Program-made: the position numbers and the translations under genes | The notes under the pieces: model-generated | What the model was told of the DNA's origin: nothing | The model's input: the letters and a program-made list of their open reading frames with translations, nothing else | Database searches by the model: none | Part shown: in pieces, positions 1 through 64,000 of the stretch | Numbering within the stretch: the first letter of the stretch is position 1 | How the letters are laid out: the number at the start of each line of letters is the position of its first letter | Assembly (NCBI RefSeq): GCF_000737315.1 | Contig: NZ_JMCB01000003.1 | Span: 496,001-560,000, forward strand | Direction: 5' to 3' | Length of the DNA stretch: 64,000 bases | Source of the DNA: Hyalangium minutum | GTDB taxonomy: Bacteria > Myxococcota > Myxococcia > Myxococcales > Myxococcaceae

Positions 1-102
1 TACCGAGAAGGAGTGGCCGTGCAACCGTCGGCACTTGTGTCCCTCGGGAGTGAAGGGGAGCCGGTGTGCAGCCTCGAAGGTGAACGCCTTAAAGATCTCC
101 AT
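1..102 (-). CDS. queD: 6-carboxy-5,6,7,8-tetrahydropterin synthase QueD (5' part only; runs off the left edge)
   Basis: Not in the ORF track. Manual translation from ATG at 102 gives [34 protein letters not shown], with the QueD F-x-AAH and C-x2-LHGH motifs. Lies directly downstream of queE. Confidence 0.92.
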
Positions 103-110
103 GCGCCACC

Positions 111-752
111 TTAGGGGATACCGAGGAGTTTGTGGGTCTGCAAGGACAGCCTCCAGCGCGGATGCGCGAGGCAGTACTCGACACAGGACTGGGTGTGTCG
201 CTCACGGTCGGGACCATCGAGCGGCTGCAGGAAGAAGTGGGAGAACTCCAGGGACTCGAAGTTCTCGGGAGGCATGCCCGCCTGGGGATAGACCAGCTTG
301 AGTTCCTGGCCCGCGCGCAGGGCAAGCTGAGTGTTCGCCTTAGGGCTGACGCAGATCCAGTCAATGCCCGGCGGTGGCAGGAGCGTCCCATTGGTCTCGA
401 TCGCTATCTCGAACGACCGGCGGTGGAGTTCCTCGAGGAGGCTCACATCGAGTTGCAGGAGCGGCTCGCCTCCGGTGCAGACCACGAGCCTCTTGCCGTG
501 CCGCCCGCGCCAAGTGGCCTCTACCGCCGCAGCCAGTTCTTCAGCATTCCGGAAACTGCCACCTCCTGCGCCATTGGTGCCGACAAAATCGGTATCGCAC
601 CACCGCGAGCAGCCACCGGCTCCGTGAGGCCGGTCCGCCTCGCGGCCGCTCCAGAGGTTGCAGCCGGCAAACCGCAGGAAAACAGCGGCCCGGCCTGCCT
701 GACCGCCCTCTCCCTGAAGAGTATAGAAGATCTCCTTGACTGCGTACGCCAT
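111..752 (-). CDS. queE: 7-carboxy-7-deazaguanine synthase QueE (radical SAM, long-loop type)
   Basis: [21 protein letters not shown]...[29 protein letters not shown]; sits between queC and queD. Confidence 0.95.
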
Positions 753-755
753 CCC

Positions 756-1457
756 CTACTCCGCCCGGTACCGTGCTGGATCTTTCGCACCGGCTTCGCG
801 GAATCCCTTGAGCCGAAGCTGGCAGGAATCGCAGTGGCCACAGGCCTCGCCCAGGGGCGACGGATCGTAACAACTCAAGGTGATCCCATAGTTCACCCCC
901 AGCGTGAGTCCAGCGCGGATGATCTCGGCCTTGCTCAGCGAAATAAGGGGGGTATGAATCCGGAGCCGCTGGTGCCCTTCTACTCCGGCCTTGGTAGCCA
1001 AGTTCGCCAGTCGCTCATAGGCCTCGATGTACTCCGGGCGGCAGTCCGGGTAGCCCGAGTAATCGAGCGCGTTGACTCCGATGAAGACATCGCTCGCGCC
1101 GAGCACCTCGGCCCAGGCCAGCGCGAAGGACAGGAAGATGGTGTTGCGCGCCGGCACATAGGTGACCGGAATCCCTTGGGATATCTCGGACGCGGGCCGA
1201 TCCTTGGGCACAGCGATGTCCGCCGTCAGGGCTGAGCTCCCGAACATGCTCAGATCGATCTGAGTGATCTCATGCCGGACGGCACCCAGGCTAGCGGCCA
1301 CGCGCTTTGCCGCCTCAAGTTCCACCTCGTGCCGCTGGCCGTAGCGAAAGCTGAGAGCATAGGGCATGAACCCCTCGGACTGGGCCATGGCGAGTGCCGT
1401 GGCTGAGTCGAGACCACCACTGAGGAGCACCACCGCCGTGCGTTCCGTGCCGGACAT
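756..1457 (-). CDS. queC: 7-cyano-7-deazaguanine synthase QueC
   Basis: SGGLDS PP-loop, [23 protein letters not shown]-terminal Zn motif CY...CGHCDSC. Start placed at ATG 1457 (MSGTERT). Confidence 0.97.
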
Positions 1458-2080
1458 GCCATCTCCCAACCGCGCTCGTCGGATCCACACGAACCACGGC
1501 TACCCGCCGTTAGGCGGGCACCCGATAGCACACGCGTTCGCTGTTTCACAGGCGCGGTCGCCATCCTACGTGACGATCCTACTGTGCAGGTAGATAGCAC
1601 CCTGGGCGTTTTAGGCAACTTAACAGGTTGTATCTGGAGTGCTCCGCCGCTCGCTTCCCAGGCTTACGAAGCGCAGTGCCCGTCCTCTGCAACTCCTGTA
1701 AACTGCGCGTCGCGGTCCTTACGGTGCTTCTCCGGGGCTTGGCGAGCCCCGGGGCCGGAACGCGGGACTTGACTCGCGGCGCGAACTCGCGTCTCAGGTA
1801 GTACCCCCACACATCTTAGTATGAGGCGGCCCTCGACGGGCCGAGCATATGCCTCGGCCAGCTTGACACCCCAGGGGATTCCGCGGAGGCGCTCCTGGGA
1901 TGCCGAAGCCGCCTCAAGGTGGGCGGGCCCGCCCTGCCCATTCCAAGCAGAAGTGCTCAACAGGTTGATTGCACCCGCGACGGTGCCTCGATAATGTCGG
2001 GCCTCAATCAGTCATGCTTGCCTGCGGGGGCTGAGACGCGGGCCCACGCCTCTTCAGAAGCCGCCGCGCCGCCGCGCCTG

Positions 2081-3466
2081 ATGAACGTCATCGTCAAGTC
2101 ACGCACTGGTTGGTTGGCGTTGGTCTTACGGTCCAACGCCAGCACGGCAGGGTATCCGTACTACAGCCTCGAATGGCAGAAGCCCGGTTCTCCCGAGCCC
2201 TCCCGGTACTTCATCTGGCAGAACGAACTGCCCTGGCTTTGCCACAGCCTCACTGTGCTTGCGACCCGTTTGGACCTCGCTCGCTTTCGCGAAGAAGGCC
2301 TTCATCCCCTGCTGGCGCAACTCGGCCCCTCGGGTGGACCTGTGTGGTTCGCGCAGATTCAGAACGGTGAAGCGCACCTGACGCTGCGCCGCTACCGGGA
2401 TACCTGGACACCCCAGAACGGCGAGAAGACCCACACGCGCTACTTGGTCTTCGACCGCAGTGGCAGATTCCCACTCCAGATCCGGCTGCCCGCCGCCTTC
2501 GTGCGCTCGGAGGCAATGGGGGACTTCGCGCGGCAATGCATCGCGGCGCTGGGGGGGGAAGTTCAACGCCTTGAGGGTGCCTTTTCTCTGCCAGCCGGGC
2601 AGGACGCGCGCTCTCCCCGGGCCTTCTTCCAACAGGTGGCCGTGCGGCTGCGGGTGAAGGACACCTTCCGCCGCATCCTTGCCTTCCCGGGCATGCCCGT
2701 CGAGCAGGTCGAGGTCTCCATGCTGCAGGAGCCCGCGCTCGTCGCCGCCCTGAGAGCGTGCGAGCAGTCTCGCACGCCCGAGGAGGTCAGTGCCGAAATG
2801 GGACAACTGCTGGACGCACGGGCCCTCTCGGAACTGCTCGCGTGGCCGCAGCGCTACGCGCCCGAAGTCCTGCAAACGGGCTACATCCTGACGCCCGTGG
2901 AGCAGCGCAAGCTCGTGGCGGTGAAGGACCTCAAGGTGTACGCAGCGGACCCGCTGCTCACCGCGCTCCAGCCCACCCTCCCCGCGCTCACCTCCGGCCC
3001 TGAACGCCCTGTCCTGCCCCCGCAATGCACCGAGCAGCAGTTGTTGGCGGCCCGGAAGCGCGCCCTGAGCACCACGTCCCTGTCCACCGCCTTCGGGCAG
3101 GCCGCGCTGCCCAGTCCGGAGTGGGCCCAGACCATTCATCAGTTCCTGCGTCCGCCCCCCGCGCTGCGTATCCACCGTTGGCGGCTCCTCCAACTGATGA
3201 CACTGGCGGCGTGCCAATCCTGCAACCTGCCCGGGGGGCTCGAAGACGCACCGCTCCTGGATCTCCAAAGGCTCGCCCTCTTGACGCACGATGTCACAAA
3301 CCTGTTCGCGGAGGATGGGAGCGAAGACATCCGCGCCCACACCGAGGCGGTGCGTCAGCAGTGGAGAGACCTGCTCCAAGGACGTTCCACCCCCCTGCCC
3401 CTGGCCCAGCTTCCCAAGCGTGGGGAGGAGGCAGCCCCTGCGCGGCAAGGACAAGGACGAAGATGA
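2081..3466 (+). CDS. Hypothetical protein, gene 1 of the six-gene operon (start could be 1994 or 2081)
   Basis: Long open frame; its stop overlaps the next ATG (ATGA at 3463-3466). No family motif recognised. Confidence 0.72.
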   Translation: MNVIVKSRTGWLALVLRSNASTAGYPYYSLEWQKPGSPEPSRYFIWQNELPWLCHSLTVLATRLDLARFREEGLHPLLAQLGPSGGPVWFAQIQNGEAHLTLRRYRDTWTPQNGEKTHTRYLVFDRSGRFPLQIRLPAAFVRSEAMGDFARQCIAALGGEVQRLEGAFSLPAGQDARSPRAFFQQVAVRLRVKDTFRRILAFPGMPVEQVEVSMLQEPALVAALRACEQSRTPEEVSAEMGQLLDARALSELLAWPQRYAPEVLQTGYILTPVEQRKLVAVKDLKVYAADPLLTALQPTLPALTSGPERPVLPPQCTEQQLLAARKRALSTTSLSTAFGQAALPSPEWAQTIHQFLRPPPALRIHRWRLLQLMTLAACQSCNLPGGLEDAPLLDLQRLALLTHDVTNLFAEDGSEDIRAHTEAVRQQWRDLLQGRSTPLPLAQLPKRGEEAAPARQGQGRR

Positions 3467-4494
3467 ACGACTTCGCGATGCAACTCGTCGACGCCTGCAT
3501 GCGGTCCGTGGGCCGCCTCAGGCAACACCTTTCCCACCAACCCACCCAGCCTGATGCCAGCAAGATCCTCCTCACGCGCATGCGTAGGCGCCTGGGCAGC
3601 GACTACCGCCCTGGCCAGAGTCTCCCGCGCAACACCGTGGACGATCTCGTGCAGGAGGTCATTCACGGCGACGAGCACGTGGCCGGTGTGCCCGCCAAGC
3701 CCGCTGAACTGCGCGACACCTTCACCGACAAGCACCAGATCTTCATCCAGCTCGCGGATGGTTGGCGGCTCTCCGAAAGAGGGGAGATGCTGAACAAAGC
3801 GATGTTCTCCGGCTTGGAGATCCTCCAAGCCCCGAGCGACGCCCACGCGCTCCACCGCTTCGCCCACAACCACCTGTTGCTCTACCCGGAGACGTTTCCC
3901 CTGCTGCGCGCCTTTGCGCCCCCGGGCAGCGAGAAGTCCGCCCTGGACCGTTGGGCCGGCCACTTCTTCTTCTCGCGAAAGGTGAACAGCGTCACCATCG
4001 ACTACATCGCTTGGGAACTCGAACACCTGCAAATCGTCCGCAAGGGCCAGGGATTCGAGCTGTTCAGGCCCGCGCCCGCAGTCATCGCGTACAACTTCGT
4101 CGACGCCTACCTCCAGGCTTCGGACATGCGGCTCGATTACGGCGTGCCCATCCAGGATATCGTCACGCAACTCAACATGTACTTCCGCGAGGCGCGCCGG
4201 TACCTGCTCTCACCGGATTGGCAAAGGGATCTGCGGCCCTCGGGAGGCCCTCTCATGAAGCGGGAGATGGGGGACTCCCAACTGCGCCTGGAGCGCGCGG
4301 ACTTCCTGTGGCTCACGGAGCACTCGCTCGTCGAGCCCAGCTTGGTGGGGCGCGTGCTGCGCGAGATGAAGTCCTTCGCGGCCCTGCAGGCGCTGCGCGA
4401 GAAGCTCGAACCCATCCTCATCAAGAACACGCCCATCAACGAACACGATTACCTCTCGGCACTCTCTCCGGACGAGAACGAGCTTTCGCGATGA
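3463..4494 (+). CDS. Hypothetical 343-aa protein, possibly winged-helix (BrxA/DUF4007/DpdG-like position and size)
   Basis: ATGA overlaps at both ends. GWRLSERG resembles a wHTH wing. The domain call is a weak inference. Confidence 0.75.
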   Translation: MNDFAMQLVDACMRSVGRLRQHLSHQPTQPDASKILLTRMRRRLGSDYRPGQSLPRNTVDDLVQEVIHGDEHVAGVPAKPAELRDTFTDKHQIFIQLADGWRLSERGEMLNKAMFSGLEILQAPSDAHALHRFAHNHLLLYPETFPLLRAFAPPGSEKSALDRWAGHFFFSRKVNSVTIDYIAWELEHLQIVRKGQGFELFRPAPAVIAYNFVDAYLQASDMRLDYGVPIQDIVTQLNMYFREARRYLLSPDWQRDLRPSGGPLMKREMGDSQLRLERADFLWLTEHSLVEPSLVGRVLREMKSFAALQALREKLEPILIKNTPINEHDYLSALSPDENELSR

Positions 4495-7364
4495 GCTTCT
4501 TCAACTCTCCCTTCAACTACATGGCCTCGCTGCAGCAGGCGGCGAGCGAGTTCAGCCCCACCGAGACGGAACAGCTGGTCCGCGGCTACCTGGAGGACTT
4601 GAGCCGTGCGGTCTCCGAAGACTCCTTCGATCCCACCGGAGGCGTGAACGCGCTCGTCTTTGGCGAGTGGGGTCACGGCAAGAGCCAGGTCATGTACCGC
4701 ACCGCGGACCACCTGACGCGCCACCACCCGAAGGTGCTCACCGTCCGGATCATCGCGGCCCGGCTCGCTCCCCGCGACATCCTCGAGGCCGCTCTGTTCG
4801 ACCTGAAACGCCAGTCCGGCACGCATGAGGAGGCCGAAGGGCTCCACCGGTCCATGGCGGAACTGGGCGACATGGCGGATGACGATCCCCACGCCCGGAA
4901 GATCGCGGCCAGGGCCCTGGCCAGCATGGCCTCGCACACCCAGCGTCTCCACACCGCCCTGCTCTTCGATGAGGCCGCGCAGACCTCGGGCATCGACTTC
5001 CAGGAGTTCCTGCGCGAGCTCGAGCAGGCTTTCTCGTCTACGCACAGTGTCCTCCACACCATGCAGTGCCACAGCCTGGCCACCCTGGATCGGGCGCGGC
5101 AGGTGGCGAATAACCTGGGGGACTGGGCACGATCCGCCCGGCAGATCCACCTGCCGTCGCTCCAGCTGGCTCAGGCCTATGATTTCTTCCGTACGCGTTT
5201 GGCCGCGCGCACCCATGACTCGCTGCTGGCCGAGCAGCTCATCCCTCCCGGCATCGCCAAGACGCTCTGCGCCGCAGCGGGTGGTAACCCCCGGCGGATG
5301 CTGCAGTACGCATCCCAGATCTGGGAAGCCTGCCATCGCCATGGCGAGCATCGGTTCACCGGGCGCCGCGTGCTCGAGGTCTTCCGCAGTGAAGCCGGTG
5401 TGGCGGCCGGCACCAGCCTGTTCATGGAAGCCCGCTTCCGACGCATCCTCGATCTACTGCCCCAGGAGTGGGGAAGCTTTGGGCAGAAGGTCCGCCTCTT
5501 CTTGGAGCGCCGGATCCCCACTTTGCTCGGTGAGTCGGAACTGATATCCCCCATGCAGCTGGCAGCGGATCTCGGCAACGTTTCCATCGGAGAGTTGCAG
5601 AAGATCACTCGCGAGGTAGGTGGCATCCCGCTCTTCGAGACGAAGACGGACGAGTTTGACGACACCACCTACGGGCTGACACACGCCTTCCGCTCGGATC
5701 TGTGCGGTGCCTTCGGCTCTACGGGCGGGCTTGATCTCAAGCAGATCCAGATCAAACTGCTTCTCAAGCCGCGCGAGGAGCAGAACCTCATCGCCAGCGG
5801 GCTGGCCAACGTGCTGCGGCACAAGGGCTACACCCAAGTCGCGCCGAGGCTCGTCCGTCTGGGGGAGTTCCCATCCGAAGCCCACGCCCATCACCAGACG
5901 CCCATCCGGGGCTTCATCATGCAGGTTCAGATTCCGGACACCACTATTGACGTCCCGGTGCTCGTCACGGGCCTGTGCGGTGTCGCGCCCCCGTCGGCGA
6001 TGATCGAGCGCATTGCCCGGGGGCTGGCTGACCGGGAATGGTTGTTCGCCTACATGCTGTACGCCAACGAGGATCTGTTCTGGGATGACTGGCTCCACGG
6101 GGAGGCGGCCCGGCAGCTTCCAGCAGATCTGCACGAGAAGGCCTCCCGGATCCGGACGCTGAACCCTTCCGAGAAGCTCGTTTCCCCCTCGGCGGTTGAA
6201 CAGGCGCATCCGCCCGGCGTGGCGGCGGCCATTTTCTTCGCCCACCTTATTGGCGCCGGCCAGCAATACTCCGAGGGCAAGCTCCCTCCGGAGGAGATTG
6301 CCCCCATCATCGAAGGTACTGTCGCGGAGATGAACGAGGCACTCCCCCAGCTTCGGGATGTGCGTTACCTCCCCTCCGAGTCTGAGCGGAAGCTCCTGGA
6401 CAACTCCTGCTGGGACAATGCCTCGGCGGAGAACGGGCTCACCCTCAAACAGATCAGCGAGGCCACGCAGGAGAGGCTGACGGGCACCAGCCTCGAGAAC
6501 CTGCTGGGGGGCTACCTGGAGAAGCGCGGGGGCCTCTACTTCCGCAACAAGAGCGCTGGCTTCCCCATCTTCAGCGTAGTCCGCGACGTGCTGAAGGCTC
6601 GGCAGCGGTGCTCTATGGACGCGCTGATCGAGGAGGTCCGCAGCGCGGAGATCTTCGTTGGCGGCGGCGACCGGCTGCGGATCAATGTCGAATGGATCGT
6701 GGAGAAGCTCAAAACCGCAGGGTTGGCCCGGCGTGAGCAATCGGAACTGCTCTTCGTTGACCTCACCAAGGCGCTCAAGGAGAAGGACCAGAAGTACAAG
6801 TCGCAACTGCAGGTATTCACGAAGCGGATCGCCCAAATCGAGCAGTACGAATCGAGCCGCGCCGAGCCCTTGCAACGGAGCCTCGAGGACATCCGGAAGC
6901 GAAAGACGCCGGACGCGAGCCTCTCCGAACGCAGCGAACAACTCGATGAACTCCTGCTGGACCTAGAGCAACTGTCCGGACGCATCGCCGACGAAGAGCA
7001 GGCGATCGTGACCGACAAGCAGACGTACATCAACTACTTCACCGGGGAGCTCGCGGAGCTGAAGCGGCTCAGGGAAGGGCTGGCGCCAGAGTGGCAGAAC
7101 CGGGCATTCACCGAAGAGGAATACCTGGACGCCGACAACCTCTTTGAGACATTCCGGAAGAACCTCGAAACACCGGTGGGCAACAACCAGCGCAATGTCA
7201 TCATGCGCGAGCGGCGCTCCCTGCAGAATCGGATCGACGCACTGAGAGCCCGGGCCCAGGGCAAGGCCGCTGCCGCGCCCGAGGATCCATCCTCGCAGAT
7301 CGTTAACCGCATCCTGTCGAAGCAGCCGTTCGACCGGCTGGTCGTCACCGTGGAGGAAGTCTAG
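4491..7364 (+). CDS. P-loop ATPase (957 aa) with C-terminal coiled coil
   Basis: Walker A GEWGHGKS, Walker B LLFDE, AAGGNPRRMLQ AAA-like helix, heptad-rich C-terminus. Start at ATG 4491 overlapping the previous stop. Confidence 0.87.
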   Translation: MSFFNSPFNYMASLQQAASEFSPTETEQLVRGYLEDLSRAVSEDSFDPTGGVNALVFGEWGHGKSQVMYRTADHLTRHHPKVLTVRIIAARLAPRDILEAALFDLKRQSGTHEEAEGLHRSMAELGDMADDDPHARKIAARALASMASHTQRLHTALLFDEAAQTSGIDFQEFLRELEQAFSSTHSVLHTMQCHSLATLDRARQVANNLGDWARSARQIHLPSLQLAQAYDFFRTRLAARTHDSLLAEQLIPPGIAKTLCAAAGGNPRRMLQYASQIWEACHRHGEHRFTGRRVLEVFRSEAGVAAGTSLFMEARFRRILDLLPQEWGSFGQKVRLFLERRIPTLLGESELISPMQLAADLGNVSIGELQKITREVGGIPLFETKTDEFDDTTYGLTHAFRSDLCGAFGSTGGLDLKQIQIKLLLKPREEQNLIASGLANVLRHKGYTQVAPRLVRLGEFPSEAHAHHQTPIRGFIMQVQIPDTTIDVPVLVTGLCGVAPPSAMIERIARGLADREWLFAYMLYANEDLFWDDWLHGEAARQLPADLHEKASRIRTLNPSEKLVSPSAVEQAHPPGVAAAIFFAHLIGAGQQYSEGKLPPEEIAPIIEGTVAEMNEALPQLRDVRYLPSESERKLLDNSCWDNASAENGLTLKQISEATQERLTGTSLENLLGGYLEKRGGLYFRNKSAGFPIFSVVRDVLKARQRCSMDALIEEVRSAEIFVGGGDRLRINVEWIVEKLKTAGLARREQSELLFVDLTKALKEKDQKYKSQLQVFTKRIAQIEQYESSRAEPLQRSLEDIRKRKTPDASLSERSEQLDELLLDLEQLSGRIADEEQAIVTDKQTYINYFTGELAELKRLREGLAPEWQNRAFTEEEYLDADNLFETFRKNLETPVGNNQRNVIMRERRSLQNRIDALRARAQGKAAAAPEDPSSQIVNRILSKQPFDRLVVTVEEV

Positions 7365-10300
7365 ATGCGCTCGATCGGACGCGAAAAGGAGTTGGAGCGG
7401 GTACTCGCCCAGATCGCGCGGCGGGTGGATGCCCAGGGCAACCGGATCACCTCGCCAGCGGCGACCTCGATGGGCTCGCAGGTCCACATCTCCGTGGAAG
7501 CCCCTCCGCGAGGAGGCCTCTCCCTCTTCCTGGAGGACGCGAAGGAGACCCTCGCGCAAAGGCCGGGCTTGTATCCCGTGCTGGTGACCGTGCAGGACAG
7601 CTCCCGTCCTCAGGACGCGCTGCGCCTCGCACTTGAGGAAATTGCCCGGGCTGCGGGAGTCCCGCATCCCTCGGACACCACCAACCTGAGCCTCTTCCAG
7701 CTCTGCGAGCAACTCTGGGAGAGCCAGAAGCGGGTCGCCGTCCTCATGCTGGACGTCACCCAGGCGCTGGAGCAACTGCACGGCAACGAGAGCCTTCGCC
7801 AGAAGGCGTCTTCGAACGCGCTGCTGCAACGTCTGCGCATCCTCGTCAACGACATGGAGGACAAGCAGCCGACTCTCGCGGCGATCGTCGGCTGGCGCAA
7901 CGATTTCCGCGAGCGCAGCATCGAGTGGAAGGCCCAGGACGTGGAGATGCGCTACTACCCGCACATCACGCTCTGGCCCGACTTCAAGCAAGAGGACGCG
8001 TGGCCCCTGTTCGAATCCATTCTGCGCGCTCAGGGTTACACGAACATCGACGGCCACTATCCCGGCTTCTGCCGCACCGGGCTGACGGTTGGTGACATCC
8101 TCGAGGAACTGAAGCAGACGGGTGCGCACCGGGTGGATGGCCCCCTGCTTCTCTCCACGCTGAACCGAAAAAAGCCTCTGGAGCAGGACGTGGCGACAGT
8201 CCCCTCGGATCTGCTCGTGGCGCTCTGCCTGCAAGATGCCCGGATCGGCCCCTCGCATCCGCTCCACGAGAAGATCTCGTCCCCTGCGGTCAAACCGTTC
8301 GTCAATCCGGAGAGGACCGAGCAGGACGAGGTAGTCTATGTGGCTAACGAGGACCTGTACCGGGCGGCCCACGTGCTGCCAAACCGGTTTCTCATCTCCA
8401 CTGTCCGCGACTACCAGCGGCGGTTCGAGGATCGCGATCCGGAGTTCGCTCTGGAGTTGCTGGCAGGACTGCCGCCCGCGCTCACCGGCGTCGCGGCCCC
8501 GGAGGTCCCTCAGAAGCTCGGGGGCTACGCGAAGATCGCCTTCAACTTGCCGTCCGATCTCGTGCCGCCTGGGCTGAAGGAGATGCGGGTCACTGCCTAC
8601 TGCACGCTGGCCAGCGAGATCAGCAACGACCTGAAGACCGACCTCATCGCCCAGTTGAACGCCACCGAGAGTACCCCGCTTTCACGGGCGACCCAATGCG
8701 TGCTCGTGCTGCACTCCGAGGCGGGACAGGACAGCCAGCTCCACGCGGCCGTCCTGTCCTCGCCTCGGCCCGATTGGCGGATCCTCCAACTCAAAAAGGG
8801 GCGGCTCACCAAGGACGAGGCCGCAGCGCTCTGCACCATCGACATCAAGGCCGAGCAGGCCACAGAGCTCGCCTTCAAGAAGGTGGATCCTTCGCGGCAG
8901 TCCAAGGATCTCTCCACCTACCTGCAGCGCCAGATCCGGACGCGCTTCAACAGCCTGCTGGGCAAGTACCCCGCCTTGGACAGTCAAGCCTTCGACGGGC
9001 AGCACCTGCCACGGTTGATGGTGGAGAGTCACACCTTCGTGGACCTCGCCACCTCGGGGGATGACGTCTCAGAGACCGCCATCAAGGTGCTCGAAAACCT
9101 GCAGGTGGTGGAGCGCAAAACCAGGAAGGAACTGTGTTGGGCGTTCGAGAAAGACATGCTCCTCAAGAACCTGCTCGATCGGGCGTCGCACGCGGCCGGG
9201 AACTTGAGCGAGGAGATGTCGAGGCTCTACACCTTCGATCCCCGGAACTGGCCGTCCATCGCCGCCGCGCTCGCCACGGCGTATTCCGACTTTCTTGAGC
9301 CGCAGGGCTCCACCCTCCGGGAGAAGCCGCCACAGAACTCGCTCACCCAGCGCGTCCGGATCGCCTTCACCCGTCTCGATCCCCTACTCCAGGAACTGCG
9401 GGACCTGAGCGCGCAGGGCAAGGCTGTCACCCTTGAGCACGAACGCGAGGAGCTCGATTCGCAGCTCACCTCCGCGCAGAACATTTCCAGCATCGAGTTG
9501 ATCTGTGAGGAGACGCTCGCCCTCGTGGAGAAGGGAAAACGAGCCGTCGAGGAGACTCAAGAGCGCCGGGACCAGTTGGTGACACAACTTCAGAGCGACT
9601 ACAACGAACTGGAGCGACGAGCGCCCGACCCCTCGCTCTCCAATATGCGCTCGGAGCTCTCGAAGAAGGCCAAGCAGATTCTGGCCAGGCAGCCTCCCCT
9701 GCTCGCCGAACTGGAGGAGATCCAGCGCAGCTTCGAGACCTACCGGGCCAAGGCGCGCGCGGTCCAGGAGAAGCTCCAGACCAACCTCCAGGATGCCGCT
9801 CTTCTGCGCCAGCACATCCAGGCCCGCCGAACCACGCTAGAGAACCTTGAGAAGCAGGCTGCTGCGCTCGATGGAGAGGCCCATCACCGGATCCAAGAAG
9901 CGCTGAGGTCCATCCACCAACAACTCGACGAGCTCCATTCCCAGCTCGGCGATGAGAAGAAGCACCCCAGCATTCCGCCCGATGCGCGGGAGAAAGAGCT
10001 GATCACCATCCGCACGGCCCTGGACACGCTCGCCAGCCAACTGCAGGAGCGCTCCCGCTGGATGGTGGCTCCACGAAAGGCTCCTGCGCCCAGGCCTGCG
10101 ACGAGCCCTCAGCCGGCTCCCCCAAGCAGCGCCGCGCCTCAGCCCTCGGCGGGCGGGGGGATGTCCACGCAACCCTCGGCTCTTCCCCCTCAGGCGTCCC
10201 CTGCTCCTCGCGACGACACGCACCGGCCTGAAACGTCGGCGCCCCCCGTCGTGGCCGCTCCGGCCTCCGGACTCCCGAAGCAGCTTCCCTCCTCTCCGCC

Positions 10301-10607
10301 CGTCATGCCCGTGGCAGGCACCGCGCCCACTCCGCCGCCCAACCCGGCGACTATGGCCGCGCCGCCCTTTGTGCCCCAGGGCATCGCGGCCGCGCCACCG
10401 CCCGAGACTGGCTCTCAGGCGTCGCAATCGCCGATTGCGCCTGTCCCCGAGCTTCCCCAAGCGCCTCCAGAAACCCGGCCTGCGGCTCCGCGTGAGCGGC
10501 GAACCCTCACCTTCATGCCCACCCCCGAAGACCTGCGCGTGCTCGCGGAGTTCCTGGACACCCAACCTCACATCGTCCACTTCAACTTCGAGCCTCCCCA
10601 AAGCTGA
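7365..10607 (+). CDS. 1080-aa protein: probable degenerate P-loop domain, coiled coil, Pro/Ala-rich linker and short C-terminal module
   Basis: ATG directly follows the previous TAG. EAPPRGGLS (Walker-A-like, no Lys) and VAVLMLD. Long helical region; Pro-rich stretch at about 10075-10495. Confidence 0.78.
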   Translation: MRSIGREKELERVLAQIARRVDAQGNRITSPAATSMGSQVHISVEAPPRGGLSLFLEDAKETLAQRPGLYPVLVTVQDSSRPQDALRLALEEIARAAGVPHPSDTTNLSLFQLCEQLWESQKRVAVLMLDVTQALEQLHGNESLRQKASSNALLQRLRILVNDMEDKQPTLAAIVGWRNDFRERSIEWKAQDVEMRYYPHITLWPDFKQEDAWPLFESILRAQGYTNIDGHYPGFCRTGLTVGDILEELKQTGAHRVDGPLLLSTLNRKKPLEQDVATVPSDLLVALCLQDARIGPSHPLHEKISSPAVKPFVNPERTEQDEVVYVANEDLYRAAHVLPNRFLISTVRDYQRRFEDRDPEFALELLAGLPPALTGVAAPEVPQKLGGYAKIAFNLPSDLVPPGLKEMRVTAYCTLASEISNDLKTDLIAQLNATESTPLSRATQCVLVLHSEAGQDSQLHAAVLSSPRPDWRILQLKKGRLTKDEAAALCTIDIKAEQATELAFKKVDPSRQSKDLSTYLQRQIRTRFNSLLGKYPALDSQAFDGQHLPRLMVESHTFVDLATSGDDVSETAIKVLENLQVVERKTRKELCWAFEKDMLLKNLLDRASHAAGNLSEEMSRLYTFDPRNWPSIAAALATAYSDFLEPQGSTLREKPPQNSLTQRVRIAFTRLDPLLQELRDLSAQGKAVTLEHEREELDSQLTSAQNISSIELICEETLALVEKGKRAVEETQERRDQLVTQLQSDYNELERRAPDPSLSNMRSELSKKAKQILARQPPLLAELEEIQRSFETYRAKARAVQEKLQTNLQDAALLRQHIQARRTTLENLEKQAAALDGEAHHRIQEALRSIHQQLDELHSQLGDEKKHPSIPPDAREKELITIRTALDTLASQLQERSRWMVAPRKAPAPRPATSPQPAPPSSAAPQPSAGGGMSTQPSALPPQASPAPRDDTHRPETSAPPVVAAPASGLPKQLPSSPPVMPVAGTAPTPPPNPATMAAPPFVPQGIAAAPPPETGSQASQSPIAPVPELPQAPPETRPAAPRERRTLTFMPTPEDLRVLAEFLDTQPHIVHFNFEPPQS

Positions 10608-13600
10608 TGCGTCCCCTCAACGAATACACCGCCATTCGTGAGCGGGCAGGACGGATGCTCGAGGTTCTCATCGAGAAACAGCATTACGACGGGCTGTGCG
10701 CCGATCTGCTGTACGTGCTCGACGAGGAGTGCCGCCAGCGGCTCAACGCGGGAGCGAGCGAAGTCTTCGGCTCCGTCAAGAGCCTCTGGGAGCCCTTTCT
10801 GGACGCGATCCGCACCATTGCGCCGGAGATCGGCCTCACCGCCGGAGTGAGTAATGCCCGCCTCCTTCAGGAAGAACTCTTCCAGATGATCCTGCGCCGG
10901 ATGGTGAAGGAAGGAGACCTCATCTTCGCCAGCGACCGCCAGCGGGCGCGCAGCCGGGCGCTGGAAGTGGCTCACTACCTGCGTAACCTCCGCCAGCGAA
11001 CTGCCCTCAAGGAGCAGAGCGGCTTCCGCCCTCGGCTCGTCGAGATGATGAAGGTCGAGGTCCGCAAGCGGGAACGTCCTGTCCGCGCCCGCACACTCGA
11101 CGAGTTGCTGGATGCCCTGTCTGAGCTGGAGTACGAGCAGACCGCCGACCATCTCGAGGCGCTCCCGCCACTCCAGAAGTTGGAGGAGCTCAAGGAGGCA
11201 TTCGGGGCGTTCCTGCAGCGCGCCCTCCCCTCCCCTCAGTTCGCGGACTTCCAGATGCGCGCTTTCGAGCAACTCGTCACGGAGGCCTTCCTTAAGCAGA
11301 ACGCGGAGCCCAAGGCCGCCGTGATCGCCGCGGGCACGGGCTTTGGAAAGACCGAGGCCTTCCTCCTGCCCATCCTCTTCTACAGCGCCTATGCCCGGCT
11401 GCTGAAGCAGCACAACGTGCGGGAGGAGGGCGACCAGGACACCTCGGGCATCGACGCCCTGCTGCTCTATCCCCGCGTCGATCTCTGCGACAACCAAGCC
11501 GAGCGGCTCCTGGGGTACCTGTACCACCTCAACGCCGTTCTCCTCGAGAAGTTCGGCAAGGAGGCGTTGGGCGGGCCCCTGCGCCTAGCCCTCGCGCACG
11601 GCCGCATCAACGATACCTTCCGCATCCGCTGCCCGGCCTGTCTCAAGGAGGAAAAGGTCGCCGGCGTGGCCTGGACGGAGAATGACAAGAACAAGGCCTT
11701 CATCCGGCCGAAGTTCCGGGACACGGACAGGGTCGAAAGCTTCTTCTGCGATCGCAAGCTGGAGCACCAGCACGTCGCGGACATGCTCGTCTTTCAGGTG
11801 TACCGCGAATCGCGCGACGCGGATCTGTTGATCACCACCGTGGACACGCTGCACCGTCGGCTGATGGACCATCACGGCGAGGCTTCGATCTTCAAATCAC
11901 GCAAGCTGCCGCCGCGCTTCGTGGTCCTCGACGAGATGCACATCTACGAGGGACAGCACGGCGCGCACGTGGCGAACATCCTCCGCCGCTGCCGCCAGCG
12001 CATCTCCCATATGCGCCACGCCATCACAGTGCCGCCTCTCTTCATCGGGGCTTCGGCCACGGCCGGAAGCCCCGAGCAGCTAGCCGCGCGCATGTTTGGC
12101 GTGCCCTTGGACAAGATCCAGCTCATCCAACCGGGCAGCGACGAGAAGAAGACGCAGGGGCTGGAGTACTTCTTTTTCCTGCGCTCGCCGGGGAACCGAC
12201 TCGTCGAGGAGCGGCTTCCTCCCGCAGTCCTCGCGGACGAAGCCCCGGACGATGATACGCAGGACGACTTCCCCGTCCCTTCCCAGCCCCCATCCCCGAG
12301 CCACTTCGTCTCCGAGCGGGCGACGATGCTCCAGGCCGCCTTTGCGCTCCAGCACACGATGAAAGCACCGGGCCGGGTAGGGGCCAAGAGGAGGACGCTC
12401 GGCTTCGTCGACTCAGTGGACAGCGCCCAGCGTCTCGGCAGCCAACTCGATGACGCCGAGTGGCAGGACTTCGGTCAGGGAGCGATCGCGCGCAAGGGCG
12501 CACCGCCGGCGGGCCACCAGAAACCCCCGCTCTACGCCTACCGGCTGCCCGTGGGACGCCCCGGCGCGGGCTTGGCGGATCTGACCAACGCAATCCAGGC
12601 CTCGGGGGCGGAGATTTCCCGGGGCCTGGCGGCACCCTCCTCGTTCGCATTGCCACAACTCGGGGTGGGTTGCATCCGCCAGTCCTTGCGCGACTGCCAT
12701 CAACCTCCCCACCACCTCCTCGAGCGCTGCCAGCGCTACGAGCAGGGCGAGTGCTGGTTCGCCATGGCCCACTCTGGCGAGGAGGGGCTGCGTCCCATCC
12801 CCATCCAGACACACCGCTCGGGCCGCCGGGGCTGGGGAGACGCTCAGCGGCGGTGGGAGGACATCGACAAGGATCAATGGCGGCTACTCATCACCACCTC
12901 GGCGCTCGAGGTTGGCTTCGATCACCCCGAGATCATCGCGACGTGGCAGCATCATGCTCCTCCGAGCGTGGCCTCCTTCGTGCAGCGAAAGGGGCGCGGC
13001 GGACGTGGGCTGCGCGACTACCCCATCACGATGATGGTGTTGGGACCGAACGCGGATGACACCTACACCTTCCAGAACCACTTGAAGTTCGTGGACTCGG
13101 CCGACTTCAGCAACTACGTCGACGAGGAGAACCCGAGCGTGCGGATGCAGCACGTCTTCTCGGCGGTCCTGGACTGGTGCGCTTCCCAGCAAGGCTACCA
13201 ACAGGTCTACACCACGTATGAATTCGAACCGCTGTTGAAAGCCCTCCGTCAAACAGAGGTGCGCGACTGGGTCAGCGGCTGCCTCGACATGCGGAGCAAG
13301 GCGATCCACGACATCCTTACCGCGCTCCATGCGTACGTGGCGGAAGTCTGGCATGCGCCGCTCGATCCCTCCGGCAAGGAGTTCCTGGGCGGAGATTCGG
13401 TGCGGCCCAGCGATCTGTTCAAACCCACCGCCGCCCGGAAGATCGGCGTCTGGAAGGACCGGCTCCGGTCCCGCACGGACGTCGAACGCACGCGACAGTG
13501 GTTGGATGCGGCCGAACGCTTCTTCGAGGGTGGCGATAAGCGCATGCGCAACGTGGTGGACTTCTGCCAGTACGTCCCCGACGCCCTGCTCAAGAACCCG

Positions 13601-15430
13601 GATATGCACATTCCGGCCACGACGCTCTCGACGCCAGTGGGACGGTATGTAGACATGCTGGAGCGGCCCCAGGGGCGGCCGCTGCGCTGGGTTGCCCAGG
13701 AGCCCACAGAGTTCGCGCTGCGGGCATTCCTCCCCGGCGGCTTCAAGGCCCGCTACGACGGGCAACTGTGGATGGCTCCCTGGCAGCCCTCCGCCAACCT
13801 CGTGACTACGGGCAATGTCACCTGGGCGGCCACGCGCGCCCAGATCCACGAACTCTACAAGCCGGGCAATCCCATCACTCTGATCGATCTCCTCAAGGAG
13901 GCGAACCTCGAAGAGGGCACCCAGCGCCAGATTCTCTCGGCTGCGGGAGAGGACAGCGTGGTCGTGTTCCCCGCGGGCCTGGAGATCCGGCCGCTCGGCA
14001 GGCAGATGTCCCGCTCGTTCCAACTCGACGAGACAACGAAGACGATCGTCCCCACCAAGCCCCAGGGCGCCACCGGCACGTACACCCTGCTATCCCGGGA
14101 TCCGAACGTCACCCCACGCACGGTCGTCATTCCCCGGCGGAGCCAGAATCGGCGGCTCGTGGTCTCGTCTGGAACCGGGCTGCTGACGTCCATCTCCTTT
14201 CATGAGTCGTTCCGGCTCGTCGTGGCGTACTACGCCAACCTGGTCCACTGCTACCCGAAGGACGATGAGGTCCGGACAATCGTTGTGCGCTTTCAGGACG
14301 AGACGGTTTCGAAGCCGCTAGTGGCGGCCATGGAGGTACGCAGCCAGTGCGTGGAGTTCGTCATGCGCTGCCGCGAGGAACGCCTGCGCGGCTGGAGCGC
14401 GGCCCAGCGCGCCCGAGCCTTCTGGAGACGCGTCTCCTCCGAAGCGCTCGAGGTGCTCGTCGTCCGGCGGGGACTCCTGCCGAACATGTACCTGTTGCCA
14501 GGAATGATCGATCTGTTGCGTTGGGCGGAGGCCAAGCGCCGGGGCCGGGTGGGTGCCTTCTCCGAGCGCCCACCAACGGACGCGGAACTGCGCGAGGCCT
14601 TCACCCAGCCTCTTCCCGGACAGCAGGAGATGGCACGGCTTATCGTGCAAACCTCGGCGCCCCTGGCCCAGGTGCTCCAGGAGGCCGCGACGTGGACGGA
14701 CGCCCATGGCGCCCGCTTCACGCTCGCAGACAGTCTCGCGGTGGCCCTGGCACGCGCGCTGGGCAGCCATATCAACGTCTCGCCCAGGGCCCTGCGTAGG
14801 TTCGTCGACGTCCGAGGCGCGGACATCCACGTGATGCTGTACGACGACATCGACGGTGGGAGCGGCAACGCCCGGCGCATCGCCGAGGAGTTCAGCCGGT
14901 GGAGCCCGGAGCGTCTCTGGCAGGGAGTGGAGCGCGCCTTGGACTGCCCAGCTGCGGGGATGGACGCGGCAGTAGCCACGGCACTCTCCTCGAGGCTGTC
15001 TCCAGACATCCTCTCCACGATGGCCCACCGCAACCAACTCCCCGAAGAGTGGACGGCCCATCTCGCCAGCCCGGCCCGCGCCCGTCACCGGTTGCGGCAC
15101 CTGCTCGAAACCCCAGCTCTCGCGGCCTTCTACCTCTACGCCCATGAGGAATGGCGCCTGCTCCAGGAGCAACTCTCCGCTCCTCCTCCCCACTGCGCCT
15201 TCGTGGAGAGAATCCACTGCGCCCCCGCGCTCGATCCCCGCGCCGAGGCGCTGCGGCAGCAGTTCCTCCGGAGACAGGACGGGTTGGCCGAGCTCCCCGC
15301 CCGCCTGCAGGAGATGGAACCTTTGTGCGTGGCCGGCTGCCCGGAGTGCCTGACAGGGGCTCTGTTCGAGGAGGAGCGCTTCATCGATCGCACGTTTCTC
15401 CAGAAGCTGCTCACGGAGCGCACGGAATGA
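10607..15430 (+). CDS. Large SF2 DEAD/DEAH-box helicase (1607 aa) with DUF1998/MrfA-like C-terminus (DpdJ/DruE-like class)
   Basis: AGTGFGKTEAF (motif I), LLLYPR (Ia), ITTVDTLH (Ib), VVLDEMH (II), GASATAG (III), TTSALEVGFD (V), QRKGRGGR (VI), LYDDIDGGSG and C-terminal CVAGCPECL. Confidence 0.92.
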   Translation: MRPLNEYTAIRERAGRMLEVLIEKQHYDGLCADLLYVLDEECRQRLNAGASEVFGSVKSLWEPFLDAIRTIAPEIGLTAGVSNARLLQEELFQMILRRMVKEGDLIFASDRQRARSRALEVAHYLRNLRQRTALKEQSGFRPRLVEMMKVEVRKRERPVRARTLDELLDALSELEYEQTADHLEALPPLQKLEELKEAFGAFLQRALPSPQFADFQMRAFEQLVTEAFLKQNAEPKAAVIAAGTGFGKTEAFLLPILFYSAYARLLKQHNVREEGDQDTSGIDALLLYPRVDLCDNQAERLLGYLYHLNAVLLEKFGKEALGGPLRLALAHGRINDTFRIRCPACLKEEKVAGVAWTENDKNKAFIRPKFRDTDRVESFFCDRKLEHQHVADMLVFQVYRESRDADLLITTVDTLHRRLMDHHGEASIFKSRKLPPRFVVLDEMHIYEGQHGAHVANILRRCRQRISHMRHAITVPPLFIGASATAGSPEQLAARMFGVPLDKIQLIQPGSDEKKTQGLEYFFFLRSPGNRLVEERLPPAVLADEAPDDDTQDDFPVPSQPPSPSHFVSERATMLQAAFALQHTMKAPGRVGAKRRTLGFVDSVDSAQRLGSQLDDAEWQDFGQGAIARKGAPPAGHQKPPLYAYRLPVGRPGAGLADLTNAIQASGAEISRGLAAPSSFALPQLGVGCIRQSLRDCHQPPHHLLERCQRYEQGECWFAMAHSGEEGLRPIPIQTHRSGRRGWGDAQRRWEDIDKDQWRLLITTSALEVGFDHPEIIATWQHHAPPSVASFVQRKGRGGRGLRDYPITMMVLGPNADDTYTFQNHLKFVDSADFSNYVDEENPSVRMQHVFSAVLDWCASQQGYQQVYTTYEFEPLLKALRQTEVRDWVSGCLDMRSKAIHDILTALHAYVAEVWHAPLDPSGKEFLGGDSVRPSDLFKPTAARKIGVWKDRLRSRTDVERTRQWLDAAERFFEGGDKRMRNVVDFCQYVPDALLKNPDMHIPATTLSTPVGRYVDMLERPQGRPLRWVAQEPTEFALRAFLPGGFKARYDGQLWMAPWQPSANLVTTGNVTWAATRAQIHELYKPGNPITLIDLLKEANLEEGTQRQILSAAGEDSVVVFPAGLEIRPLGRQMSRSFQLDETTKTIVPTKPQGATGTYTLLSRDPNVTPRTVVIPRRSQNRRLVVSSGTGLLTSISFHESFRLVVAYYANLVHCYPKDDEVRTIVVRFQDETVSKPLVAAMEVRSQCVEFVMRCREERLRGWSAAQRARAFWRRVSSEALEVLVVRRGLLPNMYLLPGMIDLLRWAEAKRRGRVGAFSERPPTDAELREAFTQPLPGQQEMARLIVQTSAPLAQVLQEAATWTDAHGARFTLADSLAVALARALGSHINVSPRALRRFVDVRGADIHVMLYDDIDGGSGNARRIAEEFSRWSPERLWQGVERALDCPAAGMDAAVATALSSRLSPDILSTMAHRNQLPEEWTAHLASPARARHRLRHLLETPALAAFYLYAHEEWRLLQEQLSAPPPHCAFVERIHCAPALDPRAEALRQQFLRRQDGLAELPARLQEMEPLCVAGCPECLTGALFEEERFIDRTFLQKLLTERTE

Positions 15431-18400
15431 CTGGAACACTGCGCCGCTCGCTCGAGGAGTTGCACCGTTCGAGCCGGCAGGATCTGCCCTCCCTGTGCAA
15501 TGTGCTCGTCCAGATCAACGATACCCCCGTGTGGGTGTCCCAGCAGGGTGGGCGCTGGCAGCTCCGGGTGAGGAGCCTCTCCAACACGGTCAATGCGTTC
15601 ATCGCCGTGCATAAGGCTCCCGGGGAAACCGGGCTGGACTTGAAGTACACGAAGACGTCGGCCTCCCTGCTCGCGATGTTCGACGAGGTACCACTGCGGC
15701 GGCTCTTGTCCCCGGGAGAGATCGCGCTCGTCCAGGCCGAGCCCCGGCACAGCAGTGACGGCGAACTCTTCCTCAACGTTCAGGCTATCCTCTTGCTGAG
15801 GCCGTTCCAGACCTTCGGCCGCATCCAGGTGGACTACGAGTCGCGCTGCGCCCGCAAGAGCTATCTCTCGGTCACCAAGGGTGTTGGCACCAAACCCCCG
15901 GACACGCTCCACATGGGCAGCGTCGGAGGCATGGTGGCTCACGAGGTCTTCTCCCGTCTGGCCCAGCAGGAGAACCGGCGGGCAGATACCCCAGAGGAGA
16001 TTTTTGCCCACGCACTGGGCAGTGAGACCGTGGGCTCGCTCGTCTTCCTCGGGCTGAAATCGCCCGAGGACATGAAGGCCGCGCTGCGCCCGGGCCTGGA
16101 CGTCCAAGAGGTCATCACCCGCTCGGAAGCGCTGCGCCGGTTTCTGGCGTCCGATCAATGGGCTCCCGAGAGCGATGTGCTGAACAATGGCATCGTCGTG
16201 GCCCCGGATCTCCTCGGGCGCAAGCATGTCGCGGAGCTGAAGTACATCAGGCCCGGCTCGGATTACGACGACGCCGACAAGCAGCGCGGGCAGATCGAAG
16301 CCTACCTCGCTTGGGCGATGGTCGAGTACGGGCTTCCTGAGGTCTGCTCGGAATGGAAGGGGCTGCTCGTGCAGCTCCACCCGCAGGTGGACGAGGCGCA
16401 GCGGGTGCGGACGCTGCAAGCACAACCCGAGCTCATCGGGGGACGCCTGCTCAAACGGCACCGCCTGCTCGCACTCACCAACGGCGCGTGGCTGCCTGCT
16501 CCCAACCCGGACGAGTGCAACCAGTGCGAGTTCAGCGACAAGGCACTGCGCGGAGAGGAGCAACAAGCCGCGCCCGCGTGCACTTTCCACTGCCAGATGG
16601 AACGCGGCTGGGAGTGCTACACGCCTCCTCCGGGCCGTGCGTGCCCGCTGATCGACAAGTGCGATCAGTACAACCGCTTCGTCGCGTTCGAGCGCTTGGA
16701 TCAGTTCAACCGGCTCCGGGCCGATCTGCTCGACGAGGAGGAAGAACGGGCGGCCATCTCCCAGATCATTGAGGCGCTGACAGGCCGGGAGGGGGGCGAG
16801 GCCACGGGGCTCGTGCTTGGAGGGTTGAAGGTACTGGAGCACAAGCCAAGCACCTTGAAGGTGGAACTCCCGCCGCGCCTGCAGGTGCTCGACTTCGCGC
16901 ACCGGGACGAAGTCTTCGAGTTGTTGTGCGAGGGTCGGGCGGCCGGGCTCGTCCGCATGCACAAGCGCAGGGGCCGGGACCAGATGACGCTCTCCGAAAT
17001 CCACTCTTCGATGCGTCCGCTCGCCACTGGCACGCTCGTCGCCTTGAGGGCGGTGCCCGAGTGGCGGGTGAGCCCCCGTGATCAATTGAGGTACCTGGAC
17101 CTTGTGCAGCGCCATGACGAGCCTCCGATGAGCCTGCGGTCCGGAGCCCGCCGCGATCGGCTCCCGGCGTGCACGGAGTTGGCGTCCATCGAGCAGCTCT
17201 CCCCCGAGGCCCAACTGGTGCTGATCGACGCTCCCGGTCGCTCGGCGCTGCGCACTGCGGCGCAGAAGGTGCTCGATTGGATGCGCTCCAGCGGCACCGG
17301 ACGCATCCTGGTGGTGGATGCCATTGAAGGGCTCCAGCCCGCCCAGGAGTTCGCGGATCTGTCGGACCTGTCGTTGTCCGAGGCATTCCATGCCGACACT
17401 CTGCCGGTGGCGGAGCGCCTGCGCGCGCTCGTGGATGGCATCCAAGGCAAGCGCGTCTGGTGCGTTCCCCGCGAGCAACTCACCGGTATCCGGCTGAGCA
17501 CATTGGTGGAGTCCTTGGGGCGTTTCTCTGACGTCATCATCATCGGCGCAGAGACGTTCCCGCTGCTGGCCATCCACCGCTGCCTGGCGCTGGGCAAGCG
17601 CGTCACGCTGGTAGGTCAGGCCTCCGCCAGCGGCCCACGCGCGGAGAGCCTCCAGGCCCGGCAGTCGGAACTCTACCAGAACACGCTGCGGCTGCTTCTC
17701 GAGGCGGGACCCTCCATCTTCCCAGCCCAGGTGGAGCAGGTGGAGATCGTGCGCCTGCCGGCCGTGCACGGCTGCGCCGGAAGTGACCGCATCTTTAAGT
17801 TCAAGGGGATCCAGCGGGTGAGCCGACTGGAGCCCCATCCCTGCGCGGCTCCCGAGGAAGGACCGGAAGCGAGTACCCAGGCTCGGGTGCAAGGGGAGAT
17901 CGAGCTCACGCGGTTCGTGCCGCTCAGTCTTCATCAGGTGCAGAAACGCCACGTCATCGTGGAGGTGCTTCCTTCCGAACGGAACTCCGTGCGCCACCTC
18001 AAGGAACTGCTCAAGGGCATCACGGCGCGAAGCATCGAGCGGATGAACATCATGGCGAAGGGGCATCTGGACACGGCGCTCCTGGGAGAACGTGTCCGTA
18101 TCGTGGACATCCAACAGTCCACGGTTTCGGCGTCGCCGGGCACCGAGCACCGCGTGACGCTGCGCGTGCCCCATGACCGGTTCCCTTTCATCCAGGAGCG
18201 GCTGTTCACCAGCCGCACCGAAGTGGAGGAACTGCTCGCCTTCGCGAAGCAACGCCCCCAAGAGCAGTTTCACGTGACTTCGCCCTTCTTCGCGCAGTGC
18301 CTGCTGATAAGCCAGCTGGCGATGGAGAAGGAGATCCCTAACGTGATCGTGGTTCCCTTGGAGCACCTGGGGTGGAAGCGGCCTGGGGGGGACCGGAACC

Positions 18401-18576
18401 TGCTGGTCAGCACCGTCGTCACCCGGTCGAATCCGGGCTACCCCTATCCCATGAATGACCTGGGCCGACTCATCGAGTTGTTCACCGGGGACTATGCGGA
18501 GGTGCACCTCTTCTCCTCGAAGGAGGCCTTGACGCACCACCCCGTTCTCCTCCGCCTGACCAGCCCGCGGCTCTAA
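15427..18576 (+). CDS. Dna2/Cas4-like PD-(D/E)xK nuclease with Cys cluster, fused to a degenerate SF1-helicase-like region (1049 aa)
   Basis: YESRCARKSYL, GGMVAHEVF, APDLLG...AELKY, CNQCEF plus further Cys residues. Later IDAPGRS, VIIIGAET, VTLVGQ and VTSPFFAQ fall where SF1 motifs would but lack the catalytic residues. ATGA overlap at 15427. Confidence 0.78.
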   Translation: MTGTLRRSLEELHRSSRQDLPSLCNVLVQINDTPVWVSQQGGRWQLRVRSLSNTVNAFIAVHKAPGETGLDLKYTKTSASLLAMFDEVPLRRLLSPGEIALVQAEPRHSSDGELFLNVQAILLLRPFQTFGRIQVDYESRCARKSYLSVTKGVGTKPPDTLHMGSVGGMVAHEVFSRLAQQENRRADTPEEIFAHALGSETVGSLVFLGLKSPEDMKAALRPGLDVQEVITRSEALRRFLASDQWAPESDVLNNGIVVAPDLLGRKHVAELKYIRPGSDYDDADKQRGQIEAYLAWAMVEYGLPEVCSEWKGLLVQLHPQVDEAQRVRTLQAQPELIGGRLLKRHRLLALTNGAWLPAPNPDECNQCEFSDKALRGEEQQAAPACTFHCQMERGWECYTPPPGRACPLIDKCDQYNRFVAFERLDQFNRLRADLLDEEEERAAISQIIEALTGREGGEATGLVLGGLKVLEHKPSTLKVELPPRLQVLDFAHRDEVFELLCEGRAAGLVRMHKRRGRDQMTLSEIHSSMRPLATGTLVALRAVPEWRVSPRDQLRYLDLVQRHDEPPMSLRSGARRDRLPACTELASIEQLSPEAQLVLIDAPGRSALRTAAQKVLDWMRSSGTGRILVVDAIEGLQPAQEFADLSDLSLSEAFHADTLPVAERLRALVDGIQGKRVWCVPREQLTGIRLSTLVESLGRFSDVIIIGAETFPLLAIHRCLALGKRVTLVGQASASGPRAESLQARQSELYQNTLRLLLEAGPSIFPAQVEQVEIVRLPAVHGCAGSDRIFKFKGIQRVSRLEPHPCAAPEEGPEASTQARVQGEIELTRFVPLSLHQVQKRHVIVEVLPSERNSVRHLKELLKGITARSIERMNIMAKGHLDTALLGERVRIVDIQQSTVSASPGTEHRVTLRVPHDRFPFIQERLFTSRTEVEELLAFAKQRPQEQFHVTSPFFAQCLLISQLAMEKEIPNVIVVPLEHLGWKRPGGDRNLLVSTVVTRSNPGYPYPMNDLGRLIELFTGDYAEVHLFSSKEALTHHPVLLRLTSPRL

Positions 18577-19573
18577 TACTAAGTGATCACATGCGCGACG
18601 GTCTCCGAGGAACGCGGGAGCTGATGGGGTGCAAGCAGAGCGTGCAGTGATCGGTTCGGCGCTGCAACAGGTGCTGAAGGCGGCGACGTACCTGGCCCAG
18701 AATCCAGTGCGTTCTCCTCCGGAGGAGAAAAGCGCCCGACATAGGGCGAGGAAACCATAAGCCACCATGCAGACGGTGGCGTGGTGGTGGTGGTGACCTC
18801 GCCATGTGCGGCCTTCGAAGTGGTCCAGCCCCACCTCGTCCTTGAGTTCCTGGTAGTCGCGCTCCACCCTCCAACGCAGCTTGGCTAGGTACACCAACTT
18901 CTTGAGTGGCGTACTGCGAGGCCGCGAGCACAGGTAGTACTTCTTCTCCAGCAGCAGCCACACCTCATCGCTGGCCAATGCGCAGTGAATGTAACGCTCA
19001 GTGGTGTGCACACGCACTGCCACGAATCTCGAGGACTGCTCGCTGCGGCTGCGCTCACGCCAGGCCACCGTGTGGAACTCTTCCTTGGGGACTTGGCGGG
19101 CCAAATGCTCGATGCTCCAGGGCTCCACGCCTTCGGCCACGTAGCGGAGGCGGGGGCGGCCGTTGCTGCCTACCACCTTCGCAGGCCGTACCGGTTTCGC
19201 TCCGGGCGGCAACTCCTTGTGCCCTCCAGGCACTCCTTCCTCCAACTTCAACGCCAGTCTCCGACGCATCTCGGCATCGCTCCAGTAAGCCACCGCCACG
19301 TATTGCTGCAGCCGCTGCCGCATCGCCTCGCGCTCCTCCTTATCCACCAACCGCGCCGCCATCAGCTCCACTCTCTGGCGCTCTCCGTCCAGCAGCAGCC
19401 CCAGCTGGTACTGCCTCATGGCCCGGCGGCGCTCCGGCCGACCCATTCCGGCAACCATAGACTCGATGTACTCGCACAGTTCCGAGCCCCGCGTGCGCAT
19501 CTATGCAAGAGTCATCCTACCCGCAAGGTAAGCACATCTCGCGGCCGTCACACAACTAACTAGGTAGTATTAG
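18573..19573 (-). mobile_element. IS701-family element remnant (internally deleted, frameshifted transposase)
   Basis: Translation shows GLLLDGER, WSDAEMRRRLA, AKLRWRVERDYQELKDEVGLDHFEGRTWRG-HHH. The usual DDTG-containing catalytic segment is missing. The C-terminal tail is in another frame. Both ends carry a 9-bp inverted match, CTAATACTA (18573-18581) and TAGTATTAG (19565-19573). Confidence 0.82.
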
Positions 19574-19583
19574 GCGACCAAAG

Positions 19584-20956
19584 GACCTGAAGGCCCGCTC
19601 TGAGATCAAGCCCTCCAATGTCCTCGTCACCGAGAGCGGCGAGGTGAAGTTGCTGGACTTCGGCCTTGTCCCCGCAGAGCGACCTCTACTCGCTCGGACT
19701 CCCCCTCTATGAGTTGTGCACGGGCAACCTGCCCCGCCGCTCGTCGCCCAAGGCCCTCTCTCCCAGCACGCCCCCGGAGCCCTCCACAGGCTCCCCCGCT
19801 TCCGAGGGCGCTCCGTCTATCGCCTTCAAGCCGGGCATGAATCCGGACTTCGCCGCCATCGTCCTCCGCTGCCTCGCTCCCAGCCCGGCCGAGCGCTTTG
19901 CCTCCGCGGGGCTCCTGGCCGAGGCACTGGAGCGCCTGGAGCAGATCTTCGGCCCCGCGCCGCTGACCGTTGGCAATCCCTACCGGGGCCTGGAGCCCTT
20001 CGAGTCCGAGCACCGCGCGCTCTTCTTCGGCCGCGACGCGGACGTCCGCGCCGTACTCGAGCGCCTGCGCCGCCAGTCCCTGGTGCTCATCGCGGGAGAC
20101 TTGAGCGCCAGCAAGTCCTCGCTGTGCCGCGCGGGCGTCCTGCCCCGAGTGGCCGCCCAGGCACTGGACGAGGGCCGAGAGATCGCCACCGTCACCCTCG
20201 GGCCCGGAGCCCGGCCACTCCAGTCGCTCGCCGCCGCGCTCGCGCCGCTGCTGGGCTGCAAGGAGTCAGAACTCGTCACCGCGTTCGCGGATAGCCCCGC
20301 CTCGGTGGGGCAGGCGCTGCGCGAGGCCTATCCGGGGCCGCGCGGCCTGCTACTCTTCGTCGATCAACTCGAGGAGTTCAGCACCCTGGCCAAGCCCTCC
20401 CAGGCAGCGCGCTTCGCCACGGCGCTCGGCGAGCTCGTCTTGCCGTCCGCCGGAGTGAGCGTGCGCTTGGCCGTGCCAGGGGACTTCCTCGGCCCCATGT
20501 CCTCCGAGGGGGTGCGCAAGGCCATCACCGACCCGGCGCGCAACCGGGGCGTGGCGTTCGAGTCCGAGGAGTTCATCCAGACGCTGGTGGCGTCCACTGC
20601 CCACGGCGCGGGCAGCCTGCCCCTGCGCCAGTTCGCGCTCGCCGAGCGGTGGGCGCGGCACAACCCGGCGCAGGGCACCATCACTTGGGCCTCGCTCGAG
20701 CAGATGGGGGGTGTGGCGGGAGCGCTGTCCCGGCACGCGGACGGGGTGCTCGCGGGACTCGATCCGGCAGGCGGCGCGGCGGCTCCTCCTCCAACTCGTG
20801 ACGGTGGCGGGCACGCACGGTGAGCGTAGTGCGGAGGAACTGGGGATGACCTCGGACGCCGTCTCCCGCACCGCCCTGCACGTGCTCACCGAGGGCCGAC
20901 TCCTCCATTCTGTCTGCTGGCTGACAGCGCTGGAGCCCGGGGGCTCCAAAAGGTGA
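19584..20956 (+). pseudogene. Decayed Ser/Thr kinase fused to nSTAND-type NTPase
   Basis: Fragments IKPSNVLVTESGEVKLLDFGL, SDLYSLG, RCLAPSP, NPYRGLEPF, FFGRD, eroded Walker A (GDLSASKSS) and LFVDQLEEF, spread across frames with no intact start. Confidence 0.8.
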
Positions 20957-21000
20957 AGGCCCTGGAGTCACCGGCTTTCGCCAGAAACTCCAGGGCCTTC
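20955..21000 (-). terminator. Strong hairpin just downstream of tRNA-Pro
   Basis: Perfect 14-bp inverted repeat GAAGGCCCTGGAGT / ACTCCAGGGCCTTC. Confidence 0.6.
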
Positions 21001-21002
21001 GA

Positions 21003-21079
<77 letters not shown>

Positions 21080-21178
21080 GGACTGCCCGTCGGAAACGGG
21101 CCGCTCTTATGCCCCCACATGGCTCCAGCGTCAAGCACGAGCCGCTGGCGACCGTGAGAAAACCTCCGGCGGACGCCC

Positions 21179-21565
21179 CTACTTCCCGTCCGCCTCGTCG
21201 GCGAAGTCCTGATCGTCCGACTCGAACTCGTCGTTGTCGTCCGCCTCCTCTTCGCGCGCGTCGATCTCCGCGTGGTTCTCCGGCGGGGCCTCGCCATTGA
21301 GCGCACTCTTGAGCACCTGGCTCGGCCGGAAGGTCAGCACCCGACGGGCCGAGATCTCGATCTCCTTGCCCGTCTGCGGGTTCCGCCCCACGCGCGCCTT
21401 CTTCTGCCGCACCTGGAAGTTCCCGAAGCCGGAGATCTTGATCTTGTCCCCGCGCTCCAGCGTCTCCTTCAAGGTGTCGAAGACGAGCTCGACGATCTCG
21501 GCCGACTCCTTCTTGGAGAAGCCCACCTTCTCGTAGACGCCTTCGATGATGTCCGCCTTCGTCAT
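21179..21565 (-). CDS. ihfA: Integration host factor alpha subunit with acidic C-terminal tail
   Basis: MTKADI..., KISGFGNF, GRNPQTGKEIEI, RRVLTFRPSQ; follows pheT. Confidence 0.93.
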   Translation of the reverse strand: MTKADIIEGVYEKVGFSKKESAEIVELVFDTLKETLERGDKIKISGFGNFQVRQKKARVGRNPQTGKEIEISARRVLTFRPSQVLKSALNGEAPPENHAEIDAREEEADDNDEFESDDQDFADEADGK

Positions 21566-21654
21566 ACGGTGCCTCGGACCCCTTCAGCGGTAAACGCCGT
21601 GGATGCTGGCAGCCTTCCCACAGGCGTGTCAACCCTCTGACTTCACTCAGGAAT

Positions 21655-24066
21655 TCAGGAGCGCAGCGCGCCGCCCAGCCGCTGGTTCACCTCGGAGATG
21701 ATCCGCTGGTGGGCCTCGCCCACCTCCGCATCGGTCAGCGTGCGCTCGGGAGAGCGGTAGCGGATGGCGTACGCCAAGTTCTTCTTCCCCTCGGGGATGG
21801 GCTTGCCCGTGTACACGTCGAAGATGAGCGCGTCCTCCACCAGCGCCCCGCCCACCTCGAGGATGACCCGGCGGACTTCGTCGTTCCGCAGCTCCACCGG
21901 GACGACCACCGCCAGATCCCGGAGCACGGCCGGGAAGCGAGGCAGCGAGTGGTACTCGGGCACCAGCCGGGCCGCCGCGTACAGGGGCTCGGTGTCCAGC
22001 TCGAAGGCGAACACACCTTGGGGCAGGCCCAGCGCCTTGGTGATACGCGGGTGCAGCTCGCCCACGTACCCGAGCGCCGAGCCATCGGCCAGCTGCACCT
22101 GGGCGCAGGCCCGCGGGTGCCAGGCCGGTGCCTCGGCGGGTGTGAAGCGGACCCCGTCCACGTGCAGGGCGTGGAGCACCGCCTCCACGGCGCCCTTGGC
22201 GTCATAGAAGTCCATCTGGGCGTCCTTCTGCGTCCAGGTCCGCCCGGAGCGCAGGCCCCAGACGAGCCCTCCCGCCCGAGGCACCTCGCGCGTGGCCGGG
22301 CGCCGGCCCTGGCCGCCCTCGGGATCGCGGAAGTAGGCGCGGCCCGTCTCGTAGATGGCCACCCGCTCCACCTGGTGCCGCACGCTGCGAGAGAGGTTCT
22401 CCAGCAGCCCGGGCAGCAGGCTCGTGCGCATGACGGACTGCTCCACGCTGAGCGGGTTGATGAGCGCCACCGGCGCGTCCTTCCCGCCCAGCACCTCCAG
22501 GCTCTTCGGCGCCACGAACGAGTAGTTCACCACCTCGTTCAGCCCGGCGCCCGAGAGCGCTTGGCGCAGCCGCCGCTCGGCCTCGGCGGAGGCGGGCTCG
22601 GGAGCCAGCTCCGCCACGCCGCGAGGCAGCCGGGCGGGGATGTTGTCGTAGCCGTACACACGGGCGATCTCCTCCAGGAGATCCTCCTCGCGCTCCACGT
22701 CCACGCGAGCCCGAGGTACCTCGAACGTCGTCTGCCCGGCGCCCTCCTCCACCGCCTTGAACCCGATCGCCCCGAGGATGCGGCGGCACTCCGCCTCGGG
22801 CACGGCCGTGCCGAGGAACGTCTCCACCCGCCCATAGCGCAGCGACACGCGCCGGGCCGGCTTCGCGCTCGGGTACACATCCACGCGGCCCGAGGCCACC
22901 GTGCCCCCGGACAGCTCCGCGATCAGCTGGGCGGCCCGGTCGATGGCCGGAGCCACCGCGTCGATGTCCGCGCCGCGCTCGAAGCGGTGCGACGCCTCCG
23001 TGTGCAGGGCGTGGCGCTTGGAGGTGCGGCGCACGCTGGAGGGCTGGAAGTTCGCGGACTCGAGGACGATGGTCTTCGTGCCTTCGGTCACCTCGCTGTC
23101 GGCGCCGCCCATCACGCCGGCGATGGCCTGGGGCCGATCCCGATCACAGATCGCCAGATCGTCCGCGTCGAGCGTGCGCTCCTTGCCGTCCAGGGTGTTG
23201 ATCTTCTCGCCCTGCTTCGCGCAGCGGACGACGATCTCCCGGCCCGCCAGCTTCTCCAGGTCGAAGGCGTGCAGCGGCTGGCCGTACTCGAGGTTGACGT
23301 AGTTGGTCACGTCCACCACGTTGTTGATGGCGCGCACGCCACAGGCCTTGAGCCGATCCTGCATCCACTGGGGCGAGGGCTTGATCGTGACGTTCTCGAC
23401 GATCCGAGCCGCGTACCGAGGGCACCGCGCCGGATCCTCGATCCGCACCTTGATCGCCTCGGCCGTGGAGCCCCCCTTCTCTGCGGGCTTGGGCTCGGGC
23501 GGCTTGAACGTGGCGCCGGTGACGACGCCCACCTCGCGAGCCACGCCCAGGTGCGAGAGCGCATCCGGCCGGTTCGGGGTGACGTTCACCTCCAGCACCA
23601 CGTCATCCAGGCCCAGGGCCTCGGCGATCGGCATGCCCGGCTTCGCGTCCGGAGACAGGATGAGCAGCCCCGAGGAGTCTTCGGTCAGCCCCAGCTCCTT
23701 GGCCGAGCACAGCATGCCCGAGCTGTCCACGCCTCGGAGCGCGGCCTGCTTGATCTCCACGCCATTGGGCAGCTTGGTGCCCACGGTGGCCAGCGGCACC
23801 TTGTCGCCGACCTTGTAGTTCTTCGCGCCGCAGACCACCTGCAGCAGCGAGGGGCCGCCCAGGTCCACCTTCGTCACGGACAGCTTGTCCGCGTTGGGGT
23901 GCTGCACGGACTCCTTGATCTGCGCCACCACCACACCGCGCAGCGCCTCGCCCGGGCGATCCAGGCCCTCGATCTCCAGCCCTGCGGCCGTCAGCTTGCG
24001 CGCCAGCTCATCCACCGACGCCGGCAGCGCCACGTAATCGCCGAGCCACTTCACCGAAATCTTCAC
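21655..24066 (-). CDS. pheT: Phenylalanine--tRNA ligase beta subunit
   Basis: HPNADKL, VVCGAKN, LEVNVTPNRPDALS, RFERG, FPAVLRDLA; 803 aa; follows pheS. Confidence 0.98.
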   Translation of the reverse strand: MKISVKWLGDYVALPASVDELARKLTAAGLEIEGLDRPGEALRGVVVAQIKESVQHPNADKLSVTKVDLGGPSLLQVVCGAKNYKVGDKVPLATVGTKLPNGVEIKQAALRGVDSSGMLCSAKELGLTEDSSGLLILSPDAKPGMPIAEALGLDDVVLEVNVTPNRPDALSHLGVAREVGVVTGATFKPPEPKPAEKGGSTAEAIKVRIEDPARCPRYAARIVENVTIKPSPQWMQDRLKACGVRAINNVVDVTNYVNLEYGQPLHAFDLEKLAGREIVVRCAKQGEKINTLDGKERTLDADDLAICDRDRPQAIAGVMGGADSEVTEGTKTIVLESANFQPSSVRRTSKRHALHTEASHRFERGADIDAVAPAIDRAAQLIAELSGGTVASGRVDVYPSAKPARRVSLRYGRVETFLGTAVPEAECRRILGAIGFKAVEEGAGQTTFEVPRARVDVEREEDLLEEIARVYGYDNIPARLPRGVAELAPEPASAEAERRLRQALSGAGLNEVVNYSFVAPKSLEVLGGKDAPVALINPLSVEQSVMRTSLLPGLLENLSRSVRHQVERVAIYETGRAYFRDPEGGQGRRPATREVPRAGGLVWGLRSGRTWTQKDAQMDFYDAKGAVEAVLHALHVDGVRFTPAEAPAWHPRACAQVQLADGSALGYVGELHPRITKALGLPQGVFAFELDTEPLYAAARLVPEYHSLPRFPAVLRDLAVVVPVELRNDEVRRVILEVGGALVEDALIFDVYTGKPIPEGKKNLAYAIRYRSPERTLTDAEVGEAHQRIISEVNQRLGGALRS

Positions 24067-24126
24067 AGGTCAGCCCTCAATCCGGACTTCATCCAACCGG
24101 TTTGCGTGAGTGAGTCGAACCGCCGC

Positions 24127-25176
24127 TCAGAACTGCTCCAGGAAGCGCGCGTCGTTCTCGAACATCATCCGCAGGTCATCGATGCGGTAGCGCAGCATGG
24201 CGATGCGCTCCACGCCCATGCCAAACGCGTACCCCGTCACCTCGCGCGGGTCATACCCGGCGGCGGTGAAGACGTTGGGGTGCACCATGCCGCTGCCCAG
24301 CACCTCCAGCCACCCGGTCTGCTTGCACACCCGGCAGCCCTTGCCGCCGCACGAGGTGCAGGAGATGTCCACCTCGGCCGAGGGCTCGGTGAAGGGGAAG
24401 AAGGACGGGCGGAAGCGCGTGCGCGTCTCCGAGCCGAAGAACGCCTTCACGAACGCATCCAGCGTGCCCTTCAGCTCCGCGAAGCTCACGTTCTTGTCCA
24501 CCAGCAGGCCCTCCACCTGGTGGAACATGGGCGTGTGCGTGATGTCCGAGTCCCGCCGGTACACACGGCCGGGCATGATCGCGCGGATGGGCGGCTTGCG
24601 CGCCAGCATGTGCCGCACCTGCACCGGGGACGTGTGCGTGCGCAGCAGCACGGGGCTGTCCGCCTTCTTCGCATGGCCGAGCGTCGCCTCGTCCACGTAG
24701 AAGGTGTCCTGCATGTCCCGCGCGGGGTGATCCTTGGGCAGGTTGAGCGCCTCGAAGTTGAAGTAGTCCAGCTCGATCTCCGGACCCACCGCCACCTCGA
24801 AGCCGAGCCGTGCGAACGTGCGCGAGATCTCCTCCATCGTCCGAGACACCGGGTGGCGGCTGCCCGGGGCCACTCCGCGGCCGGGCAGCGTCACGTCCAG
24901 CTTGGCGCCCTTGAGCTCCTGCTCGAGCGCGGCCTCCTCGGCACGCTGGAGCGCCTCGGAGAGCAGCTTCTCGATCTCCGCTTTGACTTGGTTGGCCACC
25001 TCGCCCAGCGCCTTGCGCTCTTCGGGGGGCAGCTTGCCCATGCCGCCCAGCACTCCGGACAGCTCTCCCTTCTTCCCCAGGTAGCGCACCCTCAACGTCT
25101 CCACGGCGGAGACCTCGGAGGCGACGGTGATGTCCCGCCGCGCGGCTTCCGCGAGGGCCTGCAAGCGATCCCGCAT
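24127..25176 (-). CDS. pheS: Phenylalanine--tRNA ligase alpha subunit
   Basis: HPARDMQDTFY, LRTHTSPVQ, FHQVEG, FFPFTEPS, GFAFGMGVER-like motif 3. Confidence 0.98.
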   Translation of the reverse strand: MRDRLQALAEAARRDITVASEVSAVETLRVRYLGKKGELSGVLGGMGKLPPEERKALGEVANQVKAEIEKLLSEALQRAEEAALEQELKGAKLDVTLPGRGVAPGSRHPVSRTMEEISRTFARLGFEVAVGPEIELDYFNFEALNLPKDHPARDMQDTFYVDEATLGHAKKADSPVLLRTHTSPVQVRHMLARKPPIRAIMPGRVYRRDSDITHTPMFHQVEGLLVDKNVSFAELKGTLDAFVKAFFGSETRTRFRPSFFPFTEPSAEVDISCTSCGGKGCRVCKQTGWLEVLGSGMVHPNVFTAAGYDPREVTGYAFGMGVERIAMLRYRIDDLRMMFENDARFLEQF

Positions 25177-25214
25177 GACTTCGCTCCCCTGCCCCGCTCC
25201 TCAGGAGCACGGGC

Positions 25215-25247
25215 AAAAAAAAGGGCCGCCCCCTGCGAGGGCAGCCC
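25215..25247 (-). terminator. Intrinsic terminator between rplT and pheS
   Basis: Minus-strand RNA GGGCUGCCCU-loop-GGGGCGGCCC followed by 8 U. Confidence 0.75.
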
Positions 25248-25327
25248 GTTGACTCATTCCCGCGCGCGAGGCTCTCAGCGGAGCCTCCCGAGCGCTCTGT
25301 GCACCGGCCTCACGGCCGGGCGTGGGA

Positions 25328-25675
25328 TCAGGCCGCCTTCGCGATGTTGGCGACGGCAGCAAAGCCCGCGGGATCCGCGATGGCCATGTCGGCCAGCACC
25401 TTGCGGTCCAGGGAGATCTTCGCCTTGGCCAGACCCGCGATCAGCTTCGAGTAGGACAGGCCCACGCCGCGAGCGGCCGCGTTGATGCGGACGATCCACA
25501 GCGAGCGGAAGTTCCGCTTGTTCACCGCGCGGTCACGGCTGGCGTAGTCCAGCGCGCGCTCCACGGCCTGGTTGGCCCGCTTGTAGCAGTTCTTGCGACG
25601 GCCGCGGAAACCCTTGGCCAGCTTCAAAATCCGATTACGACGGCGGCGAGCCTTGAAACCCTTCTTGACGCGCAT
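25328..25675 (-). CDS. rplT: 50S ribosomal protein L20
   Basis: MRVKKG..., [30 protein letters not shown]. Confidence 0.98.
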
Positions 25676-25757
25676 GACACACTCCTCAACTGCTCAGGCT
25701 AGGGAACCTGCGGCGCAGGCTTCACGCCGCTCCGACAGGGTCCAGGTGATTTTCTGC

Positions 25758-25967
25758 TTAGTTCGCCCCGTAGGGGAACATTTCCTTGATGACCTTCTTC
25801 GCGTCCATGTCACGAAGGTGACCCGTGCCGCGGTTGCGCCGCTTCTGGGCCGGGGTCTTGCCGTGGGTGAACAGGTGCTTGCCGTAGGCTTTGCCGTGCT
25901 TGACCTTGCCAGTCTTCTTCACCTGCAACCGCTTCTTCGCAGCACTCCGCGTCTTCAACTTGGGCAT
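25758..25967 (-). CDS. rpmI: 50S ribosomal protein L35
   Basis: MPKLKTRSAAKKR; located between infC and rplT. Confidence 0.96.
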   Translation of the reverse strand: MPKLKTRSAAKKRLQVKKTGKVKHGKAYGKHLFTHGKTPAQKRRNRGTGHLRDMDAKKVIKEMFPYGAN

Positions 25968-26059
25968 TGTCCCAGTCCTTCCCTCTAGGTTCGCCGTCAG
26001 CCCTGCAGCCTTCGGCCCTTGGTTACAGGCCGACAGCCGAAGCCGACAGCCAAAACTTC

Positions 26060-26791
<732 letters not shown>

Positions 26792-26910
26792 GGCAGAACC
26801 CTCCAAATACGAGAGCTTGGGCCTGCCTCGCTCTCTTGGAAGAGGTGCACCATACTTTTCTGTACCAGGGAGTCAAGAGAGGTCAGCACCTTCCGGACCT
26901 CACACGACAC

Positions 26911-28839
26911 CTACGGTAGCCCCGCCTCCTTTGCCAGCAGCACCTCGAAGGCGTCCAGCTTCATGCTCTTGAGGTCCTCGCCGCCGTACTTGCGGGGGGC
27001 CACGGCGCCCGCCTCCACCTCGTTGTCTCCGATGACCAGGGTGTAGGGAATCTTCTGGATCTGCGCCTCGCGGATCTTCGCGTTCAGCGTCTGGCCGCGC
27101 TCGTCCAGCTCCACCCGGTAGCCCTTGGCCCGCAGCCCGTCGCGCACCTTCCGCGCGTACTCCAGCTGACGGTCCGCCACCGTGACGATGGTCGCCTGCA
27201 CCGGCGCCATCCATGTGGGGAAAGCACCTGCAAAGTGCTCGGTGAGGATGGCGATGAAGCGCTCGAAGGAACCGAAGATGGCGCGGTGGAGCACCACGGG
27301 CTTGTGCTCAGCGTTGTCCTCGCCGACGTAGGACAGGTCGAAGCGCTGAGCGGCCAGGTAGTCGAGCTGGATGGTGCCCAGCTGCCACTTGCGGCCGATG
27401 CTGTCGGACACGTCGAAGTCGATCTTCGGGCCGTAGAAGGCGCCCTCGCCGGCCTTCACCTCGTAGGGCACGTTGAGCGTCTTGAGCACGCCCTCGAGCG
27501 CCGTCTCCGCGCGATCCCAGGTGGCGTCATCGCCCAGGCGCTGCTCGGGGCGGGTGGAGAACTTGGCCGAGTACTTCAGGCCCACGGCGTTATAGACGTG
27601 GTCCAGGAACTCGACGAAGCGGCGGACCTCGTCGCCGATCTGGCTCTCCATGCAGTAGATGTGAGCGTCGTCCTGGGCGAACTGGCGCACGCGGGTGAGG
27701 CCACCCAGCGAGCCCGCGGCCTCGTTGCGGTGGAGCACGTCCTGGGTGTGGAAGCGCAGCGGCAGGTCGCGGTAGCTGTGCTTCTTGAAGCCGAAGTACA
27801 GGTGGTGCGAGGGGCAGTTCATCGGCTTGAGGGAGAAGTCGTGCTCGCCGGACTCGTTGTCGAGTACCAGGAACATGTTCTCCTTGTACTTGCCCCAGTG
27901 GCCGCTGGTCTCCCAGAGGCCCTTGTTGAACATCAGCGGCGTCTTGATCTCCACGTACCCGCGCTCGGAGGTGAGGCGGCGCATCCAGCTGGAGAGCGTC
28001 TGGTAGAGCGAGGTGCCCTTGGGCGTCCAGAAAGCCGAGCCCGGCGCGTACGGGTGGAAGTGGAACAGGTCCAGCTCCTTGCCCAGCTTGCGGTGGTCGC
28101 GCTTCTTGGCCTCCTCGATGCGCGTCAGGTGCTCCTGCAGGGCCTTCTTGTCGAAGAACGCCGTGCCGTAGACGCGCTGGAGCATCGGGTTGCGGTGATC
28201 ACCGCGCCAGTACGCGCCGCTCGAGGACAGGATCTTGATGACGCCGATGCGGCCCGTGGTGGGGCCGTGGGGCCCGAGGCAGAAGTCCACCCAGTCCCCG
28301 TGCTTGTAGAGCGTCAGCGTCTTGGCGCCCTTGGCCGCGATGTCCTTGACGATCTCGACCTTGAACTTCTCGCCCTTGCCCTCGAAGAGGCTCACCGCCT
28401 CGTCCATGGAGATCTCCGAGCGGACGAAGGGCAGGTTCTGGGCGATCTCCTTGTTGGCCTCGGCCTCGATCTTCTCCAGGTCCTCGGGGGTGAAGGGCTT
28501 CTCTCGGAAGAAGTCGTAGTAGAAGCCCTCCTCCGTGGCCGGGCCGATGGTGACCTGAGTGCCCGGGAAGAGGCGCTGCACGGCGCTGGCCACCACGTGG
28601 GCAGCGTCGTGGCGGATGAGCTCCAGGGCCTCGGGGCTCTTGGTGGTGAAGACCTGGAGCTTGGCGTCTTCGGTGAGCGGCCGGGCCAGATCCACGTCCT
28701 GGCCGTTGATGCGCGCGAAGAGCGCTGCCTTGGCCAGACCGGCTCCGATGCCGTCACGCACGAAGTCCGCGATAGTCGTTCCCCGGGCCGTCTGCTTCTG
28801 GCTGCCGTCGGGGAGCGTCACCGTGATCATGTCGGACAT
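26911..28839 (-). CDS. thrS: Threonine--tRNA ligase
   Basis: TGS N-terminus, [50 protein letters not shown]. Confidence 0.98.
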
Positions 28840-28859
28840 GTGAGAGACCTCGAAACGCG

Positions 28860-28895
28860 ACGGGCGGCAGGCTTGCTGGAAGCCTTGCCGCCCGT
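28860..28895 (-). promoter_or_regulatory. Stem-loop between tRNA-Val and the thrS start (terminator or processing/regulatory element)
   Basis: ACGGGCGGCAGGCTT / AAGCCTTGCCGCCCGT inverted repeat with one bulge; no U-tract. Confidence 0.45.
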
Positions 28896-28915
28896 TGTGA
28901 GACTTCCATTGATGA

Positions 28916-28987
<72 letters not shown>

Positions 28988-29080
28988 GTGCCCGAAAGGC
29001 GCGGCGGGAATAGCAGTGGCCTCCCGCAGCTGTCAAGGAAACATGGACGCGGGCTGCATGTCTTCCTGACCCCGTTCGAT

Positions 29081-29770
29081 TCATGGGGGCGCGGTAGCCA
29101 ACAGTTGCCGCACCCGGGCCATGACGGCGTCGAACATCGCGGGCGTGAGCCGGCCCGTCTGCGTGTTCTGCTGGCTGACGTGGTAGCAGCCCACGAGGGT
29201 CTGCCCGCCCGGCAGGGGTACCTCCGCGCCGTGTCCGAAGGCAGGCCGGGGCGTGGGCAGGACCACCCCCGTCCGAGCCAGCGCCACCAGGGCCGCGTTC
29301 CACCCAATGGCCCCGAGCGCCAGGAAGACCCGGGCAGGCAGCAGCGCCAGCTCCCGATCGAGGAAGGGGCCGCAGTGGGCCAGCTCCTCCGGGAGCGGCT
29401 TGTTGTCCGGGGGCGCGCAGCGGGCCGCGCAAGTGATGTAGGCGCCCTTCAGCGTGAGTCCGTCGTCCCGGTGCTGGCTCGTGGGCTGGTTGGCGAACCC
29501 CGCCCGGTATAGCCCCGCATAGAGGAAGTCCCCGGAGCGATCGCCCGTGAAGAGCCGCCCTGTCCGGTTGGCGCCATGGGCCGCGGGGGCAAGGCCCACG
29601 ATGACCAGCCGAGCGCGCGGATCTCCGAAGCCAGGCACCGGGCGGCCCCAGTAGGTCCACTCCCGGTATGCGCGGCGCTTCACCCGGGCGACTTCCTCAC
29701 GCCACTCCACGAGCCGAGGACAGGCCCGGCACTGGGTGATGTCCGCATGCAGTCGCTCGAGCTTCGTCAC
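29081..29770 (-). CDS. Uracil-DNA glycosylase, family 5 (UdgB-like, Fe-S)
   Basis: CRACPRL, GLAPAAHGANRTGR-x-FTGD, CAPPDNKP, YHVSQQNT. GTG start overlaps the upstream stop. Confidence 0.9.
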   Translation of the reverse strand: MTKLERLHADITQCRACPRLVEWREEVARVKRRAYREWTYWGRPVPGFGDPRARLVIVGLAPAAHGANRTGRLFTGDRSGDFLYAGLYRAGFANQPTSQHRDDGLTLKGAYITCAARCAPPDNKPLPEELAHCGPFLDRELALLPARVFLALGAIGWNAALVALARTGVVLPTPRPAFGHGAEVPLPGGQTLVGCYHVSQQNTQTGRLTPAMFDAVMARVRQLLATAPP

Positions 29771-30555
29771 CTGCGCTGACCTCTCACCGCTTCTTCCAGC
29801 TTCCGGACCCAGGCGCGTGCCTGATCCAGAGAATTCGCTCCAGGCCCGATGGGGAGCTCCAGTTCCGTAGCGGGACCTCGCCTGAGCAAGGGTCCCAGCG
29901 GGACCTCCTCGGGAGGGCTTTTTATGAGAACCCGGCGCCCCAGGCCGCAAGTTTGATGGCTTGTCCCCTCCTCCACCCGGAGGGAGATCGTGGCCAGGGC
30001 CCCACGCTCGGGTAGCTCTGGACACTCGGGCCCCAGCGTTCCGGCCCACGTGAGCAGCTTGCGCCCAGGAAGCTGAGCGAAGGTCCCCCAGGCCTCCAAG
30101 CTGATGTCCGAGGCGCCCGGCGTCCACAGGCTCCACGCGGGCCGCAGCACGATCAACCGCCGGACAAGCTCCGCATCGAGGGGGCCTCGGAGCTCCACCG
30201 CGCTCCGCCGAGGCCCCAGCCAGTGCAGCCCCGGCCCCGTGAGCGTCTGAGCGTCCAGCCATGCCCCCACGCGAGGAGCCTTGCGGAGCTGCCGGAGGTG
30301 CTCCTCCTTCAAAGGCGTGCGGAGTTGGACGTAGGCCTCGGGAAAGAGGGCCAGGGCCTCGATCGTGGAGTCCTTCAGCGTGTTCGAGCGAGTTCGCAGC
30401 CAGAGCACCGTCCCACTGCCAACGAGCGCCCTGAGGTCATCCGCCTCCACGGACTCGTCCACCACCAGGTGCAGGCGATACCCGGGTAACAGGGGCTCGG
30501 CGGGAGCCGGAGCCTGGGCCAGGAGCGTCACCAGCACGGCGGCGACGGCGCTCAC
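29767..30555 (-). CDS. Hypothetical exported protein
   Basis: Signal-like N-terminus (AVAAVLVTLLAQA); overlaps both neighbours by 4 nt. Confidence 0.7.
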   Translation of the reverse strand: MSAVAAVLVTLLAQAPAPAEPLLPGYRLHLVVDESVEADDLRALVGSGTVLWLRTRSNTLKDSTIEALALFPEAYVQLRTPLKEEHLRQLRKAPRVGAWLDAQTLTGPGLHWLGPRRSAVELRGPLDAELVRRLIVLRPAWSLWTPGASDISLEAWGTFAQLPGRKLLTWAGTLGPECPELPERGALATISLRVEEGTSHQTCGLGRRVLIKSPPEEVPLGPLLRRGPATELELPIGPGANSLDQARAWVRKLEEAVRGQRR

Positions 30556-31694
30556 GGCTTGGCGGCCTCCCCCATGTAGAGCCGCGTCTTCTGGTACCGC
30601 AGCACCACCACGCGCAGCACCACCTTGAGGATGGCGCTCACGGGTACGGCGAGCAGGATGCCCACGAAGCCGAAGAGCTCTCCGAAGCCGAGGATCGCGA
30701 TGATGATCGTCACCGGCCGGAGCCCCACCTTCTCGCCCACGATGCGCGGGGTGATGACGAGCCCCTCCGAGAGCTGCGCCACCAGGAACGTCCCCGCGAC
30801 CACCGCGATCTGCCAGGGCCCCTGCCAGGACAGCATCAGCCCGAGCATCGCCAGCACCAGGCCCATCGCCGTCCCCATGTAAGGCACCATGTTCCCGAAC
30901 CCCGTGATGACGCCGATGACGATGGCCATGTCGAGCCCCGCGATGGACAACCCCGTGCTGTAGATGACCGACAGGATGGAGCCCACCGTGAGCTGGCCCT
31001 GGACGAAGGCAGAGAGCACGTCGTCCACCTCAGAGAAGCGCTGGCGCACCAGTCCCACCGCTGGCCGGGGAATGAGGTCCCGCACCCGCCCGATCAGCTT
31101 CGGGTAGTCCTGCAGGAAGAAGAACCCGAGCACCGGCACCACCGCCAGCCCGAGCAGCGTCGCCATGAACCGCGCGGTGTTGCCCGCGAAGCTCGCCGCC
31201 AGCCGCGCCGCCGCGGGCCCCGCACTCTGGAGAAGCTCGGAGGCCTTGGCGCCCAGCTCCGCGGTCCGTTGGTTCACGAACTCCGGCACCGAGACCCCCA
31301 GCAGTGCCTCGATCTGGGGAACCACCTGGGTGCTCGCCTGGCGGAAGAACTCCGGCAGCTTGGCGGCCTCCTCCTGGAAAACAGGAATGAGGTAGAGCAC
31401 CGCGCCCACCATCACCAGTGTGCAGCCTCCGAAAACGATGGTCGTGCCCCAGGTCCGGTTCAGCCCACGCCGCTCGAGCGCGCTGACCACCGGGTTGAAG
31501 ACGTAGGCGCCCGTGAGCGCCAGCAACACCGGCACCGCCACGCCGCCGAACACCGCCAACAGCCCGAACACGAGCCCGAGCGCTCCCACCATCACCAGCG
31601 ACCAGGTGAGATCGATCCGCCGGGCCGCCTCTTCTGGCAGTTCGGGAACTGCCGGCGCTGGCACGGCATGGAGTGGCGGAGCCGGAGGCTCCAC
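30552..31694 (-). CDS. AI-2E family transporter (start uncertain)
   Basis: Multiple TM segments, AYVFNPVV, FGNMVPYMG, ITPRIVGEKVGL-x-P, GILLAVP. Confidence 0.9.
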   Translation of the reverse strand: MEPPAPPLHAVPAPAVPELPEEAARRIDLTWSLVMVGALGLVFGLLAVFGGVAVPVLLALTGAYVFNPVVSALERRGLNRTWGTTIVFGGCTLVMVGAVLYLIPVFQEEAAKLPEFFRQASTQVVPQIEALLGVSVPEFVNQRTAELGAKASELLQSAGPAAARLAASFAGNTARFMATLLGLAVVPVLGFFFLQDYPKLIGRVRDLIPRPAVGLVRQRFSEVDDVLSAFVQGQLTVGSILSVIYSTGLSIAGLDMAIVIGVITGFGNMVPYMGTAMGLVLAMLGLMLSWQGPWQIAVVAGTFLVAQLSEGLVITPRIVGEKVGLRPVTIIIAILGFGELFGFVGILLAVPVSAILKVVLRVVVLRYQKTRLYMGEAAKP

Positions 31695-31767
31695 CGGGGT
31701 GAGAGCCGAGGCCTCCTGAGTACTGCCTTTCTTGCGACGTCCGATGACGAGACTCCTCTTCAGAGAG

Positions 31768-32532
31768 CTACTGATTGCGCTCTACGAAACGGCCAAACGT
31801 GTCCTTCATTGCGCTCGCGTCCAGGGCCTGGGCCTTGGCGGGCTTCAGCTCGCTGTCCACCACCACCTGCTGGTTCTTCTGGAGCTCGATGAAGTTCTTC
31901 TCCCACTCCTCTTCGGAGACCTGCTGAGGCCCGGCCACCTGCTTCCGCTCACCCTTCTTCCCTTCCGATCCGGAGGGGAGCTTGCCCTGGATGGCCTTGC
32001 GGACCTCCTGCGTCACTACCACCCGCCCCTCCACCACCCGGACGATCATCCGCTGTTTCTGCGCCGGGATCATCGCCTTCGCCGTGTCGCCGTAGTCCAC
32101 CCGGAAGACCGTGCCGCGCACCCCGGCCACCGCGCGCTCCGTCTGCACCTCGAACTTCGAGTCCGAGCCCGCCAACGCCTTCTTCACCTTCGCCCAGACC
32201 TTGCCGAGCCCCAGCCGCGCCGCGAAGCCCTTGCGCTCCTGCCCCTCGAACGTGGCCTCGTCGATGATGAGCTGGCTGCGCTCGCCCAGCATGAGCACGC
32301 TCTCGTCCGTCAGCGTGAGCTTCACGTTGGAGGCGGCCCCCACCTCGATCGTGTCATTCAGCTCGATCTCCGAGCCCGCCTGGAGCGCCACGGTCTGGCC
32401 TCCGTTCGTCCGCGTCGCCGTGCCCTCCAGCACCGTCACCGATCCGATGCTCGCCAGCGCCAGGCCCGGCAGCAGCAGCGCGGCAGCGGCAACGCCCCAC
32501 TTGCCCACGGTTGACTCGTGCCATGCCTTCAC
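31768..32532 (-). CDS. FecR domain-containing exported protein
   Basis: Signal peptide, LTLTDESVLMLGE, TERAVAGVRGTVF. GTG start overlaps the upstream stop. Confidence 0.85.
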   Translation of the reverse strand: MKAWHESTVGKWGVAAAALLLPGLALASIGSVTVLEGTATRTNGGQTVALQAGSEIELNDTIEVGAASNVKLTLTDESVLMLGERSQLIIDEATFEGQERKGFAARLGLGKVWAKVKKALAGSDSKFEVQTERAVAGVRGTVFRVDYGDTAKAMIPAQKQRMIVRVVEGRVVVTQEVRKAIQGKLPSGSEGKKGERKQVAGPQQVSEEEWEKNFIELQKNQQVVVDSELKPAKAQALDASAMKDTFGRFVERNQ

Positions 32533-32900
32533 GGAGTACCTCGCTCGGGAATGTCGCTCCCCATCGGCTGAAGCAGCACGTTCAGCACGGCCCGCGTCCC
32601 ATGGGGGTCGATATAGGTGGTGTACGGCCAGTGGCCTTCCTTCTTCACCTCGATCTGGTGCAGCCCCTCGCCCACCCGCAGCCCCCGAGGCGCCCCTCGG
32701 AAGTCGCTGCACAGCCCCCGGGTGACGCCATCCAAGATGACCTCGGCGTCCTCGGGCTCGCACCTCAGCACCACGTCGCCGCTCGGCGACTCGGCCTTGC
32801 GCAGCAGCTCCCGGGCCTGCGCCATCGCCGGGGACTCCTCCTGGCGCCCCGCACAGCCCAGCGTGACGAGTGCCACCGTGAGCCAGCCCCCGCCACGCAT
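32529..32900 (-). CDS. PEGA domain lipoprotein
   Basis: Lipobox LGC, CEPEDAEVILDG, GLHQIEVKKEG. Confidence 0.82.
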   Translation of the reverse strand: MRGGGWLTVALVTLGCAGRQEESPAMAQARELLRKAESPSGDVVLRCEPEDAEVILDGVTRGLCSDFRGAPRGLRVGEGLHQIEVKKEGHWPYTTYIDPHGTRAVLNVLLQPMGSDIPERGTP

Positions 32901-34111
32901 CAGCGCGCCAGCGTGATCTCGAGGGTGTTGCCCGTCACGCCCGTCACGCTGATCTTCTTTCCCTGGTAGGTCTTCCCACTGACGGCCTCGGCCAAGGTGT
33001 CCGCCGTGCCCACGAGGGTGACGTCGAACCGGGCCTTGCCATCCTTGAGCGTGGCCTGCCCCATCTGACGCACCTCGCTCACCGACTGCGAGAGGACCTT
33101 CATGAAGCCCTGGACGGCGGCGTAGTCCACGCCTCCGTTCAGCCTCACCACCACCCGGCTGCCGTTGAACATCGCGTTGCGGAGGTACTCGCCAATCGGC
33201 GCTCGCACCGACTCGATGATCTCACGGCTGCGCTCATCGGTGATCTCTCTCGCCGTCTGATCGTAGGAGATCGTCTGTTGCACGCTCTTCTTGCCGGTCT
33301 GCCCCGGGTTCCGGTTGAACTTGCCAGCAACCTTGGCGATCTGCGTGCCGCTGTCCGTCGCGAAGAAGGCCAGGTTGTACTCACCGCTGACAAAGAAGAC
33401 GAGCTGCTTGCCCTGCGCGTCCAGCTCCGGCACCAGGCCTCCCTCCTGCGGCGCGTGGTACCGGTAGGTCACGTTCCCGTAGAGGATGTAATCCGCTTGC
33501 GTCAGGTCCCCCAGCTCCTTGGCCTCGGCGGTGGAGAGCGCCGTGGCGCCGGGCTGCAGCCGGACCTTTCCCTGCGCGAAGTGGGGATCGATGATCGTCC
33601 AGCCATCCTGGGAGAACGTCTCGGTGAGCACCGTGCTCATCGTCTGGCTCTCGATGGACTTCGCATCGGAAGTAACGGTCTGCTCGTAGAGCAGGATGAC
33701 CAGCTTGCGGTTCCCAAGCTGCTGGACCAGCGCCTGCATGGCCTGCAGATCCTTGTCGATCCGGCCCGAGCCCACCTGCGCCCGGACCTTCACCTTCATC
33801 ACCCCGCGCTCCTCCTTCTTCTCGAGGATCTGGACGTCGCGCACGTAGCCGTCCACCTTCGCGAGGATCTTGTCGGTGATGAGCTGGCTGTTGGAGGTCA
33901 GCGTCGTGGAGGAGATCGCCACCCCCACCACCACCTCCACCGCGTCCCGGAGCGCGGCGTTCTTCGCCTCCTGGAAGGCCTTGTCGCGGTTGTTGTCCAC
34001 GATGGCGGCCTCGCCCGTCACCTCCTGGGTGACGAACTCGGGCTGCGCGTCGGCGGCCACCGCCACCGCGGCCACCATCCACGTGAGGACCGTCAGCTTC
34101 AGCGCCTGCAT
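32900..34111 (-). CDS. Exported protein with FlgT-N-like N-terminus and CsgG/TolB-N-like core
   Basis: Signal peptide; GEAAIV...AFQEAKNAALRDAVE...GV-x-ISS pattern; YILYG. Confidence 0.65.
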   Translation of the reverse strand: MQALKLTVLTWMVAAVAVAADAQPEFVTQEVTGEAAIVDNNRDKAFQEAKNAALRDAVEVVVGVAISSTTLTSNSQLITDKILAKVDGYVRDVQILEKKEERGVMKVKVRAQVGSGRIDKDLQAMQALVQQLGNRKLVILLYEQTVTSDAKSIESQTMSTVLTETFSQDGWTIIDPHFAQGKVRLQPGATALSTAEAKELGDLTQADYILYGNVTYRYHAPQEGGLVPELDAQGKQLVFFVSGEYNLAFFATDSGTQIAKVAGKFNRNPGQTGKKSVQQTISYDQTAREITDERSREIIESVRAPIGEYLRNAMFNGSRVVVRLNGGVDYAAVQGFMKVLSQSVSEVRQMGQATLKDGKARFDVTLVGTADTLAEAVSGKTYQGKKISVTGVTGNTLEITLAR

Positions 34112-34127
34112 GGGAGACCTCTCGGGG

Positions 34128-34898
34128 TTACGGGGTGACGATGGCCACCCGGCCCTCGGCCAGGAACGAGGCGTTTGCTTCCATCAGCTTCTTCAGCGCG
34201 TCCTCGGCCAGCACCAGATCCGTGCCCTGGAGTTGCGCCGCCTTCACCACCAGCGGCTTCTCGCCCACCAGCGCGCTCTTCTGGGCCTCCTCGACGCTCT
34301 TGAACCAGGCGGCCACGGCCGCCGTCTTGCGAGCCTCCGCGGAGAGGGCCTCGGCCCCGTAGACGGCCTTGCCCGCGCCATCCAGCAGCCTCGGCGTAAG
34401 CACCGGCTTGGCGCCCAGGCCTCGTGCGTCCACCACCAGCCCCGTGTACTTCTTCTCGCCCTGTGTGTTCACGGCGATGCCCGAGTCTGGGGCAGGCGCC
34501 AGCGCGGATGTGAGCGCCGCCAGCGGCACCTCCACATCCATCTCCACGCCGCTGTCCGAGTAGTAGCGCTTGTTGACGACCTTGAAGCCGCGGACGACGC
34601 CCTCGACGCGGCCGCGGATCTCCTCGTTGCCCATGGCGTCACCCACCGTGCGGCCGGCGCTGATCTGCACGCCCTTGGCCTGCTCCAGCAGGTTGCGGAA
34701 CGCGTCCATCTTCGCCGCGCGCTCGGCGCCCAGCCGCGCCTGGGCCGGGTTGGAGGCCTTCATGTCCGGAGCGCCCGCGCCGGTGGCCCGGAGCAGCTGT
34801 CCTTCCCAGTTCACCCCGGTCTCAGGCCTGGCGTCCTTTCCCTGGGCCGAGGCCCACAGCGGCACGACCAGGGCCAGCATCCACAACGAGCGCTTCAC
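34128..34898 (-). CDS. Exported LPP20-like protein
   Basis: Signal peptide; ATGAG...AERAAKMDAFRNLLE; YTGLVVDARG. GTG start at 34898. Confidence 0.65.
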   Translation of the reverse strand: MKRSLWMLALVVPLWASAQGKDARPETGVNWEGQLLRATGAGAPDMKASNPAQARLGAERAAKMDAFRNLLEQAKGVQISAGRTVGDAMGNEEIRGRVEGVVRGFKVVNKRYYSDSGVEMDVEVPLAALTSALAPAPDSGIAVNTQGEKKYTGLVVDARGLGAKPVLTPRLLDGAGKAVYGAEALSAEARKTAAVAAWFKSVEEAQKSALVGEKPLVVKAAQLQGTDLVLAEDALKKLMEANASFLAEGRVAIVTP

Positions 34899-35057
34899 GG
34901 GGGGCCTCCGTACCTCACCGGATGGCGAGGCGACGCGACTGAATGGCGGGCCATTCAATCGACCGGCTTCCCGGGAAGTCAAGGCAGGCTCCGATAGGAA
35001 ACCTGCCCGCCTGCTCATGGCTCTCACCCTCCGGGGCTGCAGCCACAACGCGCCGTG

Positions 35058-35393
35058 TCAGTTGCCCTGAGCGCGGCTCACGTAGGCGTCGATCATCCGG
35101 CGGTGCCGCTCGGTCAGCAGCGTGAAGCGCACACCGGAGCGCTCGTTGCGAGACGCGTCCAACTGGGCCCACTCGCGGACAACTTCGCCCTCCGCGTAGA
35201 TGACCTCTTCCGAGCCCGGGAGCTGGAACTGGAGGCCCACCCGGCGGGCGTGGTGCTGCGGCTCGATGAGCTGCGCGAGGCTCAGGCCCTCATGGCTGAT
35301 GTCGGAGGCGCGGGTGAGGTAGGGCACTCCGCCCATGTACTTGTTCAGATAGATGTCGATTGGAGCCCGCTTCGCCTTCCGCTTGTCGCTCAT
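35058..35393 (-). CDS. PilZ domain protein
   Basis: RKAKRAPI (RxxxR) and DISHEG (D/NxSxxG). Confidence 0.85.
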   Translation of the reverse strand: MSDKRKAKRAPIDIYLNKYMGGVPYLTRASDISHEGLSLAQLIEPQHHARRVGLQFQLPGSEEVIYAEGEVVREWAQLDASRNERSGVRFTLLTERHRRMIDAYVSRAQGN

Positions 35394-35488
35394 CTGGTCC
35401 CCTCGGGTGTCGCAACAGCCTGCTTCCAAGATGAAGCAGGTTGTTGCGAAGGTAGAGGCAAACGGGGACCTGGCAAGAAAACGGCCGC

Positions 35489-36952
35489 CTATGGGGCCGG
35501 TGGCGTGGCGATCGGGCAGCGGCCCGCTGGCCGGAATGGCAGCGCCCACAGCTTCTGGCCGCGCGGGCCATCCTCGGCCGTGAAGAAGACATTCCAGCCG
35601 GAGCGCATGAACTCACCGGAGGGCAAGGCCTGCATCTCTGAAGTGTGCGCCTCCGCCGTGGGGCCTTCGATGGGGAGCGTCCCCTCCATCGTGCCGTCGC
35701 TCATCCACGGGGTCCGGCCGCTCCCCTCTTTGTTCGCGTAGAAGAACAAGTGTCCTTGAATCGCCGTCAGCACCTCCGGGGACGAGCCCATCTCCCCCAC
35801 GAGGAGATCCTCGAAGAGCTGCGTCCCGGCGGCCGTGCCGTCGCTCACCCACAGCTCGCGCCCATGCACCCCGTCGTCCGCGGAGAAGAAGATCCGCCGC
35901 CCCAGCACCGTGAAGCTCTGAGGCATCGAAGCCTCGGCGCCCAGCCGAAGGTCCTTCACCCGGAGCGTGCCGGCCGCAGTGCCATCACTGCGCCAGAGCT
36001 CCACTCCCGCCGGGTCCTCCATCGAGCTGGCGCTGAGGTACAGGCGTCCGCCCATCGTTGCCAGCTCGTGCACCTCCGAGAACATCTTCAGCAGCACGGG
36101 CTGCCCTCCATCCGTCATCCACAGCTCGGTCATGTGGTCGTGCATGGAGGCCGTGAGAAAGAACAGCCGCCGGCCCACGAGCGTCAGGGATTCCAGGGTG
36201 TTCATCTCATCCACGCGGAACAGCTCGACAGCGCCAGCCTCGCCATTGCTCCACATCAACACCCGGTAGCTGCCACGCTCGACGACGAAGTAAAGCGAAC
36301 CCCCGCCCCCGAGGGTCAGGGACTGCGGCGAGCTGCCCTCCACGCCAGGCTCCAGATCCTCCACGAGGAAGGTGCCCTCGGCCGTACCGTCGCTGCGCCA
36401 CAGCTCTTGGCCGTTCTTCTCGTCCACCGCGGAGAAGTAGAGCAGGCCATTGAACTCGAACAGCGACTGCGGGAACGAGCCTATCGGGCCGGGCCAGAGA
36501 TCCTTCACCTCCCGGGTTCCTTCCGGAGTGCCGTCCGTCACCCAGAGCTCCCGCCCATGCTCTGGAGCCTCGGCGGTGAAGAAGACGCGAGTCCCCACGC
36601 GGGTGGGTTCCAGGGGACTCAGGTCTGCCAGCAAGGGGGTGAAGTCCTTCACTCGCAAGGTGCCTGCTCGCTCGGGGCCGATGCTCTTCCAGAGATCGAG
36701 CCCGCCTTTGCCGTTGTATGCGCTGAAGATGAGGCCTGACTCCGCACGCACGAGCTCGCCCGGATCGAGCACCACCGCGTCGGGTGAGTATTCCAGGGAT
36801 GTGGCCGTGTGACTGCAGGGCCCCCATCCCACGGGCTCTTCGGCGAGCTGCGCACCCCCGGCTGCCTCAGCGGGAGAGGGCCCGGAGTGAGCCGACAGGC
36901 TGCCAAGCAGCGCTAGCACGATGGAGAACGCACGCCAGACGCGCATCTGCAT
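35489..36952 (-). CDS. Secreted ELWxxDGT repeat beta-propeller protein
   Basis: Signal peptide; repeats ELWVTDGT, ELWRSDGT (twice), ELWMTDGG, ELWVSDGT, PWMSDGT. Confidence 0.92.
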   Translation of the reverse strand: MQMRVWRAFSIVLALLGSLSAHSGPSPAEAAGGAQLAEEPVGWGPCSHTATSLEYSPDAVVLDPGELVRAESGLIFSAYNGKGGLDLWKSIGPERAGTLRVKDFTPLLADLSPLEPTRVGTRVFFTAEAPEHGRELWVTDGTPEGTREVKDLWPGPIGSFPQSLFEFNGLLYFSAVDEKNGQELWRSDGTAEGTFLVEDLEPGVEGSSPQSLTLGGGGSLYFVVERGSYRVLMWSNGEAGAVELFRVDEMNTLESLTLVGRRLFFLTASMHDHMTELWMTDGGQPVLLKMFSEVHELATMGGRLYLSASSMEDPAGVELWRSDGTAAGTLRVKDLRLGAEASMPQSFTVLGRRIFFSADDGVHGRELWVSDGTAAGTQLFEDLLVGEMGSSPEVLTAIQGHLFFYANKEGSGRTPWMSDGTMEGTLPIEGPTAEAHTSEMQALPSGEFMRSGWNVFFTAEDGPRGQKLWALPFRPAGRCPIATPPAP

Positions 36953-37168
36953 AGTCGAAGCTCCTGGGAATGATGGTGAAGGGTCTTCAACGTGGGAGCC
37001 GCAGCACTTCGCGCCCAGTCGGGCGGCGGTCCTGTAGGAGTCACCTCCCACCAACGGTTCGGCACGGGTCACCATTGGCTCGGACGTGAGGGGCAGTTGG
37101 CGCGCCAGCGCTGCCAGATAGGTTTGTCATTCCTCAAAGCAGCCACCCTTCCTTCCCTGGAGGTGCTT

Positions 37169-38626
37169 ATGCCGGTTCAATCCTTCTCTCGATGGCCGAA
37201 GGTCCTCGCATTAGGACTCATCGGATGCGTGGTGTTGGCAGCCCCGGCCCAAGCCCAGGCTCCTGCGGAGGTGGGGCAGTGGGCGAGCACCATGAACTGG
37301 CCCATCTCCGCGACGCACGCCAGCCTTCAGCCCGACGGCAAGGTGATGTTCTTCGGCGAGTTCGACGATGGACTGGGGCCGCCGAGGCGCTGGGACCCCG
37401 CCACGAACGCCATCTCCTCCCTGCCCGTGGCGGGCTACAACATCTTCTGCGCCGGGCACTCGTACCTCGCGGACGGAAAGCTGCTGGTGACGGGAGGCCA
37501 CCTGGCAAGCCACGAGGGGCTCGCGGACGCGAGCCTCTTCGACCCGTTTACGGGCACCTGGACCCGCCTGCCAGACATGAATGACGGGCGCTGGTACCCC
37601 TCCAACACCACACTCCCCAATGGGGATGTGATGGTGATCAGCGGGGAGATAGACGGCGTCGGTGACTTCAACGAGATCCCGCAGCGGTACATCGCGGCCA
37701 CCAAGACCTGGAAGAACCTGACCACCGCCAAGGAAGAAATTCCGTACTACCCCCGGATGTTCTTGGCCCCCAACGGCAAGCTCTACTTCGCCGGGCCGGG
37801 GCGAGAAACACTCTGGCTGGATCCGGCCGGAACTGGCTCCTGGAAAGCCGGCCCCAAGAGTCTCTTCGGCAAGCGGACCTATGGTCCGGCGGTGTACATG
37901 GATGGCAAGGTGGTCTTCATCGGTGGAGGCGATCCGCCTACGGCCACCGTGGAGATGATCGATCTCGCGGTCGCTGCACCGAAGTGGCAATACATGGCGC
38001 CCATGAGTGTGAAGCGGCGCCAGCACAACGCGACGCTGCTGCCCGATGGCACGGTGCTCGTCACAGGGGGGAGCAGCGGCAACGGCTTCGACAACGCCAA
38101 GAAGCCGGTCTTCCTCACGGAGTTGTGGGACCCCGGCACGAACAAGTGGACCAAGTTCTCCAGCAACAAGATCTATCGCGGCTACCACTCCACCGCGCTG
38201 CTGCTGCCTGACGGGCGAGTGCTCGGCGCGGGTGGCAAGAATACGAAGAACGGGGAGCTCTTCTCTCCCCCCTATCTCTTCAAGGGCGCGCGGCCGACGG
38301 TCAGCTCCGCGCCGGGCGATGTGGCTCCCGGGTCGACCTTTACCGTCTCAACCCCGGACGCAGCCCGTATCAAGAAGGTGACGCTGATCGCCATCGGCTC
38401 GGTGACGCACGCCTTCGATATGAATCAGCGGCTCCTGACCTTGAACTTCACGAAGGGCAACGGCAGCATCACGGTCACCGCACCGTCGAACAACAACGTG
38501 GCGCCTCCGGGCTACTACCAATTGTTCCTGGTGAACGAGCAGGGCGTTCCTTCTATCGGCAAGATGGTGAAGATCACCATCGTGTCTGCTTCCTCGCCGT
38601 CTGCGGCCACCCTGCCCGATCCTTAA
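37169..38626 (+). CDS. Secreted copper radical oxidase (galactose oxidase/GlxA-like, kelch plus DUF1929)
   Basis: Signal peptide; NIFCAG (Cys), RWYP (Tyr), RGYHS (Tyr-His), VTHAFDMNQR (His). Confidence 0.9.
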   Translation: MPVQSFSRWPKVLALGLIGCVVLAAPAQAQAPAEVGQWASTMNWPISATHASLQPDGKVMFFGEFDDGLGPPRRWDPATNAISSLPVAGYNIFCAGHSYLADGKLLVTGGHLASHEGLADASLFDPFTGTWTRLPDMNDGRWYPSNTTLPNGDVMVISGEIDGVGDFNEIPQRYIAATKTWKNLTTAKEEIPYYPRMFLAPNGKLYFAGPGRETLWLDPAGTGSWKAGPKSLFGKRTYGPAVYMDGKVVFIGGGDPPTATVEMIDLAVAAPKWQYMAPMSVKRRQHNATLLPDGTVLVTGGSSGNGFDNAKKPVFLTELWDPGTNKWTKFSSNKIYRGYHSTALLLPDGRVLGAGGKNTKNGELFSPPYLFKGARPTVSSAPGDVAPGSTFTVSTPDAARIKKVTLIAIGSVTHAFDMNQRLLTLNFTKGNGSITVTAPSNNNVAPPGYYQLFLVNEQGVPSIGKMVKITIVSASSPSAATLPDP

Positions 38627-38726
38627 CTCCCCGTTCCTCCAAGCAAGCGGCCGTGCGCCTGAAATCGTGCACGGCCGCTCGGACGCCGCCCTATATTCAC
38701 GCGGCTCTCGCGAAGAGGAGGAAGCA

Positions 38727-39434
38727 ATGAGAACGAAGTTGCTGGCGACGGTGGTGATGGGGCTTCTGGCGTCTCAGGCCTGGGCCCAGGGCAAGGCGAA
38801 GCCTGCTCCCGCTGCGGCGCCATCCGCGTCCGCGCAGCCCCAGACGGACGAAGAGAAGACGATGTACGCGTACGGGTTCCAGTTCGGGAAGTCGCTCGGA
38901 GTGCTCGCGCTGAGCCCGCAAGAGCTCGAGATGCTCAAGAAGGGCCTCACCGATGCCCACAACAACGCGCAGCCCGTGGTGAACGTGGAGGAGTTCGGCC
39001 CGAAGATCCAGACGCTGGCGCGCACTCGGCAGAACGTGGTCAGCGAGCGGTTCCTGGAGAACGCGGCCAAGGAGAAGGGCGCGCAAAAGCTGCCCTCGGG
39101 CATCATCTACCAGGAGCTGAAGGCTGGCACGGGCTCCAGCCCCAAGGCCTCGGACACCGTGGCGGTGCACTACCGCGGCACGCTGACTTCGGGCGAGGAG
39201 TTCGACAGCTCCTACAAGCGCAACCAAGTCGCCGAGTTCCCCCTCAATGGCGTCATCGCCTGCTGGACCGAGGGCGTGCAGAAGATGAAGGTCGGCGGGA
39301 AGGCGAAGCTCACCTGCCCCGCCAACAAGGCCTACGGGGAGCGTCCGCCCCCCGGTTCGAAGATCCCGCCGAACGCCGTGCTCCAGTTCGAGATCGAGCT
39401 GGTGAACATCCCCGGCTTCACCGGCGGGAAGTAG
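38727..39434 (+). CDS. FKBP-type peptidyl-prolyl isomerase (FkpA/Mip-like)
   Basis: Signal peptide; VHYRGTL..GEEFDSS, VIACWTEG, AYGER...IPPNAVLQFEIEL. Confidence 0.95.
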   Translation: MRTKLLATVVMGLLASQAWAQGKAKPAPAAAPSASAQPQTDEEKTMYAYGFQFGKSLGVLALSPQELEMLKKGLTDAHNNAQPVVNVEEFGPKIQTLARTRQNVVSERFLENAAKEKGAQKLPSGIIYQELKAGTGSSPKASDTVAVHYRGTLTSGEEFDSSYKRNQVAEFPLNGVIACWTEGVQKMKVGGKAKLTCPANKAYGERPPPGSKIPPNAVLQFEIELVNIPGFTGGK

Positions 39435-39453
39435 CCGCGCCTGGGCGCCGAGG

Positions 39454-41586
39454 TCAGCGCTTGAGCGCGGCCTCGGTGGCCCGGAGCAGAGGCTCAGCGC
39501 TGATCGGCGCGCCCGTGGCGTTGACCATCCACTGGTCCGGCGTCACCGCCCCGTAGCGAGCCATCCGCTCGAACTCCGCCCCCAAGGGCCCCTTCTTCTT
39601 CATGTGCTCCTCGATCTGGAACGCGATGAGGTGCCCCAGGGGGTAGTCGGGCAGGTACATCGGGTAGGCGATCATGTGGCTGTAGATGCCCAGCAGCGCC
39701 GTCCCCGGCCCGCCCAGCACCGGCGCGTAGTAGCGATCCCAGGTCTCCTTCGCGATCGCCACCGTGGCATCGCGGAGCTGCGCGGGCGTGGCATCCGGGT
39801 GCTCGTACATCCAGTGCCACACGGCGATGTCCACCAGCGCCACGCCGGCGATCTCCCACGTGGCCCAGAAGTCATTGAGCACCCGCTCGCGCTCGGCCGC
39901 CGCGTCCGGCTTGCCCAGCCCCAGCAGCTCCTGGTCTCGCGCCTGGAAGACGAAGGCCAGCGCCTCCGTGAAGGCGTTGTTGGGCACGCCCTGCAACAGC
40001 GTGTGGTCCACATCATAGAGCGAGAACACCTGCTCCACGTTGTGCCCCAGCTCGTGCACGGCGATGTTGTAGCCCTTGTAGTTCATCCCCTCCTTCTCCA
40101 CCCGTGTGCGCAGGTGGGGGAAGTCGCCCCGCCGCATCGCCTGCATGGCGTGGCCCGCCCCGCGCGAGGGATCCACCCGGATGTGCTCGGCCAGGTACGC
40201 CGCGCGCTCCTTGGTGAAGCCCAGCCCCTGGAGAATGCGCGGAATGTCCTTGGCGAAGGCCTCCGCCGTCGGGTAGCGCTGCCGGGTCATCTTGTCGAGC
40301 TCCGTCTCCGAGCGCGACGAGCCCGGCCGGAACCCGTTGAACCACAGATCCTGCGGCTCCAGCTTGCGCCCCAGCCGCTGCTCGATGAGCCGGGCCGCCT
40401 GGGGCACCAGCGGCGAGGTGAGCACCTGCGTCAGCAGCGCCTTCACCCGCTCCTCGGGGATCTCTCGCTGGAACTCGAACGTCCGCGCGATCTGCGTGGG
40501 CGCCACTGGCACGTACGGGTCCACCTTCTCCGCCGCGTGGAAGTGCGCCTGCAGCCGCGCGTAGCGCGTGTCGGGCTCGGGCGCCGTGTCCACCTTCGCC
40601 GGGCGGTTGGGCGCATTGGGCTCCACCGTGTCCGCGGGCGCCACCGAGACGGTGTTCGTGAACGGATCCCAGTCCACCCGCGGGTTGTCGATGACGATGG
40701 CCGGGATCGTCTGCGTGACGATGCGCTCCATCACCTTGACGATCAGCCGCTGCTTGTCCAGCCCCTCTGCCTTGTTGGCGTAGTTGGCCTTCAGCTCGTC
40801 ACGCAGGTTCCAGTGGCTGATGAGCCGCAGTCCCTTCGGGAAGAGCCGCCGCCCCTTCCCGTCCACCACGTGGTGCATCCACACGTTGTACTCGGCGATG
40901 TAGAGGTCCGCCGCCGCGCCCGCGCGGGACACCTCCTGCTGCACCTCGGCCGGCACCCGGCGGTAGAAGCGGCCCGCCAGCCGCGCCTCGGCCCACTGGC
41001 GGCGCGTGTAGTCCTGGGCGTGCGCAGTGCGCTCGGCCAGCGTCGTCAGCGGGAAGTTCAGCAGCACCACGAAGCCGATCTTCGACTGGAACAGATCGTC
41101 CGTGACGTGAGCGCTCGGATCGTACGCCGCCAGCAGCGGATCCACCGGCAGCAGCGGCCCCAGATCCAGATCCGTGGCCCACCGCAGCTCGCGGCCCAGC
41201 TCGTTGAAGTGCCCATCCAGCTGCTCGAAGATCCGCTCCAGCCGCGCGAACGTATCGTCCAGCGCCTTCGGGTCGGCGATGAAGTACTCGCGGACGAACG
41301 CCGCCAGATCCCCGTCCTCCTCGCGCCACTGCGCGGCCACCTGCTCCACTCCGCGCTCAATCCGCGCGCGCTGCGCCTCGCCGTGCTTGGCCACCAGCTC
41401 CGCCTTCAGGGCGGCGGTGTCCAGCTTCTTCGTGGGCTTGGGCATGGGCGTGGACTCCGAGGCAGGGGCCGCCGCCTGCGCCGAGGGCTCGGCGGGCTGC
41501 GAAGGAGCGCTGGGCTGCGCGGTCGCGCATCCGAGCATCGTCAACACGGGGAGCAGTCGAGCGGAGCGGGGCAGGAACGTTCGCAA
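39454..41586 (-). CDS. Lipoprotein, putative gluzincin metallopeptidase (M3/M32-like)
   Basis: Lipobox MLGC; HELGH followed by NAFTEA. Start uncertain. Confidence 0.7.
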   Translation of the reverse strand: MRTFLPRSARLLPVLTMLGCATAQPSAPSQPAEPSAQAAAPASESTPMPKPTKKLDTAALKAELVAKHGEAQRARIERGVEQVAAQWREEDGDLAAFVREYFIADPKALDDTFARLERIFEQLDGHFNELGRELRWATDLDLGPLLPVDPLLAAYDPSAHVTDDLFQSKIGFVVLLNFPLTTLAERTAHAQDYTRRQWAEARLAGRFYRRVPAEVQQEVSRAGAAADLYIAEYNVWMHHVVDGKGRRLFPKGLRLISHWNLRDELKANYANKAEGLDKQRLIVKVMERIVTQTIPAIVIDNPRVDWDPFTNTVSVAPADTVEPNAPNRPAKVDTAPEPDTRYARLQAHFHAAEKVDPYVPVAPTQIARTFEFQREIPEERVKALLTQVLTSPLVPQAARLIEQRLGRKLEPQDLWFNGFRPGSSRSETELDKMTRQRYPTAEAFAKDIPRILQGLGFTKERAAYLAEHIRVDPSRGAGHAMQAMRRGDFPHLRTRVEKEGMNYKGYNIAVHELGHNVEQVFSLYDVDHTLLQGVPNNAFTEALAFVFQARDQELLGLGKPDAAAERERVLNDFWATWEIAGVALVDIAVWHWMYEHPDATPAQLRDATVAIAKETWDRYYAPVLGGPGTALLGIYSHMIAYPMYLPDYPLGHLIAFQIEEHMKKKGPLGAEFERMARYGAVTPDQWMVNATGAPISAEPLLRATEAALKR

Positions 41587-41665
41587 CGAGGGGGCCTCCA
41601 GAAAAGCGATGGGGGCCCGACCCTCTCGGATCGGCCCCCCGGGTGCAACGAAGAACGAGAGCTGG

Positions 41666-41869
41666 CTACCCTGCGCGCACGTTCTGAGCCTGGAGGCCCT
41701 TGGGGCCGCGCGTTACCTCGAACTGAACCTTCTGCCCTTCCTGCAGGGTGCGGAAGCCGTCCATGTTGATGGCAGTGTGATGGCAGAACACGTCCTCACC
41801 CCCGCCATCCTGCGTGATGAAACCGAACCCCTTGGCATCGTTGAACCACTTCACAGTACCAGTCGCCAT
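41666..41869 (-). CDS. cspA: Cold-shock protein
   Basis: [29 protein letters not shown]. Confidence 0.95.
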
Positions 41870-41985
41870 TGCTCTTCTTCCTTCGTCTCCACGGACGCGA
41901 AAATCGCCGTCCGGTCTAACGAGAAAAACCCGCTAGAGGCCCCAGAATTTAAGGCGGGGCCTCTACCTATGTCCATCCGGGAAGT

Positions 41986-43815
41986 TCACCAACCGCAGGT
42001 CTGGCCCTTGTTCTGCTGCTGGAGCCATTGACGCAGTGGGCTGAAGTACTCGATGAGCGGCGTGGCATCCATCTGCCGCTGGCCCGTCATGGCGAACAGG
42101 GCCTCCTGCCACGGCTTGCTGGCGCCCAGCTCGAGCATGGCCTGGAGCCGCTTACCGGCCTCCTTGTTCCCAAACACCGAGCACTCGTGGAGAGGGCCCT
42201 TGTAGCCAGCCGCCTCACACATGGCCTTGTGGAACTGGAACTGGAGGATACGGGCCAGGAAGTAGCGCGTGTAGGGCACGTTGGCGGGCACGTGGTACTT
42301 GGCGCCCGGATCGAAGTCCTGCTCGGTGCGGGCCACCGGCGGGGCCACGCCCTGGTACTTCTGGCGCAGCGCCCACCACGCCTTGTTGTAGTCGGCCGGC
42401 GCCGTCTTCCCGGAGAACACGTCCCAGCGCCACTGATCGATCAGCAGGCCGAACGGCAGGAACGCCACCTTCTCCAGCGCGTCCTTCAGCTGGAGGTTGA
42501 TGAGGTTCTTCTCGTTCTTCGGCACGTCTTTCAGCAGGCCGATCTGCTTGAGGTAGGCCGGGGTGATGGACAGGGTGATCGCGTCGCCAATGGCCTCGTG
42601 GAAGCCGTCATTGGCGCCCGCCTGGAAGAGCACGGGGAGCTGGTAGTAGTAGGTGAAGTAGTAGTCGTGGCCCAGCTCGTGGTGGATCGTGACGAGATCC
42701 TCCTCGGTGGGCTTGATGCACATCTTGATGCGCAGATCGTTGTTGAACGTCACGTCCCACGCGCTGGCGTGGCACACCACCTCGCGATCGCGCGGCTTGG
42801 TGAACTGCGAGCGCTCCCAGAAGGTCTGCGGCAGCGGCTTGAGCCCCAGCGACGTGAAGAACGACTCGCCCGTCTTCACCATCTTGATGGGATCGTAGCC
42901 CTGCGACTTGAGGGCCGCCGTCACGTCCAGGCTGGCCTGGCCGGGGTACGGCTCCACCAGCGGATAGATGTTGGCCCACTCCTGGGACCACATGTTGCCC
43001 AGCAGGTGCGCCGGGATGGGCTTGCCCGCGGGCACCTTGTCCGCGCCGTACTTCTTGGCCAGCTGGCCACGCACGTAGCAGTGCAGATCGTCATAGAGCG
43101 GCTTCACCTGCTGCCACAGCCGCTGGGTGTCCTTCTCGAAGGCGTCCGGCGACATGTCGTAGGCGGACTTCCAGAGATCGCCGATGTTGGCGAAGCCGAT
43201 CTCCTTGGCGCCCTCGTTGCCCAGCGCGACGAAGCGCTCGTAGAGCGGGCGCATGGGCTGGGAGATGGAGTGCCAGCCGCGCCACGCGTCCAGCAGCTCG
43301 TCGTAGTTGCGGCTGGTGGAGAGCACATCCTCCAGCTCGCCCAGGTCCTTGCAGGACTCCTTCCCGGCGTTGTCCTTCTTGCAGTACTTGCCCTTGCCGT
43401 AGAGGCCCTCGAGCTTGGCGGCGATGGCGGCCAGGTCCGCGCGCTTCTGCGCGTCCGAGGGCGCGGCGATGGCCGAGCTCACCTTCAGCAGGTGGATGGT
43501 GCGCGCGGTGTCCGCATCCAGCTTCAGCCCCTCGAAGCGGCGCGAGTCCTTGATGGCCTGGTTCATGTACGCGAGCACCTCCTCGTTGATGGAGGCCGCG
43601 TTCCGCTCGGTGTCGTCGGTGATGTACGTGGACTTGATCCACTCGGCCGTGGACTGCTTGACCCAGAGGCGCTTCAGGTCCGAGTTGACGCGCTCGGCGA
43701 ACTGCTTGGCGTCCGCGGCGGTGGGCTTGCTCTGGGCGGCTGCCGGCAAGGCGGACAGGAGCGCGGCCGCGCAGGCCACGCGCACGGTGGACAGCAAGGA
43801 GGGGTGTCGGATCAT
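41986..43815 (-). CDS. Secreted M2-family peptidyl-dipeptidase (ACE-like)
   Basis: HLLGNMWSQEW, HASAWD, HHELGH, FHEAIGD, FDPGAKYHV, YTRYFLA. Confidence 0.95.
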   Translation of the reverse strand: MIRHPSLLSTVRVACAAALLSALPAAAQSKPTAADAKQFAERVNSDLKRLWVKQSTAEWIKSTYITDDTERNAASINEEVLAYMNQAIKDSRRFEGLKLDADTARTIHLLKVSSAIAAPSDAQKRADLAAIAAKLEGLYGKGKYCKKDNAGKESCKDLGELEDVLSTSRNYDELLDAWRGWHSISQPMRPLYERFVALGNEGAKEIGFANIGDLWKSAYDMSPDAFEKDTQRLWQQVKPLYDDLHCYVRGQLAKKYGADKVPAGKPIPAHLLGNMWSQEWANIYPLVEPYPGQASLDVTAALKSQGYDPIKMVKTGESFFTSLGLKPLPQTFWERSQFTKPRDREVVCHASAWDVTFNNDLRIKMCIKPTEEDLVTIHHELGHDYYFTYYYQLPVLFQAGANDGFHEAIGDAITLSITPAYLKQIGLLKDVPKNEKNLINLQLKDALEKVAFLPFGLLIDQWRWDVFSGKTAPADYNKAWWALRQKYQGVAPPVARTEQDFDPGAKYHVPANVPYTRYFLARILQFQFHKAMCEAAGYKGPLHECSVFGNKEAGKRLQAMLELGASKPWQEALFAMTGQRQMDATPLIEYFSPLRQWLQQQNKGQTCGW

Positions 43816-43993
43816 GGCGCGGGACCCTAGAGGAAGCGCTGCTTGAAGGCACCCTGAAACGTTGGATCTCAGGAGGGGACTTCCCTGCTGACGCAGTGCG
43901 AAAAGCGCCAGGCATTCAGTCCTTGCTCGGAGAGCGAGCGGGCGGAGTGCGGGCGCCCTCGCGCTGGGCTGCCGGGCGCTACAGCTTGAGTCC

Positions 43994-45091
43994 ATGCTGC
44001 TGGGACTGACAGGGGATCCAGGGTGGCCCGCGCCCGCCGAAGCGCTGGCGAAAGCGCGTCGCTTCCTGGAGGCACAGAAGGACCGTCATGTCCTCGTGGC
44101 GCCTCATACCGACGTGGATGGGCTCTCCTCGGGAGTCTTGGCGCTGCGGGCACTGCGGACGCTCGGGGCGCGGACCACCTCGCGGCTCCCGGGCAAGGGT
44201 GAGCACGCTCACTCGCCTGCCTTCCAAGAGCGCATGGCCAAAGTGGGCGCCGAGGCGCTCGTGGTGCTCGACATGGGGAGCCGCTCCGCCCCCATCCTTC
44301 CGGGCGTGCCCACGCTCGTCGTGGACCACCACCCGTCCACGGAGTACCCGGAGGGAGCGCTGGTGCTCACCAGCTACGGCCATGAGCCCATCGCCCCCAC
44401 GAGCCTGTTGACCTATTCGCTCGTCTCGCCCCTGGTCATCCCTGGCCCACTGGAGTGGCTGGCTGTGCTCGGCACCGTGGCGGATCTCGGGGTGGATGCT
44501 CCCCTGCCCTCGCTCAAGGACGCGCTGCGACGCGCGGGGCGTAAGGCCGTGACGGAAGCCGTGGCCTTGCTCAATGCCGCGCGACGCTCGTCCCACTTCG
44601 CCGCGTCCCTGGGGCTCGAGGTGCTGATGCGCGCGGGCAGCGCCGCGGACATCAACGAGGGCCGAGTGCCCGGCGTGGACGCGCTTCGTGACTGCCGTCT
44701 GGAGGTCCAGCGCGAGGTGACCCGCTGTGCGAAGACCCCTCCCCGCTTCTCTGGGAACGTGGCGCTGCTGCTGTTCAGCTCCGGCGCCCAGGTCCACCCG
44801 CTGGTGGCGGTGCGCTGGGCCCAGCGGCTGCCCGAGCACATCGTCATCGCCGCCAACGCGGGCTATCTCCCCGGCCGGGTGAACTTCGCCGTGCGCAGCC
44901 GCGAGCCGAGGGATCTCATCGCCTTCTTGCGCGGGCTGGAGCTGCCCTTCGAGGGCGAGTACGCCCGGGGCCATGCCCAGGCCACCGGAGGCAGCCTCTC
45001 CGCCCGGGAGTTCCTCCAGTTCACCGAGGCGCTCGGCTTCCGAGGGCTCCAGGCGAACGACGTGGAGCGCCGGGGCGTCGCGCCAGGCTGA
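43994..45091 (+). CDS. DHH family phosphoesterase (RecJ-like)
   Basis: HTDVDGLSS, LDMG, VDHH, GTVAD, GHAQATG. Confidence 0.88.
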   Translation: MLLGLTGDPGWPAPAEALAKARRFLEAQKDRHVLVAPHTDVDGLSSGVLALRALRTLGARTTSRLPGKGEHAHSPAFQERMAKVGAEALVVLDMGSRSAPILPGVPTLVVDHHPSTEYPEGALVLTSYGHEPIAPTSLLTYSLVSPLVIPGPLEWLAVLGTVADLGVDAPLPSLKDALRRAGRKAVTEAVALLNAARRSSHFAASLGLEVLMRAGSAADINEGRVPGVDALRDCRLEVQREVTRCAKTPPRFSGNVALLLFSSGAQVHPLVAVRWAQRLPEHIVIAANAGYLPGRVNFAVRSREPRDLIAFLRGLELPFEGEYARGHAQATGGSLSAREFLQFTEALGFRGLQANDVERRGVAPG

Positions 45092-45114
45092 GCCCCTTGA
45101 GGTATGAGGAGGCC

Positions 45115-45636
45115 ATGCTCCGGCTCTCCCTCGTACTCCCACTCCTGTCGGTCTCGCTTCTGGCTTGCTCCTCCGAGTCCGATGATTGTGAGCGCTTCGA
45201 CTTCCCCCTGGCCCCGCAGGTCTCGGCGAATCACACCCCCACCTGCGCGAGTGCTTGTGGCAACGGGCTGAGCCCTCCGAACGCGGGCCCCCACTGCAGC
45301 TCCACCCTCGCCTGCCAGACCTATGACATCGAGCAGCCGACGTGCGTCTGGCTGCACAACCTGGAGCACGGCCACGGGGTCTTCCTCTACAACTGTCCCG
45401 AGGGTTGCCCGGACGAGGTCGCCAAGCTCGAGCAGGCCCGGAACGAGGCGCGCGCTGGCTCTAATGGTGTCCGGCGGGCGCTGGTGGCTCCGGCCTCGGG
45501 TCTGCCCAACCGGGTCGCCGCGCTCCTGTGGCGCCGCACGTACCTGGCGGACACAGCGGATCCCGAGGCCCTCCGCTGCCTGCTCAAGCTCCAGGATCAG
45601 GACGCCCCCGAGCCGGGCCTCAGCTGCGCGCAATAA
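45115..45636 (+). CDS. DUF3105-like lipoprotein
   Basis: Lipobox LLAC; PP-x-AGPH, WLHNLEHG-x-GV-x-LYNC. Confidence 0.8.
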   Translation: MLRLSLVLPLLSVSLLACSSESDDCERFDFPLAPQVSANHTPTCASACGNGLSPPNAGPHCSSTLACQTYDIEQPTCVWLHNLEHGHGVFLYNCPEGCPDEVAKLEQARNEARAGSNGVRRALVAPASGLPNRVAALLWRRTYLADTADPEALRCLLKLQDQDAPEPGLSCAQ

Positions 45637-45758
45637 ATAACCTGGGAGCTCGGCGGTCCAACCCGTTGAATCCTCAAGACTCACTGGGTTTTTTCCGCGC
45701 GTAGATCGAATCGGGGACTCGTGCGTTCGAGATTTATTCCCTCGAACACGGAGCCTCC

Positions 45759-47606
45759 ATGTCTCAGTCGCTGCGCCGCCTGTCCCGCTGGGGAAGCACC
45801 TTCCTCGCCATGAGCCTCATCCCCGGGTGCGCCACCAAGAGCCCCCAGGAGGCCTCCGCTGTCCAGAAGGAGCGCGCCGACATTGCGCAGCAGGTCGCGC
45901 CCCAGCAGCCCCGCGCGCGGGCTGAGGCTCTGCCTCTCGTCGCGCCGGCCGAAAAGGTGGCCAAGGCGCAGCCCCCTGCGGAGCCCGAGGCCTCCGAGGA
46001 GGATGTCGAAGGCGAAGTGGTCGGAAGTGTCGAGGGAATGGTCATGGGCGGGGTGCTGGGAGCCCAAGTCTCGTCCGAATCCTCTCGGGCGTATGCCCCT
46101 CCGCCTCCGCCTCCGCCTACCAGCATGGCCTACCGGGCCAAGCCGGGGAAGAAGGCGATGATGCAGCCGGGGAGCATGGCGCCGAGCCCCAAGCCCAGCA
46201 CTCCCCCCGTCACCGAGGTCGAGGACGGCGTCACCACCCAGCACGGCAACACCTTCGAGGCCTACGCGGCCAACCCCTTCACCACCACGAAGGAGGACGC
46301 GCTCTCCACCTTCGCGGTGGACGTGGACACCGCCTCGTACTCGCTGGCGCGCCGCTACCTGAAGCAAGGCTCCCTGCCCCCGCCCGAGGCCGTGCGCGTC
46401 GAGGAGTTCGTCAACTACTTCAAGTACCGCTACGCCCCGCCGGAGAAGGGCGCCTTCACGGTGCACATCGAGGGTGCGCCCTCCCCGTTCGGCGAGGGCC
46501 GGCACTTCCTGCGCGTGGGCGTGCAGGGCAAGATCGTCTCGCGCTCGCAGCGCAAGGCGGCGCACCTCGTGTTCCTGGTGGACACCAGCGGCTCCATGCA
46601 GTCCGAGGACAAGCTGCCGCTCGTCAAGGAGGCGATGAAGATCGCCGTCAAGAACCTCAACGAGAACGACACGGTGGCCATCGTCACCTACGCGGGCTCC
46701 ACGCAGGACGTGCTGCCTCCCACGCCCGCCACGGACCAGAAGCGCATCTACGCGGCGATCGACTCGCTCCAGTCCGGCGGTGGCACGGCCATGGGCACGG
46801 GCATGGAGATGGCGTACCGCCACGCCGTGAGGAAGGTGGGCGGCAACGTGGTCTCCCGCGTGATCGTCCTCACGGACGGTGACACCAACATCGGGCCCAA
46901 CCTCTCCGCGGACTCCATGCTGACGAGCATCAAGAACTACGTGGCCGAGGGCGTCACGTTGACGACGGTGGGCTTCGGCATGGGCAACTACCGCGACGAC
47001 ATGATGGAGAAGCTGGCGGACAAGGGGAACGGCAACAGCTTCTACGTGGACAGCTTCGCGGAGGCGAAGAAGGTCTTCGAGACGCAGCTCACGGGCACGA
47101 TCGAGGTGATCGCCAAGGACGTGAAGCTCCAGGTGGAGTTCAACCCGGCCTCCGTGCGCCGCTACCGGCTGGTGGGCTACGAGAACCGCAACGTGGCGGA
47201 TCGGGACTTCCGCAACGACAAGGTGGACGCGGGAGAGATCGGCGCGGGCCACAACGTCACGGCGCTGTACGAGGTGGAGCTGACCGGCGAGCAGGCCCCG
47301 CTGGCCACGGTGCGCATCCGCGCCAAGGCGCCCAACGGCACCGAGGCCGCCGAGCAGGCCTTCCCCTTCGAGCGGAGCATGCTGCGCTCCTCGGTGGAGG
47401 AGGCCTCCTCGGACTTCCGGTTCGCGCTGGCGGTGGCGTCCACGGCGGACATCCTGCGGCACAGCCCGGCTTCGAAGGACTGGAGCCTGGCCACCGCGCG
47501 CAAGCTCGGCGAGGGCGCCTCCGATGGCACCGCCGAGCGCACCGAGTTCCTGAAGCTGGTGACGCAGGCCCAGGCACTCATGGGCGCCTCGGCCGCGCGC
47601 CGTTAG
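45759..47606 (+). CDS. VWA domain lipoprotein (YfbK-like)
   Basis: Lipobox; STFAVDVDTASY, VRVEEFVNYF, DTSGSM, TDGD, YRLVGYENR, DAGEIGAGH. Confidence 0.92.
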   Translation: MSQSLRRLSRWGSTFLAMSLIPGCATKSPQEASAVQKERADIAQQVAPQQPRARAEALPLVAPAEKVAKAQPPAEPEASEEDVEGEVVGSVEGMVMGGVLGAQVSSESSRAYAPPPPPPPTSMAYRAKPGKKAMMQPGSMAPSPKPSTPPVTEVEDGVTTQHGNTFEAYAANPFTTTKEDALSTFAVDVDTASYSLARRYLKQGSLPPPEAVRVEEFVNYFKYRYAPPEKGAFTVHIEGAPSPFGEGRHFLRVGVQGKIVSRSQRKAAHLVFLVDTSGSMQSEDKLPLVKEAMKIAVKNLNENDTVAIVTYAGSTQDVLPPTPATDQKRIYAAIDSLQSGGGTAMGTGMEMAYRHAVRKVGGNVVSRVIVLTDGDTNIGPNLSADSMLTSIKNYVAEGVTLTTVGFGMGNYRDDMMEKLADKGNGNSFYVDSFAEAKKVFETQLTGTIEVIAKDVKLQVEFNPASVRRYRLVGYENRNVADRDFRNDKVDAGEIGAGHNVTALYEVELTGEQAPLATVRIRAKAPNGTEAAEQAFPFERSMLRSSVEEASSDFRFALAVASTADILRHSPASKDWSLATARKLGEGASDGTAERTEFLKLVTQAQALMGASAARR

Positions 47607-47615
47607 CTTCCAGCC

Positions 47616-48911
47616 TCAGTCCACCGAGGCCTGCGTGGCGAAGAAGACCACGCGGCCTCCCGAGGCGGGATCCGTGACGCCACTGACGCCCTCGGTGGCC
47701 GTCCACAGGTTGGTGCCCGAGCCCGTGGCGTGCATGCCCTCGGGCATCTTCGCCCACTGGGCGCTGCCCGACAGGTAGGCCGTGCGCGAGGCGCTCGTGG
47801 ACACCTTGAAGAGCGCCCCGCCATAGCGCGTGGAGCTCAGCCAGTACGAAGTGGCCGCCGTCGAGGTCATGATCGGAGCCACGCCCTGCACGTTGGGCTC
47901 GTTCATGATGTAGGCCTTCTCAGGGGCCACCAGGCCACTCACCGTCTTCAGCTTGTTCGTGGCGGAGTCCAGCGGCCAGCGGTAGAGCCGTCCACCCAGC
48001 CCCGGCGTCGAGCCGTCATAGGGGCACGAGGTGCCGGTGTTGTTGCAGTACTCGCCCGAGAGCACCACCGGCGTGGTGCCGCGCGTGTCCTTGCCCAGGA
48101 AGGAGAACTTCGGGCGGCACGGGCTCACGGTGGCCGTGGGCACCACGTACGCGCTCACCTGCGGCAGCACGTACTTGTACCCGTAGGCGCACCACACCGA
48201 GCCCACCTTCCCGATCGCCGTCTCACACGTAGTGCTGGTGTCCACCTGGCGGATCTGCGTGAGGTCGAACACGCGGATGCCATCGGCGGTGTCGGCCATA
48301 TAAAGGTAGTTGCCGAACCAGGCCAGGCCACCGCCGTGCTCGGGGATGGTGGTGAAGTTGCCGGAGCTGGTGGGCCGCACCAGCAGCACGTGCCGGTAAT
48401 TCACCGCGCTCAGGGACATGTCCGAGATGTCCGCCACGGAGATGCGCACGCCCTTGTCCGGAGCGGCGGCCGCGTAGTGCCAGGCGACGACGGCGACGTT
48501 GGTGCTACCGGAAACGCCCGCCGTCATGCCCTGGGGGATCCACTCTGTGGTGGACATGTCCCCGTCGTTCCAACGGAAGCCGCCCTTGTAGCCCGCCGCC
48601 GGCGGGTGGTTGAGCGAGCCCAGCACAGGCCCTGCACGGTTCAGATCCAGCAGGACATCATCCAGCCCCAGTGCCGGACCCACAGGCGTCATGTACGAGG
48701 TGTAGGCGCTCCAGGTGTTCTGATCCTGCAGCTTCAGGCAGCTCGCATCGTGCGTCGCGAGCGGGGCGCCCTCGGTGAGGGCCTGCTGCACGGCCCCCGA
48801 GCCCTCCTCTGGGAGCGCCTCGGCCTCGGGGCCACACCCCGTCAGCCCCGCCCCCGCCAGACACACCGCGATGAACAGGCCTCTTCCCTCTGTGAACGCG
48901 CTCTTCAACAT
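47616..48911 (-). CDS. Secreted hypothetical lipoprotein, probably beta-propeller
   Basis: Lipobox LTGC; PQG, HGGGLAW, NVQG and MPEG blade-like motifs. Confidence 0.72.
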   Translation of the reverse strand: MLKSAFTEGRGLFIAVCLAGAGLTGCGPEAEALPEEGSGAVQQALTEGAPLATHDASCLKLQDQNTWSAYTSYMTPVGPALGLDDVLLDLNRAGPVLGSLNHPPAAGYKGGFRWNDGDMSTTEWIPQGMTAGVSGSTNVAVVAWHYAAAAPDKGVRISVADISDMSLSAVNYRHVLLVRPTSSGNFTTIPEHGGGLAWFGNYLYMADTADGIRVFDLTQIRQVDTSTTCETAIGKVGSVWCAYGYKYVLPQVSAYVVPTATVSPCRPKFSFLGKDTRGTTPVVLSGEYCNNTGTSCPYDGSTPGLGGRLYRWPLDSATNKLKTVSGLVAPEKAYIMNEPNVQGVAPIMTSTAATSYWLSSTRYGGALFKVSTSASRTAYLSGSAQWAKMPEGMHATGSGTNLWTATEGVSGVTDPASGGRVVFFATQASVD

Positions 48912-49019
48912 GTGCTCCTTGCTCGAACCGTGTCCCCATCAGAGGGCCCGAAATCACGGTTATCCCAATTTAATTGGATTTTTCCTGTTAGACTGGGACA
49001 TCACCGCCGAGGCCCTCTC

Positions 49020-50033
49020 ATGGCGCCGTCCCCCCGGAAAGCTCCCCCCACTCCCTTTGGGGACTACCTCCTCCTCGATCGCATCAGCATTGGCGGCATG
49101 GCCGAGCTCTGGCGCGCCAAGATGTTCGGGAGCGAGGGCGGCGGGCGGCTCGTGGCGCTCAAGCGGATCCTCCCGTTCCTGTCGATGGACGAAGAGTTCA
49201 TCGCGATGTTCCTGGACGAGGGGCGGCTGGGGCTCCAGCTGCTCCACACCAACATCGCGCAGACCTTCGAGATGGGACAGGTCAACTCCGAGCCCTTCCT
49301 CTCCATGGAGTACGTGGCCGGCAAGTCGCTGGGAGACATCTTCGAGCACCACCGCAAGGGGGGCGAGCCCGCGCCCCTGCCCCTGGTGCTCCACTGCATC
49401 GCGGAGATGTGCGCGGGCCTGGACTACGCGCACCGGAAGAAGGACGGCACGGGGAGAGACTTGAACCTCGTCCACCGAGGCCTCTCCCCCCACGACGTGC
49501 TGCTCTCCTTCAACGGTGAGGTGAAGGTGATCGACTTCGGGATCGCCAAGGCCACGGGCCGGGTGACGCAGACGCAGCCCGGCATCATCAAAGGCAAGTT
49601 CGGCTACATGAGCCTGGAGCAGATCGACGGCCCGGCGGTGGATCGGCGCGCGGACGTATTCGTGATCGGCGTGTGCCTCTACGAGCTGCTCACGGGCGAG
49701 CGGCTCTTCCCGGGGGATAACCCGATCGACATCATCGAGAAGATGCGCCAGATGCAGGTGGCGCCGCCGTCCCAGTTCAACGCCGACGTGCCCCAGGTGC
49801 TGGATCGGATCGTCTTCCGCGCGCTGGCGCCCAACGTGAACGAGCGCTACGCGTACGCGAGCGAGCTGGGCGACGATCTGCGGCGCTTCCTGGCCCAGTA
49901 TGGCGAGCGCTTCACGCAGGAGGATCTGCGGAAGTACCTGCGCACCACCTTCGCGCAGGATGTCCAGAGAGAGGAGCAGCGGCTGCGGGAGTACGCGCAG
50001 ATGACGCCGCCCAAGGACTTCGACTTCTCCTGA
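49020..50033 (+). CDS. Pkn-type Ser/Thr kinase domain with degenerate catalytic loop (probable pseudokinase)
   Basis: IGGMAEL, VALKRI, DFGIAK and GKFGYMS are present, but HRD...N reads HRGLSPHD. Confidence 0.88.
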   Translation: MAPSPRKAPPTPFGDYLLLDRISIGGMAELWRAKMFGSEGGGRLVALKRILPFLSMDEEFIAMFLDEGRLGLQLLHTNIAQTFEMGQVNSEPFLSMEYVAGKSLGDIFEHHRKGGEPAPLPLVLHCIAEMCAGLDYAHRKKDGTGRDLNLVHRGLSPHDVLLSFNGEVKVIDFGIAKATGRVTQTQPGIIKGKFGYMSLEQIDGPAVDRRADVFVIGVCLYELLTGERLFPGDNPIDIIEKMRQMQVAPPSQFNADVPQVLDRIVFRALAPNVNERYAYASELGDDLRRFLAQYGERFTQEDLRKYLRTTFAQDVQREEQRLREYAQMTPPKDFDFS

Positions 50034-50038
50034 GCGCG

Positions 50039-50377
50039 CTACCCGGCGAGGAGGCTGTGGGCCTCGACGGGGACCTGGGTGAAGCGCACGCCCATGCGGC
50101 TGGGGGACTGGGACTCACCGGCGGGCTGGGCCCAGACCACCTCGCCCCGGAAGGGCAGCTCGCGGCCATCGACTTCGAAGGTGCCGTGGAGCAGCGAGCC
50201 GGGGATGAAGACGAACGGAGCCTCCACGCTGAAGCCACCCGCGGAGACATCCGCGGTGTGGACCGGCAGCCGATTGCCGAGGAGGAGCGAGACACTGCGA
50301 GCGCTACGGGCAGAGCGGGAACGGAGCATGCACACATGGTGATACATCCCTGTGGCTCCGCAAGTTTCCCGCTCCAC
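50039..50377 (-). CDS. PilZ domain protein (start uncertain)
   Basis: DVSAGG, GEVVW and MGVRF beta-barrel motifs. Confidence 0.75.
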   Translation of the reverse strand: MERETCGATGMYHHVCMLRSRSARSARSVSLLLGNRLPVHTADVSAGGFSVEAPFVFIPGSLLHGTFEVDGRELPFRGEVVWAQPAGESQSPSRMGVRFTQVPVEAHSLLAG

Positions 50378-50451
50378 CCTTCTCTTCCTCCGGTCTCATC
50401 CCCTCTGAGAGATTGTTCGGTCCCGGCATGTTGCCGGGCGGTCCATGAATG

Positions 50452-50964
50452 TCAGCGAGGCTCTGGCTCAACCGGCTCCTTGAGCCTCTGAAGAGGGACT
50501 GCGTCCCGGCTCTTGGGGACAACGTGGGCACTGACCAACCACTTCCCAGAAGGATCCCCTCCTACAATAAGCAGGATGGGTTCAGGGCAGCGATAATCCG
50601 CAGTGCTTGCGATGATCTCGAGTTGCTGAAGATCTGTATCGCTCGGCACCGGCGCAGCGTAGGGGTGGAAGTGCCACTCACCCAGATAATGGGCACCACG
50701 TGAGGCCCAGCGGCGATCGAGCCATCTCTGGAGACCTCTCGTGCCACGCTGGAACCAGCTTGGCCCGCGAACCGAATCTACGGGGGAGCCAGACGCAGCA
50801 CTCACCCGAGCACAATCGAGCGCGGCGGAGTACACCCCCACGAGGATGCCTCCCGTCTCTTTCCTCCACGAAGAGCGGCACAGGTGGAGAAGCCGCCGGA
50901 CGGTGGCCCCTGGGATATGCACACCGAAGCGGGCATCCGCAGAGCGAAATTCAAGATCGGGCAT
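50452..50964 (-). CDS. cap3: CBASS Cap3-type JAB/Mov34 peptidase
   Basis: ETGGIL, YLGEWHFHP, PSDTD; follows the E2-E1 gene. Confidence 0.9.
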   Translation of the reverse strand: MPDLEFRSADARFGVHIPGATVRRLLHLCRSSWRKETGGILVGVYSAALDCARVSAASGSPVDSVRGPSWFQRGTRGLQRWLDRRWASRGAHYLGEWHFHPYAAPVPSDTDLQQLEIIASTADYRCPEPILLIVGGDPSGKWLVSAHVVPKSRDAVPLQRLKEPVEPEPR

Positions 50965-52783
50965 GGGCTTCCACAGGGGACACATGGTTCACTCCGCGGA
51001 AGAAGTCGTTGTGTTCATCACGCTCATAGACATCAAGACGCGCGGCAGGGCGCGCCGTTGCCGCCTGCACCAGCGACTTCACTGCGATAGCAGCGGCCAA
51101 CGCCACGTCATCCGCCCGAGCAGGAAAGACGGGATGCCAGCAACCGAGTCCCTCCCTGGGAAGATTGGTGCGCTTGAGCTCGTCGTGCTCCAGGCGGATC
51201 CACGACCCGGCCTGCTTCCAGAACTCCTCGAACGGAAAAGAGGTGCCCGTAGCGCTGAAGCACAAGAGACGCCGGGCCCTCACACCAAAGGAAGTGGAGA
51301 AGAACAGGCGGGACGCTTCCCAGGCAAACCGGTGCAGCGTCTCAAGGACCTCGTCCGAGGCGGTACAGTCCAGGATCGTGTCGCAACGAGATACGAGCCA
51401 AGTGCTTCGAGCCATTTGATCGTCTAACTGTTTCCGAAAGGCATGGACCTGCAGGTCCGGATTGAGGGTGCGCAGATGATGCGCGAGCGCCTCGGCCTTG
51501 GAATACCGGACATCCGTTACGTCGAGTGTGTGGCGGACGAGATTCCCGGCTTCGAGAGTTTCTCCATCCAGAATGACTAGGCGGGAGACGCCGCCACGGA
51601 CGAGCAATTCCGCCATGGCGGAGCCCAGAGCCCCTGCGCCAAGCAACAACACCCATGAGCTTCGCAGCGGCTCCGGCAGCGCTCCACGGCTCCGCAAATC
51701 TTCGGGCGCCCAGTTTTCAGTGCGGAGCCAGTGAATCGGACGTGCTTTCTCGAACAGATTGACCTGATCGTAGAGCCAATACCCCTGCTCGTTACGGCGG
51801 TAGCCGCGCGGAGCCAGGTCGCCATGGGCGAAGATTGGCAGCCGAAGCGCCCACCAATGCATGCGCACGTTCGGCCCATCGATCTTCTCCGGAATCGGAA
51901 AGCCGATGAGGCACAGGTGGCGCTCGCCATCCCGGAGCTTCGAGGAAAAACCCTGAAGCTCCTTTCGGAGCTCCAGTCCCCGGGACCGAAGCGCCTCCTC
52001 CAGCTCGGGCCAGCACGTGGGAGGGGCATAGGGGGACAAAACTGGGAGCGAGTCACACCGCATCCACGGTACACGGAAGCGTCGTCGTCGAGACCTTGAG
52101 CGGAACAGGTCTCCCCAGTCGAGCGAGACCAGCCGCCGGCCGTCGAGCGAGGAGAACGCATCGACAACACACAGCCGCGGGTTTCCAGGAACCGTGACCA
52201 AGTCCGCCCATCCCCGCGACTCTTGGCACTTCATCCAAGTGCCAAGTTCCCCAGGTCTCTCCCTGAAGACCACTTGCAAGGTTCCGTCCGTGGGCAGGTC
52301 GGGCAGTTCAAAGGCGTGACCTGGGGCGAGTAGACGGCCTTGGGCCGCAGCTTCAAGCCAGTCCCGTGCGCCCTTCACGTGCCACGCGAGCCGTGCCTCA
52401 GGGCTCCGGGGTTCCTCCTCTCTTGCCCGCAGTCCAAGCGCTGCAAGCCCTGTCTGCAGACACAGCCGCCCTTCCCGCCACGGCCGAGCTGCTGGCCCTG
52501 GATTGTTCAGGCGTTGGTGCGGATGCGTGCCCTCGATTCCACCCTTCTTGGAGGGGAAGAAGTCGATTCGTCCCCAGGGATAGTGCGCGTCGATGAGCGC
52601 ATACCAGTCCGTCCATGCGGGGATGGAGCTCCCCGTGGTGTCCGCACGAAGGCGCAACGGGAGGACCCAACACTGCTCCTCTGAGTCCCAGTCCACGTCT
52701 CCGAGCAGTTCCACTCCGGCTATTCCATCCAGGACACGACGGCCCAGGCGGAGTGAGTCCGTCAGCGAGGGCGCGTCTGTCAC
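50951..52783 (-). CDS. cap2: CBASS Cap2-type E2-E1(ThiF) fusion
   Basis: N-terminal E2-like region (YPWGRIDFFP, HQ, GRLCL); ThiF LLGAGALGS, DGETLEAGNLVRH, DCTA; C-terminal GCWHPVFPA. Confidence 0.92.
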   Translation of the reverse strand: MTDAPSLTDSLRLGRRVLDGIAGVELLGDVDWDSEEQCWVLPLRLRADTTGSSIPAWTDWYALIDAHYPWGRIDFFPSKKGGIEGTHPHQRLNNPGPAARPWREGRLCLQTGLAALGLRAREEEPRSPEARLAWHVKGARDWLEAAAQGRLLAPGHAFELPDLPTDGTLQVVFRERPGELGTWMKCQESRGWADLVTVPGNPRLCVVDAFSSLDGRRLVSLDWGDLFRSRSRRRRFRVPWMRCDSLPVLSPYAPPTCWPELEEALRSRGLELRKELQGFSSKLRDGERHLCLIGFPIPEKIDGPNVRMHWWALRLPIFAHGDLAPRGYRRNEQGYWLYDQVNLFEKARPIHWLRTENWAPEDLRSRGALPEPLRSSWVLLLGAGALGSAMAELLVRGGVSRLVILDGETLEAGNLVRHTLDVTDVRYSKAEALAHHLRTLNPDLQVHAFRKQLDDQMARSTWLVSRCDTILDCTASDEVLETLHRFAWEASRLFFSTSFGVRARRLLCFSATGTSFPFEEFWKQAGSWIRLEHDELKRTNLPREGLGCWHPVFPARADDVALAAAIAVKSLVQAATARPAARLDVYERDEHNDFFRGVNHVSPVEAHARS

Positions 52784-53874
52784 GCGAACCTACCGCTGCC
52801 CACCATTCCCGGCCCTCCCTGGTGCGGTGTGAAGTTTCCTTGTGGGGGTGAGCCGCGCCCGGGCTCCGGGGCTCGTGGGAACTTGTCGCCAAAGAGCTCT
52901 CGCCATAGCGGCGCCGCCGTCTGCGCATCGGGTGCCTCGAAGGCTTGGCGTGCCTTTTTCGCGGCAGCGGCCACCTGCGCATGGAACTTCGCGAAGTCGT
53001 CACCGCTGATACGTGCCATGACGTTCTGATCCACACCCCGGTCTGGTGCGTAGGGAGCGTGCGTATTGGCGGCATGCAATGCGTAGCTCTGAGTGAACCG
53101 CTCCAAAGTCCGGACCACACCCTCGGCCACGGACGAGATTCCGTCCGGGCAGCAATCGCCGATGAGGTGCTCCAGTGGATAGCTCTTGGGCCGGTCAGGC
53201 AGTGCGCCCGCGTGAACAAGCCGCCACCACTTGAGGGCCTTCACGACGTTGACGAAGTGCCCCGAGCACCGGGCGTTCTTTTGGCTCGTCCAGCTCAGCT
53301 GTACCAGCGGGTGGGTGTCCTGCCACGCGCCCAAATCCCGGTCCGGAATCCGTAGCGGCTCCGACTTCCACTGAGGGTTGCCGTTCGAGTCTGTCTTGAC
53401 GATCGGCTGCGACTCGTCCTCTTCGATCTGGAGGACGTCCTCGCTCTTGGCGAACGCGCTGTAGACACCAGCCTCGGCTTCCACCGGCGCGGCAGTAATG
53501 ACGAGGTCCATCTCCACGGTGGACATCACGATGCCGAAAGAGCGGCCCTGCTGCCGGTACTTGTCGTGGTAGTACTTCTCGAGAAAGGGCCTGAAGCAAG
53601 CCATGGCCTCAGCGGGCGTGAACTCGGACTCCTTCATGCGGGTCACAACGATGAGGTCGACATCCGCCTTCTTGCCGTCCTTGGGCCGGACCGCTGTGCG
53701 GCGCTTGTAGCTGCCCTGGAGGAACATGCTCACGAAGCCTGTCTTGAGCTGCGCGTCCGACTGCAGGCGCTCCTTCAGCCTGGAGTACCCATCAATCATC
53801 TCGGCACGCTGGGCTTTGGTCGGACGGATGTCTTGGAGGAAATCAGCGAAGTAGGTGGGAAGGGGAAGTGTCAT
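52780..53874 (-). CDS. cGAS/DncV-like nucleotidyltransferase (CD-NTase 1, Cap2-associated, 364 aa)
   Basis: FLQGSYKRRTAVRP...ADVDL, MDLV, VKALKWW, PKSYPLE; C-terminus ...GSGRFA. Confidence 0.93.
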   Translation of the reverse strand: MTLPLPTYFADFLQDIRPTKAQRAEMIDGYSRLKERLQSDAQLKTGFVSMFLQGSYKRRTAVRPKDGKKADVDLIVVTRMKESEFTPAEAMACFRPFLEKYYHDKYRQQGRSFGIVMSTVEMDLVITAAPVEAEAGVYSAFAKSEDVLQIEEDESQPIVKTDSNGNPQWKSEPLRIPDRDLGAWQDTHPLVQLSWTSQKNARCSGHFVNVVKALKWWRLVHAGALPDRPKSYPLEHLIGDCCPDGISSVAEGVVRTLERFTQSYALHAANTHAPYAPDRGVDQNVMARISGDDFAKFHAQVAAAAKKARQAFEAPDAQTAAPLWRELFGDKFPRAPEPGRGSPPQGNFTPHQGGPGMVGSGRFA

Positions 53875-53935
53875 GGCACATGGATCACGAATGGCGCGGC
53901 ACTTGTTACATGCGCCGCCATGGCTTTCCTGAGGC

Positions 53936-55387
53936 TCAGCGCGAAAGCCGGTCCACGAGCCGCACCGCCGGGTCTCCCAGCAGGGTGTAGCTTGTGAGGT
54001 CGTGCCGCTCCATCCACAGGTGGGCTCGCTCCGTGGTCCGCTCTTTGGCCTGCTCCTCGTCAATCTCTCCGGACAGCGACTGACCCGAGGAGCCAGCTGC
54101 GGCGGTCTCTTGGTGATACTTCCGAAGTTCCCTGTCTGCCTTCGAGGCAAAGCGCGACAGGGAATGAAGCGCGAGCCCCACCCGGGAGCCCTCCACCATG
54201 GTCGTCAGCACATCCTCCAGCCGGTGGGTATGCGTCTCCCCGTTCCGGGGATTATGGAAAGCGCAGATCCATGCCATGTCCAGGTGGCCGATAACAGCGA
54301 GGGGCCCTTTGGGATTGGCCAGCGCTGCTTGGGGCAATGCTGCGATAAAGGGCCGCGCATCTAGGGGGCGGGACCGATCGACACGCTCCAGTACCCATTG
54401 CGACATCACGCTCGTTTGGACGAGTTGCTCCATCCAGGGCCGGAACACGCTCCGCGTCGGCGTGCCCGCGCCGAAGCAAGCAAAGTAGAACCAGATGCCT
54501 CCCGGCAGGAACTCCTTCTGACGGACCTCGTCGGCAGTCAATGCGGTTCCCTGGCCGAACCACATGTTGCCCTGCTCCCGCCTCTGCGCTTCCGGGCTCA
54601 CCCAACCCGAGGTTGGCGCCCCAACGCCATGACTCAAAGTGAAGAGCAGGCCAGGCTCCGGAGCACGGACCAGTTCCAGCAGCTTTTCTTTGGCGCCCGC
54701 GGGCAACTGCTCCACCGTCAGGGAACTCGCCGGAAAGTATCCCTTGTCGCGAGCCTCCGAGCACCGCTGTGCCGCCGGAGCGACGACGAACCTGTGGCCG
54801 CTCAGCACCGGGGGCGACATGTCCTGCGCCGTCAAAAATACAGCCCGGGCCTGCTGAGGACGTGCCGCATCCCGCTCACGGGTCAGCACCTTCTCAACAT
54901 AAGCTGCGTAGTCGTCCTCTCGCTCGAAGGGCAGGCGCCCCACGAGGGTGACGCCTTCGCCCGTCAGTTCCTCCTGCAGTTCCATCGAGAGATCTTCTGG
55001 TGTCCCAGCGAGCAGCACGTAGCTGGCGTGCTCTCGCGAAGACCGGGACGTCGGGTACATCGTGTCGGCCAGGAACTTACGTGCCTCTTTCTCATTCATC
55101 CCCGGAGGGGCACGGTAAATGTCCACGCTCCGGCGCTGCTCTTCCGCACGACGCTTGCAAAGCGGCGAGAGGATGGCTTCGAGGCGCCGGCCTCTCTCGT
55201 TGTCAGGAACTACGAGCGCCCATCTCTGCTCCTCGAGCGAGTTCGGATCGGCGGACAGGTTGTACAGGTGGGTGGGCTTGGGCAGGGGCACTGGAAGCGG
55301 TGCCTCCCACAGGGACTCCAGCGGAAGAGGCATCTCGATGACGGGGCGCCCGTCTCCTGCCTGTGCGAGCAATAGCTGCAGTGTCAC
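53936..55387 (-). CDS. Gingipain(C25)-like clan CD cysteine protease
   Basis: YVLLAG, VGRLPF, TLSHG (His), YFACFGAG (Cys), AVIGH, LLGDP. No obvious signal peptide. Confidence 0.75.
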   Translation of the reverse strand: MTLQLLLAQAGDGRPVIEMPLPLESLWEAPLPVPLPKPTHLYNLSADPNSLEEQRWALVVPDNERGRRLEAILSPLCKRRAEEQRRSVDIYRAPPGMNEKEARKFLADTMYPTSRSSREHASYVLLAGTPEDLSMELQEELTGEGVTLVGRLPFEREDDYAAYVEKVLTRERDAARPQQARAVFLTAQDMSPPVLSGHRFVVAPAAQRCSEARDKGYFPASSLTVEQLPAGAKEKLLELVRAPEPGLLFTLSHGVGAPTSGWVSPEAQRREQGNMWFGQGTALTADEVRQKEFLPGGIWFYFACFGAGTPTRSVFRPWMEQLVQTSVMSQWVLERVDRSRPLDARPFIAALPQAALANPKGPLAVIGHLDMAWICAFHNPRNGETHTHRLEDVLTTMVEGSRVGLALHSLSRFASKADRELRKYHQETAAAGSSGQSLSGEIDEEQAKERTTERAHLWMERHDLTSYTLLGDPAVRLVDRLSR

Positions 55388-55740
55388 TTCTTCCCTCCCT
55401 TGCCGTCTCCCTTGCTGTCTCCCTTGCCTTCCTTGATCCCAGGACGGCTGGTGCTGCCCGCTTTGTCTCCTCCCGTGTTGGTATCGGTCGGAGGCATGCC
55501 GTAAGTCACCCGCGCTCCCTCGGCCTTGACCTGCGCCACAAAGCGGTCGAGATCCGCGAGCGACCCCTGGACTACAAAGATGACCTGCGGCTGGTCATCC
55601 ATCACCCCATAGGCAGTGAAGCTTCCCTCCTCGCGCGACTGGACGATGTAAACGTGACGCCCTTCCTCTGGATACCCCTCGAAGAACGGCTTGCTATCCC
55701 ACTTCGAAAAATCCAGCGGCTCCACCGACTCACCCGTCAT
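55384..55740 (-). CDS. Small hypothetical protein (118 aa) with Gly/Lys/Asp-rich tail
   Basis: GGAGG RBS before ATG 55740; stop overlaps the next GTG. Confidence 0.75.
   Translation of the reverse strand: MTGESVEPLDFSKWDSKPFFEGYPEEGRHVYIVQSREEGSFTAYGVMDDQPQVIFVVQGSLADLDRFVAQVKAEGARVTYGMPPTDTNTGGDKAGSTSRPGIKEGKGDSKGDGKGGKK
55396..55431. repeat. Three 12-bp near-tandem repeats encoding the (D/E)-x-K-G tail
   Basis: TCCCTTGCCGTC, TCCCTTGCTGTC, TCCCTTGCCTTC. Confidence 0.8.
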
Positions 55741-55787
55741 GACGCCTCCCTGTTGCATGATGACTGCCGCGATGCGGCAGCAAGCTC

Positions 55788-58757
55788 TCACTCGAACACC
55801 AAGACGCCATTGATCCAGTCGGAGTCTTTACCCCCGCGCAGCCACTCGAGGCGTTCGTCGCGAGTAGCAATGCTAGGAGACGCACCTGCCCGGATGCGCT
55901 CGCGCACACTGCCGAAGAAGTCGGATGCGTCCTCGTTGGGGATGGGCTGGGTCGCAGCCAGCACCGTGCGTGCCCCCGCAGTGAGAAAGGCGTTGGGTAG
56001 GCTGCCATGCTCATGAAGGGCGGAGGTTCCGCGCGCGGCCTCGCAGGCCGCCAGGACGACCAGAGGCGCACTTGGGAGCTTCAGCTTGCGAATGCGGTCC
56101 TCGTAAAGCTCATCACTGCCATCCGACCCTGGGGCCAACAGCAAGTAGGCTGTGTTCGAGCCCGGATCGATCTGACCGTGCGTCGCCAGGTCGATTTCCG
56201 TCGCCTCTTGCAAGGCCGCCAGCACGCGGTTCGGGGTGGCATCCAAGTCCCGCAGGGTCCGAAGTGACGCGCCCGGCGCCACATGGGGCGACCACGTCAG
56301 TGAGAGTTGACTGCGTTGCTCGTCGTACCGGACCTCGCTCACCACGACGTGCACGCTGAGCCCTTGCGGAGGTTGGGGCGAAGTGGACCGCGTCCGGTAC
56401 CGCCAGGCGAACTCTGGAGGAAGGAGTCCAGCGCGTCCCTGCAAAGGAGGCCGGGCCAGGACATCCACCGAGGCACAGGGTCTGAGGGCCTCCACCATGT
56501 CCTGGGGTACGACTCCCGCCAAGCTCGTGGGTTCGAACCTCTCACCGCGCACGGGGGCGTATTTGCTCATCCACTGCCCCTCCGAGCCCCGCGCCACCAA
56601 CAGGCTTCGCTCGGTATCCTCAGTGAGCGCGAGGACGCACCGCGCCGGTACAGCGAGGCCCAACTCCGAGCCGAAGAGCCCCAGCGCCGCCGCGAAGTCG
56701 CTCTTCGCGGCGGCGGCGAAGATGAGGGACGTGTAGCTGTAGGCACGGGCATGCCTTGCCGTGACATCATCCGGCGACGCGGAATCCGCCTCGTGGATGG
56801 CCTCTTCCAGCAGCGCACGTCCCTTAATGGCATCCACCTCCACCAGGAAACGCCCCTGAAGGAACTTCGCGTAGGCCTGCTGCCCCAGGGTGTTCCCTGG
56901 CTCCAGCGCCAGCGCCTGCTCCACGGCCGCAGCGTCTCGGGGAGAGCGACGCGTCCGGGCCACGTCCACCAGAGCTTCAATGCCATGCCACGTGAGTGGC
57001 AATCCAACAGCCATGGCTTGATCCAGTTCGGCCCGCGCGTCATCCAACTCCAACGCCTGAATGGCCAGATGGGCGAGGTTCTGATGGATGTTGCGCGCGC
57101 TCTTCGAGTCGCCCTCGGACATCAAGAGAGCCTCGCCGAAGTAAGCACGGCCCAGTGTCACGTCCGCCGCCAGACGCGCGGCGTTGCCCAGCGTCTGCAG
57201 CAGCACTCGCTCCCGATCCCACTGGGCCAGCCGGGCCAATGCCAATCCAGCGCGGGCGTGCCGCTCGGCATCGCTGACCTGAAAGAGCCAGCCAAACACG
57301 TGGGACAAATCGTTCTCAACATCAATGCACCGATAGACCAGTTGCTCTCTCTTGCAGAGGTCGAGCGCCTCCTCGAGGAGTTTCTGCGCCCGGGTGTAGC
57401 GCTCCTGTTCTTGTTCCCGCGATGCCTCCACCTGGAGTCCCAGAACCCGGAACCAAGGGTCCGGGTGAGCACGGGTCCGCTCCACGAGCTTGCTGGCGTA
57501 TTGAGGACGGTGCTGGATGAGGTACGTGAGCGCGCCTAGAGCGAGATCGTCCTCACGCGACGCGAGAAACTTCTGGAGCAGCGCCTCCTCGTCGCGCGCT
57601 TCCACCTGCCCATTCATCAACTGGGCATATTGGGCCGCCAGCGGGGCGCGGACCGAGAAGTCCCGTGCGGCGATGCGCTGCACGTACTCCGCGAGCACCG
57701 TGCCGCCTCCCACGCTCTCATCCAGTTTCCTGGCCAAGGGAAGGAACTCGCGAACTTCCGCAGCGGACGTCCGGGCACGCACAGCGTGATAGAAGTCACG
57801 GCGCATCAACGGAACGTCTGCATAGAGAAGCGCCTGCGACAGTGCGGGAACGCCTCGGGCAATGAGCTCGCCTCCGGCTGCATCTGCTTTCTGCCAACGC
57901 TCCTTTCTCTGCAAGGCGCCGGAAAGCCGCTCCCTCTTTGCCCGGGCCTCGTTCCGCCAGCGCTCATCAGGCTCGGTACGCTCCAGCGACTCCAAGTCCG
58001 CCATGGCTGACAGGGGCAGCCCCAGGTCCCGGAACACCAGGGCACGGTTCCAACGCGCCTGGACGTGACCCGGCTCCCTGCGAAGCACCTCATTGAAAAG
58101 ATGGAGCGCTTCCCGGAACTCCGCCATCGCGCTGGAAACCTCCTGGGACCGGGCGGCCACATAGTGCGCAACCCCCAGGTCACAGAGCACGTTCGCGTCC
58201 CATTTGCGCTCGCTCCGCATCCGCTTCAGGAGCACCTTGGCACGCGCGGTATCGGGTGCGCCGCCCGCCAAGTAGGCCGCAGCCAACTGAGGCAGATCCC
58301 CCCGTTCCTCCAACTGCCCCATGACAGCGTGAGAGAACCCATTCACATTCGAAGTGGGTGCGGAGCCCATGGGAATCTGGGCCAACGATCGGTAGGTGTC
58401 CGCCTCTGGATACGTGACGCGTGCTTCCAGCGTCCGCTGCTGCCGCGCCCACAGCGCGGGCTCCACTCGCGATACGGACTTGCCCGTGAGGCCCAAAGCG
58501 AGCAGCAGCACGGCGGCAACGGATACCACCGCCGCACTGGCCGCCAACCACCGGTTCCGCGGAACGGCGTGCCAAGGCACCTCTACCGGGCCATGCCGCT
58601 CCAGGTAGCGCTTGCCGAGTTGTTCAAGCTGCAGCAGCCGAGTCAGCTCTGCCTGGCACCGCTCACACCCTGCCAGGTGCTTGCCGAAGGCCTGGGCGTC
58701 TGCTGGCGAGAGTTCTCCATCCGCGAAGGACTGGAGTGGGTCGCAGGGAGAGGACAT
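55788..58757 (-). CDS. Zinc-finger anti-sigma (zf-HC2), hydrophobic segment, TPR and CHAT protease fusion (989 aa)
   Basis: HLAGCERC (Hx3Cx2C); LAASAAVVSVAAVLLLALGL; TPR-like ARWNRALVFRDLGL; CHAT LATHG and VLAACE. Confidence 0.88.
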   Translation of the reverse strand: MSSPCDPLQSFADGELSPADAQAFGKHLAGCERCQAELTRLLQLEQLGKRYLERHGPVEVPWHAVPRNRWLAASAAVVSVAAVLLLALGLTGKSVSRVEPALWARQQRTLEARVTYPEADTYRSLAQIPMGSAPTSNVNGFSHAVMGQLEERGDLPQLAAAYLAGGAPDTARAKVLLKRMRSERKWDANVLCDLGVAHYVAARSQEVSSAMAEFREALHLFNEVLRREPGHVQARWNRALVFRDLGLPLSAMADLESLERTEPDERWRNEARAKRERLSGALQRKERWQKADAAGGELIARGVPALSQALLYADVPLMRRDFYHAVRARTSAAEVREFLPLARKLDESVGGGTVLAEYVQRIAARDFSVRAPLAAQYAQLMNGQVEARDEEALLQKFLASREDDLALGALTYLIQHRPQYASKLVERTRAHPDPWFRVLGLQVEASREQEQERYTRAQKLLEEALDLCKREQLVYRCIDVENDLSHVFGWLFQVSDAERHARAGLALARLAQWDRERVLLQTLGNAARLAADVTLGRAYFGEALLMSEGDSKSARNIHQNLAHLAIQALELDDARAELDQAMAVGLPLTWHGIEALVDVARTRRSPRDAAAVEQALALEPGNTLGQQAYAKFLQGRFLVEVDAIKGRALLEEAIHEADSASPDDVTARHARAYSYTSLIFAAAAKSDFAAALGLFGSELGLAVPARCVLALTEDTERSLLVARGSEGQWMSKYAPVRGERFEPTSLAGVVPQDMVEALRPCASVDVLARPPLQGRAGLLPPEFAWRYRTRSTSPQPPQGLSVHVVVSEVRYDEQRSQLSLTWSPHVAPGASLRTLRDLDATPNRVLAALQEATEIDLATHGQIDPGSNTAYLLLAPGSDGSDELYEDRIRKLKLPSAPLVVLAACEAARGTSALHEHGSLPNAFLTAGARTVLAATQPIPNEDASDFFGSVRERIRAGASPSIATRDERLEWLRGGKDSDWINGVLVFE

Positions 58758-59299
58758 CAGTGAGTTCCCTCATCGAGGTAAGGCTTGAGCAACTCGCCGA
58801 GCCTCTGGCGAGCATCGAACAACCGCTTGGCCACGAGTCCAGCAGACACGCCCAGCTTGCTGGCGATCTCCTGGTTGCGCAGTCCCTGGGAGCGGAGCAG
58901 AAAGGTGAGCCGCTGCTGCCGGGGCAGCTTCTCGATGGCCCACTCGAAGCGCTCCCGGGTGATGCGCTCGTACGTGTCCGAGGCCGCTCCCTGTCCCAGC
59001 GTCCAGCGGGTGATGGTCGGATCGTCTTCTGCCTTCTTCCGGCCCATGGTGCCTCGGATCAGGTCATAGAAGTGATTGGTCATGACGGTAATGAGCCAGC
59101 CATCCACTGGCTCTTCGTCCGCCTGGAGCGCTCCAGTGAAGCGCTCGACGAAGCGCAGCAGCGCCTCCTGGACCAGGTCTCTGGGTTCTATGCCCCCGAA
59201 GGCGCGACACAGTTTCTCGGCAATGGGCATCAGCAGCGCGTAATGCTTGGCGTGCCACTCATCGAAATTGCTGGCCACAATCTCCCCGGCGCTCTTCAT
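58757..59299 (-). CDS. ECF (sigma-70 group 4) sigma factor
   Basis: DLVQEALLR, WLITVMTNHFYDLIR, region 4 GLRNQEIASKLGVSAGLVAKRLFDARQRL. Stop overlaps the anti-sigma start. Confidence 0.93.
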   Translation of the reverse strand: MKSAGEIVASNFDEWHAKHYALLMPIAEKLCRAFGGIEPRDLVQEALLRFVERFTGALQADEEPVDGWLITVMTNHFYDLIRGTMGRKKAEDDPTITRWTLGQGAASDTYERITRERFEWAIEKLPRQQRLTFLLRSQGLRNQEIASKLGVSAGLVAKRLFDARQRLGELLKPYLDEGTH

Positions 59300-59381
59300 G
59301 ACCGTGTCTCCGGTCCGTCCCCAATAAGGACACGGAGGGCACATGAATTATTACGTCCCGACATGCGGGCAGCAGGGAGGA

Positions 59382-61331
59382 TCATGAGCGGCGCCCGGCT
59401 TTGCGCGTGACGCATCCAGACCAGGGGACCTCCACATAGCCCTCGGACCTCCGGAAGTTGAAGAGCTTGAAGGTGGGATGCGTTTTCGGGTTGTAGACCC
59501 TGCCCAGTGCTGCTGCCAGACTGGCCGGACACGCCAGCGCGAGCCACACCTCTTGAACGTCTGGCCATTCAGCGCGGATGCGCTCCAGACATGTGCGGAA
59601 CTCCTCGACGGCATGTGCCGTGTCCAGAGGTCCTCGCAGCACCGTAGGTGAGGGCCCACGGGCTGCCACCAGGCGCACCAGCGCGGGAGGTGCCTCGGTC
59701 CCCAGCCACCGGGCCAGTTCCTCGGAGTGGATGGACAGGTTCACCTCAAGGGTCATGGCCAGGCGTCCCCCCGATGCGCGTCCGGCCTCGGGAGCCGGCC
59801 AAGCCTCCTCCCGGAAGAACTTCTCCTCAGAAGAAGGCTGCTGCATGGAGTCGTAGCCACAGGTCCAAACGCCGGTGCGTCCTCTTTGCTCCTGGTACAC
59901 GCTCAGCTTCCACCGGCTCAACCGCCACCCCAGATGGAACATGAGCGGCAAGGGGGCACGCCCGAAGAGGTGCACCTTTGAAACGTGTGTTCCAAGCGCG
60001 TCTACGAGCTGATCGGCCTGATCGAGTGCGCGCCGCCACTCCCGGGAGGTGGCGGGCAAATCATCCCTGACCTTGTCAAAGGGCTGCAGCACGACGACAT
60101 CCGGATCCTCACCGGCCTCTCCTTTGAGCGCCTCGATGATGGAGGCATGCGCCACGTTGAAGTTCACCTCGTAGGCCACCACGAGTTCCTCCGGAAGCTC
60201 GGGGAGCGGCGTGTCTGGCGAGAACACTATGCGTTGCCCGCGCGCACGGGCCTCGGGCGGAGACTGCGCAAAGAACTGGAGCGATGCCCAGTCGAGGGAC
60301 GACGCACTCAGTACCTCATGGGCTTTCTGAAAGGCTTCGTAGATGGGGACATTCTGTCCGCAGAGAGCTTGGTAGAACGCCCCCGTCATCTGTACAGAGC
60401 CGTTGATGCTCAGGGGCATCTGCGATGCGATGACCGCTGGGATGCCGAGGCGGTGAAGGTCGTGGGCCACCCCTCCAAACATGCTCCCCACCTGACCAGG
60501 ATTACCGCCGTGACATGCGCTCAGCACGATTGCCTGTAGATCCCGGTGATAGGGACCCAGCACATCGCGAAGGCTGTCTCCATCAATCCGCGTGGGTCTG
60601 CTCGGCCGATGGGGATCTTTCCAGCTCAGTCCAAACGTTCCTCCGGGAACTGGGCCTCCGTGACACAGGATGTGGAGGATGCGAAACGGCTTCCCCTCTT
60701 GGCGTGCCTTTTTCAACCTGCTGCGAAGCGAATCCAGGGTCACATCCTTGAGTGCGTCCTGATCCTGATTGAAGTCGGGACACGCCTTCTGGATGGCGGA
60801 GAGATGGCGGTCCTCCTCGACATCCCCCTCCGCGTCGGACCAGGCGAACAGAACCCGGCCATGGCGGTGGGAGGCCGGGGGAGTCAACGTGTTGTGGGCC
60901 CATTCGAACTGCAGGGGATGCGGCGCGATCGTGCCAAGGCTTCGGCCTCCATGGCTGAGCGAAGTCAGTGACCAGGGGAGGCTGAACAGTTCCCCTGCGC
61001 TGAAGCGAAATAGCAGCCGACGAGGTGTGTGCGTTTCCTCGGCCTCAAGTAGAGCGTTCTCGTAGGCCTCCCAGCCCTCCAGTTCTTTCAGCACGTCCTC
61101 GAGAAATCTGCGCAGCAGATCACCCATCTGCCTTCGTACGGAGGAGGAGGGATCCGGGCGCAAGAACTCCGAACGAAGCGTCTCCACCTTGTCCCATGCG
61201 AGAAGGGCCGCCCCCAGCTTCCCCTTCGCACCTCGCGCGAAGTACTGCTGGGGCCTTCCATCAAACGCATAGGGCTCGTTCGGCCTCTCCGAGCGGCCCA
61301 ACTCGATTGTCAGCGTGCGCAGTCCAGGCAT
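59382..61331 (-). CDS. CHAT protease-SAVED sensor fusion (649 aa)
   Basis: CHAT: ELFSLPW, LHILCHG, VLSACHGG, AVIASQMP. SAVED: VHLFGRAPLPLMFHLG, VYQ, VWLALACPASLAAALG, GYV. Confidence 0.9.
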   Translation of the reverse strand: MPGLRTLTIELGRSERPNEPYAFDGRPQQYFARGAKGKLGAALLAWDKVETLRSEFLRPDPSSSVRRQMGDLLRRFLEDVLKELEGWEAYENALLEAEETHTPRRLLFRFSAGELFSLPWSLTSLSHGGRSLGTIAPHPLQFEWAHNTLTPPASHRHGRVLFAWSDAEGDVEEDRHLSAIQKACPDFNQDQDALKDVTLDSLRSRLKKARQEGKPFRILHILCHGGPVPGGTFGLSWKDPHRPSRPTRIDGDSLRDVLGPYHRDLQAIVLSACHGGNPGQVGSMFGGVAHDLHRLGIPAVIASQMPLSINGSVQMTGAFYQALCGQNVPIYEAFQKAHEVLSASSLDWASLQFFAQSPPEARARGQRIVFSPDTPLPELPEELVVAYEVNFNVAHASIIEALKGEAGEDPDVVVLQPFDKVRDDLPATSREWRRALDQADQLVDALGTHVSKVHLFGRAPLPLMFHLGWRLSRWKLSVYQEQRGRTGVWTCGYDSMQQPSSEEKFFREEAWPAPEAGRASGGRLAMTLEVNLSIHSEELARWLGTEAPPALVRLVAARGPSPTVLRGPLDTAHAVEEFRTCLERIRAEWPDVQEVWLALACPASLAAALGRVYNPKTHPTFKLFNFRRSEGYVEVPWSGCVTRKAGRRS

Positions 61332-61336
61332 GGTTC

Positions 61337-62218
61337 CTACCGGACTGGGTAGTCCGTCCCCAACAACTCCCGCCAGAGTTCGTTCGCGCCAGGCATGTCG
61401 ACCCGCCGCTCAAGTTCCAGCGCTCGGGCCGCCTTGCGTGAGGCGCCCGAAAGCCGCTGCTGCCCTTGCTGAAGATGCCCCTCCCCTACTCCGGCATTCA
61501 CAGGAGGCCCGAGCCCAGCGGGATCCTTCCAGTCAGCCCGGATGTGCTCGCTCATGAACTGAAACAGATGCGCCATGCCCTGCGCGTAGACGGACGGGTG
61601 GGACTCCGGCTGGAACGAGGCAATGCCCTCGTAGGCCATCACCTCCAGCAAGAACGACGGCACCGGCTTGCCTTGGAGTTGGTTCCAGCGCTTGATGGCC
61701 TTGATGAGCGGCTTCAGCCGCTGCATCGCTTTCCTGTTCGCCTCGTCACAGGCCGCGATGTGCTTGCGCGGATTGCTCCGGATCCACTGCCCCAAGCGCA
61801 TATCGGGAATCCAGTAGATGCCCGGCTGGCGCAGATCTTCGAACGCGGGGACCACATCGAAACCGATGCCCGTCCCGGAGAACTCAATGTTGACCGAGCG
61901 GTTTTGCAGTCGCGGTTGCTTGCCGCGGAACTCCTTCCGCAGCGCTTGCGCGACGCGCTCGAGAAACTCTTGTGGCTGCAGGACCTTTCCGTTTCCGCTC
62001 GAGTCCGTCGTGAAGATGAGGAAGAGGTCGATATCGTGCAAAGGCCGGATGGCCGTATTCCGTCCATACGAGCCACTGAGAATGGACTCCCGCGGGCTCA
62101 GATGGTGACGCAACGCATCGAAGACGACCCGCTCCTGACGCTGCGCCTCGCGGTTCTCACCTTCGCGGAGCTCTAGGTCCTGCATGAACTGCTCGAATGA
62201 CTGCGCCACAGTCGGCAT
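61337..62218 (-). CDS. Second CD-NTase/SMODS nucleotidyltransferase (293 aa)
   Basis: LSGSYGRNTAIRPLHDIDL, FDVVPA, NPRKH, LIKAIKRWN, SFLLEVMA. Confidence 0.92.
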   Translation of the reverse strand: MPTVAQSFEQFMQDLELREGENREAQRQERVVFDALRHHLSPRESILSGSYGRNTAIRPLHDIDLFLIFTTDSSGNGKVLQPQEFLERVAQALRKEFRGKQPRLQNRSVNIEFSGTGIGFDVVPAFEDLRQPGIYWIPDMRLGQWIRSNPRKHIAACDEANRKAMQRLKPLIKAIKRWNQLQGKPVPSFLLEVMAYEGIASFQPESHPSVYAQGMAHLFQFMSEHIRADWKDPAGLGPPVNAGVGEGHLQQGQQRLSGASRKAARALELERRVDMPGANELWRELLGTDYPVR

Positions 62219-62414
62219 CGTTGGTGTCTCCTCTCTTGCTAAGAGACACGAAGGAGACCGCAGGCATTACATCTGCTGAGCACAGCAAGCCGACAATTCC
62301 TGGACTACATTGCCCCACCTCCTTCGCGCAGGGCGTCCAGCGCGAGGAGCAGGAGAGAGCAAATTTCCCGCTCTCCCCCTCCCCTTCAGCTCAAGGCCGC
62401 GCGAGCGTCTCCGC

Positions 62415-63680
62415 TCACCACTTCCCGTTCTTGCTCAGGCCCTTGAGCTTGGTCTCGGCCTTGGCGAAGTTGTCGGCCGCCTTCCCCTTGCCGGAGAGCG
62501 TGGCGTAGACGCTGTTGCGGAACTCGTTGCTCACCTGGTTGTACTTCGTGCCGGTGATGGTCGGCCGAGGCACCGCGTTGGTGAAGGTGGTGTAGAGGCT
62601 GCCGAAGAACGGGTTGGCCTTCAGCAGCTCCGCGTCCTGGTAGAGGCTGGTGATGGTCGGGTTGAACGCACCCACCAGGGCCCGGCGCTTCTGCTCCTCG
62701 TAGCTGGTCAGGTACTTCACCAGATCCACCGCCAGATCCTTGTGCAGCGAGTACTTCGGCACCCCGAGCTGCCAGCCACCCAGCGTGCCCGTGGACTTGC
62801 CGTCCGCGCCACCCTTGGGCAGCGCCATCACGCCCACCTTGCCCTTGATCGGGCTGTCCTTGTTGTTGGCCAGCGCCCACGCATACGGCCAGTTGCGCAT
62901 GAACACCGCATTGCCGGACTGGAAGGCGCCGCGAGCCCCCTCCTCCTCGTAGCTCAGCACGCCCTTGGGCACCACGTTGCCCACCAGCGAGGCGATGAAG
63001 TCGACGGCCTCCGCGGCCTTCGGGTTGTTGAGCGTGACCTTGCCCTGGGGATCCACCACCGTGCCGCCGCCGAAGGAGTCCACCCACTCCAGCGCGTTGC
63101 ACGTCAGGCCCTCGTAGGACTTGCCCTGGAACACGAAGCCCACGAGCTTGTCATTGCCCGCCTTCTTCTCACCCTCCAGCACCGTGCGGGCCGCCTGCGC
63201 CAGCTCCTGCCACGTGGTGGGCGGCTTCTGCCCGTACTTCTCCAGCAGATCCGTGCGGTAGTAGAGCAGCCCCGCGTCCGTGAACCAGGGCATGGCCACC
63301 AGCTTCCCGTTCACCGTGTTGTTCTGCACGATGGGCTGGAAGTGCTGCTTCAGCACGTCCTCGGGGATGTAGGGCTTCAAGTCGATGAAGTGGTTGGCCA
63401 CGAGGCCCGGCCACACGATGTCGATGCGCGCGACATCCAGATCCGTCGAGCCCGCCGCCAGCAGCTGCTGAAGCTGTGCCAGCTCCTGGGTGGCATCCGT
63501 GGACGCGCTCATGATCTGCACGGTGTGCCCAGTCTTCTTCGCCCAGGCCTCCGCGCCCTGCGTGCACAGGTCCTTCTCCATGCCCACGCTGCCACAGGCG
63601 ATGTGGAGCGTCTCGGCTCGCGCCAGTGTGGGGTTGACCAGCGCCGCCGCAGCTACGAGCCCTGCCATGACCTTCTTCAT
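62415..63680 (-). CDS. Sugar ABC transporter substrate-binding protein (trehalose/maltose-like)
   Basis: Signal peptide; [44 protein letters not shown]. Confidence 0.93.
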
Positions 63681-64000
63681 TGCGTGTGTCTCCCTTGCTG
63701 CCAGGCGCTCCGGGCTTGGAGCGCGTCCCTACAAAAGGATCTCCAGCCGCCTCCAGTCCCCCTCCACGTCGAGCGTGAGCTTCCCCTCCGCGAAGCGGTG
63801 CTGTCGGGCGCCTCGCACCTCGCGGGGAGCGGGCAGGCCGTAAACACACAGCGTCTCCTGCTGGCGCGCCAGCGGCAACTCTCCTTCCGTTGCACGCTCG
63901 AGCACGCAGCGGCCGGACTGCCACTCTCCGACGAGCCGCGTTAGCCGCGCCGCGCCATAGCCCTCGCCCGCGTCTTCATACAGACGCGCGTCAATGCGCG

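Follow-up and report, generated by a model that had tools for sequence, protein, structure and literature searches.

A gingipain-like protease gene overlapping the gene of a small acidic partner in a DdvS/DdvA-type defence island of Hyalangium minutum

The window, i.e. the whole 64,000-nucleotide stretch of Hyalangium minutum contig NZ_JMCB01000003.1 that was analysed, carries on its minus strand the gene of a C25-like protease overlapped by the gene of a small protein (Table 1). Directly upstream of the small gene lies the gene of a DdvA orthologue, whose product matched DdvA in PDB entries 8rot/8rw5 with 1361 bits. The P2 promoter motif overlaps the listed ddvS start, and the true start probably lies downstream of the listed ATG. 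Antisense ORFs over the region (e.g. 54398–55375 on the plus strand) were treated as the usual artefacts of high-GC DNA, because the minus-strand genes are conserved and their products have homologues. Lengthening of the small-gene ORF to a GTG at 55791 was considered and rejected, as the extension was not conserved in the homologues.

Table 1. Coordinates of the features of the locus within the window
Feature	Coordinates	Strand	Basis or remark
Cap3 JAB	50452–50985	-	
Cap2 E1/E2	50951–52783	-	
Type II CBASS unit	50452–53868	-	Pfam SMODS, ThiF, Prok-JAB
CD-NTase 2	52780–53868	-	PADLOC cyclase E 5e-139
P3, DdvS-type promoter	53887–53909	-	In the 67-nt gap from protease stop to CD-NTase 2
C25-like protease gene, 483 aa, GTG start	53936–55387	-	ORF; orthologue of M. 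xanthus MXAN_7287
Predicted catalytic Cys304 codon (F302-A303-C304)	54476–54478	-	Directly after strand 298–302 (IWFYFA-C304)
Predicted catalytic His253 codon (S252-H253-G254)	54629–54631	-	Directly after strand 246–251 (LLFTLS-H253-G)
Asp189 codon	54821–54823	-	Aligns with RgpB Glu152 (orients catalytic His); weak profile alignment, E 0.07
GTGA overlap	55384–55387	-	Protease start GTG 55387–55385, small-gene stop TGA 55386–55384
Small-partner gene, 118 aa	55384–55740	-	ORF; 21 close homologues
Shine-Dalgarno GGGAGGG of protease gene	55393–55399	-	5 nt upstream of GTG; within the terminal G-G-K-K codons of the small protein
12-bp tandem repeat, encodes KGDSKGDGKG	55395–55428	-	TRF: period 12, 2.8 copies, 90% matches
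Linear motif PPTDTNTGGDKAGSTSRPG, residues 83–101	55438–55494	-	Disordered region right after domain; 21 homologues
DdvA orthologue: zinc anti-sigma domain, one transmembrane helix, periplasmic TPR-CHAT	55788–58757	-	Pfam zf-HC2, TPR, CHAT
DdvS orthologue, ECF sigma factor	58757–59344	-	Pfam Sigma70_r2, r4_2; 72% identity to M. xanthus DdvS
P2, DdvS-type promoter GTAA-N16-CGT before ddvS	59332–59354	-	Unit: ddvS-ddvA-small-C25
CHAT-SAVED protein, cyclic-oligonucleotide-gated protease, CBASS effector	59382–61331	-	Pfam CHAT, SAVED; PADLOC SAVED_CHAT E 5e-83
CD-NTase 1	61337–62218	-	PADLOC cyclase E 5e-85
P1 promoter motif, CD-NTase 1	62248–62270		DdvS-type

The GTGA overlap between the two genes, described in the initial annotation, could be confirmed in the minus-strand sequence. 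The GTG was taken as the true start of the protease gene because the N-terminal MTLxLLLA is kept across 58 homologues, with L5 and L6 invariant. In the source annotation the protease (P0001, 451 aa) starts 32 codons too late, which hides the overlap. An [AG]TGA overlap was also present in the orthologues examined at 52–73% identity (L001, L002, L007, L009, L010, L012, L013, L021 and L024), while a short intergenic gap replaces it in the cassettes at about 40% identity. A purine-rich site of the GGAGG type at equal distance was found in most of the loci examined (L001, L002, L005, L007, L009, L012, L013, L024 and L031), where it was retained irrespective of which residues end the small protein. 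The overlap and the ribosome-binding site inside the last codons of the partner, both kept in orthologues, support the translational coupling that had been proposed.

The protease was modelled with AF2 (pLDDT 92.9, pTM 0.93). Foldseek comparison of the model with the PDB gave Kgp (4rbm) and RgpB (1cvr) as the best matches, with E values of 2e-9 to 2e-8. The gingipain matches (4rbm, 6i9a, 1cvr and 4ief) had E values of 2e-9 to 1e-7, a probability of 1.0 and TM scores of 0.44–0.56, and the whole chain could be aligned with the gingipain catalytic domains over 462–477 alignment columns. Other clan CD members followed below the gingipains, namely craspase, caspase-9 (E 2e-4), separase and SAVED-CHAT. 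A gingipain-like fold of clan CD, as initially suggested, is supported by the AF2 model and its Foldseek matches. At the sequence level, the match to Pfam Peptidase_C25 (PF01364) was marginal, scoring 25.4 bits where the cutoff is 23 (E 1e-5), and covered residues 356–477 only; a profile search reached RgpB weakly at E 0.07, and a single-sequence search of the PDB with the protease gave no match.

The SHG and FAC motifs that had been read as a catalytic dyad are present and conserved in nearly all relatives. His253, Cys304 and Asp189 were each found in 18 of 18 cassette-linked relatives, and the other paralogues retained His253 in 67/67, Cys304 in 65/67 and Asp189 in 66/67 cases. Judging from these alignments, the putative catalytic residues are under purifying selection. 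The S1 Asp that sets Arg/Lys specificity in RgpB is not evidently conserved: the weak RgpB alignment stops one position before Asp163, and the extrapolated residue in the protease would be hydrophobic.

The highest Kyte-Doolittle window of 19 residues scored 1.0–1.2, and neither protein has a signal peptide or transmembrane segment. The N-terminus of the protease was modelled confidently as a beta-strand of the fold. Hydropathy and the modelled N-terminal strand agree with the initial remark that no signal peptide is evident, and a cytoplasmic protease is predicted. The chain consists, in the AF2 model, of a single catalytic domain with a long helical hairpin (residues 403–465). Pfam revealed no domain besides C25 and no sensor domain could be detected in the protease, which means that some external factor must regulate it. 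The gingipain-type family comprises at least 309 genes in Myxococcota, and many of the paralogues carry a C-terminal HTH domain.

The small protein was predicted by AF2 to consist of a globular domain of about 82 amino acids (beta-beta-beta-beta-alpha-beta) and a disordered tail of 33 amino acids. The pLDDT was about 85 in the core and below 50 at residues 88–113. The domain is acidic, with 14 D/E against 7 K/R, and is predicted to bury a hydrophobic central strand, while the tail is basic. No match could be obtained for the small protein against Pfam at E values up to 10 using six family members, Trypco/Pepco included, or against NCBIfam and PADLOC. The best Foldseek match in the PDB had an E value of 0.08, and there was none to CI-2 and none of the beta-grasp type; among viral structures, the best match was an RNA-virus serine-protease polyprotein (E 2e-3, TM 0.35), which was judged to be noise. 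A profile search against 1.84 billion cluster representatives (50% identity) yielded 36 matches at E ≤ 0.001, of which one, the repetitive surface protein P0171 (3124 aa), was rejected as a false positive, the others belonging to the same family. In these searches the small domain emerged as a rare orphan, and it occurred at no other position than this one.

Fourteen positions of the linear motif, P83, P84, D86, T87, N88, T89, G90, G91, D92, K93, S98, R99, P100 and G101, were invariant or near-invariant in the 21 homologues. The M. xanthus form of the motif is PPFSTDTNTGGD, and in small proteins with tandem domains the motif recurs after each copy. The PPxDTNTGGD(K)...SRPG segment is a candidate docking, pseudosubstrate or cleavage segment of the partner.

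The tail ends in ...KEGKGDSKGDGKGGKK and is encoded by a 12-bp tandem repeat identified by TRF, in agreement with the initial annotation. However, the same annotation had suggested that the Lys-rich tail could be a cleavage or conjugation target, and the comparison of tails makes this unlikely. The tails of the orthologues differ widely in both length and sequence and contain no repeat; the repeat and the Lys-rich composition are particular to this genome or lineage. The tail has 7 Lys here, against one in M. xanthus, where it ends RSGRREETK. Since the tail is not conserved and its GGKK end overlaps the Shine-Dalgarno site of the protease gene, it is a poor candidate for a conserved target of cleavage or of Cap2 conjugation. 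GGKK was also rejected as a ubiquitin-like processing site or degron, as it translates the GGAGG site with its spacer and changes with the DNA.

The locus is orthologous to the DdvS/DdvA island of M. xanthus. The order of nine genes is equal (CD-NTase, CHAT-SAVED, DdvS, DdvA, small protein, C25 peptidase, CD-NTase, Cap2 and Cap3), with identities of 54–76%, the protease being 54% identical to MXAN_7287. Compared to that island, the Cap3 gene is followed here by PilZ and Ser/Thr kinase genes with no Cmr/CRISPR module in the window, and the small protein carries a repeat-expanded Lys/Gly tail. The pair, as MXAN_7287 and an upstream small ORF, has already been drawn in the M. xanthus island (PMC6061681; PMC11506125). 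No function has been reported for it in the published literature, and a literature search joining gingipain, CHAT and anti-phage found no paper.

The DdvS promoter motif, GTAA-N16-CGT (PMC6061681), occurs at the same three places in the M. xanthus island and here, and no motif of this type was found before the small gene or the protease gene. In M. xanthus with Tn5 in ddvA, the induction of ddvA and MXAN_7287 falls alike (8.4- and 8.6-fold, compared to 204-fold for ddvS; PMC6061681). As the promoters precede ddvS and CD-NTase 2 and not the pair, and in view of the Tn5 data, ddvS, ddvA, the small gene and the C25 gene form one transcription unit; the P3 motif marks the predicted end of the unit that includes the protease gene. 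The TPR-CHAT part of DdvA is periplasmic (PMC11506125), which leaves a single CHAT protein, the other of the two, in the compartment of the pair.

Genome comparison revealed that the genes of the sigma factor, the anti-sigma factor (TPR-CHAT), the small protein and the C25 protease constitute a conserved four-gene cassette, which is a new finding from sequence. The small domain was found in 20/20 cassette loci, where at most about 60 nt separate its end from the start of the protease, and in none of the 67 other loci carrying protease paralogues; metagenomes contributed 11 further cassettes. The small gene and the protease gene are a strictly linked pair. At one locus (L086) the cassette occurs without CBASS or CRISPR, with no SAVED protein and no Cap2/Cap3, and at another (L005) CBASS lies in a divergent operon. 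It is the sigma/anti-sigma genes that the pair accompanies, and not CBASS or Cap2. Two marginal matches (L090 and L162, E 1e-4 to 8e-4) place the small domain after DdvA-like genes with no C25 protease, suggesting that the domain may also occur there without the protease; one of the two has a lipoprotein signal peptide. About 40% of the protease paralogues adjoin a metallophosphoesterase. Mirror-tree analysis of the small protein and the protease, controlled for DdvA and DdvS, gave a partial r of -0.06 (permutation p 0.70), a noisy estimate as the domain is short and sometimes duplicated, and one still compatible with an interaction. The small protein and DdvA retained a weak residual (partial r 0.21, p 0.03), and the distance matrices of the protease and DdvA were correlated at r 0.97.

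The protease resembles the gingipains RgpB and Kgp (MEROPS C25) in its predicted two-subdomain alpha/beta catalytic fold, which matches theirs at TM 0.50–0.56, in the His-Gly...Ala-Cys dyad and in the acidic residue at the position of RgpB Glu152. Gingipains are held latent by a prodomain, as in RgpB. Unlike them, the protease, which is only 11–12% identical, has no signal peptide, attached prodomain, Ig-like domain or T9SS C-terminal domain, is predicted to be cytoplasmic and carries the long helical hairpin.

A system of comparable layout exists in Haliangium ochraceum, where SAVED-CHAT activates PCaspase, PCi restrains PCaspase and a sigma factor adjoins (10.1101/2023.06.23.546230). In both cases, which belong to the Myxococcota, a cyclic-oligonucleotide-gated CHAT protease and a further protease of clan CD are clustered with a sigma factor and a small protein, and by analogy a cascade of two proteases may be suggested in which a small partner acts as the restraint. 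However, the second protease here is C25/gingipain-like, with C25 as its sole Pfam match, whereas PCaspase is C14 caspase-like; no recognisable fold, CI-2-like or other, could be assigned to the small partner, unlike PCi; the CHAT domain precedes SAVED, in reverse of the SAVED-CHAT order; and the sigma factor is accompanied by a membrane anti-sigma factor. The initially drawn parallel with PCaspase and its inhibitor could be retained as a functional analogy and for the clustering with SAVED/CHAT and sigma genes, but not as family membership. Another likeness concerns Pepco, a protein of 117 amino acids encoded directly upstream of its protease and activated by removal of its charged, Pro-rich and unstructured C-terminal tail (10.1101/2025.11.14.688446). 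The small protein is similar in size (~117 aa), in its place directly upstream of a defence protease and in its charged unstructured C-terminal tail; it differs from Pepco (Trypco1/Trypco2) in having no profile similarity, a beta4-alpha-beta topology, no N-terminal helix and no membrane-active features. In eukaryotes, separase, likewise of clan CD, is inhibited by securin, a pseudosubstrate that is mostly disordered and is produced together with it; that pair is unrelated in sequence and offers a mechanistic analogy only.

The reading preferred here, at a probability of roughly 0.4, is tentatively that of a cytoplasmic protease restrained in a latent state by a partner which is made with it and serves as its inhibitor or pseudosubstrate. 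DdvS, once released, would transcribe the cassette, and translational coupling would deliver the clan CD protease (His253/Cys304) and the small acidic partner in a fixed ratio. We propose that the protease is bound and silenced by the partner, acting either as a chaperone-inhibitor or as a pseudosubstrate, with the disordered PPxDTNTGGD(K)..SRPG segment in or near the active-site cleft; securin with separase, PCi with PCaspase and a gingipain prodomain acting in trans would be the parallels. A second signal would then free the protease, which may cut cellular or phage proteins. In loci that have CBASS, CHAT-SAVED activated by cyclic oligonucleotides could provide this trigger by cutting either the partner or the protease; another possible trigger is the decay of a labile partner upon host gene-expression shut-off. 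The occurrence of the cassette without CBASS/CRISPR (L086) and with a divergent CBASS operon (L005) is easier to reconcile with a self-contained latch than with a mechanism that relies solely on CHAT-SAVED. M. xanthus lacking ddvA expresses the regulon constitutively, is viable and resists phage Mx4 (PMC11506125), which indicates that the protease, once made, is not freely active. The conserved linear motif inside the disordered region of the partner is in favour of such a latch, and so are the fold and conserved catalytic residues of the protease, its lack of a sensor domain, the coupling, the strict linkage to a rare domain, the shared transcription unit and the precedent of PCaspase and PCi; against it, the small domain is unlike any known protease inhibitor, the mirror-tree left no residual between the small protein and the protease, and the two marginal matches suggest that the domain may occur without a C25 protease.

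Restraint of the protease is one possible role of the partner. The small protein might instead be a latent effector or dedicated substrate, from which the activated C25-like protease removes the tail at the motif so that the acidic domain acts on a cellular target, as in Pepco/EACC1. This is rather unlikely, though the Pepco layout is the same as that of the pair here (10.1101/2025.11.14.688446) and an acidic domain with a basic tail would allow autoinhibition. Metallophosphoesterases, which often adjoin the protease paralogues, have been described as effectors that proteases activate (10.1101/2025.11.14.688446), and this points to a logic in which the protease activates its neighbour, with the small protein as substrate or effector and not inhibitor. 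However, the failure to match Trypco/Pepco or any other Pfam family at E values up to 10 speaks against it, as do the lack of an amphipathic N-terminal helix, transmembrane segment or barrel-like strand pattern, and a protease that has no sensor would need separate gating, which the stand-alone cassette at L086 does not offer. Somewhat less probable still is a part in the sigma switch itself, in which the small protein would serve as an adaptor or a brake and the cytoplasmic protease would clear the N-terminal anti-sigma fragment of DdvA after intramembrane cleavage or trim DdvS, giving positive or negative feedback on the regulon. The published model requires unnamed cytosolic proteases degrading DdvA-Nt (PMC11506125), the pair shares the transcription unit of the sigma/anti-sigma genes and travels with them and not with CBASS, and both the agreement of the protease and DdvA distance matrices and the HTH domain of many paralogues fit such a role. 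Yet at least 25 DdvA-like sigma/anti-sigma loci (30–41% identity) have neither gene downstream, so the pair is not needed for this class of switch, and in the stand-alone cassette it is the sole possible output. Deletion of MXAN_7287-7284 in a ddvA-less strain left DdvS-dependent crRNA unchanged (PMC6061681), in a background that cannot test DdvA cleavage.

The two genes could also be co-transcribed and functionally independent, the coupling being only a matter of compact operon structure. In high-GC operons overlaps of four bases are frequent, and the mirror-tree analysis gave no sign of co-variation, but independence is improbable in view of a positional linkage that is perfect down to 38–42% protease identity and of the missing small domain in all other contexts of the protease family. 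Clan CD also includes transpeptidases, such as PorU (a sortase of family C25 that serves type IX secretion), legumain and GPI8. The C25-like enzyme might likewise be a cytoplasmic sortase-like transpeptidase that cuts the small protein at PPxDTNTGGD and ligates the acidic domain to an amine of a target protein, and the result would be a protein tag that a protease writes and an ECF sigma factor controls. The only hints for this quite improbable reading are the sorting-signal-like layout of the partner (globular domain, conserved motif and disposable tail) and a non-significant PorU-related match (E 0.009). The least probable reading, to which very little weight was given, makes the Lys-rich tail a target of conjugation by Cap2 (E1/E2) or of trimming by Cap3. 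Both enzymes are encoded 1–3 kb downstream, and the tail offers its 7 Lys; against this stand the unconserved composition of the tail, with one Lys in M. xanthus, the existence of the cassette without Cap2 or Cap3, and the explanation of GGKK by the Shine-Dalgarno site. Unlike the ubiquitin-like substrates of Cap2/Bil systems, the small protein has no beta-grasp match and ends in Lys-Lys here and Thr-Lys in M. xanthus, not in Gly. Moreover, Cap2 of type II CBASS conjugates the C-terminus of its own CD-NTase.

To our knowledge, control of CBASS and CRISPR defence by an ECF sigma/anti-sigma pair has been demonstrated in no system other than the M. xanthus island. Its constituents that confer resistance to phage Mx4 are called still unknown by the authors (PMC11506125). 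As the pair persists without CBASS and CRISPR, the small protein and the C25 protease would be the conserved core output of this switch. If the pair is a latched protease, the protease cascades of bacterial immunity would extend beyond C14 and CHAT to the gingipain-type family with its at least 309 Myxococcota genes, a new protease-partner domain would be defined, and a sensor in the periplasm would be connected with an executioner in the cytoplasm.

On the minus strand of the window, the gene of a 118-aa small protein was followed by that of a 483-aa C25-like protease, the two ORFs sharing the bases GTGA. The GTG at this overlap is the true protease start, because alignment of 58 homologues showed an N-terminal MTLxLLLA segment to be conserved, L5 and L6 without exception; the segment formed a beta-strand of the fold in the AF2 model. 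The public gene call, 451 aa long, opens at a second GTG within the gene, 32 codons past the conserved start. This late start in automated annotation hid the translational coupling, and the overlap was missed. The 2018 description of M. xanthus DK1622 gave the small ORF no locus tag and listed only MXAN_7287-7284. The Shine-Dalgarno site of the protease gene lay inside the codons of the C-terminal G-G-K-K of the small protein, where GGA GGG AAG AAG TGA supplied a GGAGG ribosome-binding site and its spacer. Terminal GGKK was found in 13 of 21 close homologues, and a GGAGG-type site occurred at the same distance in most orthologues examined, independently of the terminal residues. A ribosome-binding need at the DNA level is the best explanation of the terminal GGKK. 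The initial annotation had recorded the GTGA overlap, SHG and FAC motifs, no evident signal peptide and a tail encoded by 12-bp repeats, and this observation was confirmed in full.

Coordinates of the gene pair, its sequence elements and the neighbouring genes in the window
Feature	Position	Strand	Remark
CD-NTase 1	61337-62218	minus	
CHAT-SAVED	59382-61331	minus	
ECF sigma (DdvS)	58757-59344	minus	
zf-HC2/TM/TPR-CHAT anti-sigma (DdvA)	55788-58757	minus	
Small protein gene	55384-55740	minus	ORF, ATG start; 118 aa
12-bp repeat	55395-55428	minus	2.8 copies, 90% matches; encodes KGDSKGDGKG
Shine-Dalgarno GGGAGGG of protease gene	55393-55399	minus	5 nt before GTG
C25 protease gene	53936-55387	minus	ORF, GTG start; 483 aa
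CD-NTase 2	52780-53868	minus	
Cap2	50951-52783	minus	
Cap3	50452-50985	minus	
PilZ-domain gene	50039-50377	minus	in place of Cmr/CRISPR
Ser/Thr protein kinase gene	about 48900-50033	plus	convergent; in place of Cmr/CRISPR

The Pfam Peptidase_C25 match of the protease was marginal (25.4 bits against a cutoff of 23, residues 356-477), and single-sequence PDB, NCBIfam and PADLOC searches returned nothing significant. The AF2 model (58 homologues) was very confident (pLDDT 92.9, pTM 0.93), and its top PDB matches were to gingipain K (4rbm and 6i9a, E 2e-9), with gingipain R (1cvr) at E 2e-8 and TM 0.51-0.56, which bears out the clan CD fold proposed earlier. Lower-ranked matches included craspase TPR-CHAT, caspase-9, separase and a SAVED-CHAT filament. 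H253 (S-H-G) and C304 (F-A-C) were each directly preceded by a hydrophobic strand, which is a clan CD signature, and an invariant D189 aligned with Glu152 of RgpB in a weak profile alignment. All three residues were conserved in 18 of 18 cassette-linked relatives; among the other paralogues, H253 was retained in 67/67, D189 in 66/67 and C304 in 65/67. The chain consisted of a single catalytic domain with a helical hairpin (403-465) and contained no sensor domain, and neither protein of the pair had a signal peptide or a transmembrane segment. True gingipains, in contrast, have a prodomain, an Ig-like domain and a sorting domain, all three absent here, and the protease is a predicted cytoplasmic member of a distinct C25-like family. 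This large family was seen only in Myxococcota (728 matches among 8000 protein-database candidates scored), with 309 relatives in species-representative genomes, often several in one genome.

The small protein comprised about 82 structured residues (beta-beta-beta-beta-alpha-beta, core pLDDT about 85) forming an acidic domain (14 D/E against 7 K/R), followed by a disordered tail. Pfam, NCBIfam and PADLOC gave no match to it, and neither PDB nor viral structures offered a matching fold. Its profile retrieved only 36 proteins from 1.84 billion cluster representatives; one of these, a 3124-aa repetitive surface protein, was rejected as a false positive, and the remainder were 61-267 aa long with the domain in one or two copies. 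Among 21 close homologues, a PPxDTNTGGDKxxxTSRPG segment directly after the domain (PPFSTDTNTGGD in M. xanthus) was as conserved as the fold despite being predicted disordered. The rest of the tail varied freely in length and composition, and the Lys/Gly repeat occurred in this genome alone. A tandem two-copy partner was present in 3 of 20 cassettes (225-267 aa; plus one re-fetched copy) and in two close relatives (plus one re-fetched copy). The domain has been duplicated independently at least twice, in the close relatives (198-204 aa) and in the distant cassettes, the loci concerned being L001/L024 (9390-10004), L031, L033 and L059; in the close relatives a PPF-x-x-x-TGGDK motif follows each domain copy.

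The linkage of the pair was examined in 87 loci surrounding homologues of the protease, a count that includes six near-duplicates re-fetched from a place already covered. The small-domain HMM matched exactly 20 loci, those with DdvS and DdvA upstream, always on the same strand and ending no more than about 60 nt from the protease start, and gave no match in the other 67 of 67 paralogue loci. This four-gene cassette was kept down to 38-42% protease identity and in different settings: beside a divergent CBASS operon (L005, Archangium sp. Cb G35), adjoining a CHAT-STAND gene (L087) and alone among housekeeping genes (L086). A reciprocal search from DdvA homologues in metagenomes yielded eleven further cassettes with both genes; at least 25 DdvA-like loci of greater divergence had neither. 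In the ECF sigma cassette, what is conserved besides the regulatory genes is this pair. The same search gave two marginal small-domain matches (L162, 9059-9688, E 1e-4; L090, 9480-9974, E 8e-4), each downstream of a distant DdvA-like gene and not accompanied by a C25 protease; in the L162 protein a lipoprotein-type signal peptide, MKNLRSALLCILSLSTAAC, is present. These matches hint that the periplasmic CHAT of the anti-sigma may be another partner of the small domain. A mirror-tree test, which was noisy, found no specific co-variation between small protein and protease and was counted as negative evidence.

Most non-cassette paralogues (L004, L006, L014-L025 and others) carried a C-terminal HTH_28 domain, reaching about 555 aa in total. 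A metallophosphoesterase of about 450 aa lay beside about 40% of them and a CHAT protein within 10 kb of about 28%. These loci look like a separate, uncharacterised Myxococcota conflict module. Several are tandem duplicates or have a CHAT or CHAT-STAND-WD40 gene as neighbour, and an eCIS gene is located close to one.

The pair belonged to a nine-gene island whose entire gene order is the same in M. xanthus DK1622, MXAN_7287 being the protease there; the anti-sigma matched the solved M. xanthus DdvA structure with 1361 bits. In M. xanthus a Cmr/CRISPR module follows Cap3, whereas the window island lacks it (48900-50377). Kinases are recurrent neighbours of SAVED-CHAT systems (Steens et al., 10.1101/2023.06.23.546230). 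In L005 (1-3782), CHAT-SAVED, a DncV-like CD-NTase and Cap2 formed one operon divergent from the sigma cassette, and CHAT-SAVED is therefore a type II CBASS effector there. The window Cap2/Cap3 unit lacks a dedicated effector, and comparison with L005 suggests that the window CHAT-SAVED also serves CD-NTase 2. A 669-aa ORF elsewhere (41986-43995, minus) matched Peptidase_M2, the family of angiotensin-converting enzyme, over its full length (E 5e-234) and has no relation to the island.

DdvS acts on four promoters, each bearing the motif GTAA-N16-CGT (PMC6061681). On the minus strand of the window this motif had only three occurrences, exactly before CD-NTase 1, ddvS and CD-NTase 2, so the pair is co-transcribed with ddvS-ddvA. 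In total, the 64 kb held four matches against about one expected by chance. The fourth (57141-57163, plus), antisense within ddvA, is probably fortuitous, as a window should hold about one by chance. In M. xanthus arrays, a transposon in ddvA lowered the induction of ddvA to 8.4-fold and that of MXAN_7287 to 8.6-fold, against 204-fold for ddvS (PMC6061681), and the equal fall for the first two agrees with co-transcription. The motif before ddvS (59332-59354, minus) overlaps the listed ATG of the 195-aa sigma ORF, and orthologues are called at 173-183 aa; the true start is therefore probably a downstream codon.

One mRNA encodes the protease and its orphan partner, which are produced in the cytoplasm in coupled fashion; by sequence and model the protease is an active-looking clan CD enzyme without a sensor domain. 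The derepressed regulon protects against phage Mx4, and the TPR-CHAT of DdvA is periplasmic (PMC11506125). M. xanthus tolerates constitutive expression of the regulon (PMC11506125), so the protease must be latent even once made. The most economical reading, essentially that of the initial annotation, is given a probability of about 40%: the partner would bind and restrain the protease as inhibitor or pseudosubstrate, and release would follow cleavage by cyclic-oligonucleotide-activated CHAT-SAVED, where present, or turnover of the partner. The SAVED-CHAT/PCaspase/PCi cascade provides a working precedent (10.1101/2023.06.23.546230); the likeness drawn earlier holds as analogy, but PCaspase is C14 and PCi CI-2-like, whereas this protease is C25-like and its partner not CI-2-like.

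The main rival, distinctly less probable, is that the partner is itself a latent effector unleashed by tail removal, as shown for Pepco, which shares its size, gene position and tail character (10.1101/2025.11.14.688446) but has no detectable homology to it and different predicted features. A role inside the sigma switch seems more doubtful still, as many DdvA-like switches lack the pair. Cap2 conjugation to the Lys-rich tail, raised initially, is very unlikely, the tail being unconserved and the cassette occurring without Cap2.

The M. xanthus locus is the subject of two papers (PMC6061681 and PMC11506125). The existence of the orthologous pair and its C25 label are already in print, PMC11506125 giving nothing further on the pair; the finding is therefore no discovery of new genes. 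The literature searched does not describe that the protease has a gingipain fold with a catalytic triad, that the small protein defines a rare domain family limited to the cassette position, that the four genes form a conserved cassette whether or not CBASS and CRISPR are present, that a ribosome-binding site in its codons explains the conserved C-terminus, or that a wider family in Myxococcota has HTH fusions and metallophosphoesterase genes as neighbours. The function of this pair of a small protein and a defence-linked protease is directly testable in an established model organism.

Follow-up and report, generated by a model that had tools for sequence, protein, structure and literature searches.

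The closest described counterpart of the locus studied here is the CBASS-CRISPR island of M. xanthus, which is regulated by DdvS and DdvA (Bernal-Bernal et al. 2018, PMC6061681; 2024, PMC11506125). This island encodes MXAN_7290, already described as a predicted effector, "N-terminal CHAT, C-terminal SAVED" (PMC11506125), and its other genes are, in order, a CD-NTase, DdvS, DdvA, a small protein, a C25-type peptidase, a CD-NTase, Cap2 and Cap3, after which come a type III-B Cmr, a fourth promoter and a CRISPR array. DdvS induces MXAN_7291 572-fold and MXAN_7290 285-fold (PMC6061681), and the induced island as a whole protects against the phage Mx4 (PMC11506125). The structure and function of DdvA have also been reported, and its release is ascribed to a trigger in the periplasm and subsequent intramembrane proteolysis by RseP (PMC11506125).

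The sole CHAT-type SAVED-protease that has been studied is the SAVED-CHAT of Haliangium ochraceum (8TL0; Steens et al., bioRxiv 10.1101/2023.06.23.546230), which activates PCaspase upon binding of cA3, with Cas10 as the signal source. In this protein, the SAVED domain is N-terminal and the CHAT domain, with the catalytic residues H375/C422, is C-terminal. SAVED also serves as the sensor of Cap4 and Cap5, where the effector is a nuclease. In the CalpL-CalpT-CalpS system and in Craspase (Csx29-Csx30-CASP-sigma), a signal-gated protease, either Lon-SAVED or RNA-guided TPR-CHAT, is encoded together with an ECF-type sigma factor and the inhibitor of that factor, and the protease cleaves soluble anti-sigma-like proteins.

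The window, by which we mean the whole 64-kb stretch of Hyalangium minutum DNA that was analysed, contains a nine-gene locus (50452-62270) that is collinear with the M. xanthus island, which belongs to a different genus (Table 1). Each of the nine genes has its orthologue among MXAN_7291 to MXAN_7284, with the gene order preserved and 54-75% identity: 56% for CD-NTase A, 57% over the full length for the effector against MXAN_7290, 75% for the ECF sigma factor against DdvS, 64% for the anti-sigma factor against DdvA, and 75% for CD-NTase B. Unlike in M. xanthus, a tblastn search of the window gave no match to Cmr1, Cas10, Cmr3 or Cmr4, and a CRISPR array and a fourth promoter motif downstream of Cap3 are absent from it. 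The locus is thus a Ddv-type CBASS island without a CRISPR arm in the window. The effector, which we call CHAT-SAVED (a name that returned zero papers in the literature search), is not a new kind of system but the counterpart of the predicted antiviral effector in the published island, and because the same architecture has been published there, its novelty is lower than the earlier note on this DNA implied. That the gene belongs to an ECF sigma-controlled regulon and neighbours a second, gingipain-like protease had also escaped that note. For annotating the genome the result is an ordinary one, a Ddv-type CBASS island. What is new is the context, namely the conserved DdvS-type motifs, the lack of Cmr and CRISPR in the window, a sole sensor for two cyclases, a CHAT family associated with STAND proteins and a gingipain-like partner.

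Table 1 Features of the Ddv-type CBASS island, in window coordinates.
Feature	Position	Strand	Basis and remarks
Cap3 (JAB isopeptidase)	50452..50985	minus	Pfam Prok-JAB E 5.7e-10, NCBIfam Cap3
Cap2 (E1/E2-like), regulator of CD-NTase B	50951..52783	minus	Pfam ThiF, PADLOC E1-E2 E 2.9e-203
CD-NTase B, type II CBASS cyclase, 364 aa from ATG 53874	52780..53874	minus	PADLOC E 1e-138
P3, DdvS-type motif	53887..53909	minus	5' of CD-NTase B
Gingipain-like (C25-like, clan CD) cysteine protease, 483 aa	53936..55387	minus	weak Pfam Peptidase_C25; MXAN_7287 orthologue
Small conserved protein, 118 aa	55384..55740	minus	4-nt overlap with start of gingipain-like gene
Transmembrane anti-sigma factor, DdvA orthologue, 989 aa	55788..58757	minus	Pfam zf-HC2, TPR, CHAT
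ECF sigma factor, DdvS orthologue, 180 aa from ATG 59299	58757..59299	minus	Pfam Sigma70_r2/r4_2, NCBIfam sigma70-ECF
P2, DdvS-type motif	59332..59354	minus	between CHAT-SAVED stop and ddvS start
CHAT-SAVED effector, 649 aa	59382..61331	minus	Pfam, PADLOC, NCBIfam, AF2, Foldseek; MXAN_7290 orthologue
C-terminal SAVED sensor, residues ~365-640	59412..60239	minus	Pfam, NCBIfam, Foldseek
N-terminal CHAT module, residues 1-360	60252..61331	minus	Pfam CHAT 101-350
Cys273 codon	60513-60515	minus	
His224 codon	60660-60662	minus	
CD-NTase A, 293 aa	61337..62218	minus	Pfam SMODS E 2.8e-24, PADLOC cyclase E 4.8e-85
P1, DdvS-type motif GTAA-N16-CGT	62248..62270	minus	30 nt 5' of CD-NTase A start

The CHAT-SAVED ORF opens with an ATG that has an AGGA just 5' of it. 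The upstream CD-NTase A ORF stops at a TAG (61337-61339), and the spacer GAACC separates the two, in agreement with the 5-nt distance given in the earlier note; the gap is 7 nt or less, or the genes overlap, in eight other loci. As read from the sequence, CHAT-SAVED is translationally coupled to CD-NTase A, and all related loci keep this coupling. The database gene call is 581 aa long and starts at M69. This call is probably too short because residues 1-68 are conserved in the homologue alignment and structured in the AF2 prediction. A full-length PADLOC model of the architecture already exists: 'SAVED_CHAT' (PDLC02016) aligns in a single collinear block that pairs residues 5-634 with positions 5-492 of the 498 in the model (E 4.9e-83). 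The closest database matches come from Hyalangium, Archangium and Cystobacter. The idea that the CHAT-N/SAVED-C order is limited to about nine clusters was rejected, as a second, more divergent CHAT-SAVED subfamily lies beside paralogous sigma/anti-sigma/gingipain-like cassettes.

The CHAT module consists of an N-terminal beta/alpha extension and a caspase-like core recognised by Pfam (E 2.6e-16), and in a search with the AF2 model (pLDDT 85) the N-terminal half of the protein matches the TPR-CHAT protease Csx29. The dyad lies in the motifs LC-H224-G and SA-C273. Both residues are invariant across 22 full-length homologues, and in a wider set of 142 sequences that contain the CHAT module, C273 is present throughout and H224 in 140. 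By sequence and structure, the N-terminal part is a clan-CD CHAT protease with an intact dyad. The same 1-360 module also heads hundreds of proteins of 1000-2000 aa that appear to be STAND NTPases, where the nSTAND1/WD40 annotation covers the closest database matches and the wider set of CHAT relatives is judged from their lengths. In Myxococcota, such CHAT-nSTAND1 (WD40/TPR) proteins share the ~360-residue module and its dyad with CHAT-SAVED, and their genes hold the same position beside gingipain-like genes and DdvS/DdvA-like pairs. A C-terminal STAND NTPase with repeats replaces the SAVED domain in these proteins; consequently, their activation would not need a cyclic nucleotide.

The C-terminal part of CHAT-SAVED is recognised as SAVED by Pfam (PF18145, residues 439-633, E 5.1e-26) and NCBIfam (NF033611, residues 398-635, E 2.8e-24). 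In Foldseek, its ~270-290 C-terminal residues superpose on Cap5, 3TM-SAVED, 8TL0, Cap14 and Cap4 with E 1e-13 to 1e-9 and TM(target) of 0.7-0.75, and these structural neighbours include both di- and trinucleotide binders. With Cap4 and Cap5, CHAT-SAVED shares the SAVED fold (TM up to 0.73-0.75), the position in an operon with a CD-NTase and an activation that is expected to come from ligand-driven oligomerisation, and in Cap5 the SAVED domain is likewise C-terminal, while the effector here is a cysteine protease instead of a nuclease. The H. ochraceum protein is similar in being a fusion of SAVED and CHAT from a myxobacterial host, and its locus likewise encodes a sigma factor and another clan-CD protease. 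Its SAVED domain is homologous to that of CHAT-SAVED (E 1.3e-5 by sequence, Foldseek E 2e-12), with residues 428-637 of CHAT-SAVED aligned to residues 53-279 of the 8TL0 chain. The CHAT domains, in contrast, cannot be aligned by sequence, and phmmer aligns SAVED only. The filament geometry may differ, given the lack of a close relationship between the two CHAT domains.

What had been observed from the letters alone holds for the protein itself. The protease is N-terminal and the sensor C-terminal according to Pfam, PADLOC and Foldseek alike, the CHG/SAC dyad is intact, and the order is indeed the reverse of that in the characterised SAVED-CHAT, as the dyad at 224/273 precedes SAVED here and H375/C422 follows it there. 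As for the 'SAVED motifs', the presence of SAVED stands, but the word motifs was loose, since a profile and a fold, and not a motif, are what define the domain. The reversed order is explained by a CHAT family that is normally fused N-terminally to STAND NTPases.

The promoter pattern GTAA-N16-CGT, taken from PMC6061681, has four matches in the 64-kb window against 1.08 expected, of which three, all on the minus strand, coincide with the predicted sites P1, P2 and P3. The M. xanthus island shares the pattern at P1-P3, and these positions are matched in all 11 orthologous islands. P1 probably drives the bicistron of CD-NTase A and CHAT-SAVED. The DdvA orthologue has an N-terminal zf-HC2, one transmembrane helix (~residues 70-92), TPR and a CHAT domain with His860/Cys905. 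In contrast to the soluble targets of CalpL and Craspase, this anti-sigma factor sits in the membrane, carries a periplasmic TPR-CHAT of its own and would act upstream, as the gate for transcription of the island. The locus also differs from that of H. ochraceum in that CD-NTases replace Cas10 as the signal source, the partner protease is C25-like instead of the C14 PCaspase, and the PCk kinase and PCi are absent.

Two cyclases could supply the signal. CD-NTase A has 6P8U/6P82 as its nearest solved relative (E 4.7e-33, about 33% identity), and CD-NTase B has the E. cloacae cyclic AMP-AMP-GMP synthase CdnD (E 2.4e-88 over the full length, about 50% identity), which we take to be the cyclase that feeds the SAVED effector Cap4 of E. 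cloacae. The two are ~23% identical to each other, and in sequence both are nearest to clade-D trinucleotide synthases, i.e. clade-D-like. The CD-NTase B/Cap2/Cap3 module has no effector of its own in the locus, and CHAT-SAVED is the only recognisable cyclic-oligonucleotide sensor among the nine genes in Pfam, PADLOC, NCBIfam and a Foldseek search with the model of the 483-aa protein. The latter protein was considered as a second receptor for CD-NTase B and rejected; it has no sequence match in the PDB, and its AF2 model has a gingipain fold throughout. Related islands contain two or three cyclases. The second module is type II here and in M. xanthus and a type III HORMA/TRIP13 module in three islands (L001, L002 and L087), while CHAT-SAVED is constant, and two islands with three cyclases (L085 and L087) retain a single CHAT-SAVED. 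The proposal that CHAT-SAVED receives the signal of one or both cyclases is thereby well supported, if indirectly, by a sole sensor around which the modules are swapped.

The gingipain-like protein has the dyad His253/Cys304, and its AF2 model (pLDDT 89.8) finds the gingipains Kgp and RgpB as the best Foldseek matches (E 5e-10 over ~460 columns) without any extra domain. The adjacent 118-aa protein is conserved in all islands, with a conserved tail PPF-DTNTGGDK, and gave no match in Pfam, PADLOC, NCBIfam or the PDB. As a candidate for a PCi-like inhibitor it was rejected, because hhalign against the CI-2 fold attributed to PCi gave a probability of 0.03 and the best hit of a PDB profile search had E 0.43. 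Sixteen of 17 examined loci have the gingipain-like gene together with CHAT-SAVED. Conversely, of 78 independently sampled gingipain-like loci, 28 have a complete CHAT module belonging to this subfamily no more than 6.3 kb away, a further 12 carry a divergent CHAT and 38, many of them on short contigs, have no CHAT nearby; this enrichment is read from proximity. Some loci have a CHAT partner of the gingipain-like gene that carries SAVED, and others one that carries a STAND NTPase. This recurrence suggests, by analogy, a two-protease cascade like that from SAVED-CHAT to PCaspase. In one locus (L084), CD-NTase and CHAT-SAVED lie directly upstream of Cmr1-6, and the link to Cmr is present for the CHAT-SAVED orthologues of both M. 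xanthus and L084. The sigma, anti-sigma and gingipain-like genes were not found within reach in L084, indicating that the cascade partner is not obligatory.

From these observations, we consider it probable that CHAT-SAVED, the orthologue of MXAN_7290, serves a CBASS island both as receptor for a cyclic oligonucleotide and as protease effector, and acts through the following cascade. Judging from M. xanthus, the gene would be nearly silent until DdvA is inactivated and DdvS released. A cyclic oligonucleotide made by CD-NTase A, by the Cap2/Cap3-regulated CD-NTase B or by both would then glue one SAVED domain to the next in a head-to-tail arrangement, and the resulting oligomer would turn on the CHAT active sites, by analogy with SAVED-CHAT and the SAVED effectors of solved structure. 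A cyclic trinucleotide, for example cAAA or cAAG, is the most probable ligand, because both cyclases are nearest to clade-D trinucleotide synthases. Gene neighbourhoods point to the co-encoded gingipain-like protease as the preferred substrate, and its cleavage would turn it into a broadly acting executioner, and as the outcome of the two steps the infected cell would stop growing or die. A wider version, which we put forward only tentatively, is that CHAT-SAVED is the initiator of a conserved cascade in Myxococcota, from an initiator CHAT to a gingipain-like executioner, in which the sensor is interchangeable. The sensor would be SAVED in the CBASS islands, integrating two or three differently regulated cyclases as well as Cas10 where Cmr is attached, and a STAND NTPase in the sister cassettes, with the whole unit gated transcriptionally by the periplasm-sensing TPR-CHAT anti-sigma factor. 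No description of such an interchangeable-sensor cascade was found in the searchable literature, and a search combining gingipain, CHAT, STAND and phage returned only irrelevant oral-microbiology papers.

The number of inputs and the target of the protease could each be read differently. It is doubtful that CHAT-SAVED answers CD-NTase A only, with the type II module signalling elsewhere or being an effector-less remnant. CD-NTase A is the only cyclase that is translationally coupled to the effector, and at their low mutual identity the two enzymes may make different products, but the locus offers CD-NTase B no other sensor, and the effector-less module is conserved, keeps its own DdvS promoter and gives way to an equally effector-less type III module in the sister islands. 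The nearest solved relative of CD-NTase B presumably signals to a SAVED effector, Cap4, which also speaks against a single input. As to the target, we think it unlikely that the activated CHAT-SAVED cuts cytoplasmic DdvA, or the DdvA-DdvS complex, and thereby frees DdvS and amplifies transcription of the island. This feed-forward loop would mirror CalpL-CalpT-CalpS and Craspase-Csx30-CASP-sigma, in which SAVED- or CRISPR-linked proteases that cleave anti-sigma-like proteins provide the precedents, and it could run alongside the cascade. It is consistent with the sigma/anti-sigma pair beside CHAT-SAVED in 16 of 17 loci, with the presence of this pair, in a different gene order, next to the second CHAT-SAVED subfamily, and with the DdvS motif at all promoters of the island. 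However, the release of DdvA in M. xanthus is attributed to the periplasmic trigger and RseP, and since CHAT-SAVED too depends on DdvS, hardly any of it would exist before DdvS is released. The same cassette also accompanies CHAT-STAND proteins, which would need no cyclic nucleotide, and L084 has CHAT-SAVED without the pair.

We likewise think it unlikely that CHAT-SAVED is itself the executioner, degrading many cellular or phage proteins, and that the gingipain-like protease belongs to the DdvS/DdvA unit. L084, with its CD-NTase, CHAT-SAVED and Cmr operon but no gingipain-like gene, would fit this reading, as would P1 and P2, which define separate units for the effector and for the ddvS, ddvA, small-protein and gingipain-like genes. 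The solved SAVED-CHAT, on the other hand, is highly specific and its toxicity needs a second protease, and the CHAT and gingipain-like families are repeatedly found side by side, in combination with three different arrangements of the sensor.

With its opposite domain order and unrelated CHAT compared with the one protein of this type studied so far, CHAT-SAVED offers a second case for how SAVED oligomers glued by a ligand activate a protease when the latter lies on the opposite flank of the sensor. Another question that it raises is whether a single receptor can combine the signals of type I-like cyclases, of cyclases regulated by Cap2/Cap3 or by HORMA/TRIP13 and, in some genomes, of Cas10. 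The recurrent pairing of gingipain-like proteases with SAVED and STAND sensors alike suggests that myxobacteria have a general death cascade of two proteases. If true, the cascade with an interchangeable sensor would be a bacterial analogue of apoptosome or inflammasome logic with modular inputs.

At the edge of the island, a Ser/Thr kinase gene convergent to Cap3 was considered as an analogue of PCk and rejected, since its conservation beside the sister islands is no better than the kinase-rich background. The long plus-strand ORF of this kinase is over-extended.

CHAT-SAVED carries an N-terminal CHAT protease and a C-terminal SAVED sensor in 649 residues, from an ATG start. The preceding ORF, encoding the cyclase CD-NTase A, stops with TAG, which an AGGA overlaps; the 5-nt distance between the two genes in the earlier note is exact, with GAACC as the spacer. 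Pfam assigned residues 101-350 to CHAT (E 2.6e-16) and residues 439-633 to SAVED (E 5.1e-26); the NCBIfam SAVED model spans residues 398-635. The PADLOC CBASS effector model "SAVED_CHAT" gave one collinear end-to-end match (E 4.9e-83), and CHAT-SAVED is a member of that PADLOC effector family. The His/Cys dyad, previously noted as intact, is H224/C273, and the motifs around it, LC-H224-G and SA-C273, do not vary across 22 aligned full-length homologues; among 142 proteins with the common CHAT module, C273 is present in all and H224 in 140. The dyad residues are 49 residues apart, a spacing typical of clan CD proteases.

The AlphaFold2 model built on the alignment is confident, with a pLDDT of 85; its pTM of 0.58 suggests flexibility at a hinge around residues 356-381. 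A C-terminal stretch of ~270-290 residues superposes on the solved SAVED domains of Cap5, 3TM-SAVED, SAVED-CHAT, Cap14 and Cap4 (E 3e-13 to 1e-9, TM(target) <=0.75), and the N-terminal half matches the TPR-CHAT protein Csx29. The public protein collection entry for this gene is only 581 aa long and starts at the internal Met69. The 649-aa form is preferable, since residues 1-68 show both conservation and a predicted structure; with the homologues also favoring it, the deposited start was probably mis-called.

The domain order had been described as the reverse of that in the characterized SAVED-CHAT, and the comparison bears this out. In the solved Haliangium SAVED-CHAT (8TL0), SAVED residues 53-279 precede the catalytic H375/C422 and align to residues 428-637 of CHAT-SAVED; by sequence, only the SAVED halves are alignable. 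Searching 1.84 billion representatives exhaustively with a profile recovered only ~9 clusters that match CHAT-SAVED at full length. Hundreds of 1000-2000-aa proteins match only residues ~1-360, always at their own N-terminus, and the nearest of these contain nSTAND1/AAA_16 NTPase and WD40 domains. This CHAT module thus seems to be an effector head carried N-terminally by STAND NTPases, and the reversed order appears to be due to ancestry. In the CHAT-SAVED family, SAVED occupies the usual place of the NTPase sensor. CHAT-SAVED is predicted to work like a CBASS SAVED effector and the Haliangium protein, but it does not belong to the Haliangium family, from which it differs in domain order, CHAT ancestry and partner type, gingipain-like instead of PCaspase; the CRISPR linkage of that family was not found in the window.

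The neighboring genes match the M. xanthus defense island collinearly. In M. xanthus, the same arrangement continues through a type II CBASS into type III-B Cmr genes with a CRISPR array (Bernal-Bernal et al. 2024 PMC11506125; 2018 PMC6061681). M. xanthus Cmr1, Cas10, Cmr3 and Cmr4 gave no tblastn matches in the window, and no CRISPR-like array was found there. These comparisons identify CHAT-SAVED, at the sequence level, as orthologous to MXAN_7290, and its island as a Ddv-type one that lacks the CRISPR arm. The architecture and locus are already published.

Features of the island, its surroundings and the comparison loci (L-handles, own coordinates); identities are from tblastn of M. xanthus genes against the window
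Feature	Location	Strand	Identity to M. xanthus	Remark
CD-NTase A (gene 1, minus-strand order)	61337..62218	-	56%	SMODS E 2.8e-24; PADLOC cyclase E 4.8e-85
CHAT-SAVED (gene 2)	59382..61331	-	57%	
DdvS (gene 3)		-	75%	ECF sigma factor
DdvA (gene 4)		-	64%	anti-sigma factor, 989 aa, zf-HC2 / TM / TPR / CHAT
Small protein (gene 5)	55384-55740	-	57%	118 aa
C25-like peptidase (gene 6)		-	54%	483 aa
CD-NTase B (gene 7)		-	75%	
Cap2 (gene 8)		-	63%	E1/E2
Cap3 (gene 9)		-	66%	JAB
P1	62248-62270	-		GTAA-N16-CGT, upstream of CD-NTase A
P2	59332-59354	-		GTAA-N16-CGT, between CHAT-SAVED stop and ddvS
P3	53887-53909	-		GTAA-N16-CGT, upstream of CD-NTase B
Ser/Thr protein kinase	~49050-50033	+		convergent with Cap3
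vWA / YfbK_C-domain protein	45759-47606	+		
Peptidase_M2 ORF	41986-43995	-		669 aa
Divergent CHAT-N/SAVED-C	L053 11448-13421			
Divergent CHAT-N/SAVED-C	L058 10853-12916			
Divergent CHAT-N/SAVED-C	L081 11443-13446			
Divergent CHAT-N/SAVED-C	L083 10713-12902			
Divergent CHAT-N/SAVED-C	L026 4004-6178			
CHAT-STAND cassettes	L089 1905-10517; L090 1985-10736			
CBASS/Cmr locus	L084 3548-12281			metagenomic contig
Three-cyclase loci	L085 9187-21045; L087 7253-20193			

DdvS-dependent promoters were defined as GTAA-N16-CGT, and active DdvS induced MXAN_7291 572-fold and MXAN_7290 285-fold (PMC6061681). The motif has four matches in the 64-kb window versus 1.08 expected, three of which are on the minus strand at the predicted sites. 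In 11 of 11 orthologous islands from other genomes, the sole same-strand matches in 14-22 kb lie at the P1-P3 positions, with a fourth match after Cap3 in some. The conserved motif at P1 and the induction in M. xanthus lead us to infer that CHAT-SAVED would be co-transcribed with CD-NTase A only once DdvA releases DdvS, a release for which a periplasmic trigger, RseP cleavage and possibly autoproteolysis by CHAT have been proposed; the induced M. xanthus island protects against phage Mx4 (PMC11506125). The P3 -10 element ends 12 nt before the CD-NTase B ATG (53874-53909, minus strand), which implies that the transcript has a very short leader or none at all; another M. xanthus DdvS promoter has been described in this way.

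Within the locus, Pfam, PADLOC and NCBIfam recognize a cyclic-oligonucleotide sensor in CHAT-SAVED only. For CD-NTase A, the nearest solved structures are 6P8U/6P82/6P8J (E 5e-33, roughly one third identity), which represent P. aeruginosa CdnD, a HORMA-regulated enzyme making cAAA. The nearest solved relative of CD-NTase B, the type II CBASS cyclase, is the cyclic AMP-AMP-GMP synthase of E. cloacae (E 2.4e-88, with roughly half of the residues identical from end to end), whose product activates the SAVED nuclease Cap4. From these neighbors and the cA3 specificity of the solved SAVED-CHAT, we infer that the ligand would be a cyclic trinucleotide; dinucleotide binders are also among the structural neighbors of the SAVED domain. 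The six-gene core from CD-NTase A to the gingipain-like gene is constant in the islands compared for this purpose, and the downstream effector-less cyclase module varies: it is type II in the window island, M. xanthus and L086, type III (TRIP13-Cap8-HORMA-CD-NTase) in Stigmatella and A. violaceum, and an additional cyclase brings the number to three in L085 and L087, each still with one SAVED protein. A Cas10-containing Cmr operon is attached in M. xanthus and L084. These comparative loci form the strongest argument that CHAT-SAVED may receive multiple inputs. A WYL-domain gene lies between the cyclase modules of L087.

As alternatives for its output, CHAT-SAVED may cleave the cytoplasmic domain of DdvA in a feed-forward loop, or act by direct broad proteolysis. 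The prime candidate substrate is the co-encoded 483-aa gingipain-like protease, on genomic evidence and by analogy to the Haliangium SAVED-CHAT, which cleaves and activates PCaspase. This protein has no PDB sequence match; its confident AF2 model (pLDDT 89.8) aligns over ~460 columns with the gingipains Kgp/RgpB (E 5e-10) and adopts their fold throughout, leaving no further domain, and its H253/C304 dyad is conserved. The gene accompanies CHAT-SAVED in 16 of 17 loci examined. Among 78 loci retrieved independently by a gingipain-like profile, the full CHAT module of CHAT-SAVED's subfamily occurs in 28, always within 6.3 kb and often adjacent, and a divergent CHAT in a further 12, both being raw locus counts, so that the association is judged from proximity; the other 38, many of them short contigs, have no CHAT nearby. 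Eight of the 28 match the SAVED profile of CHAT-SAVED's orthologous family, and the remaining 20 comprise CHAT-STAND proteins and a second, more divergent CHAT-SAVED subfamily, in which Pfam confirmed SAVED in 5/5 proteins scanned.

In paralogous sigma/anti-sigma cassettes, the divergent CHAT-SAVED comes directly after the gingipain-like gene, except in L026, where it comes before; in L081 an HNH-SAVED (Cap5-like) gene lies ~2.4 kb beyond it. Two of the three nearest CHAT-STAND relatives looked up also directly follow a gingipain-like gene in a DdvS-like/DdvA-like cassette. The sister cassettes L089 and L090 lack cyclases and have a CHAT-nSTAND1 NTPase in place of CHAT-SAVED; they also encode the gingipain-like protease, a protein of ~230 aa, a DdvS-like sigma and a TPR-CHAT anti-sigma resembling DdvA. 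In L084, CD-NTase and CHAT-SAVED immediately precede a type III-B operon with the full set Cmr1-6, and sigma, anti-sigma, small-protein and gingipain-like genes are absent. This minimal hybrid of CBASS and CRISPR within the effector family counts against the gingipain-like protease as an obligatory partner.

The 118-aa protein gene is translationally coupled to the gingipain-like gene. Its product has a conserved core and a conserved PPF-DTNTGGDK-S-TTKPG tail, and a 12-nt tandem repeat (55395-55428) encodes its Lys/Gly-rich end; in the comparison loci L007 and L021, a single ORF contains two tandem copies of the protein. No homologues of known function were detected, and any role as inhibitor or substrate would be purely speculative. 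Beyond Cap3, the kinase ORF as listed (767 aa) is over-extended, only its last ~330 residues looking real, and the gene is not consistently next to sister islands. The vWA / YfbK_C-domain gene, which precedes it on the same strand, has no connection with the island as far as checked. Farther out, the 669-aa ORF has a full-length match to Peptidase_M2, the angiotensin-converting enzyme family (E 5e-234).
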